From positions 1 through 64,000 of the forward strand of contig NIVC01003175.1 in the NCBI GenBank assembly GCA_002269645.1: a stretch of DNA of 64,000 bases, read 5' to 3'. This DNA is from Macrostomum lignano. Its lineage: Eukaryota. The notes under the pieces were generated by a model. It was not told the origin of the DNA. It saw only the letters and a program-made list of their open reading frames with translations, and searched no databases. Positions 1 through 64,000 of this stretch are shown in pieces (position 1 is the first letter of the stretch; each line of letters starts with the position of its first letter). A program made the translations under genes and the position numbers.

Positions 1-41
1 TAGCATAAAGCAAAATCTAATTAGTTGGATTCTCGATTTAC

Positions 42-698
42 CGTTTCCCTGCCTCTCGTTCCTCGAGTCAGGTACTGCTTGCCGTGGCCAGACGTGAAGA
101 AGCGCTCCATTGCTGGCCTTCGACGCAGGTGCCCGGCGGGTTCTGAGGCGAAAGCAGAAGTTCTTGATGTACTTTACAGGTACTAACTACACAGAATTAT
201 CGGCTCTGTACTTACATGCATATAGTATAGTACGCGTACATGCAGACAGCTTACAGAACTTACAGAGTAACTGACAGTACTTTACAGAAACACTGACAGT
301 ACCGCCACACACAGACAGCATACTTAGAATCTCACCTGTTTATTCTTATTCAGAGTTTTCTTCACCCGATGAAATCAAAGTAGGTCTTCACGTAGTTGTC
401 CTTCTGCGCATTGTATGGCGGAATCACGGAGCCAACCTTCGGTTGGCCCGCGAGTAGTCCTCAGAGATGGAGGCCATCACGCGGGAGTCCAGCACGAAGC
501 TTCGCTCCCGTTCGAACAGCGCGTCCGAGTCGGGTGTTGGCGGCGTCCGGTACAGCTTGTTGCGCCTGGACGGCTTCGCGGCGGCCTGCTTGTTCGTCTT
601 GGTTGACTGCTCGTCTTCCTGCTTGTCGTTTTGCTTCTCTTCTCCTCTTTTTTAGTATCTTTTTCTGCTCCTGTTGCTGCTGCTGCTGCTGCTCCTGT

Positions 699-730
<32 letters not shown>

Positions 731-751
731 TTGTTGCTGGTTATCAGCCAT
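42..751 (-). CDS. SPMAP1/C17orf98 (DUF4542)-like microtubule-inner protein with N-terminal poly-Q; frameshifted, 3' end outside window
   Basis: Minus-strand frames give ERERSFVLDSRVMASISEDYSRAN(P)KVGSVIPPYNAQKD and GHGKQYLTR(R)NERQG, resembling human C17orf98 (LEKGFILDG...IPPYNAQQD; GQGQRYLNRRN) as recalled. Exons about 751-336 (donor CAG|GTGAG) and 142-42 (acceptor CTCAG|, donor G|GTAAAT). Several single-base deletions in homopolymers must be assumed. Confidence 0.65.
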
Positions 752-1589
752 GGTCTCTTGTTCCGTTAACTAACTCCGTAGGTTATGAGGAAAACACTGT
801 TAAGGCTAAAACTACTCTATAGCTCGTAAACTTTTGCCTGACTACGAAGTGCGTAATTATTCTCCTTCTATCTCGTATTTGTAAATCTTATTTGCCTGCC
901 GAGATTGCGGCTCAAAGCTCTGCTTTCGTCTCGTTTTCTATTCTGTCTTCTGCCGCCCCCCCCCCGGTCTGTCTTTTCTCTCCCAGTTTAAAGCGTCTCT
1001 CAGAGGCCAGCAGGTGAGTCCTAGGGGGGGGGGGTGGCTACCGTCATTCAATTTGTCAAAAAAACCCGATGGCGAGAGAATATCGCCTTGCCAACCGGCG
1101 AGAGGCTGACAGATAAAATTTGACAATGCTGGAGGCTTTGGGGGGGGGGCGGCTGGCATTCTGGGCTGAGTACAGCAGCCCTATGCTATCCATGCTTTTT
1201 AAACACAAAAACTCCGATTCTAAAAAGAAGTTTCTGCGACTATTTCTCTTTGCCTGCACTGGGAAGCAAAGACGCTATCGCGTTCTCCTACTTTTTGTTT
1301 TTAAGTCAGGTCGTTCCCTCAAATGCATAGAATAAGAACATATTGTTGACTTTCTTTGTCACAGAAGGGGAGGAGTGGAGCAGTAACAAAGTTCAGCCTG
1401 ATGGGGTACAAGATAGGGGAAGCTGGAGTGTTGAGTGAAGACAAAAGAGGGATATTAGGGGAGAGGGTAGGATAGGAGAGAGAGATGGGGTGTAGGGAAA
1501 GTAGAGAGAAGTAAGAGGAGATATGGAAAGTGATGGGAAGAAGAGGGGGAGGAGAGGGAGGGTAAGAAAGAGGGGGAGAAGAGGGTAGG

Positions 1590-1965
1590 GTAGAGGAGAG
1601 TAGAGGGTAGGGGAGAGGGGAGTAGAGGGTAGGGGAGAGGGGAGTAGAGGGTAGGGGAGAGGGGAGTAGAGGGTAGGGGAGAAGGGAGTAGAGGGTAGGG
1701 GAGAGGGGAGTAGAGGGTAGGGGAGAGGGAAAAGAGGGTAGGGGAGAGGGGAGTAGAGGGTAGGGGAGAGGGGAGTAGAGGGTAGGGGAGAGGGGAGTAG
1801 AGGGTAGGGGAGAGGGGAAAGAGGGTAGGGGAGAGGGGAGTAGAGGGTAGGGGAGAGGGGAGTAGAGGGTAGGGGAGAGGGGAGTAGAGGGTAGGGGAGA
1901 GGGGAGTAGAGGGTAGGGGAGAGAGTAGAGGGTAGGGGAGAGAGGAGTAGAGTAGGGGAGAGGTG
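1590..1965. repeat. Purine-rich 22-bp minisatellite (GGGGAGAGGGGAGTAGAGGGTA)n
   Basis: Directly visible tandem array; explains the Pro/Ser/Leu ORFs 1319-2056 and 1455-2033. Confidence 0.9.
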
Positions 1966-2447
1966 AATAGAGAATTAGAAGAGATGTGGTAGCAGACAGA
2001 GCATGTAATGACGGCACAACAATTGGCAAACAAAAAGCCAACGCGGATGTGCTCAAATTACCTGAAAAGCAATCCAGCTGTTAAATAATTAATGAACAAC
2101 TCTAGACCGACAGAGGCTATAGCGGCCCTGCCTTAAAGAAGGGAAGCTGAGCTCTCGGATTGTGAGAACCACAAGGCAGGCAGATGCTTGGGTTGGCAAT
2201 CACACTGCAAACTGCATCTCCCGCTCCTCCAAAACTGGAGCTGCAAGCAAGTTTTGTGTCTGCCGTCAATCAAAATTTCTGTGAGCTTGTCGTGATATTT
2301 TTTGGCTGTTGCACTCATCACGGAATCAAATCAGCTGGGACAGATTGAAATATGAGCTGCTGCTGCTGTTGCTTCTCCTGGAAGCTTTTCCCACGGCATG
2401 ACTGTTGACAATACACTATTGTGAGGCTAGTCAGATTACGCTCGTAT

Positions 2448-3227
<780 letters not shown>

Positions 3228-3734
3228 GTCTTCTGTCAATCAGTCCGCCTCTCAAAGCAATAAGTTTTGTAATCACGGAGTCTCCATATGAAATTAGGCA
3301 GGATTTAGTGTAAAAAGCAACCACCTAAAGTTTACATAACAACTTTAGGTAGCCAGATACAATATTTTGTATTATTTCGGTTATGATTGATTGAGCAATA
3401 AACACATTAGTAGATTAAAGTATAAGTGTGGTTACAGCGGAATACTCGCATAAATACAGCATAATAAACAAATTATTAGCGAAATGCGTTAATTCGGTCA
3501 AAAAGTTTAAAAGCCAACTAATAAAAATGAGCAAACAAGCAAACAGCATATAAATATATACATGTAGATGAAAAAACAATAGTTTAATGCGCAATAGAGT
3601 AAAAAATAAGTTATTTTGTAAAAAAATTTTGAAAAATGTTGCAGAACAACTGCTGCTGTAAAAGCATACCCTGTACTTGTTCAAGCTTAAGCATGAGTAG
3701 TATGTATAGCGCATAGCATGAATGAATGAACGAG

Positions 3735-4350
3735 ACACCTTCAAAACACACCATGAGAGGCCTTCAAAACACATCACGAGGCCTTCAAAACACATCACGA
3801 GGCCTTCAAAACACATCACGAGGCCTTCAAAACACATCACGAGGCCTTCAAAACACATCACGAGGCCTTCAAAACACAACATGAAAGGCCTTCAAAACAC
3901 ATGAAAGGCCTTCAAAACACATCACGAGGCCTTCAAAACACATGAAAGGCCTTCAAAACACATCACGAGGCCTTCAAAACACATCACGAGGCCTTCAAAA
4001 CACAACATGAAAGGCCTTCAAAACACATCACGAGGCCTTCAAAACACATCACGAGGCCTTCAAAACACAACATGAAAGGCCTTCAAAACACATCACGAGG
4101 CCTTCAAAACACAACATGAAAGGCCTTCAAAACACAACATGAAAGGCCTTCAAAACACAACATGAAAGGCCTTCAAAACACAACATGAAAGGCCTTCAAA
4201 ACACAACATGAAAGGCCTTCAAAACACAACATGAAAGGCCTTCAAAACACAACATGAAAGGCCTTCAAAACACAACATGAAAGGCCTTCAAAACACACAC
4301 AACGAGAGGCCTTCAAAGCACACCATGAGGCCTTCAAAACACACCATGAG
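3735..4350. repeat. 21-23-bp minisatellite (GAGGCCTTCAAAACACATCAC / ATGAAAGGCCTTCAAAACACAAC)
   Basis: Directly visible tandem array just downstream of the PIF1 stop. Confidence 0.9.
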
Positions 4351-4400
4351 ACAGGAGACAACATGTCTTATAACAAGTCTCAAAGCAGACTGAAGAGACC

Positions 4401-7400
4401 TCAGCCTGAGCACTCCCTTAGCTGCCTATAAAAGTTGAGCACCCTCTCGTCAGCTCTCACGCAGGAGGCGTCCCAATTGGCCACGCTGAGCGACTCCAGA
4501 CTGCGGCAGCGGGACAGGGCCACGTACACCTGGCCGGCTTCGAAGGCCTCGCTGACGTACAACCGGCAGGCGTCCAGAGTCATGCCCTGCGACTTGTGCA
4601 CCGAGATGGCCCAGGCCAGCTGCAGCGGCACCTGGCGCCGAATCACCGGCATTTCGGCGCCGGCCACTCGCGCGGCGAATTCGTGCTGGTCAACGATTCG
4701 CTCGTGACCGCCGACAAAGCGGACAACTGGCCAGCCGGGCCCGCTGCCCCGCTCCGAGCTGAAGCCCGTCACCACTCCGCGGGCTCCGTTCACCAGACCG
4801 CGGGCCAAGTCCAGGTTGCGGGTGAGCATCACCTGGCATGTGGTGGGAGGCGTTTGGGTGGGGAATATGACGGATTCTGAGGGCATTCTGAATGGCTTTT
4901 GTGAGGGAATTCTGAAGGACTCTTCTGAGGGCATTCTGAAGGAATGTCAGGAGATCCTGAAGGAATGTCAGGAGATCCTGAAGGAATGTCAGGAGATCCT
5001 GAAGGAATGTCAGGAGATCCTGAAGGAATGTCAGGAGATCCTGAAGGAATGTCAGGAGATCCTGAAGGAATGTCAGGAGATCCTGAAGGAATGTCAGGAG
5101 ATCCTGAAGGAATGTCAGGGGATCCTGAAGGAATGTCAGGAGATCCTGAAGGAATATAATTCTGAGAGTGTAAGAGGACTCTAAACGAATCTCACCTGAG
5201 CTCCAATTTTGAGCTCAATTTTCTCAGGCACGCTAGGCAGCAGCGAGTTGAGACCAGCGGGCATCGAGTCCTTGGCAACAAAATTCACAGACTCAGTTGG
5301 CAAGAGGCGCAGCTGGTGCTGATTAATGGCTTCCACCTGTCGTTTGTGCGTGCACAGCTGGGTAGCAACAATGTCCTTGTCCGAGTTGGCCGAGGATTCG
5401 TCCAGATTGCGGCGAGTTGAGCGAAGCATCTCCGAGTGTCGGGGCTCGCAGCGACCGTAGCGAATGTGAGTCAGCAGGTCGACGAACTTGCGGTCCGCCT
5501 GCCGGTGCACCTGGCGGAGCTGCAGCGTCGCCTGTGGAGACGGAGTGATTTAGGGCTATAGGGATTAGGGCGATTCTTGGGTGGATTAGGGGCGATTCTT
5601 GGGTGGATTAGGGGCGATTCTTAGGATGGAATAGGGGCGATTCTTGGGGTGGAATAGGGGCAATTCTTGGGGTGGATTAGGGGCGATTCTTGGGGTGGAT
5701 TAGGGGCAATTCTTGGGGTGGATTAGGGGCGATTCTTGGGTGGATTAGGGGCAATTCTTGGGGTGGATTAGGGGCGATTTTTGGTGTGTATTAGGGGCGA
5801 TTCTTGGGTGGATTAGGGGCAATTCTTGGGTGGATTAGGGGCGATTCTTGGATGGATTAGGGGCGATTCTTGGGGTGGATTAGGACCAGGGGCGATTTTT
5901 GGGTGGATTAGGGGCGATTCTTGGGTGGATTAGGGGCCATTTTGGAGTGGATTAGGGGCGAATTTCGAGGTGGATTACTTCAAGTGCATAATTGCGGCAT
6001 TACTTGATGCATTAAATCGATTTCTATAGTGAATAAGCGAATTCACCTTCACCGCCCGTTGCCAGGCGCTACTCTCGAACGCGAAGCGCCGCCCTTTGGC
6101 GTCAGAAGGCTTCACCGGTGGCAGCTGCAGGAAGTCGCCGCACAGCACCAGCTGGATGCCGCCGAACGGTTCGCGACTGCGACGCAGCGTCCTGGCCACG
6201 ACGTCCAGACAATCGAAGAATTCTGCGTCAACCATGGAGATCTCATCGATGACCAGGTGGCGACACCGGCGCCAGGCCTCGGCCACGGCCGGCCGGCTGG
6301 CGGCGCGGGATACGCAGCGCTCGATACCGCCGGAGCCGTCGCCGACGCCGGCGAAGCTGTGCAGCGTCTGGCCGCCGATCTGACAGGCGGCCACTCCGGT
6401 GCTGGCGGAGACCACTGTGCGGTCAGGTGGCAGCATGCCGACGATGCGCTGAAGCAGCACCGACTTGCCAGTGCCCGCCGAGCCGGTGTAGAACACCGAC
6501 ACTCCGCTGCGGACTGCGTCCAGCACCGCGGCCTGCTCCTCAGTCAGCGCGTGCTGGCCCGGGGCGGACAGCGGCGACGACAGCAGGTCGAGACGGGGGC
6601 CCTGGGAACGGATCGGATTGGTTATGGCTGATTGTTTGCTGAGGATCTGGGAGGCTGGCCCAGCCACTGAGGATCTGGGAGGCTGGCCCAGCAACTGAGG
6701 ATCTGGGAGGCTGGCCCAGCAACTGGGGATCTTGGAGGCTGGCCCAGCAACTAGGGATCTGGGTAACTGGCCCAGCAACTGAGGATCTGGGAGGCTGGCC
6801 CAGCAACTGGGGTTCTTAGAGGCTGGCCCAGCAACTGAGGATCTGAGAGGCTGGCCCAGCAACTGAGGATCTGGGAGGCTGGCCCAGCAACTGAGGATCT
6901 GGGAGGCTGGCCCAGCAACTGGGGTTCTTGGAGGCTGGCCCAGCAACTGAGGATCTGAGAGGCTGGCCCAGCAACTGAGGATCTGGGAGGCTGGCCCAGC
7001 AACTGAGGATCTGAGAGGCTGGCCCAGCAACTGACTCTCTGAGAGGCTGGCCCACTCAGGCCCAGCAACTGGGGATCTGGGAGGCTGGCCCAGCAACTGA
7101 CTCTCTGAGAGGCTGGCCCACTCAGGCCCAGCAACTGGGGATCTGGGAGGCTGGCCCAGCAACTGAGGATCTGAGAGGCTGGCCCAGCAACTGAGGATCT
7201 GGGAGGCTGGCCCAGCAACTGACACTGTGAGAGGCTGGCCCAGCAACTGGGGATCTGGGAGGCTGGCCAGCAACTGATGATCTGGGAGGCTGGCCCAGCA
7301 ACTGAGGATCTGGGAGGCTGGCACAGCAACTGGGAATCTGGGAGGCTGGAACAGCAACTGGGGATCTGGGAGGCTGGCCTAGCAACTGGGGATCTGGGAG

Positions 7401-8149
7401 GCTGGCCTAGCAACTGAGGATCTGGGAGGCTGGCCCAGCAACTGGGGATCTGGGAGGCTGGCCTAGCAACTGGGGATCTGGGAGGCTGGCGCCCTTACCT
7501 TCAAGCTAGGCGGAGTTCCCCCCGCCGGCCGAAAGCCCGGCAGTTGCAGCATGGCGGCGGTGGCGGCAGCAGATGCCGCAGGCGCAACAGCGGGCCGCTT
7601 CCGCTGCAGCCGCTGAGGCGTGGTGGCGGTCGAGGCCGCACTGCCAGCGGCAGCAGCAGCAGCAGCAGCAGCAGCCTGCCTTGCCCGCACGGCGGCCAAG
7701 TCGGCAGCGGACACTGGGCTGATGTCGGTCTCAGCCTGCGGCAGCGCTGGCTGTCGGTGCTGCTGCAGCTGGCGCAGCGGAGCGGCCCGCTGCTGCCTGC
7801 TAGCGGCGCACTGCTGCTTAACAAACAGCAGTTTGAGAAAGTCGGCCAGCCGATCAACCGGACAGTTGGACAGCAGCAGCTGTGCGGATTCGCTGGGCAA
7901 ACGGAGCGTGCATTTGCCTTCGCGCCAGAATTTCTTAAAGATGACAACGCCTTTAGCGCTTAAATTTGCTGAGTGCGTCTTGGCCGCTAGGCGCAGGCGC
8001 AGCTCGCCGTGACTGTCGCGCTGCAAAGTCAGCTGGCAGCCGGTGATTCGTCGGCTGTGCTGTACGGAGCCGAGGCGCGGATCCAGGCGCTCCAGAGTGG
8101 CCGTGCAGGCCACGGAACAGCCGGCTGCTACGGCTTCTTCGGAGTCCAT
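4401..8149 (-). CDS. PIF1: ATP-dependent DNA helicase PIF1 (4 exons, about 657 aa)
   Basis: Exons 8149-7499, 6601-6047, 5531-5196, 4832-4401; all GT-AG, phase 0, frame continuous. Motifs GSAGTGKS (Walker A), DEISM (Walker B), GDFLQLPPV, QVMLTRNLDLARGLVNGARG, LAWAISVHKSQGMTLD, GQVYVALSR, plus the PIF1 N-terminal domain (EGKCTLRL...LLLSNCP). Confidence 0.95.
4870..5155. repeat. 21-bp minisatellite (GAAGGAATGTCAGGAGATCCT)n in PIF1 intron 3
   Basis: Directly visible; fills intron 4833-5195. Confidence 0.92.
5555..5975. repeat. G-rich 21-22-bp minisatellite (GGGTGGATTAGGGGCGATTCTT)n in PIF1 intron 2
   Basis: Directly visible; fills intron 5532-6046. Confidence 0.92.
6640..7490. repeat. 28-bp minisatellite (CTGGGAGGCTGGCCCAGCAACTGAGGAT)n in PIF1 intron 1
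   Basis: Directly visible; begins within about 10 nt of the donor at 7498. Confidence 0.93.
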
Positions 8150-8949
8150 GAATTATATAAATAGATTGGAATGCAACCTTTTCGCCTACTGATAGTAGTA
8201 AAGTGAAAATTTTCACTATTAAAAAAGATTTTAGCTTGCATTTTATCTACTATTAGTAGTTTTTTCATTTTAATTTTAACTACACTTAAAAAATCAAAAT
8301 TGGCTATTCAACGTATTAAGCTACTGTCAGTAGAAATGTGACTTTTTTTGTCTTATTAAATTTCATAACTGTTTGTGAAAATTGATAATAAGTCAAGGAA
8401 ATGAATGGAAATGAATTGGCTATTTTTATTTATATTTCGACTTTAACAAACAAACAACGGGTTGAAATTGAAAATAGCTCCCAGTAAATTTATACTGATA
8501 TAAAATTCATGATTCGGATATAATAAAGTTGAAGACAGGCAAGGCAAATCCATTTGATTAGAATATTAATTTTCATTTAAACTAATTTTTTAAACATGAC
8601 AAGCATTAGACATAAAAACGTTTACAAGAGTCAAAATCAGTGGCACATGATGTCATTTAAAATATACAAATATACCACGAGCATCCACGCTATTAGATGT
8701 AAACTACAATTAGTAAGCTTTGCGCAATCTAAGATTATGAAGGTCAAAAAATTAATTTTTAACGCGATGATAATTTACCAACTGGAAACATGAGGATTTG
8801 AAACTACTTCAACGTAATTGAATGTATAGTTTTCGCTAAGATTTAACCAAACATACTATATACAATCTAGTGTACATACGAACTAGTATTTGTGAGCTTT
8901 ACTGTTCTCCCACCAACGTAAAAATATGAAAATATTCCCTTAACGCCGG

Positions 8950-9205
8950 CTGAGCTGGCCATAGACTATCGCTGCCAATGCAACACTCTGCTATGCAAAG
9001 CCTTTCCTGCAGGCGCGGTCAGCAGGGCTGGCCATAGACTATCGCTACCAATGCTATGCAAAGCCTTTCCTGCCGGCGCGGTCAGCAGGGCTGGCCATAG
9101 ACTATCGCTGCCAATGCAACACTCTGCTATGCAAAGCCTTTCCTCCTGCCGGCGCGGTCAGCAGGGCTGGCCATAGACTATCGCTGCCAATGCAACACTG
9201 CCATA
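8950..9205. repeat. About 60-75-bp tandem repeat, 3-4 copies (GGCTGGCCATAGACTATCGCTGCCAATGC...)
   Basis: Motif recurs near 8955, 9028, 9090 and 9165. Confidence 0.8.
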
Positions 9206-9436
9206 GCCGAAAAGGGAACGCTTCTATACGAAACCTTGTCTGTACATTATTGTCGTCTTGTCAAGGGTCAAATTTTGCTTTAGTTGCTTTGTAGCTACTT
9301 AGACCTTGGCTTGTCCCACCCGATCAAATTAAGCTTCCATTCCAGATGTTATTGTTCAAGCTCCATGGCTCTATGAACCCATAACTCTGCTAGCCATCTT
9401 CCGGCAGCTACGAGCGTACATGTAAAAGTTAAAAGC

Positions 9437-12092
9437 CTACAGATCCAGCGTAGCCAGATACGGGCCATAATAAGTTCCAATAAATAATCGACCATTATAG
9501 TCCTGAACCTCGCTACTATGAGTAATCTGTTTGCCCTGGGTATCGTGCAGGCTGTCAACAATGCGGCCATCGTTAATAGCCAGCCGCAGTACCAAGCCGT
9601 AGTGGCCGGCAGCCATGTTGTGCAGCAGCGGACCGGGCAGAATCTTAGCCGCAGCCAGGCGCAGCCAGGTGCGCTGGCCCATCAGATCCGCGCTGCTGCG
9701 AAGTCCGGCCAGACGGGCGAGGCTGCCGGACACCCACAGGTGCTTGCCGTCCGAGGACAATCGAATATTGTCCGGCCCCAACGGCAGATTGTCCGCAAAT
9801 GTCCGCGTCTGGCCAGCCATTGGACCGGCAAAATAGTAGCGAATGATTTTAAAGCCGGACGTCTCGGCCACCAGTACGGACTGGCCGTCCGGGTGCAGCT
9901 GCACCCCGTTGGGGAAGCTGAGGCCCTCCAGCACCGTGGCTGCGTGTCCGCTAGTCATATTCAGCATTATCAAGCGGCCATTGCTGCTGCCCTCCAGCAT
10001 CTGCGGATACGGGGTGAAAGATTTATCTTCTACAGGCCCATCATTGTTAGGCATTGTAAAAATTGAATAGCCAATCCGCACTGGTAAGCCAAAGCCTTTG
10101 GCTATCATGTGACTCTTCCAATGGATGCGAATCGTGATCACGTGACTTCTCTAATTGACCGTCAATTGAAACTGTCACGTGACTTCTCTAGATGACCGTA
10201 AATTTTAACTGTCACGTGACCTCTTTAATTGACCGTCAATTGAAACTGTCACGTGACCTCTCTAAATGACCGTCAATTGAAACTGTCACGTGACCTCTCT
10301 AAATGACCGTCAATTGAAACTGCCACGTGACCTCTCTAAATGACCGTCAATTGAAACTGCCACGTGACCTCTCTAAATGACCGTCAACTGAAACTGTCAA
10401 GTGACCCTCTAAGTGACCTTGACCCTTTCTATGGGTCTTACACATGCTCCCAAATCGCAATCGCAATTTTGATCAGTATTTTTAATTAGCTCACCTGGTG
10501 CATCAGTTGGTGCAGCGGATACCTGGTGGACGCCTCCGAGATAAACACCAGCTCGCCGTCGGGTGTGATGTCCAGATCGTCGAAGAACGTGACGCCAATC
10601 GGATTAGATCGATCAATAATCGATTGGAATTGACGCTTGTCCAGATTAACGTCTATCAGGCCCAAATAGGCGTCGGCAACGAGTAGGCGGGACCGGTTGC
10701 TGGGATGCCGTCTGAGGCCCAGGGGCCGGCCGCATCTGATCGGAGAGAAGGACTTTTGCAACGAACAGTTGGCCGGACCGAAGCGAACCCACAGCTCCTG
10801 TGTGGGATAGGGGATTGGTGAGTCTGTCCGTATGGGTAGCTGTCAGTGCTCCTGTCTGCTTGTCTGGTTGCCTGTCTGCTCACGCTGTCCTTATCAAATA
10901 ATGCGACTGACGTACAAATTAGCAAAGCTATATATTTGTGTCTCTCTATCTGGGTGTCCGTCTGGGTGTCTGTCTCGGTGTCTGCCTGGGTGTCTGTCTC
11001 GGTGTCTGCCTGGGTGTCTGTCTCGGTGTCTGTCTGGGTGTCGCCTGGGTGTTTGTCTCGGGGCCTGTCAGGGTGTCTGTCTCGGTGTCTGCCTGGGTGT
11101 CTGTCTCGGTGTCTGCCTGGGTGTCTGTCTCGGTGTCTGTCTGGGTGTCGCCTGGGTGTTTGTCTCGGGGCCTGTCAGGGTGTCTGTCTCGGTGTCTGCC
11201 TGGGTGTCTGTCTCGGTGTCTGTCTCGGTGTCTGCCTGGGTGTCTGTATCGGTGTCTGCCTGGGTGTCTGTCTGGGTGTCACCTGGGTGTTTGTCTCGGG
11301 GCCTGTCTGGGTGTCGCCTGGGTGTTTGTCTCGGGGCCTGTCAGGGTGTCTGTCTCGGTGTCTGCCTGGGTGTCTGTCTCGGTGTCTGTCTCGGTGTCTG
11401 TCTCGGTGTCTGCCTGGGTGTCTGTATCGGTGTCTGCCTGGGTGTCACCTGGGTGTTTGTCTCGGGGCCTGTCTGGGTATCTGTCTTGATGTCTGTCTTG
11501 TTGGCCCGATCCCAAATTGCTCCTACTGTTCTACCTGTCCCTCGCCCCCACCACCCCGCAGAAAAAACCGCACCGGCTGCTCGGAGGCCAAGTGAACCCG
11601 CACAATGCGGCCATCCAGAGTGCCGGTAAACAGGTGCTCGCCAACAAAGACGAAACTTTCCGGGCCGCGGACGGCACCGACAAGCAGCTTGCGGGCCGCG
11701 GCAAGGCGGTCGTTAGCCGCCAGAGGGCCAACGGCGGGCGGCTGCGGCGGCAGTTGATAAGCCACCGGGTCGATCGGGTTGGGCATAAACAGCAGCATAG
11801 CAACAAAGCCAAATGCCAGCATAGCGAATAGCAGCATGAAGTGCTGGCACACGGTCAGCTTGAACAGCACCCCAACCCGGCCGCTGTCCTCCTTGCCACC
11901 CTTCTTTTTCTGCCTGTTGTCCGGACTGCTCGCCTTCTTGTTTCGGCCACCGCGCGACGCCAGAGCCCCAGCCGTGGAGCGCAGTGACTCAACCAGGTCG
12001 TCGTCGTCAAGGTCGGACAGGCGGGAACCGCCGGGCGTGATGAAGCTCGGCTTCTTCGCTCGCCGATCGCGCAGTTCGGATTTGCTCGCCAT
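9437..12092 (-). CDS. Strictosidine synthase-like / APMAP (hemomucin)-type membrane-anchored beta-propeller protein (3 exons)
   Basis: Exons 12092-11535, 10797-10495, 10000-9437 (GT-AG, phase 0). N-terminal TM helix; GPESF, TGTLDGRIV, CGRPLGLR, LLVADAYLGL, FFDDLDIT, LSFPNGVQL, PDNIRLS and SEVQ motifs typical of the SSL/APMAP family. Confidence 0.9.
10135..10420. repeat. 37-bp minisatellite in APMAP-like intron 2
   Basis: Unit AATTGAAACTGTCACGTGACCTCTCTAAATGACCGTC; period 37 (CGTGAC at 10141 and 10178). Confidence 0.9.
10945..11490. repeat. Higher-order GTCT/GGTGTCT-derived minisatellite in APMAP-like intron 1
   Basis: Directly visible repeats of GGTGTCTGTCTC / GGGTGTCTGCCT. Confidence 0.85.
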
Positions 12093-12134
12093 GCAACAAT
12101 TCGGTTTTTGTGCATCCGCCGCCTCTCCGCTCTG

Positions 12135-12830
12135 CTTCCGCTAATCTGAGTCTGTCTCTCCGCTAATCTGAGTCTGTCTCTCCGCTAATCTGAGTCTGTC
12201 TCTCCGCTAATCTGAGTCTGTCTCACCGCTAATCTGAGTCTGCCTCTCCGCTAATCTGAGTCTGTCTCTCCGCTAATCTGAGTCTGTCTCTCTGCTAATC
12301 TGAGTCTGCCTCTCCGCTAATCTGAGTCTGTCTCTCCGCTAATCTGAGTCTGTCTCTCTGCTAATCTGAGTCTGCCTCTCCGCTAATCTGAGTCTGCCTC
12401 TCCGCTAATCTGAGTCTGTCTCTCCATCCGCTAATCTGAGTCTGTCTCTCCATCCGCTAATCTGAGTCTGTCTCTCTATCCGCTAATCTGAGTCTGTCTC
12501 TCCGCTAATCTGAGTCTGCCTCTCCATCCGCTAATCTGAGTCTGCCTCTCCATCCGCTAATCTGAGTCTGCCTCTCCGCTAATCTGAGTCTGCCTCTCCG
12601 CTAATCTGAGTCTGCCTCTCCATCCGCTAATCTGAGTCTGCCTCTCCATCCGCTAATCTGAGTCTGCCTCTCCATCCGCTAATCTGAGTTTGCCTCTCCA
12701 TCCGCTAATCTGAGTGTGCCTCTCCACTAATCTGAGTCTGCTTCTCCGCTAATTTGAGTCTGCCTCTTCATTTACTAATCTGAGTCTGCCTCTCAGCTAA
12801 TCCGAGTCTGCCTCTCCGCTAATCCGAGTC
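12135..12830. repeat. 22-bp minisatellite (CCGCTAATCTGAGTCTGTCTCT)n between LSG1 and the APMAP-like gene
   Basis: Directly visible; ends about 45 nt upstream of the APMAP-like ATG. Confidence 0.92.
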
Positions 12831-13133
12831 CGCTTTATTTCTAGTTAAGCTGTTGAAAGTTGAAAGTTAAAATCATTGATTTCAACAAATAATTCCAAAA
12901 AATGCAAGGCCGAAAAAACCTCACTCTTTATTATAGCATCATTCATGTAATTTATGTTTGAGTCTCTTATTGTTAGCATGGTTGACAAATGGAAACTACA
13001 CTATCCAATTGCTTTCATATCTTTATGTTAATTTTACCAGAGACCAGAAAACAAGGATCAGCTTATGATTAAGAAAATAATACAAAGACAAAAATACTTG
13101 GACAAGAATCAATTTAACAATCTGCTCAAGCCC

Positions 13134-16100
13134 CTACTGATCCAGATGCCTGTACACCCTGCGCAGTTTCTCTCGCTTGCTGCTGTTATTGTGCCGCTTC
13201 CAGGACTTGCCAGTCTGCTCAGCACCCGAGTGACCTTGCGGCCGGCCTGTGGCGCGGAACCTCACGTCCGCTGTTTTCTGAAATTCATATTCAAATATTT
13301 CAAGGTCACTGTGTCTCTAAGGTGGTTTCTCAAGGTCACTGTGTCTCTAAGGAGGTTTCACAAGGTCACTGTCTCTAAGGTGGTTTCTTAAGGTCACTGT
13401 GTCTCTAAGGAAGTTTCACAAGGTCACTGTCTCTAAGGTGGTTTCTTAAGGTCACTGTGTCTCTAAGGTGGTTTCTCAAGGTCACTGTGTCTCTAAGGAG
13501 GTTTCACAAGGTCACTGTCTCTAAGGTGGTTTCTTAAGGTCACTGTGTCTATAATGGGGTTTCTCAAGGTCACGGTGTCTTTAAGATGGTTTCTCAAGGT
13601 CACTATGTTTATAAGGAGGTTTCTGAAGGCCACTGTGTCTCCAATGGGGTTCCTCAAGGTCACGGTGTCTTTAATAAGATGGTTTCTCAAGGTCACTGTG
13701 TCTATAAGGTTTCTGAAGGCCACTGTGTCTCTAATGGGGTTCCTCAAGGTCATTGGGTCTCTAAGGCGGTTTACCAAGGTCACTGTGTCTCTAAGGAGGT
13801 TTCTCAAGGTCACTGTGTCTCTAAGGAGGTTTCTCAAGGTCACTGTGTCTCTATAGAGGTTTCTCAAGGTCACTGTGTCTCTAAAGTGGTTTCTTAAGGT
13901 CACTGTGTCTCTATAGAGGTTTCTCAAGGTCACTGTGTCTCTAAAGTGGTTTCTCAAGGTCACTGTGTCTCTAAAGTGGTTTCTCAAGGTCACTGTGTCT
14001 CTAAAGTGGTTTCTCAAGGTCACTGTGTCTCTATAGAGGTTTCTCAAGGTCACTGTGTCTCTAAAGTGGTTTCTCAAGGTCACTGTGTCTCTAAAGTGGT
14101 TTCTCAAGGTCACTGTGTCTCTAAGGAGGTTTCTCAAGGTCACTGTGTCTCTATAGAGGTTTCTCAAGGTCACTGTGTCTCTAAAGTGGTTTCTCAAGGT
14201 CACTGTGTCTCTATAGAGGTTTCTCAAGGTCACTGTGTCTCTAAAGTGGTTTCTCAAGGTCACTGTGTCTCTAAAGTGGTTTCTCAAGGTCACTGTGTCT
14301 CTAAAGTGGTTTCTCAAGGTCACTGTGTCTAAGGTGGTTTCTCAAAGTCGCTGTGTCTCTAAGGAGGTTTCTCAAGGTCAATGCGTCCCTATGGGGGTTT
14401 TTCGAAATCAAAATGGTTCTATGGAGATTTCTTGACGTCAAAAAATGGCTTAAGAAAGTTTCGAAAAGATCTACAGAAATTTCCCCAAGGTCGCAATGCT
14501 CCTATGGAAATTTTTGAAGGTCACACAAGCTCCGCAGAGATTTCATAAAATCGTCACAGAGGCTCTAAGGAAAGCTCCAAGGTCACGATTGCTCTAATGC
14601 CTTCTTAAGGCTCTGCCAACTTCAAGCTTTCATAAAATCTTCAGCTATTTTTCAATGTCACAAATCTCAAGGCCGCGTGCCTTACCTCAGCAAAGAACTG
14701 CTTATCAAAGTCTGTCAAGCTGGCCGCCGCCACCGACGCCGCGTCTTCCCGGTCCTCGCCAGCAGCTGCAGTCATCGACATCGTCGCAGTCTTAATCGAC
14801 AACTCACTTGGCCTACTATTGAAATCTACTCCATCAATCTGTTGCAAGCCTGGCGGAGCTTGACAATACACTAACGCCTTACGCCTTCCGGTGACGCTGT
14901 CCTTTAAAATTTCCCTAGCAGCCCGATCCAGATGCGGCACCCCGTGCCCCGTTGTGTAACCGTGCAGCTCGGCGTAGGCAGTCAACAGACCGGCGGCCGT
15001 CAGCGGCTCCGGCGGCTCGGGCAATCGCAGTCCGTACACTTCAGCCAGTGCCTGGCGATCGATTCGATCGCACAGCAGCTGCACCGGTCCCAGACAGTCG
15101 CGCATGTTGTCTATGGGCAAAACTCCGTGCACAACCAGGTCGGCCGACGTGCCAACAAACTGCGGCATGACCAGACCCGGACAGTCGCACAGGACCAGCC
15201 GATCGCCAAGCGGCAGAGTCTGCAGATGCTTTGTGCGGCCGGGCGTGGCGGATTCTGGCACCTTCTTTGCCCGCAGCAGGGCATTGATGCTGCTGCTTTT
15301 GCCAACGTTCGGGTAGCCGACTAGGCCGACTACGGGAACGCCGGTTGCTGAACTGGATGAAGCCAAGGAGGCTTCCGCTGTCAAATCGGCGAGCGCTTCC
15401 GCCAGGCCATCGGGTGTCAGCACTGCGAGTTGGACAAATATTGGCCAATGCAGACAATGCATGTTTACTACTTTGAATAGATAGATCAGCAGCCTGTGAG
15501 CCAGTCTATTCTCAATATATGAGCTGTTCTATTCTCAATCTATGAGCTGGTCTATTCTCAATCTATGAGCTGGTCTATTCTCAATCTATGAGCTGGTCTA
15601 TTCTCAATCTATGAGCTGGTCTATTCTCAATCTTTGAGCTGGTCTATTCTCAATCTATGAGCTGGTCTATTCTCAATCTATGAGCTGGTCTATTCTCAAT
15701 CTATGAGCTGGTCTATTCTCAATCTATGAGCTGGTCTATTCTCAATCTATGAGCCAGTCTATTCTCAATCTATGAGCTGGTCTATTCTCAATCTATGAGC
15801 CAGTCTATTCTCAATCTATGAGCTGGTCTATTCTCAATCTATGAGCTGGTCTATTCTCAATCTATGAGCTGGTCTATTCTCAATCTATGAGCCAGTCTAT
15901 TCTCAATCTATGAGCTGGTCTATTCTCAATCTATGAGCTGGTCTATTCTCAATCTATGAGCTGGTCTATTCTCAATCTATGAGCTGGTCTATTCTCAATC
16001 TATGAGCTGGTCTATTCTCAATCTATGAGCTGGTCTATTCTCAATCTATGAGCTGGTCTATTCTCAATCTATGAGCTGGTCTATTCTCAATCTATGAGCT

Positions 16101-19100
16101 GGTCTATTCTCAATCTATGAGCTGGTCTATTCTCAATCTATGAGCTGGTCTATTCTCAATCTATGAGCCACTCAGACTATTTCTCAATCTATAGTCTACT
16201 GAGAGTCTACTGAGTCTATTATCAATCTATGAGCTGGTCTATTCTCAATCTATGAGCCACTCAGACTATTCTCAATTTCTGAGCCAGACTATTCTTAATC
16301 TATGAGCTAGTCTAATCTCTAAGCTCATATTACTCTTTAAACCAAACCCAGCCCTCAATCTCACCCTTCGGCATGGACTCATTAACATGTATCGCAGCAG
16401 CCTCATCAGCCTCAGCCTGAGCCACATCTTGAGCATCCTCATCAGCTTCGGATCCGGCCGGCTTAGCCGAGAAGAACAAAGCCCAAGTGCCGGCAGTCTG
16501 GAAATATTGCCTCCAAGCGGTCAGCTGGATTGGCGTCAGCAGGTCGCACTTGTTCAACAGCACAGCCGTCTGGCAGCCGCACTCCTTGGCGTAGGCGTCC
16601 AAATCTGGCGAATAAAAGAACAGCGGATCTCTGGCGTCAACAATCTGCACTACAGCCTGACTGCGCTCCAGTACTCGCCATAGCTGACGCCAAAAGTCCA
16701 AATTCTTTTCATACGGAGTCATGGCAACGCCGTCTTTAGCTTCTAGCAGGGCCATCGCCTCGCGCCAGCGCAGAAACGATTCGCGTTCGAGCGACTCCAA
16801 CTCGGCCGGGCTGGTGACGCCAGGCGACCAGGCTGGCCGGCGCGGGATGCGCAGCTGATTGCGCAACTCCTCGGCAGCCAGGCGCCGGCGTTCGCGCGCC
16901 GCTTTCGCCAGGACGCCGGCGCCGCCGCCGATTCGGCCAGCGACGGCCTCCTCCTGGGACAGGAGCCGTAGAGAGCCGCTGCCCGGCCCGCCTGAGCTGT
17001 CAAATTTAGCGTTGAGCAGCTCGGCACGGGAGAGAAACTCGGCCAGATCGCCCTGGTGAGTCACGGAAGAATCCGTCTGAGCAGGCGGCGGCGGCTGTAG
17101 GGAGTGTTGACGATTGTGGGAGAGAAATCTACGTTTATTTCTGTTTAGGTGTGTTGTGTTCTCGCAACAGATCAATTTCAATTTTGGGATCCTGACTTTG
17201 GACATAAGATGCCAGATGGCAACTACAAATCTGATGCCTAAAAAAACCTTTGTCTTCAAGTTTATATTTTAGTACCTAAATTTATTACACCTGCCAGGTT
17301 TTTCATCCAAGTGTATAACCTCTACTTTTGTGATCTAGTCCAGCAATACTTGGCAAGGTAGCAAGTATATTTGGAAGAGCTAGTTCTCATTCTAGATAAC
17401 AATGATTGATATAAGAATGGTGGAATATACAAGATCAACAAATTAGGATAAGACAAGATTGGGATATCCATTATTGTTAGGCATTCGGATTTTAGGTCAA
17501 TAGCAGGAGTTGAATCCTTTATCTAGTTTATAAGCATATATATATACAGGTTGGATAGGATCAAAATTTTTGGGATTAGGCAAGATTAGTATCCTACTAA
17601 GATTAGTATCTACCCTCTCTCTATGCTCACTACTTGACATTGTGATTCATGTATATAAATTATTTTTATAGCCACTGCACTATAAATTGCCATATAGCTG
17701 TGTCTGTAACAATGATTGTTATAAAATACATAACTACAAAGGCTTAGCTAAAATTATTGGTATAGTACTAATGCCAACCAACATATGCTTTATAATTTCT
17801 AATTGAATCAGCTTTTTAAAGTTTTAGATATTGACATTTGATGTTATTATATCATTTATAGAAAAAATTTAAAAAAATTATTGATTACATATATAAATTA
17901 CCTAGGTAGGGGCCTAAAAAATACATATTGCCTTCTAAACTATGGTATATTGGTTTTTTATCCTAACTTAACCTACAAGCAACCAATCTCAGCTAGCCCA
18001 TAGCAAATAGTGTTAACCAGAGCTGGGTTTAGACCATAGACAATATTAGACATGCCCTTTTTATTATCAAAGTTAGCCTATAATAATATGATAATATAAC
18101 TAATATAATCTTAAATATATATTAACATTTTACTGCAAATTTAAGACAAACTTTTGTTACTAGCCTACTAGTATTAGTCTCAGATAGGTCCCTTATTAAA
18201 TTAACTTTAGCCTTGGCCTATTTATTGAATAGTACATAGTAAATCCTATTTTCATTTGACTTGCTACATGGTAATTGTTAGTGACCATATAAATAGCAAA
18301 ATATTTATTTTTATAGTCAACATATAAGACACTACTTTGCACATAGTCTGTATCATGTCCAAAAAAAAACTGAATAATTACAAATGCATGCCAAAAAATG
18401 TGAGTGTACACTCACACTCAAATCTATGCTAGTATTGCAACAATAAATGACCTTTTATGTTACAACAATAAATAACATTTTTTTCAGTTGCATAAGAACC
18501 TTTTTGGCTAATAATTTCCCTATAGGAAAAAGTTGTAAAACTGCGGACAGTGTCCGGTGCACTTTTGAAATTTTTCTAAAGCGCAGTGCACTGCGTGCTG
18601 CCCTTTCCTGCTGGCTGCTGCTCTAGCAAATAAATATACATGGAAAGTGGTCTAATACCTCTGTGGAAGGGGCCTATTCATTTATAAATTTATAACTTTA
18701 TAAAGCTTAGAGAAGTTCCGAAATTTCAATTTCATTTTCCAAAATTTGATTTTTTAAAGAGCAAATTTCAATTTCCAAAAAATTTAGAAGTCAAAATTTT
18801 GGAAGTGTCTGAAAAAGTCACTAAAAATAAACTAATTTCTGCTACATATGTATTTTGTTTTGCATAAGCAGTAAATTAAAAGTAAAAAAGTGAGTGTTAG
18901 TCATACTAAAATTTCGATTTTGGAAAGTTAGCAATTTTGATTTTGACAAAATGGAACATCTCTAATAATCCTAAAGCACAGTAAAATAGTTTGACTCTTT
19001 TCTAAAGGGTGCGTCTGCAGGTTTTCAACATTTATTCCAATAGGGAATAATTTGGTTGATTTTTATGCTTTATAGCTTATACTATTTATAGTAGATAGTT

Positions 19101-22100
19101 ATAGTAGATTATATTTATACTTATAGTAAATTTGTTTAAATGTCTTATTATGAGCTTTAAAAACCTAGAAAGCTTGAAATTTATTCTTAAAAAGGAACTT
19201 TTTTTATTTTTTTCCACTTAAGTCTTAACACTAACTCTTCCACATAATTCTATAAAGTGTATGCCAGGTGTGCACACATACTATTTTCTTAGAAATGATG
19301 CATGCCAACTGTGCACATTACTTATAGCATGCAAGGCCAATGCATGCCCAAATTTTTGGGTATATACTATATGATCTGGAATATGACATTATTTCTAGGT
19401 CTAAATCTCTAAGGTTTTAATTTGATATAACCATATAAATAGCAAAACTGCTATTTTTATGGTTTTTAAGCCCTATATATACCATACTCTAGAAGGTATA
19501 CATCATGCCAAAAAATTCTGGCATGCAATTGGTTTAGCCAAAAAAATGGTGTGCATTTGCATGCATTTTGGTTTGGCCAAAAAAATTGGCCTGCATTGGC
19601 GTGCATTTGGATATATGGCATAGTGGCCTGCTATGCTGTGGAATTAGCTTGATGGCATAGAATGTGATATGGTATGATTGCAGTAGGGCTAGAGCAGTAT
19701 TCTTGACTTTTTGAAAAGACTTGTAAATTTATTTCATTTTGTTTATTTTTACTAGAAAAAAGAAATATTTTTGTACAAAAGATATTTGTAATATAATTTA
19801 ATGCATATGCCCATGGCTATGGTTAAAAAAGTTGAAGCTTTATTTTTTTGCATTTTTAAAATATAATGTTTGAATGTATTTTTCTGCTTTTGTTTGTAGG
19901 CCTATTGTTAATTATTGTCAATGGCATGCACAGGGTATAGTTGGCAAGCATGGTATACAATTGGCATGCAAACAAAAAACTTCCTAGTATATATTCCAGC
20001 GTGCATCCAACATGGTCCAAAGTATGATACAAGGGGTGTACTAAAAGTTTTGAGATATAGCCAAACCACAAATGTCTGAAGAAGATTGCTGTCACAACTT
20101 TTCAAAGTAGTTGCCACCAGCTTGCATGCATTTCCTCATCTAGTAAAATGACTGCATCCAGGCTCAAGCCTACTTTTCTTCTGGCACTGCTGACACTACC
20201 CACTTGAACTTGAATCTTGCTGCTTAAGGGCTTTTAAACTGAGTCCCACACAGTTGGTTCTTCACCAAAGGGAAGAGAAAGAAGTTCCAGGATGCCAGGT
20301 CAAGGGAATAAGCGGGGTGCGTCACCAACTGGACTCTATTCTTAGCCAGAAATGCCCATGTGGCAGCAGCCGTGTGTGCACTGGCATTGTTGTAGTGCAG
20401 CAGCAGGCAACGAAGTCCAGTGCGTAGCTGGTGTCTGCACTACGCATCAAGCACAAGTGGCAGGCACTGGTTGATATACTAGTTGGCATTGACTATCCAC
20501 CTGTCTTGGGAGTGCTATAGTCACTAGGTGGCCAGCCTGGCTGAAGAAAGTTGCCACCATCTGCTTCCCGACACTGTAGGCTTGCTTGACCTTTGTTGGA
20601 GTGGCATTGTCTAGAAGGAGCCAAACTGCCAACTGCTGCTTGGTTTCCAGGTTGTATTGGTAGACCCAGGTCTTATTGCCTGTGATAATCTCCCAGCATT
20701 GCTTTGAGGCCCCAGAATCAATCTTTTGAGCATTAACTCATACCAATGCACCTACTCCACTTTTTAGTCCTCTATCAGGTTATGGAGCACCCATTGGGCA
20801 CACCACTTAGAGGCTCCCAGCTTGTTGTGTAGGATGGTTATAACTGCTACCAATCCAATGCCAAGAGCCTCTCTGATCTTGGCACAGGTCACTCACTAGT
20901 CCTTGTCAAATCATTCTCTAGACAGCAGCAATTTTTTTGTCCACAACTATAGCAGCTAGAAATCCTGTTTGAGGCTTGTCATCAAGGCTGCTTTGGCCCC
21001 ACTTATACTTGCATGTAATGGCCTTGCATACCAAAAGTAGGCATGTATAGCATAGCACGCATTGCTCCTAAGAAAATAGTGTGTGTGCATATACATGCCT
21101 AACACCCATCTGACCAATCTGAACTGGATAGGTGAAATGGCTGCTGGCCAGTTAAGTTGCAAAATCAAAAATGTAAAAAACAAAAAATTGGGAGAAGAAA
21201 TAAAGAAGAAGAGAAAAGGAAAAGAAAGGAAGAAGAGACAGGGGAAAGAAGAGAAAGAAAGAGAAAGAGAAAAAAAGAGAAAAAGGCAAGAAAAGTCATA
21301 TACAAAGTGAAAATAAAGTTGCAATCAAGGGAACTAAGTAACAATTGAGAGAAACTTAGTCACAATTGAGAGGAACTAAGTTGCAATTGGGAGGAACAAA
21401 GTTGCAAATCTTGACAAAACTAAGTTGCACTGGACGGGTGAAATTTTGAGGTTAGGCATGTGTATATGTGTAGACCTAGCATGCACTTTATAGAATCACA
21501 TGTAAAAGTTATTGTAAAGTAGAAAAAAATAAAAAAGTTCATTTTTAAGCATAAATGTCAAACTTTTCAGTTTTATCAAGCTAAGTTTTATCTACATAAT
21601 TAGCATACAAAAATGATTAAGTTTGCATTTGGCACAGTTTCCATGTACATAGTTACAGTAGCTAAATTTTGATCAGAAAGAATAGCCGGCCTTTTACGAA
21701 AAAAATGGAAAACAAAATAAAAAAAAACGGGTTTAACTTTTCGGGTTTTAGGTTTAAAAATAGTTAAAATGAACTAGTTCTCTACAGTTTAGTAAAAAGA
21801 TTTTTAGTTTTAATACAGGTTGTTTGAATATTAAAATTTTGCAAGCTCTTAATATTAGTTTTAATTTTTATTTTGGTGTAGTTTTGTATGCGATGAAAAG
21901 TTTATTGGCATGTACATGCATTGGCGTGCATGAGCTATGGAAGCAATTTTCGTTCCGGTGTACAGCGGTACACTATCCTGACCCTGGTGTCTGCATACCT
22001 GGCATGCACTTTATAGGCCTATAATCACGCAAAAGAGTTATTGTGGAATAGAAAAATGATAAAAACGTTTATTTTTAAGCATATATTTCAAGCTTTCTAT

Positions 22101-22779
22101 TTCTTAACCTTGTAATAAAGCATTTAAACAAATCTTTATGTATATTGATTTTCTACTATGAATAGTATCACACAAAAAACATTAAAATCAACCAAATTAT
22201 CTGCCAAAAAATATCTATTATGCAATTCAAAAAATGTCATTTATGTCAGTGTAGGCCTAAAAAGGGTCCTTTATTGTTGTAATACCAGCATAGTTTTAAG
22301 AATGGATGTGCATTCAATTTTTTGGCATGCAATTTGTAATTTTATTCAATTTTTGTTTAGGCTTGCACCCAGCATGATCTTGACTATGGAGTAGAATAGC
22401 TATTAGCCTATTATAGCCATGAAGAAAAAAATATTAAATTAAATAATTAATGTTTTTTTGTCTTTTTAAAATTTAACCACCTCTTATTATTTGCACTACC
22501 AGTTTGTTACATAATTTGAATAGTATTTGTTTTATATGTGTTAACTGTAAAAATACCTATCATCACTATTTATATGGTCACTCACTGTAACAATAACTGC
22601 CTTGCTAAATAGAGTTTAATTTTATATAGATAAAAAATTTAAATTAATTGGCTTACCAGGCAAGATGACATAGACGCATAATCATTTGCATCACTGGGTC
22701 CATGTGCACCACGAGATCGTCTGGCAGATTTAAACTGCTTAGACAAAGTGCTACCTAAATTTCCCTTTGAAACGGGCAT
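13134..22779 (-). CDS. LSG1: Large subunit GTPase 1 homolog (4 exons, about 577 aa)
   Basis: Exons 22779-22657 (MPVSKGNLGSTLSKQ..., donor CTG|GTAAGC), 17094-16365, 15422-14686, 13277-13134 (ends KSWKRHNNSSKREKLRRVYRHLDQ*); phases 0,1,0 are consistent. Motifs TPYEKNLDFWRQLWRVLERS, VVQIVDARDP, LLNKCDLL, GLVGYPNVGKSS, TPGRTKHLQT, DCPGL. Confidence 0.92.
13295..14400. repeat. 30-bp minisatellite (CAAGGTCACTGTGTCTCTAAAGTGGTTTCT)n in LSG1 intron 3
   Basis: Directly visible; more diverged at 13300-13800, homogeneous at 13900-14330. Confidence 0.93.
15495..16320. repeat. 23-bp minisatellite (CTATGAGCTGGTCTATTCTCAAT)n in LSG1 intron 2
   Basis: Directly visible. Confidence 0.93.
18516..19047. mobile_element. 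MITE with about 33-bp imperfect TIRs inserted in the left arm of the intronic foldback region
   Basis: Left TTCCCTATAGGAAAAAGTTGTAAAACTGCGGAC; right GTCTGCAGGTTTTCAACATTTATTCCAATAGGGAA; TAAT on both flanks. Confidence 0.55.
20030..21060 (-). mobile_element. Decayed, 5'-truncated mariner (DD34D) transposon
   Basis: Minus-strand remnants SLDDKPQTG, WVLHNL, ITGNKTWVYQYNLETKQQ, TKVKQAYSVGKQMVATFF, LLHYNNASAH, HPAYSLDLASWNFFLFP, GGNYFEKL* (stop about 20092). Terminal TA|CAAGGGGTGTACTAAAAGTTTTGAGA at 20028-20055. Multiple internal stops. Confidence 0.88.
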
Positions 22780-23237
22780 TTCAGAGGCCACTACAGTCTA
22801 AGTAACAGGAACAGTTAACACTGAATTTTTATAAAATAAATAATATATTGGAAGTTACTAACTTTGAGTGCACGAAATTTCGCTACCCACACTCTTTCAA
22901 TGAAATCAGATTTAGTATTATTAATTAATGCATTAAAAATTTATGAAATTTCACGCGATGAAATCTGCAATCTGCATGCTGCTTTATTTTTTTAGATAAG
23001 TGTGCAATATTCAGAAGTTCAAATTCTTACCAAGAAGTTGTGTTCTCATACTAATTAAAATAACCCTTTTCGCTTTTTAATTGAAAGTTTAAAAGTTTTG
23101 AACAAAATTATGTGTTATTTTTATTAAAAAATATCTGGTAATGTACTTTTTGACGAAATTTTGTTATTATGGCTTAAAAATGGGACAACGGAAAAGTCAT
23201 TTAAAAAAAATTCATTTTCAGGATTCTACTTTGTATA

Positions 23238-23950
23238 CAGTGGTCCTTGGATTCTAGTCTCATTCTTTTTTATTATTTTAATTAGGTGCGATAGAGCTTG
23301 ATAGTTCCTATTTTTTATTGTCTGCAGCTTCTGCAGAGTCTGCAGAGTCTGCAGAGAATTCCAAGAACTTCTAGACATAGGTTTTATCGCATATAGATAT
23401 ACTGGAAAGGCTAATTATAAAGTTCCATCAATCCGAAGTAAAAATCAAAACAGATCAGAGAAGATTGTTTCAAATCAAATACAAATACAGTTTCGACAGA
23501 TATAGGATTTTTGAAACTCGCATCTATGGAAGCCTTTTCAAATGTATACTACTGCTCTAAATGGGACATATTATTATCACATGAACCTGTAGTAGTACTC
23601 ATTAATTCTAGAAATCATATTTTTAGATATACTTTTCATATTAATTCTAAACACACACTAACGAGGAACTTAGGTTTAACTTCGCGTCTGGCACCGCGGC
23701 GCGTCTGTCTGGACGGTTTTCTGGACGACTGCCTTGGAACCGATATTTATTGTATGGTATGGAAGCTATGCCGATAACTATGACGCGGTCTCTGCTGCGC
23801 TACGCCCTTGTCGTACCCAGCTGTCGACCAGAAAGACTTTTTTAAAGCGCTAAATGATGAAGCTCCATCATCCGCAAAAGTCGCCGGAATGCTTCATTGG
23901 ATCGAAATTTATCGCAGGAGCCACGGCCATTGGTAATCCAGGGACCACTG
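23238..23950. mobile_element. Non-autonomous Tc1/pogo-type element (MITE)
   Basis: TIRs CAGTGGTCCTTGGATT ... AATCCAGGGACCACTG with TA on both sides (23236-37, 23951-52). Confidence 0.75.
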
Positions 23951-25072
23951 TATATAACTGGTTGCAGGGGCGTGGCCATGGATTTTATGGTGGGGGGGGG
24001 GACAAAACCAAAAATTCAACTACACGTACATGACTAAATTCCTACAATTCCATTATTTTGAGAATCGTGGTTGTCAGCGCTCATTTTAGCGGCGCAGGCA
24101 CACATTTTAGCGCCGCAGGCATTCCTTTTAGCGCCGCAGGCACTCATTTTGGCGCCCTGAAGAAAAATTATTGATTATCACAACGGGTCACAATGTAGGG
24201 TGGGGGGGGGACAAAGCATTGGCATGCCCCCCATAGCTTTTACCGGGGGGGGCGTCCTCCCTGTCCCCCACCGGTATATTCTAGCTGCTATATTAAAGTA
24301 AAGAAGTAATTCATAAATACATGTACATATTATGGATACATAAATTCAAATCAAACGCACGTTTTAGACAAGAAAAAAAAACTACTTTGCAAAAATTGCT
24401 TCTTTTTTGTTTTAACATATATTTTTCTAGCTCTAGCTACTGTCATGTGCGCAATGCAAGAAAACAGTCGCGCTGATAACAATTCAAACTTTGTAATAAT
24501 TCCTTAAATTGACAGCTCGAGTGCTATCTAACACGCACGCAGAAGGCTGTAAAAGGCTAAATAACTACGGCATGTTACGGTAAATAAGGGAAAAATATTT
24601 GAATAGAGTGAAGCGGCTAGTGCACAAATTCTGACTAACGACAGCATGCTGGCATGCAGAGTGAGAGACACAGGAAAGAGAGATTGGTGCATCCATATAC
24701 ATTCACAATATACCATAGTAGACAATCAAATCACAGTTTAAAAAATTACCATCTAAAAGTTTACGCAAGACAAGAAGTCTACACATAAATAAACAAAAAG
24801 ACCTTTTTACTTTCTTTTTCTTTCACTGATCTTCCAACAAACCTGTGCCACCTGGATGGTGGTTAAAGGAAAATATTACGAGTAGTTACATAAAAATTAA
24901 ATTCACAAGCTTCACCAGGCCAGAGAGAGCATTAGAACGTTTAATTAGTACATGAATGGCATATATATGTGCAGTTTATAGTGTATATTTATTAAATTGT
25001 AGCTATGATTTCTAAATATCTACTGTACTTTACTCCTTTGAAAGTGATCAACTCTCACAAAAGTATTTAGTT

Positions 25073-25455
25073 TAAGGGTCGGTAAACTTTGTCACCTCAA
25101 GGCCCAAATATAGATAACCTAGCAAAGATTGAGGTGGGAGAGAGAAAAGGGGATAGAGGAGAGGGAATAGAGATAGGAGAAAGGAGCGGTGGGGGATAAA
25201 GAAGAAGAGAGGAGACGAGAGGAGAGGAGGGGTGAAATCGATGAAGGGAGAGGAGGGAAGAGGAGATAAGAGAGAGAGGAGATTCGAGAAAAGAAAGCTG
25301 AGAAGAGACACAAAATTATGACCTAAAACCTAGAGACACAATCAGACACAAAAGCCGGTTTGCTATTGTGAAGTCCTCTCAAAGGACCCGAGGGCCGGAG
25401 AGAGAGGCTTTGTGGGCCGCATGTTGCCAGCAGGCTGGAGCTTGCCGAACCGTTT
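25073..25455. mobile_element. Probable hAT-type MITE with GA-rich interior, related to the 32820-33212 copy in opposite orientation
   Basis: Ends AGGGTCGGTAAACT and GTGGGCCGCATG...AGCTTGCCGAACC; shares the CACATGCGGCCC motif. TSD not clear. Confidence 0.45.
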
Positions 25456-25648
25456 TGCGACTATTAGCTGCATGCACTCGGTACAAACTAAACTCCGACT
25501 TTAAACATGGGAAGCGTTTAAAATTATATAAAGCGTTTTTAATAACTTTTACCATTGATATGGGAGGCTATGTTCCCTTCAAATATATTTGAGCTATGCT
25601 GTACCCGCATCCAAAAAAAGAAATCACCGCGAATTGAATCCGCATCTC

Positions 25649-28600
25649 CTATTGCTTCGCCGTATCTGACTCGTCCTTTTTACTGGTCGGGCCTTCGCCT
25701 TCCATGCCTGGCGACTCCGGCAGCTTCATGGCGCTGGCGAGCGGCACCTTCTCCGAGGCCTCCCGCTGCCTGTCCGGATTCTCGTTGCTCTGGTTAATGC
25801 CGTAGGTGAAGTAGATCAGCAAGCCAATGACCAGCCAGATGGAGAACCGGATCCAGGTCATTGGCTGCAGCTGCAGGATGAGCACGACGTTGAAGGCGAT
25901 GGCGACGCAAGGGAGCAGAGGAACTGCCGGTACCTGTGGGTGTTTATTCGTATATTTGATAAAGGGGTGAAAATGGTTACCCATGACCTAGTTGGAGGAT
26001 AGAGGGCTTGAAATTTGAGTTCAATTAAATATTTATAAGATCCTAGTTTTTAATTGATCAGTGCAGGCACAAAGAAGCTCTTGAGTTGTCCATGGATTTG
26101 ACCTGCAGTAAGTTTTATTCACCAACAACAAGACGTCAAGACGTTGTTCAAAATGTCCTTTAATATTTAGTTCCCCTGCGATCTGTTAGGGCCCAAACAT
26201 TATTAGCGATCACAGAGAATGTCTCTTGGCCTCGGTAGTTCATACTGATCTCATGTACTGCAGTTACAACACTATAGTTGAATCTTCAGTAAGCAGGTTT
26301 CTGAAAAAACTTGCTAAATATTATTCTATTATGCTCAGGCTTAAAGACTACATTTAAATTCCAATTACCTTGAAGGTGCGAATATCCGTGTCCTGATCGT
26401 GCATCAGCATAACGCCAAAGGCCAACAGACAGATCAGGCCGAACAGAACCAGCACAATGATTAGTATAGGGTTAGTTGCTGACAGCGATCCCAGTTTGAC
26501 AATGAGGCTGACGCTGATGAGGCTGCCAACAAAGATCAGAAGGCCCATGATGGCGCCAAAGCCTGGCTGCAACGATCTGAGCAGCGGGAGGCTGCGGAAC
26601 GGCGCTTTTAACCGGCCGACATCCTCTGCCGGCATTGGCTTCTCCGGAGTCAACGGCAACTGCGACGAACTCGTGGACTCAACTTCGGACTCAAGCGCTG
26701 CGATATCAGCGATGCCAGCTGGCCGACTGTACCGCATGATGACCACATTGCAGGCCACAATGCTGTAGGCAATAAGCGTGCCGATGGACAAGAAGTCGGC
26801 AAGCGCTTCAATGTCCAACAACAGAGCCAGCACGGCGGCTATGAAGCTGGAAAAGATGATTGCAACAATTGGCACCTGGGTGAGCGGCGTCACGTAAGCC
26901 AGGATGCGAAATATCAAGCCGTCGGAGGCCATCGCGTACACAACTCGCGGCATAGCGTAGTTGTTGCAGTACAGACAGGCCACGATGCCCGTGATAGATC
27001 CGATTCCAGTGATGATCTCCGCCCATTGAAGCCGGTGAGCCAAAAAGGCGGACGTAAACGCAGCCCGGATGTCGATGAGGTACCACGGCTCGAATAGGGT
27101 GATAGCGGCGCTGGAGATCACGAGCAGGACGGTGGTCACAAACACGGCGATACTAGTGGCCATCGGCAATGACTTCTGCGGCGTCAGGGCCTCCTCTGTG
27201 GAGACGCTGATCGCATCGAAGCCGATAAACGCGTAGAAGCAGGTGGCGGCGCCGGAGAGGACGCCGGTGAAGCCGAACGGCATAAACGGCTGCTCCCTCC
27301 AATTGGCCAAGTCGGCCAGGGCGAACATGACGCCAGAGATGAACAGCAGCACCACAACATTTACAGATGTTGTCACCGTGTTAAAGTGCTTCGACAGGTT
27401 GGCTCCGATGCTGAGAATGACCGCCACCACAATAATTAGCAATACGGACATTAAGTCCGGGTAGTGCGATATGATGTGCTTGATTGTCGAAGTATCGTTC
27501 GGTGACGTTTGGTAGAACGTGCCGACGTGGCTCACGGTCCAATTAGAAATGGCGTCCGATGTCAGAGCGTCCAGGGTGCCGCTGAAACCGCGGGCGATAC
27601 TTGCAGCCGACAGGATGTACTCCAGGATGATGCTCCATCCAATGACGAAAGCTGAAATAAGGTATGTAAAGTTGACCGTCAGATCTTGTCTAGGAGAGAG
27701 AATTAAAAGTTTAAGTCTAAATGCAACTGATTGGGGTCAGAAAAGTATTTTTTAAATAATCTGCTAAATCCATGTCTACCGAAACAAAATCTTACGAAGT
27801 AATCCAATCTACACTCAATCTACACTCAATCTACACTCAATCTACACTCAATCTACACTCAATCTACACTCAATCTACACTCAATCTACACTCAATCTAC
27901 ACTCAATCTACACTCAATCTACACTCAATCTACACTCAATCTACACTCAATCTACACTCAAGCTACACTCAATCTACACTCAATCTACACTTAATCTACA
28001 CTCAATCTACACTCAATCTACACTCAATCTACACTCAATCTACACTCAATCTACACTCAATCTACACTCAATCTACACTCAATCTACACTCAATCTACAC
28101 TCAATCTACACTCAATCTACACTCAATCTACACTCAATCTACACTCAATCTACACTCAATCTACACTCAATCTACACTCAATCTACACTCAATCTACACT
28201 CAATCTACACTCAATCTACACTCAATCTACACTCAATCTACACTCAATCTACACTCAATCTACACTCAATCTACACTCAATCTACACTCAATCTACACTC
28301 AATCTACACTCAATCTACACTCAATCTACACTCAATCTACACTCAATCTACACTCAATCTACCTCCTCTCCTCTCCTCTCCTCTCCTCTCCTCTCCTCTC
28401 CTCTCCTCTCCTCTCCTCTCCTCTCCTCTCCTCTCCTCTCCTCTCCTCTCCTCTCCTCTCCTCTCCTCTCCTCTCCTCTCCTCTCCTCTCCTCTCCTCTC
28501 CTCTCCTCTCCTCTCCTCTCCTCTCCTCTCCTCTCCTCTCCTCTCCTCTCCTCTCCTCTCCTCTCCTCTCCTCTCCTCTCCTCTCCTCTCCTCTCCTCTC

Positions 28601-29289
28601 CTCTCCTCTCCTCTCCTCTCCTCTCCTCTCCTCTCCTCTCCTCTCCTCTCCTCTCCTCTCCTCTCCTCTCCTCTCCTCTCCTCTCCTCTCCTCTCCTCTC
28701 CTCTCCTCTCCTCTCCTCTCCTCTCCTCTCTCCTCTCCTCTCCTCTCCTCTCCTCTCCTCTCCTCTCCTCTCCTCTCCTCTCCTCTCCTCTCCTCTCCTC
28801 TCCTCTCTGCTATCTGTCATCTCTATTCTCTTTCGCGTGGGAGGAAGACAAACAGCTGGTTGCGCCTATTTCCTATGAGCACGAAATAAAGTTTTCTAGA
28901 GAATCCAAGTTACGTGAATTTGATGGCGGTTCAAGTTGTCGCACTCAATCAGACTTACCCAGCAGCTCGCCCATTGCAACATAGGTGTAGCTGTAGGCGC
29001 TGCCAGCTCTGGGCACCCGGGCTCCAAGCTCTGAGTAGCACAGGCCATTCAGGAAGGCGGTGAGGCCCGCCACAAAGTAGGCAATGCAGGTTGCTGGGCC
29101 GGCCTTCCGCCGCACCACCGTGCCTGTGAGAACGTAGATGCCCGCGCCGGACATGTTCCCGATGCCAATCAGAATCAGGTCGAATGTGTTTAAGCAGCGC
29201 TTCAGCGGAGTGCTCATTATGCCTTGATTCAGAGTTTTTGTTCGCCACATGGCGCTACAAAAACGCTGCAACGCGGCTGGAATCGGCAT
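25649..29289 (-). CDS. Cationic amino acid transporter (SLC7A1-4/CAT family, APC superfamily; 3 exons)
   Basis: Exons 29289-28959, 27651-26369, 25933-25649 (GT-AG). Motifs LKRCLNTFDL, GAGIYVLTG, CYSELGARVPRAGSAYSY, FMPFGFTGVLSGAATCFYAFIGFD, AMPRVVYAMASDGL, LSIGTLIAY, FKVPAVPLLP, WIRFSIWLVIG. Confidence 0.93.
27800..28805. repeat. Compound array: 11-bp (CTACACTCAAT)n followed by (CTCTC)n in CAT intron 1
   Basis: Directly visible; switch at about 28360. Confidence 0.95.
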
Positions 29290-31419
29290 CCCTTGTCGCT
29301 TTGACGCGGAGCTTGTCGCACGATTTGAAACGGTTCAAAAACTAGAAGATGCTTCTTCCTTTTTCACCGACTTCCTGAAACCAAATACGGGGGGGATTTG
29401 TAAAGCACATTAAGCCTTAGTGTAGAAAAACTACAAAAAAAGATAGACAATATTAGAGTTAACAAGCGCTAAGCCGCCAATGGCAAAACATTTGATGAAA
29501 CGATAATTTGCGGCACTATTCAAGCTGAATGATAAATGATGCGTAGGGTGAAAAGCTTTGCTAACGACTGCAACTGATACTCTTAAAAAATTCGACTAAG
29601 CTGTGGAGTTTAAGCTTGTCCTGCTACTTTAATAGAGAATCAACCAGGGGGGGGGGACTGTGGAATCGACACGAGCAGTACTCATCGAAACCGCGGGTCG
29701 ATTGTTCATGGAAATATCCCAAGCTTTGCTGTAGAGAGAGAGAGAGAGAGAGAGATTACAAGGGAGAAAGAGAGGGAGCAAAAAAGCACACGAACTAGGC
29801 TCAGGACACGTTGTACTTGTGTGATTTTTTTAAAGCTTGGGTGAAACAAAAATTTACCCCTATAGTACCAAAACTACTTAAAGAAACGGTTAGTAGAAAA
29901 AAAGAAAATTTTATATAATCTACTAAAAAGCGTTTTTCAAACTCACCCCATCAGCGGAAGGAACCAAGCTTACAAAATGGCGGTACTAATTGAGCAAAAA
30001 TAATATCTGAGAAGATGTCAACAACAACAGACCTTTATGATTGAATTAAATTGATAAATTCGAGTGGAAAGCTATAATACCGCTGCCCGATGAAGTTAAG
30101 CGGCTGGAACAAAGAGCGCAGAGCAGTTCTTGGGGGTCTGGCAGGAAGCGAGAGTGTGCCTGTGGGCGAACAATTACCCCGATGAGACAGACTATAAAGC
30201 TGTTGCACTACCCTAACTAACGCCCCCCCACCTAAAATCTCCTCTACACTCAACTCATCGGCTAACTACATGCGCTGTACGTTAAAGAAAGAACGCTGAA
30301 AACTTCTCCGCTTGGTGTCTAAACAGAGCTTAAAGCAACAATAGGCCAAGAAAAAAGAGTGAAGACATGAAATCTTTGGAATTTTCCTCCCCCTCCCTAA
30401 GAGCTAGTCATGGCCGACTCGTGCTGCAGTGTGCACACGTGCCCTGTGCACAAGTGTGAGTCTAAGAACCGAGGGGTGAATATTGAAGCACTATACCGCA
30501 AGTTGCCACTCAAACAGTGCGCTCAGTTAGGCGTTTCCGGACCAGCAGTTTCAGTCAACTCAGCTGTTTGCTCCGACTCTGCACTAACCTTAAAGAGATT
30601 ACGGCAATTGATCAGTACCTAATCCGCTATGCTAACTCGCAGTTCTGAGTTGCACAGCCGCTCCACTGGGAACTCCATTGCCGCAAGCCAGATTTCAGCA
30701 TTTACTGTTAGTTTAAAATCGTGAAGGCGGAACTATCAGTACCCAACCAGCTGCACTTGGGGCGTAAAACCGCTAAAAGAAAATCTGTTCCAGTTTCACA
30801 AGAAAGCTTCTTTTACTTAGTTTAATAACTCACCCGCTGCTGTTCTGGCACACTTTGATAACCGGTTCGCCAAATAAAGCGTTTAATATAATTCCCTTCA
30901 CAGCCGGCATGTCTACACAGCCTCAGCCTTAGTTAGTACACAGCATAATTAAAGAAGCAAAGAATTGAAGATGTTTAGTAAGTCACTTAGTGATCATGGC
31001 TTCACCCATAAACTATTTTAGAGTAAGCTATTTAAAACCCGTAATAGTTAATAATATCAACCTTCAATCTAGTCTAAGCCAGTATAGGCCAACTACTGAA
31101 AGGTTGTCTGGAACTTTTAATGCCTTTTCAAGCATTTTATTTATTTCAAATAGGTTTCGACAAAGCTTGCATTGGTCCTACTGACAGTAGCCTAGTCAGT
31201 ATATGCCTAGAACTATACTGAACGAACAACACAAATAGATTATGCTCAACTCAAATATATAGATGTTTGAGAAAATATAGCTTTGTCAAGGGCAAACTTT
31301 ATAAAACAGCGTGTTTGGAACATTACTGCGACAAAAACTGCACGTCTACTTGCATTGATGCCTGCAATTCAAGCTGAAGGCGTTCTGTTTTTTAGGGCCA
31401 CTCAGCTGTCCACCCAACT

Positions 31420-31530
31420 GACTCCACTGCTCACCCACCTCACTACGCTGCCCACTCACCTCACTACGCTGCCCAGCCACCTCACTACGCTGCCCACCCA
31501 CCTCACTACGCGGCCCACCCACCTCACTCC
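31420..31530. repeat. Short tandem repeat (CCACCTCACTACGCTGCCCAC-type, about 4 copies)
   Basis: Directly visible. Confidence 0.7.
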
Positions 31531-32819
31531 GATACCCCCATAAAGTCCATATTTCGCGTTAAATCGTGCCCGTTGACATTTTTTCCTTGCAATAATGCGT
31601 CAAGTAGAAAGTACAATAATTATTTTTTAAATTAGAAACAAAAGATACGGTTGAGCTGAATCCTGCTATGGTGGTATGATTCACTCAAAAAAGGGCATTT
31701 CGGTGGCATCTATGACTTGACAATTTTGCACCTTTAGATTGCCAAAGTATAGTTAAAATCTGCACTCTCTTAGAAATGACGGCATTATTCGAAAAGGCTC
31801 ATTTAATTAATAATGGCTACTAAAGACTCAAAGATCGTCCCAGAATTTTGGCAGGCAAATCTAAAAGCAAACTGGACAACTGCTTCGGCGAGTGCATGCC
31901 CCCAGCAGCAGATCGGGTGAGAAATTCACGCCTTCCATTAGCCCGAGCCAGCTAATTGCACTCAGACTGAGCACTCTCAGCACTCTCAGCGCAGCTGGCT
32001 GTTAAATTGTCGCACCTTCTCTGCCAGTCTTTTCAAAGCAATAATAATAGATTCAGTTAAAGCTATACCTAGCCAACTGAGAAGACCTGTCTGACCGTTG
32101 GTTGGTTTAAGCAACCTTAGCGGCCCTAACTAAAGGAAATTGAAATTTTATTCTCTACCTTTAGCCGGAGTGATATAGCTATAGAAGCACCGACCGGGCC
32201 ATTACAATAGCCTATACGGCTAGTCTGGTGGAGGTGGGGGGCGCAGGTGGGCATCTACCCCCCCCCCCCTAGTTATCAGAGAAAAAATAAACTGGGAGTG
32301 AAGGTAAACAGAGTACAAAAACAGAGAGAGAAGAGCTACTCACACTAATCAAGAGGCTGAGAGACTAGTTAAAAGAGAAAAAACACATACGCATATGCAT
32401 CACTCAAACTGCAAAATTTTGTAAAACAATATATTAACTTGACCAATTTGAACGTAAGCAGACTCTATCCGCGTCATCAGCAATTCGGATAATATTAATA
32501 TCAGGTATGCAAAATTGCATTAAGATTAATTCTCTGGGCTGATTGACAGCTAAAATCGTGGAACTGGTGCTTGGAGATGATGTACTCGTAGGATTTCACG
32601 ACAAGCCACAGGGTCAGTATACGGGAACGCCAAGTTCGGGCCGCGCACGAAATCAGATCTAGATACTTAGTCGCTCTGCCCCTCTCCCAACAGGTAGCAT
32701 AATTGAGGCCTGTTTTACAACTTTGAACTTTCATATGCACCAAAAATTTCTTGAATCTAAAATAGCTCGTAAAAAACTCATTGAATAGCGCCTGAATTGT
32801 TGAGGAACTTCTTCTAAGC

Positions 32820-33212
32820 CGGGGGTCGGCTAACTCTGGCCCGCGGGCCACATGCGGCCCTCGGGTTCTTTGAAACTTCAAAATAGCAATCCCGGCAGCT
32901 CAAGATTTGTCTCTGCTCATCTCTTTCTCTTCTCTCTCTTCTCTCCTCTCTCCTCTTCCCCTCCTAACCTCTCTGTTCTCTCTCCTCTTCTCTCTCTCCG
33001 CTCTCCGCTCTCGAATCTCTTCTCTCTCTCTCTCCTCTCTCCCCTTCTCTCCCTTCTCCCTCTCTCTCCTCTTCCCTCTCTCCTCTTCTCTCCTTTTATT
33101 TGCCCTTTCATCCCATGTATCACCTCTCCTCTCTTCTCTCATCTCTCATCTTCTATTCCATCTCCTTTCCATTCTCATCTGGCCCTTAAGGGAAAAAGTT
33201 TTACAACTCCTG
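32820..33212. mobile_element. hAT-type MITE with CT-rich interior
   Basis: Starts CGGGGGTCGGCTAACT...GGCCCGCGGCCCACATGCGGCCC and ends AGTTTTACAACTCCTG; 8-bp flanks TTCTAAGC (32812-19) and TTCTAAAC (33213-20). Confidence 0.65.
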
Positions 33213-33269
33213 TTCTAAACCTAACGATTGCAGGCAAAACAGCGGCACCAGACCTACAGGCCCATCGCG

Positions 33270-34331
33270 ATGGGGGAAGTTGATTACGCCGCCATTCGCT
33301 TTCTGTTCATTGGCGCGATTACAGCATCGCTGATCTTCAGCGTCGGCATCATCAGCCTGGGAGTTTGGATTCTCGCCGATGCGTCTTTGCTGTCCTTCTG
33401 GCTCAACAAGATCGTCATCACGGACTACGGCGCGTTGACTGTTTCGCTGAGAGTCTCCTCCTACATGCCCATCGGCCTGGGCTTGGTGGCCACGATCAGT
33501 TTTGGCCTGGGCCTGCTCCACGTGCTCCGCGGTGGCAAGGCCCTGCTCGTAGCCTACATGGTATTCACAGCGATCGCCATTGTGCTAGAGATCGTGCTGG
33601 CCATCGTACCGATGGGCATGTGGAGAACCGTAGAGACCGAACTGCCAACCTACATGAAGTCCACTCTGCAGAGCGAGTACAGAGGCATTAGCGAGGGCTC
33701 AGACTATCCCAACAGCATCATCTGGGATGTGATGCAAATCCAGCTGGAGTGCTGCGGCTACAACGGCCCGTCGGACTTTACTACAAGCTACGGCACGTAC
33801 GCATCGCTGTGGCACAATCAGTACCGGCACTACAAAGCCGATGGGGTGACCTACTCAGGCGTCGACTACATGTTCCCAGTTAGCTGCTGCAAATTCTCCG
33901 ACAAGAGCATCACAGCCAAGCAGGACTTTGCCAACTATGAGAGCTACGTTGGCAACAAACAGTGCCCAGTCACCGGTGTTGACTACCACAGCAACAGTTG
34001 CCAGGAGCCAATGAAGAGCTACGTGTACGTTTACTTCAGCGTCATCCTGGCGGCGAGCATAGTCATGCTTGTGGTTCACTCAGTCTCGATATTCCTGTCG
34101 GCTTACCTATTCAAGAAGCGGCTGGTGCCTGCAGGTCGCTACCGACCAATGAGCAGCGTGAGCAGCAGTCTGGGGCTTCGGTCAACCAACTCGGGCAAAG
34201 TTTCGCCCCTCAGCTGGCATCCGAGAGGCGGTGGAGCAGCAGCGAGCTCAACACGGCCTGGCTACGCTAGGCCGGCGACCTTCTCTGTGAGCGACGGGCG
34301 CAGCAACCCACCCTACGTGGGTAGATGGTAG
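33270..34331 (+). CDS. Tetraspanin-family protein, single coding exon, with extended C-terminal tail
   Basis: First ATG at 33270; four hydrophobic helices; large loop with WDVMQIQLECCG and FPVSCC motifs. Confidence 0.88.
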   Translation: MGEVDYAAIRFLFIGAITASLIFSVGIISLGVWILADASLLSFWLNKIVITDYGALTVSLRVSSYMPIGLGLVATISFGLGLLHVLRGGKALLVAYMVFTAIAIVLEIVLAIVPMGMWRTVETELPTYMKSTLQSEYRGISEGSDYPNSIIWDVMQIQLECCGYNGPSDFTTSYGTYASLWHNQYRHYKADGVTYSGVDYMFPVSCCKFSDKSITAKQDFANYESYVGNKQCPVTGVDYHSNSCQEPMKSYVYVYFSVILAASIVMLVVHSVSIFLSAYLFKKRLVPAGRYRPMSSVSSSLGLRSTNSGKVSPLSWHPRGGGAAASSTRPGYARPATFSVSDGRSNPPYVGRW

Positions 34332-35751
34332 ACGTCTTACAATACGGGCCAACGGTTACACGCAAGGACTGTTCAAGCCTTTTCAGATTGAACTTTTACA
34401 GCCTCTGTTCTGCTCGTCCTCGTGGTTTCTAACGACGCTTTCAAAGTAAACGGATTTTTTCTGACAAATTGTCTCCCAAACCTCAGAGTAGACACAAATC
34501 TCATGCAAGCATTTCATCTGTTAAAATCGAATTTTTAACTTATCTAGCTGGTTAAAGAAAAAAATGATGCTCCAGTATGTTGATGAACAAACAATGCCCT
34601 CCAATTTATTGTAATAACTGATCTGTTTCTGTAAAAATGATTGACATGTACAGAAACATTAACTTAAATATATACTATGCTCCTCACACCCTATTAACCC
34701 TCATACAGTGAGTCTTTTCTAATCTTGTCGGGTAATGTTAATTTTTATATTTGTTAGCAACATCAAAAAAGATTACTTTAGTTATTGGCACAACGCTGCA
34801 AACTGCTATAAAACATGTGCTATTCTAGTCCAAGGACTGCTCAAGTAGAAAGACGCGAAAATAAGTTTCTTAGAAAATGTTTATGAGGCTGGTTTTGGCC
34901 GAAAAAGACACTACGGAGACAGGAATTTACAATTGTCTCTCTTTGCTACTAAAATATCTTAAACTTGAAAACTCGAAATTGTCTAGAAGATAATTAAAAC
35001 TCTTTATAGAGATGCAGCTTCAAGTTTTAAACTTACCAATTTAGCAGTCCAAAATTGAGTTGAGAATTATTCCTGAAAACTATATAGGTAATTAATATTA
35101 ATTCGAATTTCAATTTAGATAGCTCGCAAAATCGAACACATTCAGAAGGTTATTTATGCGCACATCATTCTAGGTGGGCCGGCATAGATACGCAAGTCCC
35201 AGTCAATCACATCCAAGTACTCAAATTAACCCACCCCCTCCCCTCACCCCCTCCCCTCACCCCCCAAAGTCAACACACAACGTTAATGGAAGGGAGTAAA
35301 CTAACTATTGATTTGAGCATCATTATTCACGATCAGTTCAATAGGGTGTACAATGTGTCCACTGAGAGACTGCGATCTAGCTTTCTGTCTCACTGCGTAT
35401 CACCTGGCCTATGTGCAGTCTGTGAGTGACTGCTCGCATCACATCAACAGAAACATTTTAGCCATCACATGGAGGGGACATTGGGGGTCGCCCCCCCCCC
35501 AAATTCCAGAAAAAGTACACTCAGCTACATGTTAAAGTTTCCACAGCAGAAAAGTGCAGACAACTTCAATCCAACTCATAGCCATAGCTCTCCTCTCTAT
35601 CCTCACCAGCCTAAACTGGGACATTGTGACGCAAATAACATCACCCACAGTTGAGACAAGAAACCGCGGATGTGATGCCAATTGCGTCAACTTAGGGCTG
35701 AGATTTGAGAGTGTTTCGGAGTGTGGAAACTTAAACATTTTGCTCAGTGTG

Positions 35752-36392
35752 TGTGTCACCCCTAGGGTTGTTGACTATGGTGCTGGCGCCCCTAGGGTTG
35801 GTGACCATGGTGTTGGCACCCCTAGGGTTGGTGCCCATGGTGCTGGCACCCCTAGGGTTGGTGCCCATGGTGCTGGCGCCCCTAGGGTTGGTGACCATGG
35901 TGCTGGCACCCCTAGGGATGGTGACCATGGTGCTGGCGCCCCTAGGGATGGTGACCATGGTGCTGGCGCCCCTAGGGATGGTGACCATGGTGCTGGCGCC
36001 CCTAGGGATGGTGACCATGGTGCTGGCGCCCCTAGGGATGGTGACCATGGTGCTGGCGCCCCTAGGGTTGGTGACCATGGTGCTGGCGCCCCTAGGGATG
36101 GTGACCATGGTGCTGGCGCCCCTAGGGTTGTTGACTATGGTGCTGGCGCCCCTAGGGTTGGTGCCCATGGTGCTGGCACCCCTAGGGATGGTGACCATGG
36201 TGCTGGCACCCCTAGGGATGGTGACCATGGTGCTGGCACCCCTAGGGATGGTGACCATGGTGCTGGCACCCCTAGGGTTGGTGCCCATGGTGCTGGCGCC
36301 CCTAGGGTTGGTGACCATGGTGCTGGCACCCCTAGGGTTGGTGCCCATGGTGCTGGCGCCCCTAGGGTTGGTGACCATGGTGTTGGCGCCCC
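35752..36392. repeat. 30-bp minisatellite (CCTAGGGATGGTGACCATGGTGCTGGCGCC)n
   Basis: About 21 copies directly visible. Confidence 0.95.
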
Positions 36393-36453
36393 CAGGGCCC
36401 GTGCTATAGAATCAGAAGCTAAAAAGAATGAAGCTCCTCAGCTCCTGTGTGTA

Positions 36454-36741
36454 CCATTGAGGAAAGAATAGAATAAAGTGCTAATCGAAGCCAGTTATTT
36501 TTTATCTCGCTCGATTTTCACTTTTAACATCCCTTTCCCCCCGTTCCTTTCTATTGGCTGAAAGCATATTTTGATGCGAGCTCGTACTATGCTGGGACAT
36601 ACCTTTCAGAGGGGAGCGAAAACAAAATGGCAGTCACGAGCCAATAGGAAAGAAGGGGGAAAGGGATATTAAAAGTGAAGATCGAGTGAGACAAAAATAA
36701 CTGGCTCAGATTAGCACTCCATTCTATTCTTTCCTCCATGG
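36454..36741. mobile_element. Foldback-type MITE with about 110-bp imperfect TIRs
   Basis: Left arm CCATTGAGGAAAGAATAGAATAAAGTGCTAATC...CTATTGGCT mirrors right arm AGCCAATAG...GATTAGCACTCCATTCTATTCTTTCCTCCATGG; TGTGTA on both flanks. Confidence 0.75.
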
Positions 36742-36894
36742 TGTGTACTCGTAGATTTCGGGAGTTAAAGAGTTCTAACCCATGCTTTGATAATTGTCTA
36801 TGGCCAAAACCGTGTATGGGGAGAGCATTTTGTGATGCACGTGGCAAACAAGTCTGCAACTTCAACTTTATAGCGCCATTCGGCACCACATAGC

Positions 36895-37460
36895 ACACAT
36901 GCGGCTAGCAACACATCCGGCTAGCAACACATCCAGCTAGCAACACATCCGGCTAGCAACACATCCGGCTAGCAACACATCCGGCTAGCAACACATTTGG
37001 CTAGCAACACATAGGGCTAGCAACACATCCGGCTAGCAACACATCCGGCTAGCAACACATCCGGCTAGCAACACATCCGGCTAGCAACACATCCGGCTAG
37101 CAACACATCCGGCTAGCAACACATACGGTTAGCAACACATATGGATAGCAACACATCCAGCTAGCAACACATCCGGCTAGCAACACATACGGTTAGCAAC
37201 ATATCCGGCTAGCAACACATACGGTTAGCAACACATCCGGCTAGCAACACATCTGGATAGCAACATATCTGGATAACAACATGTCTGGATAGACATCCGG
37301 CTAGCAACACATACGGTTAGCAACATATCTGGATAACAACACGTCTGGATAGACATCCGGCTAGCAACACATCCGGCTAGCAACACATACGGTTAGGAAC
37401 ATATATGGATAGCAACACATCTGAATAGACATCCGGCTAGCAACGCATCCGGCTAGCAAA
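36895..37460. repeat. 16-bp minisatellite (GGCTAGCAACACATCC)n
   Basis: Directly visible, period 16. Confidence 0.92.
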
Positions 37461-38120
37461 CGGGGTTTCCATAGCTACATGTAGGCCTCACTACATGATA
37501 GAGGATCGTCCAAGCACAACAGTGTTAGCTAGACTGTTAAACAAAGCGAGTAAAACATATTGAATTTCTCAGGAAAAAGGCTGCCTCTTAGAGAGCCCTG
37601 TTTGCCCTTAAAAAGCTTGCTAAGGTCTGTTACAACAAGTGCTCATATAGCAGTTGTGAAGACGCCGCTAGCAACCGCCAGCGTTGTAAAAGAGCATTTA
37701 CTCTCGCCGTCTCTGTTTGCGTAGGCGCCTGTTGACACAATGTTGTTACGCGAGAGCTCTCTTTTAGCTCAACTTTTTCAGAAAATTTCAGAAGAAAATT
37801 TTAAGCGTGCAATGTAGACTGGGGCTTCAGTGCTTAGCTTTCTACTAACAGTGCCTCTAAATATTTTTAGAAGCTTCCAGAAAAAAAGAGAAGATAAGAA
37901 GCACAGTACTAACAAAAGTTATCTACCATGCAGCAGCCGCTTTTGTTTGTCCCTCGTATTGACACAGCACGGAATTGAACGCAGATTGTAACTAAAATGC
38001 TTGCTTAGAAAGCTGTTAAAATAATGATTTAGTTTACTTTGTTTTGTCTTGTACTGTAAGCTTCTTCCATGGATAAATCGATTTTGCAAGCCTCGATACC
38101 ATGCTGTGCTCTGCGGCGAC

Positions 38121-38882
38121 TCAGTCAAACGGCGACACGCACTGGCAGTAGCCTCCGCCTGAGTACACATAGTTGTCAGTGGGCAGGTCAAGCAAGAGTC
38201 CGTTAAGGTAGACCCCAGCTCTATCTTCCACACCTTCATGGTTGTTCGGCTCTCCGCTGCTCCACAGTGCAGCCGAGATGTTGAGACCGCAGCTGGCCCA
38301 CTGCCAGCCTCCTGACGGCTCCGAGCTGCCCGGCAGCTGCCAGCCTCCCACGTAAACTGTGTTGACGGCCGCCACGCCAGCCAGTTGCTCGGCCGCCAGC
38401 TTTCCGACTTTGTCTCGCGCCGCTGCATCACTCAGCTCGGCCATGATGACGAGTCCAGCCTCCGCGTCGCACATCTCCTTGCACCTGGTCCAGTTTCCCG
38501 CACAGCTCATGAACTTGTACTTGGTGCCGCACAGGTCGTCAGCGTAGCCAGCAGGACACAGGGCTCCCATCGGCAGTCCCGGCTGCTGCCTCACAAACAG
38601 CTGTGCTGTGCGATTGCAGCTGCAGTCTCTCACGTTCTTGCTGCACCTGTGAAACACGAACAGCTGGCACGGACCGTCGGACATGCTGAACGCCTGGCAG
38701 TGCGCGACATTGGCGCAGAGCATCGAGCACGTCTTGAGGGTGGTGACCTCCGGGTGAGTTCGCACGAACTCGCTTCTCACGCAGTTGAGAGCCGTGACAG
38801 CATGGAACTGAACTCTGCATTTGCTGCTGCAGATCAGAGGAGTCTGCGACAGAGCGACAATCAGGAAGCTGAGCAGCTTCAT
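38121..38882 (-). CDS. Secreted PAN/apple-like + C-type lectin domain protein, copy A (253 aa, intronless)
   Basis: Hydrophobic N-terminus; C-x3-C-x5-C PAN-like segment; CTLD features (W...C, VYVGG, WQW, WSSGEPNN). Confidence 0.82.
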   Translation of the reverse strand: MKLLSFLIVALSQTPLICSSKCRVQFHAVTALNCVRSEFVRTHPEVTTLKTCSMLCANVAHCQAFSMSDGPCQLFVFHRCSKNVRDCSCNRTAQLFVRQQPGLPMGALCPAGYADDLCGTKYKFMSCAGNWTRCKEMCDAEAGLVIMAELSDAAARDKVGKLAAEQLAGVAAVNTVYVGGWQLPGSSEPSGGWQWASCGLNISAALWSSGEPNNHEGVEDRAGVYLNGLLLDLPTDNYVYSGGGYCQCVSPFD

Positions 38883-40798
38883 CTTGAATTTTCAATTTGT
38901 TAGACTAGAAGAATTTCTTCTCTACAGAGGTTTTCACTGAGACTGTGGGATGCGCGAGGTTCCAGGCATTATTGTAAAGCTTGTCAAGGCAGAGGAGAAA
39001 GCCAATGACGGCACAGCTATGTGCTAACAATATCCGTAGCAAAGGATTGTTGGAGATCTCCCAGGAGTGACGTCACAGTTTGCAGGTTAGTAACCAGCGA
39101 GACAGAGACCCAGCTTCTCAAGTTCCAACTGGCCTTGTCATTGCGGCATGCTGCCGGATTGCAGTTGAAACGGATGCAATCATCATTAAGCCTTCTTGTT
39201 GGCTTCTAATTTCGTGTCATACGAGATCGTACACTGACAAGCGTATGCGACACAAGGACCACTGTAGTCTCAAGGATGAACGATTTGTGCTTTAGCAGCG
39301 AACTGTTAAGGCACGTTGAGACATGAGTGTTCGAGTGAGTTATGAAAATCTTGAGAAAAGTACGTGTTTATCTTGTAGGTTCAAACCAAAAATGCAATTT
39401 TCATTAAGTACTACTGACGAAGTAGTAGGCAGAGTCAAGAGTTGGCGCGTCAGAATACTGATGCATGATTGCATAAACAAAATGGTTTTCTCTATCTTTC
39501 TGACGGCTCCTCTAGCCAGATTGTTTACAAAGATACAAAGAGCCCGACTTTTCCTTGACTATAGCATCGTCAGGCATGCACACACTCGATCTGTGCCTAG
39601 AAGGTTAATTAAAACCTTGACAAGTTTCTAGTTGGGTTGATTTGTAATGACTTATGTGACGGAATCTCAATTTTCTGTTTTGGTTCTTTTGGATTCGAGA
39701 ATACGAGCTAGTTGCCTACCGCCACAATTTTAGAGTCTACTGGGGCCCGTGCTATAGAATCAGGAGTTAGGAGTTATAGGAGTTCTTGCAAGGAGTGCAG
39801 CCCCCTTGCAAGGAGTGTTGCGCAATCGTTTAAGGATGATAGAGAATTGTGTGCTATATCACAATCCTAACTTTACGCTCCTTAAGGATTGAATCTCAGG
39901 AGTGAAAATGCAAATTGCTCAAAAAATATCAATTGTGAGAGCCGTCGCTGCACGCAAAGAGGTATAAATTATACCAGCGTATTTACTCGTTTTATTATAT
40001 GCGTTGACCAAGCAATGCAGAAGAGTATCAAAAGTAAAGGTAAAAAGTCTAAATGTACATGTGTACTTGTAAATATCAATAAAAGAAAATAATACACCAG
40101 TCTAATTATCAAAGAATTGTGTCAAGTGCAATTTAGAGCTCGAGTGTGTTCAAAACGCATTAACTAGTTGATCACGGCGGCCATTGTTGTTGACAACGAT
40201 TTCGTCTTCGTTGTTGGGCTCTAAGATGTCCGGGATCACCTCTGGGTAGAGTTCTGGCTGCTTGTTTTCAAGTTTTCAATAGCACTCTCGGCTGGATCTT
40301 CTTCAAAAAAAATAATTTTTGCCTTAAATTGTCGACGGCGTCTATCATTGACTCCTTCCTCATCAGAATCCGATTCGCTGTCCGAAAACATTATAATCCT
40401 AGCTTGTCTAAGAGTGAAAATTGGCCCTTGAACTCTAGCTTAGGAGTCAAGAGTTAGGAGCGAAATTTTCTCATTCTATAGGACACGCGCTCCTAGAATC
40501 ACTCCTAAAAGCCAACTCCTAGCTCCTAGCTCCTAGACTTCCTCTCCTAATTCTATAGCATGCCACGGACCTTAATGAGTTCTCCTAAATTCACCCAGGA
40601 GTCTCCTAACGTCCTTAAGGAGCCTCCTAGCTCTTAAAATTTACTCTTGATTCTATAGCACAGAAAAGCCAGCTAGGAGCTAGGAGTTAGGACACTCTTA
40701 AGGATTTGACTTGACTTAGCTGCAGGGCTGTCCCGGAGGGGACACAGCGGGAAGGCGCGGGCGCCCATTCCGCTAGTCCCTGAACGGCCGACGCGTCG

Positions 40799-43700
40799 CT
40801 ATGGACGGAGGGTTGGCGCCGCCCAGGGAGGTCCCCCAGTGTCGCCAGCAGCTATGGTGCTCTCTGGAAAGGAGAGTTCAGCCCTGCGGGTGGCCCGAAG
40901 GTAGCGCATGAGCTGATTAAAGTTTTCGGGTTTGCACGCTTCAGTAATAGATGTGTGTGGCCCGAGGTAAGTGAGTCTGGCCCGCGTGAAGGCGGGACAG
41001 ATGCTGACGAAATGCTCAGCGGTTTCGTCACCTGAGTTGCAGAAACTACAGGTGGCGTTGGTGGCGTTGCCCTGCAGGTACTGGTGCCTGGAGAAGCAGC
41101 CGTGACCAGAGAGGGTCATGGTGGCAGCCCGGATGTCTCTGCGCGAGAGGCGCAAGAGGAGCTTCCGGAGCTGGTGAGAGGGCTGAGGGACAGCGCCTCT
41201 GGATTGCCTGCAGTTCGTGCGGTTCGCCCAAGTCGAGCGGTGCTGAGTCCTGATCCACGCTTTGATGCGCGAGTCGATGACACAGCCAGGAATCGGGACA
41301 AGAGGTTCGGGGCCGAGAGAGGAGCCGGAGGCACCAACTTTTGCAAGGGTGTCAGCCAACTCATTTCCTCGGATCCCCACATGCCCCGGAACCCACTTAA
41401 GGGTAATTTTGTTGGCGGAACCCAACACATTGAGGAGTTTGATACAGTCAAGGACTGTAGCAGAGTTGGTGCTGCAGCCACTGATGGCGTGCAAGGCAGC
41501 TTGGCTGTCCGAATGGAAAATGATGTTCTTACCAGTAACGCCAGTGGCGAGAAGCTCTGCAGTGCAGGAGCTGATGGCCAGAACTTCATTTTGGAAAACA
41601 CTGGAGTTGACCCCAGTGTATTGAGCGTGGGTAGCGATGACCCTCCCGTTCAGAAAGATTCCAACACCAAAGCCGGTGTTGGCTGACTGCTTAGAACCGT
41701 CGGTGTAGCAATGAAGCTCACCAGGGTTCCAATGGTCATTGATGTTATCGCGCGAGTCGATAGCTACGGAGTAGCGCTGTCTCAGGTTGAGCGTTGAGGC
41801 AATGCCATCGGTGAAGACGCGATTGGCCTGACACTCGTTGAGAAAGTTGAGGCACAGATCGCTATGCGGGACAAGGTTCCGCTTAGCAGGTGCTCTCATG
41901 TAAATGAATTTGACGCCGGCATCAATTAGACGCCGCGTCGTTCTAGCCGCCTCACCCCTGATGAAGAGGTCAAGAGGCGGAAGATTAAGAAAGGCCCCCA
42001 TGCCAGCAAAGGGCGTGGACCTGGTGGCGTTGCAGATGAGCCTACACGCTCTGCCTTGGATCGTGTTGAGCAGGTCTGCATGGCTTTTGACCTGGGTAGC
42101 GCTAACCCAGACAACAGAGGCGTACGTAATGGCAGGTCTAACTACGGAAGTATAGATCCACCAAAGCCGCTTTGGGATAGACCCCAAGAAGTGCCAAGTG
42201 CTCGTCGGAGCTGGGCCAGGATGGCTGAGGCACGCTTAGCTTTTGCTTTCACGTGGAAGGACCAGTTGAGCCGGTGGTCAAGTGTGACCCCGAGACATCT
42301 GGTCTGGTGCGCGAAGGCAATATCTCTGCCGTAGAGCTGCAGAGGACGTATGTTCCAGCGTAGTCTGCTGGTAAACATAATGGCAACGGTTTTGGGCTCA
42401 GAGAGTTCCAAACCATTGTCATTGGCCCAGGATTCTGCTTTGCGGATAAAGCTCTGCATCAGATCCCTGAGCGTGCTGGGAGACGGTCCTGCCACAATGG
42501 CCGTGACGTCATCAGCATACCCGACTTTGAAGACGGGGTCAGGTCGGGAGTCACTCAGAAGAGCGTCCATGACCAGGTTCCAGAGCGTCGGGGTGAGGAC
42601 TCCGCCTTGGGGTCCACCCTTACAGACTCTGGTGGAGGCAGTTTGCCCAAGAAGTTGGGCAGTGACCGTACGGTTGGAGATCATGTACATGATCCACCGT
42701 ATGAGGGTAGCATGAGCTTTGCGATTTTGAAGGGCCCTCTGAAACGCTTCAAAGATAACGTTGTCGAAGGCGCCAACAATGTCAAGAAAGAGAGCCAGGG
42801 CGTAACCGTCACCCAGTACCGCCCGTTCAATCTTTTCGACAATCGCATGCAGGGCGCTGTCAGTCGACCTCCCGGTACGGAAGGCGTGCTGATTATTGCT
42901 GAGGGGCATCGCTGTCAGCTCGCAGGAGAGCAGCCGCCAGAGAATAAGCCTCTCAGTGAGCTTAAGCATTGCTGACGTTAAGCTAATTGGCCGGAAGGCC
43001 TTGACGCTTTGGTAGTCACCCTTCCCAGGTTTGGGAATAAAGACTACTCGAGCTTCAGTCCAGCTTTTGGGAACGTATCCCAGCTGGATAGAGGCCCGCA
43101 TAAGATTGCGGGTGAGTCTCAGGAACGAGGGTATCTTGGCTGCTTCACGAAGGAGAACAGGGTAGATACCATCAGGTCCAGGAGATTTGAAGGGTTTGAA
43201 GGTTCTGACCGCACGAGCGATTAGGTCTTCAGTGACAATGCCCGCCGCTAGGGTGGCTCCATCCATCGAATGGTTGGGCTCCGGTCTAGCAGTAGGTACC
43301 CTCGGGAAGAATGTGCTAAGCATATGCTGAAGCACTTCTTCAGGGTCTTTAGTAAGAGAGCCATCATCTTTTTTGATCATGGCTAATTTGGACATTTTGT
43401 CCATTGTAAGGGCCTTGACAAGCCTAGAAGTAGGTCTGTCTTGATCCAATTCATTGCAGAATTGGCGCCACTTACATTCCTTGGCCTTGCGCACTTCAGA
43501 TTTGAAATTGCGGGAGGCTTGCCGGAAAAGCTCCATGTCCTCCGGGTTTCCGGTCTTCATGGCACGGCGATGAAGGCTTTTGGCCTTCCGCCTGAGTTTC
43601 CCCAGCTCCGGGTTCCACCACGGCGCCGAGGTCTTGCCTCTGTAGGCGCGAGCAGGACAAGCCGCTTCGTAGGCTGCAATAATGCAACCTGTCAGCGTCT

Positions 43701-44538
43701 CAGCCATATGATCCACATCCTCGCAGGTCTCAATCGGACGTAAGTCCGTGAGTTCCTGCAGGTGCAGATCAAGGGCAGCCTTGTAGGCCGCCCAATCAGT
43801 GTTGCGGATATTGCGTCTCCAAGTGATCGGAGACTGGGTTTTAGTGTCCGCGATATTAAAGGCGATAAAGCAGTGGTCAGACAGGGAGGGCTCCTCAGAC
43901 CAGACTCTCCACTCCTTGACTCTGTCAAAGAGTCTTGGGGTAACGAGTGTGGCGTCGAGGACCTCGGTCCATCTGCCATTATTAAAGGTAGGAGTGCTGC
44001 CGCGGTTGCAGAGCATGAGGTTTGTGTTAGAGATGAGGGCCAGAAGCTCCTCTCCTCTAGTGTTGGTATCTTTGCTGCCCCAGTGCTTGTGGTGCGCGTT
44101 GAGGTCGCCCCCTAAGCACAGCTCAGCGTTCTGGGACTCGCAGTACTGCGCAAGGCGCAGTAAACTCTCGGGAGCAGGGTCTCTGTCGCCTGGGATATAA
44201 ACCGAGGCAACAAGACACGTACGCGGAGAGAAATGATTAGATTGGATGACGCAAAGGTCTCCATCAGAGAGATCAGTCCTCAGCCAAGCCTGGAGATGGC
44301 TAGCAGCGAGGATAGCCGCTCTAGGGCGGCTGTTCCCCGGGCCACACACATAAAAATCAGAGTAGCCAGAGGGAATGTTGGGCAACTTACCGTTGCGCAT
44401 CCAGGGTTCCTGGATCAGGATGAGGCCTGGCCTGTACAGCTCAGCAATCTTCATCAGATTTACTGACGCAGATACGCAATGCTGTAAATTTATTTGCAGA
44501 CAGAATGTCGCTCCTTTGGCAGCGTGGAGCTTAGTCAT
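40799..44538 (-). CDS. LINE ORF2 (endonuclease, reverse transcriptase, RNase H) split by one frameshift near 42180
   Basis: QINLQHC, IQEPW, GGDLNAHHKHWGS, SDHCFI (APE); FRPISL, GGPQGGVLTPTLW, YADD (RT); YTDGSK, SVFQNEVLAI, HSDSQAA, WVPGHVGIRGNELAD (RNase H); C-terminal C-x2-C-x8-H-x4-C. Confidence 0.9.
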
Positions 44539-44577
44539 ACTGTATTAAATGCAATATCTGGCTAGAGCCCAGGGCCA

Positions 44578-46140
44578 TCAAGGAGACTTGGACAACAGAT
44601 CGTCCTCGTCCCAGGCCGCTGGGGCTTGACTGGGAGATGGGAGTTGGTCGACGTCCATGGCCTCCTCACCCCCACCGGCCCCCCCAGCAGAGTCCTCAGG
44701 CTCCGATGACAGGATGGAGGAAGCTTCCTCACCTGCATCTTTACCTTCAGACCCCACCAAGGTGGCCGAGGAGAGCTCGGATTCCGAAGACCCGGCCTCG
44801 TCCTCAACTCCTTCTCCGACTGGCAGGTTTGGTTCCCGGGGCTCGGCCGGAGCCGTTACCGCGGTCGCCGAACTGCTGCTAGCAGAGGGGTAAGATGCAG
44901 CTTTGGCTTTGGGATCGGCTTGCGCCTTTCCTTGGGCCTTAGACTGCGCCCCGCTCTTGCCGGAGATGCCGGGGTTGGCAGTAGCCTTCCCTTTGGCAGA
45001 CTTTCCTCGGCGCAACTTGAGCTTGAGGGCACCCAGCTGGAAAGAGGATCCATTAGGGTACCGACTCGCCCAAGTGCTGGAAAGGCCGAGGACAATTGAG
45101 TTGCCCGTCTCCCCCCTGCGGACTTTACGGTGATACACCAGTCCACTAGCAGGGAGGTCGGGGTTCAGACGCAGTAGGACCCGGCGAATAACGTCTGGTC
45201 CAGCTGCGGTGCTCTTAGCAGGGACGAAAACCACATAGGGTATCGTCTTTGGACGCTGGCCCTCGCGAAGAAAAAGAGCTCCGCCAAGGTCAGCATCCAA
45301 GGAGACCGTCGGTAGCCGCTGGAGCAGCCGCCGAGCGTCCTCCTCGCTGCTAGGAGCAATAAGAACGAATGTGCTTCGCAGCACCATCCGCTCAACGCCG
45401 ATGGAGATTCCCTCCTCGACAGTCAGCTCAATCAGATAGGAGTCAACAGCACTCCACACTTTTTGAAGCTGATCAGTGGTCCAGTCCTGGTCGCGACCTT
45501 GGATGATCACTCCCGGGATTTTGGCCTTGGCCTTCGCCGCAAAGGTAGCTCCCGAAGGAACCTCCTTGTTGGCAGTGGCCATTTGTTGCGCCGTGGTTTC
45601 GGCCTCAGCAGCCGCGGCAGCAGCTCCAGGGAGCGCCGCCGCTGAACTACTGGAGCTTCCACCGGCCGGCCCGCCTGGTTGCCTTGGGACTCCAGTCGCT
45701 TCAGCATCCATGGTGGACGCCGCCGCTTTGGCCCCCGCAGCTCCCTTCTTGGCCTGCCTTTTGGCGCGTTGTTTAGCGCGTTTGCGCTCAAGCCGAGCCC
45801 GCTGAGCTTCATCGGATCTGCCAGATTTGGCCGGTCCTTTAGGCTCAGAGCTCGCGGTTCCCTTAGATCCACCAGCGGAGCTGGCAGGTCTTAGGGTATT
45901 TTGAGTTTGGTAGCTCTGGTCGGATCTGCCAGCAGAGCCAGCCGGTCCTTCCTTTGCCACAGTTGAATCAGTCGGTTGGGATCTGCCAGCAGGGCCGGCC
46001 GGTCCTTCGGACTGAGGTTGGGGTTTAGAAGGGTCCCCATCCCTAGAAATAGCTTGTTTATCCATAGTCGGCTCGAAGGCCATGATAAAAGGTTGGTGGG
46101 CTACCCTCAAAGGGGCGCGGTACCCACCCGGCCGCTCCAC
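44578..46140 (-). CDS. LINE ORF1 (gag-like, DUF4780-like C-terminal region)
   Basis: 520-aa ORF directly upstream of ORF2; segment VVFVP...VLLRLNPDLPASGL...SIVLGL...FQLGALKLKL resembles DUF4780 by eye; probable ATG at 46083. Confidence 0.8.
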   Translation of the reverse strand: MERPGGYRAPLRVAHQPFIMAFEPTMDKQAISRDGDPSKPQPQSEGPAGPAGRSQPTDSTVAKEGPAGSAGRSDQSYQTQNTLRPASSAGGSKGTASSEPKGPAKSGRSDEAQRARLERKRAKQRAKRQAKKGAAGAKAAASTMDAEATGVPRQPGGPAGGSSSSSAAALPGAAAAAAEAETTAQQMATANKEVPSGATFAAKAKAKIPGVIIQGRDQDWTTDQLQKVWSAVDSYLIELTVEEGISIGVERMVLRSTFVLIAPSSEEDARRLLQRLPTVSLDADLGGALFLREGQRPKTIPYVVFVPAKSTAAGPDVIRRVLLRLNPDLPASGLVYHRKVRRGETGNSIVLGLSSTWASRYPNGSSFQLGALKLKLRRGKSAKGKATANPGISGKSGAQSKAQGKAQADPKAKAASYPSASSSSATAVTAPAEPREPNLPVGEGVEDEAGSSESELSSATLVGSEGKDAGEEASSILSSEPEDSAGGAGGGEEAMDVDQLPSPSQAPAAWDEDDLLSKSP

Positions 46141-48054
46141 CTGACCGGGCAGTAGGCCAATAGCACCCTCAAGGCTGGCCCGACAACAGGAGGGGGACCG
46201 CTTGCGACCGGACTACTCCCCGGCCTTCCAGCCCATCGGCACGGTCAACACCTTAGGCATTAGAGAGTACGTTGAGCAGTACCACGGCCTGCAGGTTGGC
46301 GAGCCAGACCCGCATACCCAAATTCGGCCGAAGCCACTGGATAGGGTCGCCAGCGCCGGAGCCCAGTCTGTCCAGCAGCCCTAGGGACTGCCTTGAACAC
46401 ACGCGGGGACGAGTACCCTGGGTCGACTTGCGAGACAGCGTGGGGGGGGGTCTGCGGCTGCCAGAGGCAAATAGAGGGTGCAGACCTCCCACCAGCCTTG
46501 ACCTGCTGAAGATAGGGGCAGGCGTGAAGCATCGCAGACCTTAGCCCATGGGCCTAGTCTGTCTCATACTTCACTGGCATGCTGAATACGCCTTCGCGTG
46601 CAACTCTTAAGGATTTAGGAGTTAAGAGTATTCTATAGCACGGGCCCCAGCTTTCTGGGACCAATGTTTGGCAATATTGATCGAGGTGGATGATGTGCTC
46701 GCGTCGCAAGATTGTTGCTAGGAAAGATTTGAGGACGTTACGGCGGGTTAAGCAAAGTTTTGCTGCACGGGAACAGTTATTTAGGGCGTGGAAGTTGGCT
46801 GTTCAAACAAGCTTCACGAAAATTTCTCTGGCTAAAATACTTGCTGCAACTTGATAAGAAGACAGGTTATGTCGGCAAGAGTAAGCCAAAATGATAACTG
46901 TAATAGCCAGGACTCCTGAACAAAATCATGCGTGGGTTGTAAAGACGCAATATTGAAAAAGTTGCTTTTCCTGTACTTTTGTTAGCTTGCTAGCTCAACT
47001 CACGTGTATGGCAAAGTGGCAGTTGGCAAAGTGTCTGTGTTTGCTACAGACGAAATGTTGTGTGAGAAATTTTTTTTTCGGCCGCAAGCTTGAATGGGGC
47101 TGCTTCTCTGCAGACTGGAAGGCTGTTCTGGCATGGCCGGAGCCTTGGCAGCTGGACTTGAGTGCCCGGCACCAGCTGCATCGGCAGTGCAGCAAATTAT
47201 TGAGAAGGACTCCACGGCGGAACTTCTTCACGAGGCCACATTGCCAGATGCGCTGAACGCGACAAAAAACTTGGCAAAATGACTTTTTTTAATGTTAGTA
47301 GCGAAATCATTAAATAAGTAAACAGACTGGACTATACAGCATCCAAGACTACCTGCCATTGTCAGCTTTATAAATATTCATTTCAGCAGGAGGATTTTGG
47401 ACACACTGTCGCAGCGCCTTCGGTTCCACAACCGGCAGCACGATAAGGCAATTCTGCCCCATTCCGCTTGACTATTGAGCACACTCATTGGGTGTACAGC
47501 GGCCCTGACTTTCTAATCGCCTGGCATGTACACTCCCTGTTGTGCCTTGGGGTTGGGACCTCACGAGTCTGAATCGCACAACAGCCCCGATCCGTGGTCA
47601 ATGCTTCTTCACGCATGGAATTGAACCAAGGGTATGGGTGGGGCGAAGCTACAACCACAATACAGGATGTAATTGAATTGACACGATTTAGTTGATTTTC
47701 TCTTTAGAGTTTGTTAAGAGAAAGCGAAAAAGGCACTCTCATGGGTCGCTGGCTGGTTTGACTTTATTTATTTAGATAAAGCAAAGAGAAATTGACGCGT
47801 GGGGGGTGGGGGCGCCCAGTGTACGCGCAGATGTACATTGCACCACCGAACAACAACGACCGAGAACCACCAACCAACCGACTGACCGACCACCGACCGT
47901 CACACAGCCACCGACATCGAACGACAACCGACCGAACGCCACCAGCAAACGACCAAAAGAACACAGGAAAACTGACTAGACGCAGCCAGCAGCCGAGCAA
48001 AAAACCACCAACGACACGTCAGACTTCCAGAGGTACCAGCAACTTCACTGGCCG

Positions 48055-48708
48055 TCAAAGATGCGTAGCAGCTCGACCACTTTGAGAACTGGCCACCCGC
48101 AGTAGGCATGAGCGGGCGACTCCATCGCGACCCTGGTGCACAGCTTCGACAACCGCAAGCTTCCATTGAAGTCTTGGCAATTCGGCATCCATCACTAACA
48201 CTACGTCACCAACTCGTATTTCCCGATTCGATGTTCGACCGTCTTTGGATGATCGCTCATGGAGGGCCAGAATGTACTGTGCTTGCCACTCCTTCCAGAA
48301 CTTGTTCAGCAAATGTCTGGACTTTCGGAGCCTTTCGGGAAGCGTCAGGACCATTGAAACTTCCGCTTCGTCCTCTGGTTCTTTTGTCAGGCGGCGCAGA
48401 ACGAGGAAATGAGCAGGTGTGATGACTTCTGATTGCTCGCCGGAAGACACAAAGCCAGGCGGTCTTGAGTTTACAACTGCTTCCGCCTCACAGATTACTG
48501 TCGACAGCTCCTCGACGGTCAGGAACGCCCTTCCGATTGTCTTCTTGAGCACTGATTTCACTACCAGCCTCTCGTAGAAGCCTCCCATCCATGGAGCTCG
48601 CTTCGGAATGAATGTCCAGGTGACTTGGCGGCTGCTCAGAAAATCTTGACCTGCTTGAGTCCGTAATGGAGCTTCTTCTGCATCCATAAATATGAACTTT
48701 TCCGCCAC
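48055..48708 (-). mobile_element. BEL/Pao LTR retrotransposon integrase C-terminal fragment
   Basis: WTFIPKRAPWMGGFYERLV, EELSTVICEAEAVVNSRP, FWKEWQAQYI, VGDVVLV...PRLQWKLAVV...GRDGVARS (Pao integrase/DUF5641-type). Truncated upstream at a SINE. Confidence 0.88.
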
Positions 48709-48711
48709 ACA

Positions 48712-48990
48712 GGGGTTGTAGCCTAGTAGTCAGAGCGTCGGACTCACGACTTAAAGGTCGGGGGTTCGATTCCCTACCTTACTCGGAACAATTTGTGTCC
48801 TTGAGCAAGACACTTAACTCTGCATTGCTTCAGTTCACCCAGCTGTAAAATGGGCGCCAGCATTAGCTGGGGTAATTGAGGGTGTGTGTGGCGACCCCCC
48901 CCCCCCAGTCCTTGCATGGCTACGGCTGAGCTGTCGGTTGCACATCTGGCCAAATTGGGGCACGTGTAATCAATTATCGATTATTATTAC
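48712..48990 (+). mobile_element. tRNA-derived CORE-type SINE, copy 1
   Basis: A-box-like TAGCCTAGTAG, B box GGTTCGATTCC, then GTGTCCTTGAGCAAGACACTTAACTC...CAGCTGTAAAATGGG (MIR/CORE-like); AT-rich tail. Confidence 0.85.
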
Positions 48991-49401
48991 GTGGGGGCGA
49001 GGGTCGGAGTCAGGTGCCGCGATGACAGCAAACTAAAAAACATGAGCTACATGTATGCGCATCCCTGTATTCGTTGGAAAGTCAGCTAACTGTATAGTGT
49101 GAGTAACGAGAAAGTGTCTAATTACATTGACATGTGGTTTTTCACTGGTTGCTCGCTCCCAATCGGAACTTGTCACTGTTGGTGGGGAAGATAAAGCTGA
49201 TGATAATGCATAGATTAGAATATGCTGTGGATTGTATGAAGTTTATTGTTGACCTGGCTTCACTTACGGTTCGAACAATATCTACGCAAATCATTTAAAA
49301 TCAAATCAAGCATATCTCATGTGGGTAAACCTGCTTTTCTAATTAATCCTTTTCAAGAGATAGGTCGTATGAGCCTTTGAGAAAAAGAAGTTTCAAGATA
49401 A

Positions 49402-49707
49402 AATAATAATAATAATTGATTACGTCTGCCCTAATGGGCAGATGTGCAACCGACAGCTCAGCCGCAGTTATTGCTGGGCGCATCTGAAGGCTGCGTACGG
49501 CTGTTCAGTCCAAGGACTGGGGGTCGCCACACACAGCCTCAATTACCCCAGCTAATGCTGGCACCCATTTTACAGCTGGGTGAACTGAAGCAATGCAGAG
49601 TTAGGTGTCTTGCTCAGGGACACAAATCGTTCCGAGTGGGATAGGGAATCGAACCCCCGACCTTTCAGTCGTGATTCAGACGCTCTAACCACTAGGCTAC
49701 AACCCCC
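49402..49707 (-). mobile_element. tRNA-derived CORE-type SINE, copy 2
   Basis: Reverse complement of the same head, CORE and tail; A box TAGCCTAGTGG. Confidence 0.85.
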
Positions 49708-50571
49708 TTTAGAAATAATAAAGTCCATAGAAATGAAATTAGGGGTAGGGTTAAGCAGCAAAGAACTTCCAATCACACAGTATATTTGGTTGACTGATTA
49801 TCAACTTCGAGCCGTATTACCCAAGAGCAAGCTGCAGGAGTAACAATGATCAGAGAAAAGAAAAACTAATAAAAAGATTTTGTACTTGCATTAGCAACAG
49901 AAAAACCGTTGTATCAAAAAGTAACATAGCATTTGTCCTCTTTCATTTACCTTCAGTAGCTTACGGTAAACACAGGGACAATATCCCCGTCGTCTGGCGC
50001 GGCGCTCTGGTGTACCAGCGGCCCAGGCTCGATTCCAAGTGCAGCCACATTAATTTGGAGCTAAATTGGAATCTCGGCTTGGCTCTGCTCGTGCAATTAA
50101 CGGCTTTGAGGCCCAACCCCAAGGCACAGGGAAGTGTACATAACTAGCGATAAAATAAAGTTAGGGCCGCTGTACACTCCTGTGTGAGTGTGTGCCTGCG
50201 TACGTATCCGCGCGCTTGTATGCCTGCTCAGGGGAGTCGGCGGAATGGGCAGCAATGCCTCTCGCCGGTTGTGTGACAATGTCGCTTAAAGTGCGCCAGG
50301 GTGCACATGCTGCAGCCCCCCGCCTCTAACTAAAAAACTAACTCCGGTAAACGCAAAAAAGCACTGATTTCAAGTTTGCAAAACAGACAGAATGAGACAG
50401 GAAAAATCAGACAGAGCAAGCAGTTTCCGAGTTTCACAAATGGAGCATCAAAACGTAAACGGGAAAAAACATAAAAGGTTGCAAAGTCGTTACAGACATC
50501 TGTGTTCTTGGTTCGCTTTCCGGAGCAGCACAAGGGCGCATGGAGACCTTGCTCAGCTCCAGGGCAGCAGC

Positions 50572-51333
50572 TCAGTCAAACGGCGACACGCACTGGCAGT
50601 AGCCTCCACCTGAGTACACATAGTTGTCAGTGGGCAGGTCAAGCAAGAGTCCGTTAAGGTAGACCCCAGCTCTATCTTCCACACCTTCATGGTTGTTCGG
50701 CTCTCCGCTGCTCCACAGTGCAGCCGAGATGTTGAGACCGCAGCTGGCCCACTGCCAGCCTTCTGACGGCTCCGAGCTGCCCGGCAGCTGCCAGCCTCCC
50801 ACGTAAACTGTGTTGACGGCCGCCACGCCAGCCAGTTGCTCGGCCGCCAGCTTTCCGACTTTGTCTCGCGCCGCTGCATCACTCAGCTCGGCCATGATGA
50901 CGAGTCCAGCCTCCGCGTCGCACATCTCCTTGCACCTGGTCCAGTTTCCCGCACAGCTCATGAACTTGTACTTGGTGCCGCACAGGTCGTCAGCGTAGCC
51001 AGCAGGACACAGGGCTCCCATCGGCAGTCCCGGCTGCTGCCTCACAAACAGCTGTGCTGTGCGATTGCAGCTGCAGTCTCTCACGTTCTTGCTGCACCTG
51101 TGAAACACGAACAGCTGGCACGGACCGTCGGACATGCTGAACGCCTGGCAGTGCGCGACATTGGCGCAGAGCATCGAGCACGTCTTGAGGGTGGTGACCT
51201 CCGGGTGAGTTCGCACGAACTCGCTTTTCACACAGTTGAGAGCCGTGACAGCATGGAACTGAACTCTGCATTTGCTGCTGCAGATCAGAGGAGTCTGCGA
51301 CAGAGCGACAATCAGGAAGCTGAGCAGCTTCAT
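50572..51333 (-). CDS. Secreted PAN/apple-like + C-type lectin domain protein, copy B (253 aa, intronless)
   Basis: Differs from copy A at 4 nucleotides I could find, giving R/K and G/E changes. Confidence 0.82.
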   Translation of the reverse strand: MKLLSFLIVALSQTPLICSSKCRVQFHAVTALNCVKSEFVRTHPEVTTLKTCSMLCANVAHCQAFSMSDGPCQLFVFHRCSKNVRDCSCNRTAQLFVRQQPGLPMGALCPAGYADDLCGTKYKFMSCAGNWTRCKEMCDAEAGLVIMAELSDAAARDKVGKLAAEQLAGVAAVNTVYVGGWQLPGSSEPSEGWQWASCGLNISAALWSSGEPNNHEGVEDRAGVYLNGLLLDLPTDNYVYSGGGYCQCVSPFD

Positions 51334-52288
51334 CCTATTCGTGAAATAACTTAGAATCTTGACTACAGGTTTTTTGTAGCGTTTGTGAAAGTTTCACCAG
51401 ATATTGTAGCTGCCTAGACAATATCGACCAATCATGACGCTGGTGCACTATGCAGCCTCAGGATGCGGCTAATTTGTTGGGCATGGTTTCAAACAATTAA
51501 GGAGGATATATAATTTTAATGAAGATGAGAAAATTTTCATAGCCGAGGCAACAGTGGCTACTGTGCAGGAAAAGTAGAGTGGAGTGTATTTTATGAAAAA
51601 AAGCGTTCAGACTGCGTTCAAGGGATATTTAAACATTGATTGATTTATAGTTTTAAACTCCCTACCTTTCTTCCCCCACCCTCTCCAGCGTGCAGGATTT
51701 ATTTTGCCTATGGTTGAACGTCATGGTCTATGATTAAAATAGAATCAGTCTAAGACTTATGAACATTCAAAAATCGTTACATTACTTGCAGTGAGTCCAT
51801 TTAATTATTTTGCTGTGCGACGTACTTTGTAATGTAAATTTGAAAGATGGATTTACATTCTCTGTCTTCACATTGAAGTACATAGCAAAAGTTTTGCTTT
51901 TTTAGTTTGTTGTCATTACCAATAAATAACGCTGCAGATTTCGTTCTTTTAACACGAGACAAGTTGCTGCTATTAGTAACTGACCCTCAAGTCACTGATG
52001 GTGGTTCGACCCACTTAGCTCCTGACCAGCTTGACCCACTCAGCCTAATCAAACAAAATTAAACCTTTTAAAAGGAATATTTGAATCACTTTTGGACAAT
52101 TTCTGGAACAAAAGCGAAAACGATGTTCAACTTCAAGCTACGTGAAAATTTATGTGCCTTCTTTCTCCTTTATTTCTAGCCACTGTGACGAATATTGCTG
52201 TTCATAGGAATAAATAAATACTAACACAGACTGGGATGTTGCTACTGTTTGAAACAAACCTATTTTATCCTTCACTGTCCAAAGTCTC

Positions 52289-55200
52289 TCATTGAATGAG
52301 CTTCTTCTTGAGCTCCAGAGCGGAGAAGAACATGCCGACAGCGCCGCTCAGAGCGCCGAACAAGATGATGCAGACGCGAACAAAAACGCCGAATGCGTTG
52401 AGCTGCTTCCGTTTGAGCACCAGGTGAAACCACGCCGGAAAGATGAAGCAGAGGCAGGTGCCAGTGAAGGAGCCGACCAGGCCCATCAGGAGGGCAAAGT
52501 GGGGTACCAGCATCGACAGGAATAGGCCAGCGGTCATGATGAGGGACCGGGTGAGCAGGATCCACAGCCAGTGCAAGCTGCCGTTGCGGTGGAAGGTCGG
52601 GTGGAAGGCGCCAAGGAAGGTCGCATCGAATCGCTCGATAACCACGAAGATGACGAGCGGCATGCTGGAGCGGTTCGGGCGCGGGGTGTGCTGCTGGTTT
52701 ATTTGTTGAGGACGATAGAAACGCTGGAGACAATGAGTATGAGCTAGCAATCAGTGGCTGCTCAACTTTTACATCTTCAATAAGCGGTTTCCTGTCGGGA
52801 CTCTAATCAGCTATAACAGTGCCCCTTCAAGACACACTGATCAGCTATAACAATGCCCCTTCAAGACACACTGATCAGCTATAACAATGCCATTCAAGAC
52901 ACACTGATCAGCTATAACAATGCCCCTTCAAGACACATTAATGAGCTATAACAATGCCATTCAAGACACACTGAACAGCTATAACAATGCCCCTTCAAGA
53001 CACACTCATCAGCTATAACAATGCCCCTTCAAGACACACTGATCAGCTATAACAATGCCCCTTCAAGACACACTGAACAGCTATAACAATGCCCTTCAAC
53101 ACACACTGATCAGCTACAACAATGCCCCTTCAAGACACACTGATCAGCTATAACAATGCCCCTTCAAGACACACTGATCAGCTATAACAATGCCATTCAA
53201 GACACACTGATCAGCTATAACAATGCCCCTTCGAGACACACTGATCAGCTATAACAATGCCCCTTCAAGACACTGATCAGCTATAACAATGCCCCTTCAA
53301 CACACACTGATCAGCTATAACAATGCCCCTTCAAGACACACTCATCAGCTATAACAATGCCCCTTCAAGACACACTGATCAGCTATAACAATGCCCCTTC
53401 AAGACACACTGATCAGCTATAACAATGCCATTCAAGACACACTGATCAGCTATAACAATGCCCCTTCAAGACACATTAATGAGCTATAACAATGCCATTC
53501 AAGACACACTGATCAGCTATAACAATGCCCCTTCAAGACACACTGATCAGCTATAACAATGCCCCTTCAAGACACACTGATCAGCTATAACAATGCCCCT
53601 TCAAGACACACTGATCAGCTATAACAATGCCCCTTCAAGACACACTGAACAGCTATAACAATGCCCCTTCAAGACACACTGATCAGCTATAACAATGCCA
53701 TTCAAGACACACTGATCAGTTATAACAATGCCCCTATCAAGACACACTGATCAGCTATAACAATGCTCCTTCAACACACACTGATCAGCTATAACAATGC
53801 CCCTTCAACACACACTGATCTGCTATAACAATGCCCCTTCAAGACACACTCATCAGCTATAACAATGCCATTCAAGACACACTGATCAGTTATAACAATG
53901 CCCCTATCAAGACACACTGATCAGCTATAACAATGCTCCTTCAACACACACTGATCAGCTATAACAATGCCCCTTCAAGACACACTGATCAGCTATAACA
54001 ATGCCATTCAAGACACACTGATCAGCTATAACAATGCCCCTTCAAGACACACTGATCAGCTATAACAATGCCTTCTGATCCACAGTTTAATCCATAGCAA
54101 TTCTCCTCGAGACAACTGGGACTCAACCAATCGACAGTCAAAGGACGCTGGGTGCATATTCAATTACCAAAGGTATATATAGAGCTCATGACTAACCTGA
54201 AGAATACGTTGACAAAGATGAGCGAATTCGAGATGAAGCTAAAATCGGCGTCAACCTCCAGATTGCGGCCGAACTCCTGCTCAGTGGCCATGCCGAATAT
54301 GAGCACAGCCATGACGCCCATGACGGTCTTGACAATGGCGGCCACCCCGAACGACACGGTGAGCATGGCCGGGTAGCTGTTTGGCCGGCGCATGCACTCC
54401 TCGATGCCGGGGAACACGGCGTGGGCGCAGTAGGAGAACACGATGATGCCGAAGCTAACGGGGAAGCTGGTTGGATCGAAGCCGGGCATGTTGGTCAGCG
54501 CCAGCTGGTCGAAGTGCATGAAGCAGAAGACCAGCACGGACACGATGCTAGACATCAGGCTGGCCACCGCCAGCATGCTGAACCAGGAGATGAAGGACAT
54601 TCGCGTGATGAACGTGAGCGGCAGGGTGGCGTAGGTGCTGATGCAGCTCCAGTGATAGATGTTCAGCGATGGCACTCGCTCCTTCATCAGCGAGGAGCTG
54701 GTGCTGGCCAGCAGGATGATGTACAGGCACATCCCGCCGAACATCTCCACCACGGAGACGATTGTGACGGCGCGCCGGCCGAACCGGGGCCAGACCATGG
54801 CGCCGACATCCGGGTAGGATTTCAGGTAGCGGACTCGGCGCCCGGTGCGCGGACAACCGGTGTAGAGACAGTCGACTAGCAGACAGCCGGTGTAGCAGCA
54901 CAGGGCGGCGACCAGACAGATGACCCCGATGGAGGCCCAGCTGCCGCGGCTGACCGCGTAGGGCACGCCCATGATGCCGATGCCCTGCACCAGATTGGTC
55001 ACGTTGAATCCGGCCGCGAAGGCCGAGTTGTTCCGGTCCTCGCACGGCACCTCGTGGATTGACTGCTGAGTGTAGCTGCGAATCTTGTGCACGCTGGACA
55101 TGAACCGGTTGGACATTGTCCTCGTGCGCGGCCGAAGTCCGCTGCCGACTGACGATTGCGCCCGTTGGTGCCTGGACCCGGTGACGCCGCTGGCGCTGAA

Positions 55201-55398
55201 CTGCTCGCTAGAGACCTCCATCAGCTCCTCATCCTCGCGCACCGTGGTCAGGTAGGGACCAGTGCCCGCGCGGCCTCGGCCGCCGGAGCTGCTGGCGCCG
55301 GGGTCATTGATAACAAAAGAGCTCTCGTCCGTCTGCGTGTAGCTGACGCAGGTGCTCGGACCCACGATTGGCACCTTCTCGTCGCCGTGGTCGGACAT
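52289..55398 (-). CDS. Vesicular inhibitory amino acid transporter-like protein (SLC32/Aa_trans family; 2 exons)
   Basis: Exons 55398-54197 and 52674-52289 (phase 2, VFFS|MPL). Motifs AGFNVTNLVQGIGIMGVPYA, CYTGCLLVDCLY, FPVSFGIIVFSY, VPHFALLMGLVGSFTGTCLCFIFP parallel VGAT/UNC-47. Confidence 0.85.
52810..54075. repeat. 34-bp minisatellite (CTATAACAATGCCCCTTCAAGACACACTGATCAG)n in the VGAT-like intron
   Basis: Directly visible. Confidence 0.94.
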
Positions 55399-56123
55399 CG
55401 GGCCAGAAGTAGCGATCGTAGAAGGAAGTGCGAACTAAACTGGTCCCGCTAGAGGCAGCTCGGGAGATTCAGAGAAGTAGTAAAGACACCTACATGTAAT
55501 TGGGTTGTAAAGCGAGCAACCTGTTAGACATTTCTTATCGAGTCAAATACTCGGCATTATCAAACTGTGCAATCGGAAGCGCGTGACAGTCTCTTTGACC
55601 TGGGGAGCGCCGCGTTGCTTATCTACCTGCCTAGAGGGGGGGGGGCGGAACACGCGCAAGGCTGGTGATCAGAAATAATCGATTGACTCGGGGCATTTTA
55701 AACTGCTCACTGCGCAGCAGGTGCCTACCTTATCTCTGCTGGCCCTATCTCTCAATGAAACACGCATGCGCACACACCCAAAGGTGCGCCTTGGTTTTAC
55801 TACTTTGAGAGATATGGGAAAAGTTTATAGTAAATTTTTGTGCCGATTCAAACCCGCTGGGCCAATGTTGAGGCACCCTGCTATCTTACTGCTGCATGGA
55901 GTCGACTTTCGAGAGATTTGGCTGGTCTCTTCTGGGGTCAAGCCGGCTCAAACAAACTATTACAATAGGCATTGTAAAACTGGACTCTAACCTTACTGTC
56001 TGATTTTTACTTACCAAATCTTACAATGAAGATTGACGCCCGATCGGTCTAAGCCACTCGGTTGCTTGAGAGCGCGCTAGAGTTGTTTTCAACTTTATAT
56101 CATAAATCAATCCTGCACACCTG

Positions 56124-56383
56124 GGGCCTTTTCATATTACCAGTTCCAGAACCAGAATCGGTTCGGAATTCCAAGAAAAACAGCAGTATAACTATTAAAC
56201 TCTGTTAATATTTGACTGCCTTAACAACCTAACTTAGCACAATTATTTACTTTCTTCTTGGCCATTGTCATTCAATAATAAAAACTTTATAGTACGTATC
56301 TCCGTCTAGTTATGGAGACAAAAAGTTATACTTCACAAATTGGTTCTGGTTCTGGAACCAGAGCAAGCAATATGAAAAGGCCC
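56124..56383. mobile_element. PIF/Harbinger-type MITE
   Basis: TIR GGGCCTTTTCATATT / AATATGAAAAGGCCC; CTG TSD at 56121-23 and 56384-86. Confidence 0.75.
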
Positions 56384-56649
56384 CTGGTTGCCATGTACAA
56401 AATATGCAATGAACGAGCAAGCGTACATCTGCACAATCAACTTCTCCTAACTGTTTATTAGTTACACTACCGTAGATTGAGCACGTTGGCTCTCGGTTAG
56501 AGTTTATTCAGGTGCCCTGCTAAGGTTAGCGACTTACTATATGCCGTATAGAGTAGACTCATCTTGTACAGTACAGTACTCGGAGCCAGTGCGATTGAGT
56601 CTGTTGTTGTTCTGTCTGCCTGTCTGTCTATCTTATCTATCCACCTATC

Positions 56650-57551
<902 letters not shown>

Positions 57552-57648
57552 CTACTAGATAGATGTATCTAGTAGTAGAGACAGTAGTAGTCCTACTCCT
57601 ACTACTCTAGTAGTAGAGTAGTAGGAGTCTATCTATCTACGAATAAAT

Positions 57649-57689
57649 AAACCCTGACGAAGGCCCAGTCCAGGCCGAAACATCGGTTT
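57649..57689 (+). ncRNA. Minimal type I hammerhead ribozyme motif, copy 1
   Basis: Stem I AAACC/GGTTT, core CTGACGA, stem II GGCC-CAGTCCA-GGCC, GAAA, minimal stem III ACAT, predicted cleavage after C57684. Confidence 0.7.
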
Positions 57690-58494
57690 CTGAATATTCG
57701 ACAACTAACGTTCTTCAATATTTCCGTGTGTGTGGTTTGCAGTTTGAAGCTGCCTTTTGCATATCTATTACCCAGGATTGGATTATTGAGGCTCGCCATG
57801 TTTGTCAACAAAAAGTCTATGTATATTTTCCGCTAAAAATCTACTCGGGATAAGCAAGAGTACTATTTCTGCAGCTGCAAATATTAAATGTACGACTACT
57901 ACTACTCTACTACTACTACTTCTACTACTACTACAACAACAACTACTACTACTACTACTGCAACTACTATAGTGCTACTACTACTGACAATCTAGCTTCA
58001 ACTGATCGGCAGTGCCCAGTCGCCTGTGACCAGGGGCTGTGCAGGCGGCGATCTGTGACCAGACGCCGCCAACTGCGTCTCGCGTGGCCTGTCTGGCTAC
58101 CCAATTAATTACTGTATATGAATTCAATAGTTACATCTAATTATTTACACTTATTTATGCAAAGTTCTCAGTGCTCTGTATTAATTTAATATTTGTTTTT
58201 TTTTCTACGGGCGTAATTAACTTATTTGTTGAACTTTTCAAGATGCTTAGTCATACACTTCTACGCTTTAAATCTGGTTTTCTATAGCACCTAACATCTT
58301 TATTTTTGTGCAAGGCTTTAGCTGCAAGACTTTAACCAATCAGCGTGCTTCAACTCACGTTTTTAACTAATTATACGTACACATCTTTACTCAACACTGC
58401 TCAGTGCACCCCCAAAAGTCGCATATATATATTGAAATTATGTTAAAATAACTTCACAGCCAATTTATTTGTTTTTAAACCCGAATAAATAAAT

Positions 58495-58535
58495 AAACCC
58501 TGACGAAGGCCCAGTCCAGGCCGAAACATCGGTTT
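58495..58535 (+). ncRNA. Minimal type I hammerhead ribozyme motif, copy 2
   Basis: Identical to copy 1; predicted cleavage after C58530. Confidence 0.7.
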
Positions 58536-58607
58536 CTGAATATTCGACAACTAACGTTCTTCAATATTTCCGTGTGTGTGGTTTGCAGTTTGAAGCTGCC
58601 TTTTGCA

Positions 58608-58702
<95 letters not shown>

Positions 58703-59020
58703 AGGAGTTGTAGCCTATGGTGGTTAGAGCGTCGGACTCACGACTGAAACGTCGGGATTCGATTCCCGATCCCATTGGAACAATTTGTGTCCTTGAGCAA
58801 GACACTTAACTCCGCATTGCTTCAGTTCACCCAGCTGTAAAATGGGTGCCAGCATTAGCTGGGGTAATTGAGGTTGTGTGTGGCGACCCCCCCCCCCCCA
58901 GTCCTTGGACTGAACAGCCGTACGCAGCCTTCAGATACGCCGTGCAATAGCTGCGGCTGAGCTGTCGGTTGCTCATCTGGCCATCAGGGCAGCTGCAGTA
59001 AATAATAATATGATTATTGA
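58703..59020 (+). mobile_element. tRNA-derived CORE-type SINE, copy 3
   Basis: Same head, CORE and tail as the 48712 copy; abuts the ATCT tract. Confidence 0.85.
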
Positions 59021-59205
59021 AATGAAAATAATTGCAACATACCAACGGCAAATACTCTAGGCTTTCTTGTTTTAGAGTCATAGTCAAACAGCGAAAAATG
59101 CACATTACAAATTTAATTACACGCAATATTTAATGCACAGGTACGCATAGCACAGGTATTAATAATGTAACAGAATACGGATACATAGCTGCTATGGCCG
59201 GCATA

Positions 59206-60636
59206 TCAAGGCTTGAGCAGCGGAATGCCCAGCTCAGCCCGCAGCTTGTTTGCCTCTCTGATCTCTTCCTCCTCGCGGTCGCGGTTCCGCTGTTGCCGAT
59301 CCCGATCCCGGTCCCGTCGATCGCCTGAGTCCCGCCTCGGCCTCTTCCGTTCGCCGCGGTCTTTATCCTTGTCTTTGTCCTTGTCTCGCCTGTCTTTATC
59401 CTTATTATGGTGCCGGTCTTTGTCCTTGGCCGATGATTTGCCGTCCTTGCCGCCGCCGCTGCTGTCTTTTTTGTCCTTCTTGCGCTTCTTCTTCGAATCA
59501 CCGCCGCCGCCGTTGTCGACAGTTTTGCGGCGTCGTTCGGCTGGCGACCTTGACCTCGATTTGGACTTTGACCTTGACCTGGACCTGCAATGTACACGCA
59601 TGCATGCATAAATATAATTTGACTACTAGTATAATTTCAAGGCGCAGAGTTTACATGTATACGGCTTTCAATTAGAAAGTCAGGGCTGCTGTACACCCCG
59701 TGTGAGCGTGTTCGTGCTCAGAGGTCAGCGATATTGGCATGACTGCTGGCTGCGGGTTGCCTGCCCACTTTGATTAGCGCCACTGCTTAAAGCCCCTTAA
59801 TAACAAGCGCATTAAGGCCCACACAGGTAACAAGTAGATAGAATTGCGCACCTTGATCGGGACCGTCGCCTCTGTCGATGGTGCTGCTGACTGTGACGAT
59901 GGTGCTGTTGCCTGTGCGGCGGCGGCGATGGCCGCTTTGGCGGCGGCGAGACGTTGTCGCGGCGTCGCGGACTTGGCGAAGCTGACGACCTTCTATCGCT
60001 GCCGTCTCGACTGGCGTCCTCTCCGTCGTCATCCTCATCGGCGGCCAAGGCATCCTCCAGGCGGACATCCTGAAGCTCCTCGTCGAGCAGCGAGACCCTG
60101 GGATCAAGTTCGTTTTCCTCTTCTAGCACCTGTCGCTTCTGCAGCCGCGGCAAGATGACATCGCAGGAGCGCTCCTCGCGCAACAGTTCGTCAACGAATT
60201 CGTCCATATGGATGATGGAGAAGGCGCCCTGCCGGTCGATGCGCTTGAGCTTGCGATAGTCATTATAAAGCGGCTCCAAGTAGCGATAGCACTCAAGCGA
60301 ATCTTGAGTCAGCCGCAGGTAGAACATGCCGAGAGCGCGAGCATATTTATGATCTTTCTGGCGAATGAACTCGATAATGATGTCCTTGGCTGGCTGGATC
60401 TGCAGCATCTTCAATGTCAGGCAGAGAAACGGAGTCGGTTTAATGTTGCCGCCGTGTACTCCGCCGATGTACTTGAGAGCGACGGCCCGTTCAACAAGCA
60501 GCTCCTCGTTGACGGCGAAGCACTCCTCCTTCCAGTATCGGCACTCGTAGATTCGGGAGCGAATGATTTTTTCTATCAAATACTGCGGATTGGTGCCGTG
60601 CACCGTGTGCGCGTCCTTCACAGTGCGATTGGCCAT
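59206..60636 (-). CDS. PRPF38A: Pre-mRNA splicing factor 38A (2 exons)
   Basis: MANRTVKDAHTVHGTNPQYLIEKIIRSRIYE; KPTPFLCLTLKMLQIQP; exons 60636-59852 and 59584-59206 (phase 2); RS-rich tail ending EEEEIREANKLRAELGIPLLKP. Confidence 0.95.
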
Positions 60637-60849
60637 GCGGACAGCAATGCGGTGTTTTTGATGCTAATACTACTCACAGTAGCGCTGGGATAGTGGAGTT
60701 TCAAATTAGACTAAACTAAGCTTTGGAATTAACTATACCTTTAGCATTTTGGTCTGGGAATACTCGTAAAAATCAAACTTACACCAAACCCCAGACAGAC
60801 TAATTGGGGAGGGAGTTGCTAAGATATTAAGGCTCCTGGGAATTTTCTG

Positions 60850-62330
60850 AGATGTCAAGCCTCGGGGGAATTGCTGAAATGTCAAGGCTTACGGGGGAAT
60901 TGGTTGAGAAGTCAAGGCTTACGGGGGAATTGGTTGAGAAGTCAAGGCTTACGGGGGAATTGGTTGAGATGTCAAGGCTTACGGGGGAATTGGTTGAGAT
61001 GTCAAGGCTTACGGGGGAATTGGTTGAGATGTCAAGGCTTACGGGGGGAATGACTGAGAAGTCAAGGCTTACGGGGGAATTGGTTGAGATGTCAAGGCTT
61101 ACGGGAGAATTGGTTGAGATGTCAAGGCTTACGGGGGAGTTGGTTGAGATGTCAAGGCTTACGGGGGAGTTGGTTGAGATGTCAAGGCTTACGGGGGGAA
61201 TGGTTGAGATTTCAAGGCTTAGGGGGGGAATGACTGAGATGTCAAGGCTTACGGGGAGGAATGACTGAGATGTCAAGGCTTAGGGGGGGGGAATGACTGA
61301 GATGTCAAGGCTTAGGGGGGGGGAATGACTGAGATGTCAAGGCTTAAGGGGGAATTGGTTGAGATGTCAAGGCTTAAGGGGGAATTGGTTGAGATGTCAA
61401 GGCTTAGGGGGGGGATGACTGAGATGTCAAGGCTTAAGGGGGAATTGGTTGAGATGTCAAGGCTTAAGGGGGAATTGGTTGAGATGTCAAGGCTTAGGGG
61501 GGGGGGAATGACTGAGATGTCAAGGCTTAGGGGGGGAATGACTGAGATGTCAAGGCTTAGGGGGGGAATGACTGAGATGTCAAGGCTTAGGGGGGGGGAA
61601 TGACTGAGATGTCAAGGCTTAGGGGGGGGGAAATGACTGAGATGTCAAGGCTTAAGGGGGAATTGGTTGAGATGTCAAGGCTTAAGGGGGAATTGGTTGA
61701 GATGTCAAGGCTTAGGGGGGGGATGACTGAGATGTCAAGGCTTAAGGGGGAATTGGTTGAGATGTCAAGGCTTAAGGGGGAATTGGTTGAGATGTCAAGG
61801 CTTAAGGGGGAATTGGTTGAGATGTCAAGGCTTAGGGGGGGGGGAATGACTGAGATGTCAAGGCTTAGGGGGGAATGACTGAGATGTCAAGGCTTAGGGG
61901 GGGAATGACTGAGATGTCAAGGCTTAGGGGGGGGAATGACTGAGATGTCAAGGCTTAGGGGGGGGAATGACTGAGATGTCAAGGCTTAGGGGGGGAATGA
62001 CTGAGATGTCAAGGCTTAGGGGGGAATGACTGAGATGTCAAGGCTTGGGGGGGAATGACTGAGATGTCAAGGCTTAGGGGGGGGGGGAAATGACTGAGAT
62101 GTTAAGGCTTAGGGGGTTGGGGGAATGACTGAGATGTCAAGGCTTAAGGGGGAATTGGTTGAGATGTCAAGGCTTACGGGAGGAATGACTGAGATGTCAA
62201 GGCTTAGGGGAGGAATGACTGAGATGTCAAGGCTTAAGGGGGAATTGGTTGAGATGTCAAGGCTTACGGGAGGAATGACTGAGATGTCAAGGCTTAGGGG
62301 AGGGGGGATGATTGAGATGTCATGGCTGCG
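60850..62330. repeat. G-rich about 30-bp minisatellite (GAGATGTCAAGGCTTAGGGGGGGAATGACT / ...GGGGGAATTGGTT)n
   Basis: Directly visible, between the GLD-2-like stop and the PRPF38A start. Confidence 0.93.
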
Positions 62331-63247
62331 AGGTCAGAAGCATCATATATAGTTAATTAAAAAATCATTCCAACATTTGTTGCCTCTCCAACAGGGGGGG
62401 GGGGGCTGATTGCTAGTCCTACAACTAAAACAGAGCCCTAGTAAAAATTCAAAGTGGAAAAATGAAACAGAGAACACAGAATTTCTCTGGGATGAGAAAA
62501 CCGTGAGGTTATTGCAGAATGCGATTTCTTACCATTTTTATTACGGAGAACACAAAAATGAATCATTAATTATTAGTTCGCAGACGACATGGCACGGTCG
62601 CTTGAAAACTTGTGACAGATTTTCTTGTATCAAATTCGAGACCAGGATAAAAAAAGACAGGGACCACAGGTTTGATCTGGGTTGCAAAAAATTCCAGTAA
62701 GAGTAAGTTTTTTTGTTCAATCTTTTTCCGACAGGTTTGAGCTTTGAGATTTTGCGTGACAATTTGATGGGGGGGTCAGTCTGTTTGTGAAGCGAGGAAA
62801 CTAGGTCGCAGTTATTATCATAGTCTGGATTAGAAACTACACACATCTGGCAGCGCACTGGTACAGGGTACGGAAGCGGATCTTATTGTGGAAGACGAAA
62901 CAACTAATGCAAACATGTGGCGGTACCTCGGTGAGCAGTTTTGTTTTTTTGAGTCATTTTTTTTTCATAACAAAAGTAGGCTTAAGATGGAAAACGAAGA
63001 ATGAAAGCAAATGTTGAGAAAAAGTTGAATTAAATTCAGACGGAAAGACTTGTGAAAACTTCAAATAAAAGCATTGCTAAAAGAGAACTCATCAAAGATA
63101 AAATGAAAGAATAGAAAACTTAAATATAGAAAAGCCTGGGCTGTAAATGCAGAAACAGCACAAAAAACTGTTTTACTGAAAGCGCTTGATAAATTCAAAA
63201 TAAAATAAACACAGCCGCTCTCCGAGAGAAAGTCAATCGTATCGAGC

Positions 63248-63937
63248 TCAGGCCTGGCTCGAATTACTCAAGATGTCGGAGAGGCTGCGCTGATTGCGCA
63301 ACGACTGGGCGGTGACGCGAAAAGCTCGCTGAATCTGGGCGAACACTTCGTCGCTGTGGACGGATCTGGCAGCGTTGGTCAGGGAGAACGGCTCCTCCAC
63401 GTAGATCTTGTAGCTGTTGGCGGTGAGCAGCTGTTCGTGAGCTGGAATCAGCTTCAGTGCCAGCTGGATTGGCAGCGGCTTGCCCAGCCTCACGCTCACG
63501 CTGAAGCCGCGCCAGTCGAATTCCGAATAGTACTGCACGAATCCGGAAAACAGTTGGCCCAAATTCTGGCAGTTCTGTGACCTCAACTCCTCCCATGGCA
63601 ACTGCACTCGCATGTCAATCTCTGTGTACGGCCTGTTGTAGTCGAACACCTGAGGATACAAGGACTGCAGACTGTACAGCACAGGGGGACTGCAGCCAGC
63701 CTGCAGGTACTGCACTGTCATCAGTGCCAGACTGTAGCTTGACAGCCGGCCCTGACTGGCGTCCTGCACCCCCAGCGACTGCGCCCACAGCTTCACGAAC
63801 ATCACAAGGGGCCGGACGCGCCAGTCGCATTTGGCGTATGCGGCCATGAGGTGCGTGTTGTAAATACCGATGGGATTGTTGATGTTCAGGTCGCAGTCTA
63901 GACCGGTCTTTGTGTCGTGAAACTTCAAAATAGAGAC
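63248..63937 (-). CDS. GLD-2/TENT2-like non-canonical poly(A) polymerase, last coding exon (5' exons outside window)
   Basis: Acceptor CTCAG|GTC at 63937; VSILKF, DCDLNINNPIGIYNTHLM, RVRPLVMFVKLWA, DASQGRLSSYSLALM, LGQLFSGF, IYVEEPFSLTNAARSV. Confidence 0.85.
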   Translation of the reverse strand, partial: VSILKFHDTKTGLDCDLNINNPIGIYNTHLMAAYAKCDWRVRPLVMFVKLWAQSLGVQDASQGRLSSYSLALMTVQYLQAGCSPPVLYSLQSLYPQVFDYNRPYTEIDMRVQLPWEELRSQNCQNLGQLFSGFVQYYSEFDWRGFSVSVRLGKPLPIQLALKLIPAHEQLLTANSYKIYVEEPFSLTNAARSVHSDEVFAQIQRAFRVTAQSLRNQRSLSDILSNSSQA

Positions 63938-64000
63938 CTGAGGATTTTTGTTTTTTTGGGATGTAGACTGCAGTTGCAAGCTCTTGATCTTAATAGTTTT

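What the first reader, a model, noticed from the sequence alone, without database searches (positions are those of the whole stretch)
57641..58612. Tandem minimal hammerhead ribozymes defining an 846-nt retrozyme-like unit
Seen: two identical direct repeats, each with a type I hammerhead layout (stem I AAACC/GGTTT, CTGACGA, GGCC hairpin, GAAA-CAT-C). Predicted cleavage sites 57684 and 58530 are 846 nt apart, and no RT ORF lies between them. Established: Penelope-like elements carry minimal hammerheads with a palindromic stem III (often ACGU) that cleave as dimers, and retrozymes are non-autonomous hammerhead elements that give monomeric or circular RNA. Here stem III reads ACAT, and one extra A follows A9. 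Inference: a non-autonomous PLE-mobilised element able to release an 846-nt, possibly circular, RNA if the variant still cleaves.
Basis: partly seen in the sequence, partly recalled or inferred. Interest (0 to 1): 0.74.

Follow-up and report, generated by a model that had tools for sequence, protein, structure and literature searches.

The report
Ribozyme-bearing non-coding retroelement in flatworm microsatellite
A 975-bp non-coding mobile element of the flatworm Macrostomum lignano carries a minimal hammerhead ribozyme motif in each of its two terminal repeats and sits inside a (TCTA)n microsatellite; it is a new example of the known Penelope-type "retrozyme-like" elements, and this copy's ribozyme looks weakened.

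Summary
Window 57642-57768 and 58488-58614 are 127-nt, 100% identical direct repeats 846 nt apart. Each holds a type I minimal hammerhead with a complete catalytic core; C17 is at 57684 and 58530. Nothing between them codes for a protein.

The window is Macrostomum lignano contig NIVC01003175.1. A second, non-homologous locus of the same genome (L002) holds at least 4.4 head-to-tail units of the same family, 87% identical, with a 1.6-kb unit. It is also embedded in (TCTA)n, in the same orientation, and has a different 5' truncation.

Terminal partial-tandem repeats, multicopy arrays, microsatellite insertion and a hammerhead with the extra base after A9 are the published anatomy of Penelope-like elements and their non-autonomous derivatives.

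Three things are not supported or not shown:
- **Ribozyme state.** The window's hammerhead differs from the L002 version at three positions. All three break pairs (helix III AUAU to ACAU, and two pairs of helix II) and none is compensated.
- **RNA release.** No transcript source covering both ribozymes is evident, and the 846-nt RNA is not unusually structured.
- **Partner.** No Penelope RT/GIY-YIG partner could be looked for with these tools.

Verdict: new member of a known kind, moderate interest.

The parts
56623..57551 (+). Upstream (TCTA)232 microsatellite: the inferred insertion target
   Evidence: TRF, 99% matches. The second locus, L002, has the same repeat on the same strand, upstream of its array.
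57548..57628 (.). Two perfect hairpin palindromes (14-bp and 15-bp stems) built from TCTA/CTA units, between the microsatellite and the element. Possibly a foldback scar of integration; unexplained.
   Evidence: DNA fold -26.7 kcal/mol, z = -4.72, 0 of 200 shuffles as good.
57640..57768 (+). Upstream terminal repeat (pLTR-like): a 5'-truncated partial copy consisting of the last 129 nt of the unit
   Evidence: 100% identical to 58488-58614 over 127 nt. The left boundary is fixed by alignment to the internal copy and to the L002 units.
57649..57689 (+). Minimal type I hammerhead, copy 1.
- Helix I: 57649-57653 with 57685-57689; distal helix 57640-57645 with 57695-57700
- Core: CUGACGA 57654-57660; bulged A 57661
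- Helix II hairpin: 57662-57676
- GAAA: 57677-57680
- C15.2, A16.2, U16.1: 57681-57683
- C17: 57684; predicted cleavage between 57684 and 57685
57769..58481 (+). Non-coding body of the unit.
- (CTA)n-rich stretch: 57891-57985
- Single copy of the roughly 255-bp sub-repeat, which is 3.7x in L002: 57896-58100
- Blocks 100% conserved against L002: 58025-58064 and 58339-58418 (CCAAT...TATATA, promoter-like by eye)
   Evidence: blastn and alignment to L002; TRF; no ORF or domain.
58482..58614 (+). Downstream terminal repeat, the 3' end of the full unit. The 3' junction lies within ATATCTAT, which overlaps the microsatellite register by about 7 nt.
58495..58535 (+). Minimal type I hammerhead, copy 2. 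C17 at 58530; predicted cleavage between 58530 and 58531.
58608..58702 (+). Downstream (TATC)24, the same (TCTA)n microsatellite continuing after the insertion
   Evidence: TRF, 100% matches

Best explanation
Window 57640-58614 is a young, 1.15-unit insertion of a non-coding retroelement family of Macrostomum lignano. Its architecture is that of a non-autonomous Penelope-like element, also called a 'retrozyme-like' element.

**Inferred life cycle**
1. A more-than-unit-length or circularised RNA of the element is reverse-transcribed at a nick in a (TCTA)n microsatellite.
2. Priming uses the microhomology between the bottom-strand (TAGA)n and the RNA's UAUCUAU, which lies 84 nt downstream of the ribozyme site.
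3. Synthesis runs more than once round or along the unit. This gives a full unit preceded by a 5'-truncated partial copy, which are the two terminal repeats. At the second locus it gave an array of at least four units.
4. Each unit carries one minimal type I hammerhead without its own helix III. It can only become active by pairing with a second copy, and it would cut multimeric transcripts into unit-length RNAs with ends that can be ligated.

**Shown**
- The repeats, the motif and the absence of coding capacity.
- The second independent locus with a tandem array.
- The shared microsatellite and orientation, and the variable 5' ends.
- The match to published PLE hammerhead hallmarks.

**Inferred**
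- The RT partner (PLE RT with GIY-YIG endonuclease).
- Template circularity.
- Ribozyme activity.

For this particular copy I infer that it is probably inert as an RNA source. Its ribozyme has lost the helix III palindrome and two helix II pairs. Only its 3' ribozyme is preceded by the element's conserved upstream block. The strand concerned is antisense to both neighbouring genes.
For: - **Repeats and motif.**
- **Organism.** Aa_trans ORF 54160-55398(-) is 100% identical to BOX15_Mlig006742g1 on NIVC01003175.1, and window coordinates equal record coordinates.
- **Family.** A chimeric six-frame translation of the element hit one M. lignano protein, P0091. Its locus L002 holds units 87-88% identical to the window's.
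- **Array.** Hammerhead cores lie at L002 16299, 17918, 19535 and 21150, with a period of 1615-1619.
- **Unit length.** The difference is explained by the 255-bp sub-repeat, present 3.7x in L002.
- **Microsatellite flanks.** The array is flanked by (ATCT/CTAT)n at 11810-15597 and 22784-23140.
- **Independence.** The flanks of the two loci are not homologous.
- **5' ends.** They differ: the window's is at helix I, L002's is inside the sub-repeat.
- **Literature on PLEs.**
  - PLE min-hammerheads sit in the pLTRs, carry a base between 9 and 10.1, have a G10.1-C11.1 pair and act as dimers (PMC4209133).
  - PLEs and their non-autonomous derivatives form pLTRs and head-to-tail multicopy insertions and prefer microsatellites (PMC8557442).
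  - Animal retrozymes are argued to be non-autonomous PLE derivatives with consensus lengths of 51-972 bp (bioRxiv 10.64898/2026.07.22.740005).
- **Transcription.** In L002 an annotated exon (15612-16082) is element sequence spliced to a host exon. The hammerhead strand is therefore transcribed there.
Against: - No PLE RT or GIY-YIG was seen in the roughly 90 kb available. I could not establish that M. lignano has PLEs at all.
- Only two loci of the family were reachable.
- There is no covariation in the helices: 0 of 17 pairs change on both sides, and 3 pairs vary only by breaking.
- The hammerhead is not better conserved than the rest of the unit. It has 3 changes in 41 nt against 13% overall, while other blocks are 100% conserved over 40-80 nt.
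- Rfam hammerhead models give no hit.
- The 846-nt RNA is not more structured than shuffles.
- The 3' end of the L002 array lies in an assembly gap, so a constant 3' terminus is unproven.
Confidence: 0.62

Rival explanations
1. The element is mobilised by another reverse transcriptase, for example a microsatellite-specific LINE of the R1 type. The tandem units would arise by template jumping, and the hammerhead would be an inherited passenger.
For: - From my own knowledge, orientation-specific insertion into microsatellites is also typical of some R1-clade LINEs.
- An intact-looking LINE (APE-RT-RNase H) lies in the same window at 40799-46140.
- No PLE protein was found.
Against: - That LINE has no (TCTA)n tail and no tandem repeat at its 3' end.
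- It shares no sequence with the element.
- A hammerhead in the terminal repeats, partial-tandem repeats and head-to-tail arrays are together the PLE/retrozyme signature.
Confidence: 0.13
2. The element is not currently a retroelement. It is a satellite or segmental tandem repeat that grew by unequal crossing-over or slippage inside unstable (TCTA)n tracts. The hammerhead would be a decaying relic of an old PLE terminal repeat.
For: - The genome is extremely rich in tandem repeats.
- The unit itself contains a 255-bp sub-repeat that expanded from 1x to 3.7x.
- The ribozyme shows only disruptive changes and no excess conservation.
- The 2026 preprint proposes local amplification of PLE-derived repeats by unequal crossover.
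Against: - The two loci have unrelated flanks, so the sequence must have moved at least once.
- Both copies sit in the same microsatellite in the same orientation.
- The window's terminal repeats are 100% identical, which points to a recent event.
Confidence: 0.15
3. The hammerhead-like motif is a chance match inside an ordinary direct repeat and has no ribozyme ancestry.
For: - There is no Rfam hit.
- There is no covariation.
- Helix III is not palindromic in the window's copy.
Against: - The descriptor gave 0 hits in 300 simulated windows.
- The full core, the bulged base, the G10.1-C11.1 pair and helix I are retained in a lineage 13% diverged. There helix II has 6 bp and helix III is the palindrome AUAU.
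- The motif lies exactly in the terminal repeat, as in PLEs.
Confidence: 0.05

Closest known systems
Minimal hammerheads in the pseudo-LTRs of Penelope-like elements (Cervera & de la Pena 2014), for example Cercyon PLEs of Schistosoma mansoni
   Same: - Type I topology with a complete core.
- An unpaired base between A9 and 10.1, and a G10.1-C11.1 pair.
- A short helix I of 5 bp.
- No helix III hairpin, only four bases between GAA and C17.
- A position in both flanking direct repeats.
- A flatworm host.
- In the L002 lineage, a long helix II (6 bp) and a palindromic helix III (AUAU).
   Different: - There is no RT/GIY-YIG ORF between the repeats.
- In the window's copy helix III is ACAU, which is not palindromic, and helix II has only 4 bp.
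Non-autonomous PLE derivatives: MRC1 and related Chlamys-type elements of Chlamydomonas (Craig et al. 2021), and animal 'non-LTR retrozymes' as PLE derivatives (Li, Clavereau & Pollet, bioRxiv 2026)
   Same: - Non-coding.
- pLTR formed by partial tandem copies, and multicopy head-to-tail insertions.
- Microsatellite insertion bias.
- The 846-bp unit length is within the reported range of 51-972 bp.
   Different: - The target here is the tetranucleotide (TCTA)n, not (TA)n, (CA)n or (C)n.
- Sequence similarity to an autonomous partner's 3' end was not testable.
- The L002 unit of 1.6 kb is longer than the reported retrozyme consensuses.
Metazoan non-LTR retrozymes (Cervera & de la Pena 2020)
   Same: - Tandem repeats, each with one type I hammerhead.
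- Low GC (38% here).
- No LTR, PBS or PPT.
- Proposed circular-RNA intermediate.
   Different: - Those carry canonical hammerheads with loop-loop contacts.
- Their units are 170-400 nt.
- Their RNAs are highly self-paired. Here the hammerhead is minimal, the unit is 846-1617 nt and the fold z-score is -0.52.
Plant LTR retrozymes (Cervera, Urbina & de la Pena 2016)
   Same: - A non-autonomous element of similar size.
- One hammerhead in each terminal repeat.
   Different: - Plant retrozymes have type III hammerheads.
- They have true LTRs with PBS and PPT, and 4-bp target-site duplications.
- They are mobilised by Gypsy elements. None of these features is present here.

Membership tests
PLE-type minimal hammerhead ribozyme | Conserved core: C3 U4 G5 A6 N7 G8 A9, G12 A13 A14, A15.1/U16.1, and H17 not G | tested here: met
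   CUGACGA...GAAA-C-A-U-C in both copies.
PLE-type minimal hammerhead ribozyme | Unpaired base between A9 and 10.1, and a G10.1-C11.1 closing pair | tested here: met
   A at 57661 and 58507. The GGCC...GGCC helix starts G-C. The criterion is taken from PMC4209133.
PLE-type minimal hammerhead ribozyme | Palindromic positions 15.2-16.2, so that two copies can form helix III | tested here: not met
   The window reads ACAU, which gives tandem C·A mismatches in a dimer. The related L002 units read AUAU, which is palindromic.
PLE-type minimal hammerhead ribozyme | Location in the flanking direct repeats of the element | tested here: met
   Both motifs lie inside the 127-nt repeats.
PLE-type minimal hammerhead ribozyme | Compensatory changes in helices across family members | tested here: inconclusive
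   0 of 17 pairs change on both sides, 14 never vary and 3 vary only by breaking. Only two lineages were available.
PLE-type minimal hammerhead ribozyme | Self-cleavage at C17 as a dimer | not testable with these tools
   This needs in vitro transcription. MFE dimer predictions were uninformative.
Autonomous Penelope-like element | ORF encoding RT plus GIY-YIG endonuclease between the pLTRs | tested here: not met
   No ORF longer than 84 codons, no Pfam domain and no RT or GIY-YIG motif.
Non-autonomous PLE derivative | Partial-tandem (pLTR) structure and multicopy head-to-tail insertions with variable 5' truncation | tested here: met
   The window holds 1.15 units. L002 holds at least 4.4 units. 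Their 5' ends fall at different positions in the unit.
Non-autonomous PLE derivative | Insertion bias for microsatellites | tested here: met
   Both independent loci lie in (TCTA)n in the same orientation. The sample is only two loci.
Non-autonomous PLE derivative | Sequence similarity of its 3' end or pLTR to an autonomous PLE in the same genome | not testable with these tools
   No DNA search of the M. lignano genome is on hand. Two metagenome scans for the motif found nothing.
Metazoan non-LTR retrozyme | Canonical type I hammerhead with its own helix III and loop 1-loop 2 contacts | tested here: not met
   There is no helix III hairpin. The Rfam Hammerhead models give no hit at E<=10.
Metazoan non-LTR retrozyme | Short tandem units (about 170-400 nt, up to 972 bp in the 2026 survey) of low GC | tested here: inconclusive
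   The unit is 846 nt here with GC 38%. In L002 it is 1617 nt with GC 44.5%.
Metazoan non-LTR retrozyme | Abundant, highly self-paired circular RNA | tested here: inconclusive
   The predicted fold of the 846-nt monomer is no better than shuffles, z = -0.52. Expression and circularity are not testable here.
Plant LTR retrozyme | Type III hammerhead, PBS, PPT and a 4-bp target-site duplication | tested here: not met
   The topology is type I. There is no PBS-like or polypurine sequence next to the repeats. A target-site duplication cannot be read in a microsatellite.

The most novel reading that the evidence does not exclude
A hammerhead-bearing, non-autonomous Penelope-type family is strictly specific for a tetranucleotide microsatellite, (TCTA)n, in one orientation. 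Reverse transcription would be primed by annealing of the nicked microsatellite to an internal UAUCUAU of a circular or multimeric RNA. This would be mechanistically close to the way endonuclease-less PLEs and telomerase use short repeats.

The window's copy transposed after its ribozyme had lost helix III pairing and two helix II pairs. That would be natural evidence that hammerhead cleavage is dispensable for PLE-type mobilisation.
Probability: 0.2. Interest if true: 0.55.

Novelty: new member of a known kind. Interest (0 to 1): 0.36.

Why it matters
- It adds a free-living flatworm laboratory model, which has transgenesis and RNAi, to the organisms with hammerhead-bearing non-coding retroelements.
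- It provides a naturally matched pair of ribozyme variants. The L002 type has helix III AUAU and a 6-bp helix II. The window type has ACAU and a 4-bp helix II.
- That pair could be used to ask whether hammerhead cleavage is needed for mobilisation and for circular RNA formation. The PLE literature leaves this question open (Craig et al. 2021 note that HHR-less PLEs proliferate well).
- The (TCTA)n target would extend the list of microsatellites used by PLE-type elements.
- The concepts themselves are already published: min-hammerheads in pLTRs, non-autonomous PLE derivatives and microsatellite bias.

Tried and rejected
- **Rfam.** Searches at gathering and E<=10 thresholds on the window and on L002 gave no hammerhead family. 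I judged this a limit of the models for helix-III-less motifs.
- **Other copies in the window.** blastn of the element against the window found none.
- **Metagenome scans.** Two scans for the family's hammerhead sequence gave 0 hits.
- **PLE proteins.** Regex scans of six-frame translations of the window, L001 and L002 for PLE RT and GIY-YIG motifs found none.
- **More M. lignano DNA.** I looked up the window's LINE ORF2 and the 253-aa repeat ORF by exact protein. Neither is on record.
- **Empty-site test.** Paralogues of the host gene next to the L002 array exist only as UniProt entries without contigs, so no empty site could be shown.
- **Dimer prediction.** RNAcofold-type prediction of the double hammerhead was dominated by domain-swapped hairpins and says nothing about helix III.
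- **Supplements.** The supplementary PLE consensus files of Craig et al. 2021 are not held.
- **Inverted-copy reading of 57548-57628.** I rejected reading the palindromic segment as an inverted 5'-truncated copy of the element, because it lacks the reverse complement of the element's 3' end. Only low-complexity CTA/TAG similarity is present.
- **Paralogy of the two loci.** I rejected this because their flanks are not homologous.
- **From-memory PLE query.** I did not use a from-memory PLE protein as a database query. The word-based search would return the closest relatives of that query rather than M. lignano's.

Full report
**1. What is in the sequence**

Window 57642-57768 and 58488-58614 are a 127-nt direct repeat, 100% identical, with a start-to-start spacing of 846. 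The repeat continues 2 nt to the left (CG). Just there the copies differ by one AATA unit: (AATA)2 upstream and (AATA)3 downstream.

Each repeat contains AAACC-CUGACGA-A-GGCC(CAGUCCA)GGCC-GAAA-CAU-C-GGUUU. This 31-nt core string occurs only at 57654-57684 and 58500-58530. A descriptor I wrote for minimal type I hammerheads finds exactly these two sites in the window on either strand. It finds none in 300 Markov-simulated windows. By my analytic estimate the chance expectation is about 4e-4 per window.

The MFE fold shows an open core flanked by three helices:
- helix I, AAACC/GGUUU;
- a distal extension, CGAAUA/UAUUCG;
- helix II, GGCC/GGCC.

The 975-bp element has no reading frame longer than 84 codons, and that one is low-complexity. 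It has no Pfam domain and no RT or GIY-YIG motif.

Rfam reports no hammerhead even at E<=10. It also misses the better-formed relative described below. I therefore read this as a blind spot for hammerheads that lack a helix III hairpin.

**2. Where the window comes from, and the surroundings**

The ORF at 54160-55398(-) is 100% identical to Macrostomum lignano BOX15_Mlig006742g1 on contig NIVC01003175.1. Window coordinates equal record coordinates.

The element lies between two genes, both on the minus strand: a PRP38-like gene (59206-60636) and the amino-acid transporter gene (52289-55398). The hammerhead strand is antisense to both.

The element is embedded in one microsatellite, with (TCTA)232 at 56623-57551 and (TATC)24 at 58608-58702. 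Its 3' junction falls inside ATATCTAT, which shares about 7 nt with the microsatellite register.

Between the long array and the element lies an 81-nt segment that folds into two perfect hairpins, z = -4.7. I could not explain this segment.

**3. A second locus of the same family**

No tool here searches the flatworm genome by DNA. I therefore queried the protein database with a chimera of all stop-free translations of the element.

The single hit, P0091 (BOX15_Mlig029014g1), led to locus L002 on contig NIVC01002743.1. Its features are:
- **Array.** L002 15600-22253 is a head-to-tail array of at least 4.4 units, 87-88% identical to the window's unit.
- **Period.** One hammerhead sits in each unit, at 16299, 17918, 19535 and 21150, giving a period of 1615-1619.
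- **Unit length.** The unit is longer only because a 255-bp internal sub-repeat is present 3.7 times instead of once.
- **5' end.** The array starts with a copy truncated inside the sub-repeat.
- **3' end.** The array runs into an assembly gap.
- **Flanks.** It is flanked on both sides by the same microsatellite on the same strand, (ATCT)n at 11810-15597 and (CTAT)n at 22784-23140.

The non-repeat flanks of the two loci are unrelated. These are therefore independent insertions, not paralogous copies of one event.

TCTA arrays cover about 1.6% of the window. Two out of two insertions in that repeat, in one orientation, is thus unlikely to be chance, although n = 2.

In L002 the annotated last exon of the host gene (15612-16082) is element sequence spliced to an exon ending at 11802. 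Other gene models of the same gene family continue differently. So the hammerhead strand is transcribed there, driven by the host gene.

**4. The ribozyme compared between the two lineages**

L002 reads AAACC-CUGACGA-A-GGCCCA(GUC)UGGGCC-GAAA-UAU-C-GGUUU. Helix II has 6 bp and helix III is AUAU, which is self-complementary.

This matches the published PLE minimal hammerhead point by point (PMC4209133):
- a helix II larger than usual;
- a helix I of 4-5 bp;
- an unpaired base at the 5' end of stem II;
- a G10.1-C11.1 pair;
- palindromic positions 15.2/16.2;
- action as a dimer;
- low activity in vitro.

The window's version differs at three positions. UG has become CA in the 3' strand of helix II, and U15.2 has become C. 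All three changes break pairs.

A formal count gives 14 of 17 helix pairs invariant, 3 that vary only by breaking, and 0 with compensatory change. The ribozyme, with 3 differences in 41 nt, is not better conserved than the unit as a whole at 87%. Other blocks are identical over 40-80 nt: 58025-58064, and 58339-58418 with CCAAT and TATATA motifs.

The two window repeats are identical to each other, so the weakened ribozyme was already in the template that was copied. Two readings follow. Either cleavage is not needed for mobilisation, which Craig et al. 2021 already raise because HHR-less PLEs proliferate well, or the variant still works in vivo.

**5. Mechanism**

The insert is 1.15 units long, and its ends are not at the ribozyme cleavage sites. 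It was therefore not copied from a cleaved linear monomer. The template was either an uncleaved RNA longer than one unit or a circular one.

A fixed start at a microhomology with the target, a variable 5' end, partial-tandem terminal repeats and multi-unit arrays are what is described for PLEs and their non-autonomous derivatives (PMC8557442). They are also what the circular-RNA model of Cervera & de la Pena proposes.

I therefore favour mobilisation by a PLE RT with GIY-YIG endonuclease at nicked (TCTA)n (confidence 0.62). The enzyme partner, the circularity of the template and the catalysis are all inferred.

The rivals, with their confidences, are:
- another RT, such as a microsatellite-specific LINE (0.13);
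- a relic amplified only by unequal crossing-over (0.15);
- a chance motif (0.05).

For the window's copy, release of an 846-nt RNA is doubtful for four reasons:
- the ribozyme is weakened;
- the upstream repeat is truncated immediately 5' of helix I, so only the 3' ribozyme is preceded by the element's conserved block;
- upstream lies about 1 kb of microsatellite, and the neighbouring genes are on the other strand;
- the monomer's predicted fold is ordinary, z = -0.52.

**6. Comparison with what is known, and novelty**

The element works like, and in my view is, a non-autonomous PLE-type element. It fails the test for an autonomous PLE because it has no ORF.

It fails two tests for classical metazoan non-LTR retrozymes: it lacks a canonical hammerhead, and it lacks a short, strongly self-paired unit. 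It fails all tests for plant LTR retrozymes.

A 2026 preprint argues that animal retrozymes are PLE derivatives, with consensus lengths up to 972 bp. The category is therefore established.

What is new is the host (I found no paper linking M. lignano with hammerheads or PLEs), the tetranucleotide target, and the natural pair of strong and weak ribozyme variants.

**Verdict**

The element is a new member of a known kind, with interest about 0.36.

Noticed in passing
window 57548-57628: Two adjacent perfect hairpin palindromes (14-bp and 15-bp stems) made of TCTA/CTA-type units lie between the pure (TCTA)232 array and the 12-nt TCTA run that abuts the element's 5' end. DNA fold z = -4.7. They may be a foldback scar of integration, or microsatellite instability.
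   Followed up: partly
window 58704-58899: A SINE-like sequence lies directly after the downstream microsatellite. It has a tRNA-like head (A-box-like and B-box-like motifs), a GTCCTTGAGCAAGACACTTAAC core and a poly-C end. ARAGORN and Rfam do not call it.
   Followed up: partly
window 40799-46140 (-): A LINE with long open frames: APE+RT of 798 aa, an RNase H ORF of 462 aa and an upstream 520-aa ORF. No microsatellite tail. Exact products are not on record in the gene collection.
   Followed up: partly
window 38120-38883 and 50571-51334: A 764-bp direct repeat, 99.5% identical and 12,451 bp apart, brackets the LINE region. Each copy carries a 253-aa ORF on the minus strand. Its nature is unknown.
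   Followed up: no
window 5975-7357 (-): An ORF with a PIF1-like helicase domain (Helitron-like). Its N-terminal half is encoded by a 28-bp minisatellite at 6639-7490.
   Followed up: no
L002 10001-16085: The annotated gene BOX15_Mlig029014g1 splices from an exon ending at 11802, across a 3.8-kb (ATCT)n tract, into the first element copy (15612-16082). Its last 157 residues are therefore translated transposon sequence. Related gene models continue with other exons.
   Followed up: yes
window 58339-58438 and 58025-58064: These blocks are 98-100% identical between the two element lineages, which are otherwise 13% diverged. The first contains CCAAT (58338) and TATATATA (58424-58433) about 60 nt upstream of the 3' hammerhead, so it may be an internal promoter or an RT recognition region. 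This was judged by eye only.
   Followed up: no
window 57642, 58484, 58492: AATAAA hexamers form the 5' strand of hammerhead helix I. A polyadenylation signal would therefore direct cleavage inside the ribozyme. This could be chance in AT-rich sequence.
   Followed up: no
window, whole: About 25 separate micro- and minisatellite arrays occur in 64 kb. They include (TGTC)197 at 2447-3227 and a 34-bp x 37 array at 52806-54072. L002 is similar.
   Followed up: no
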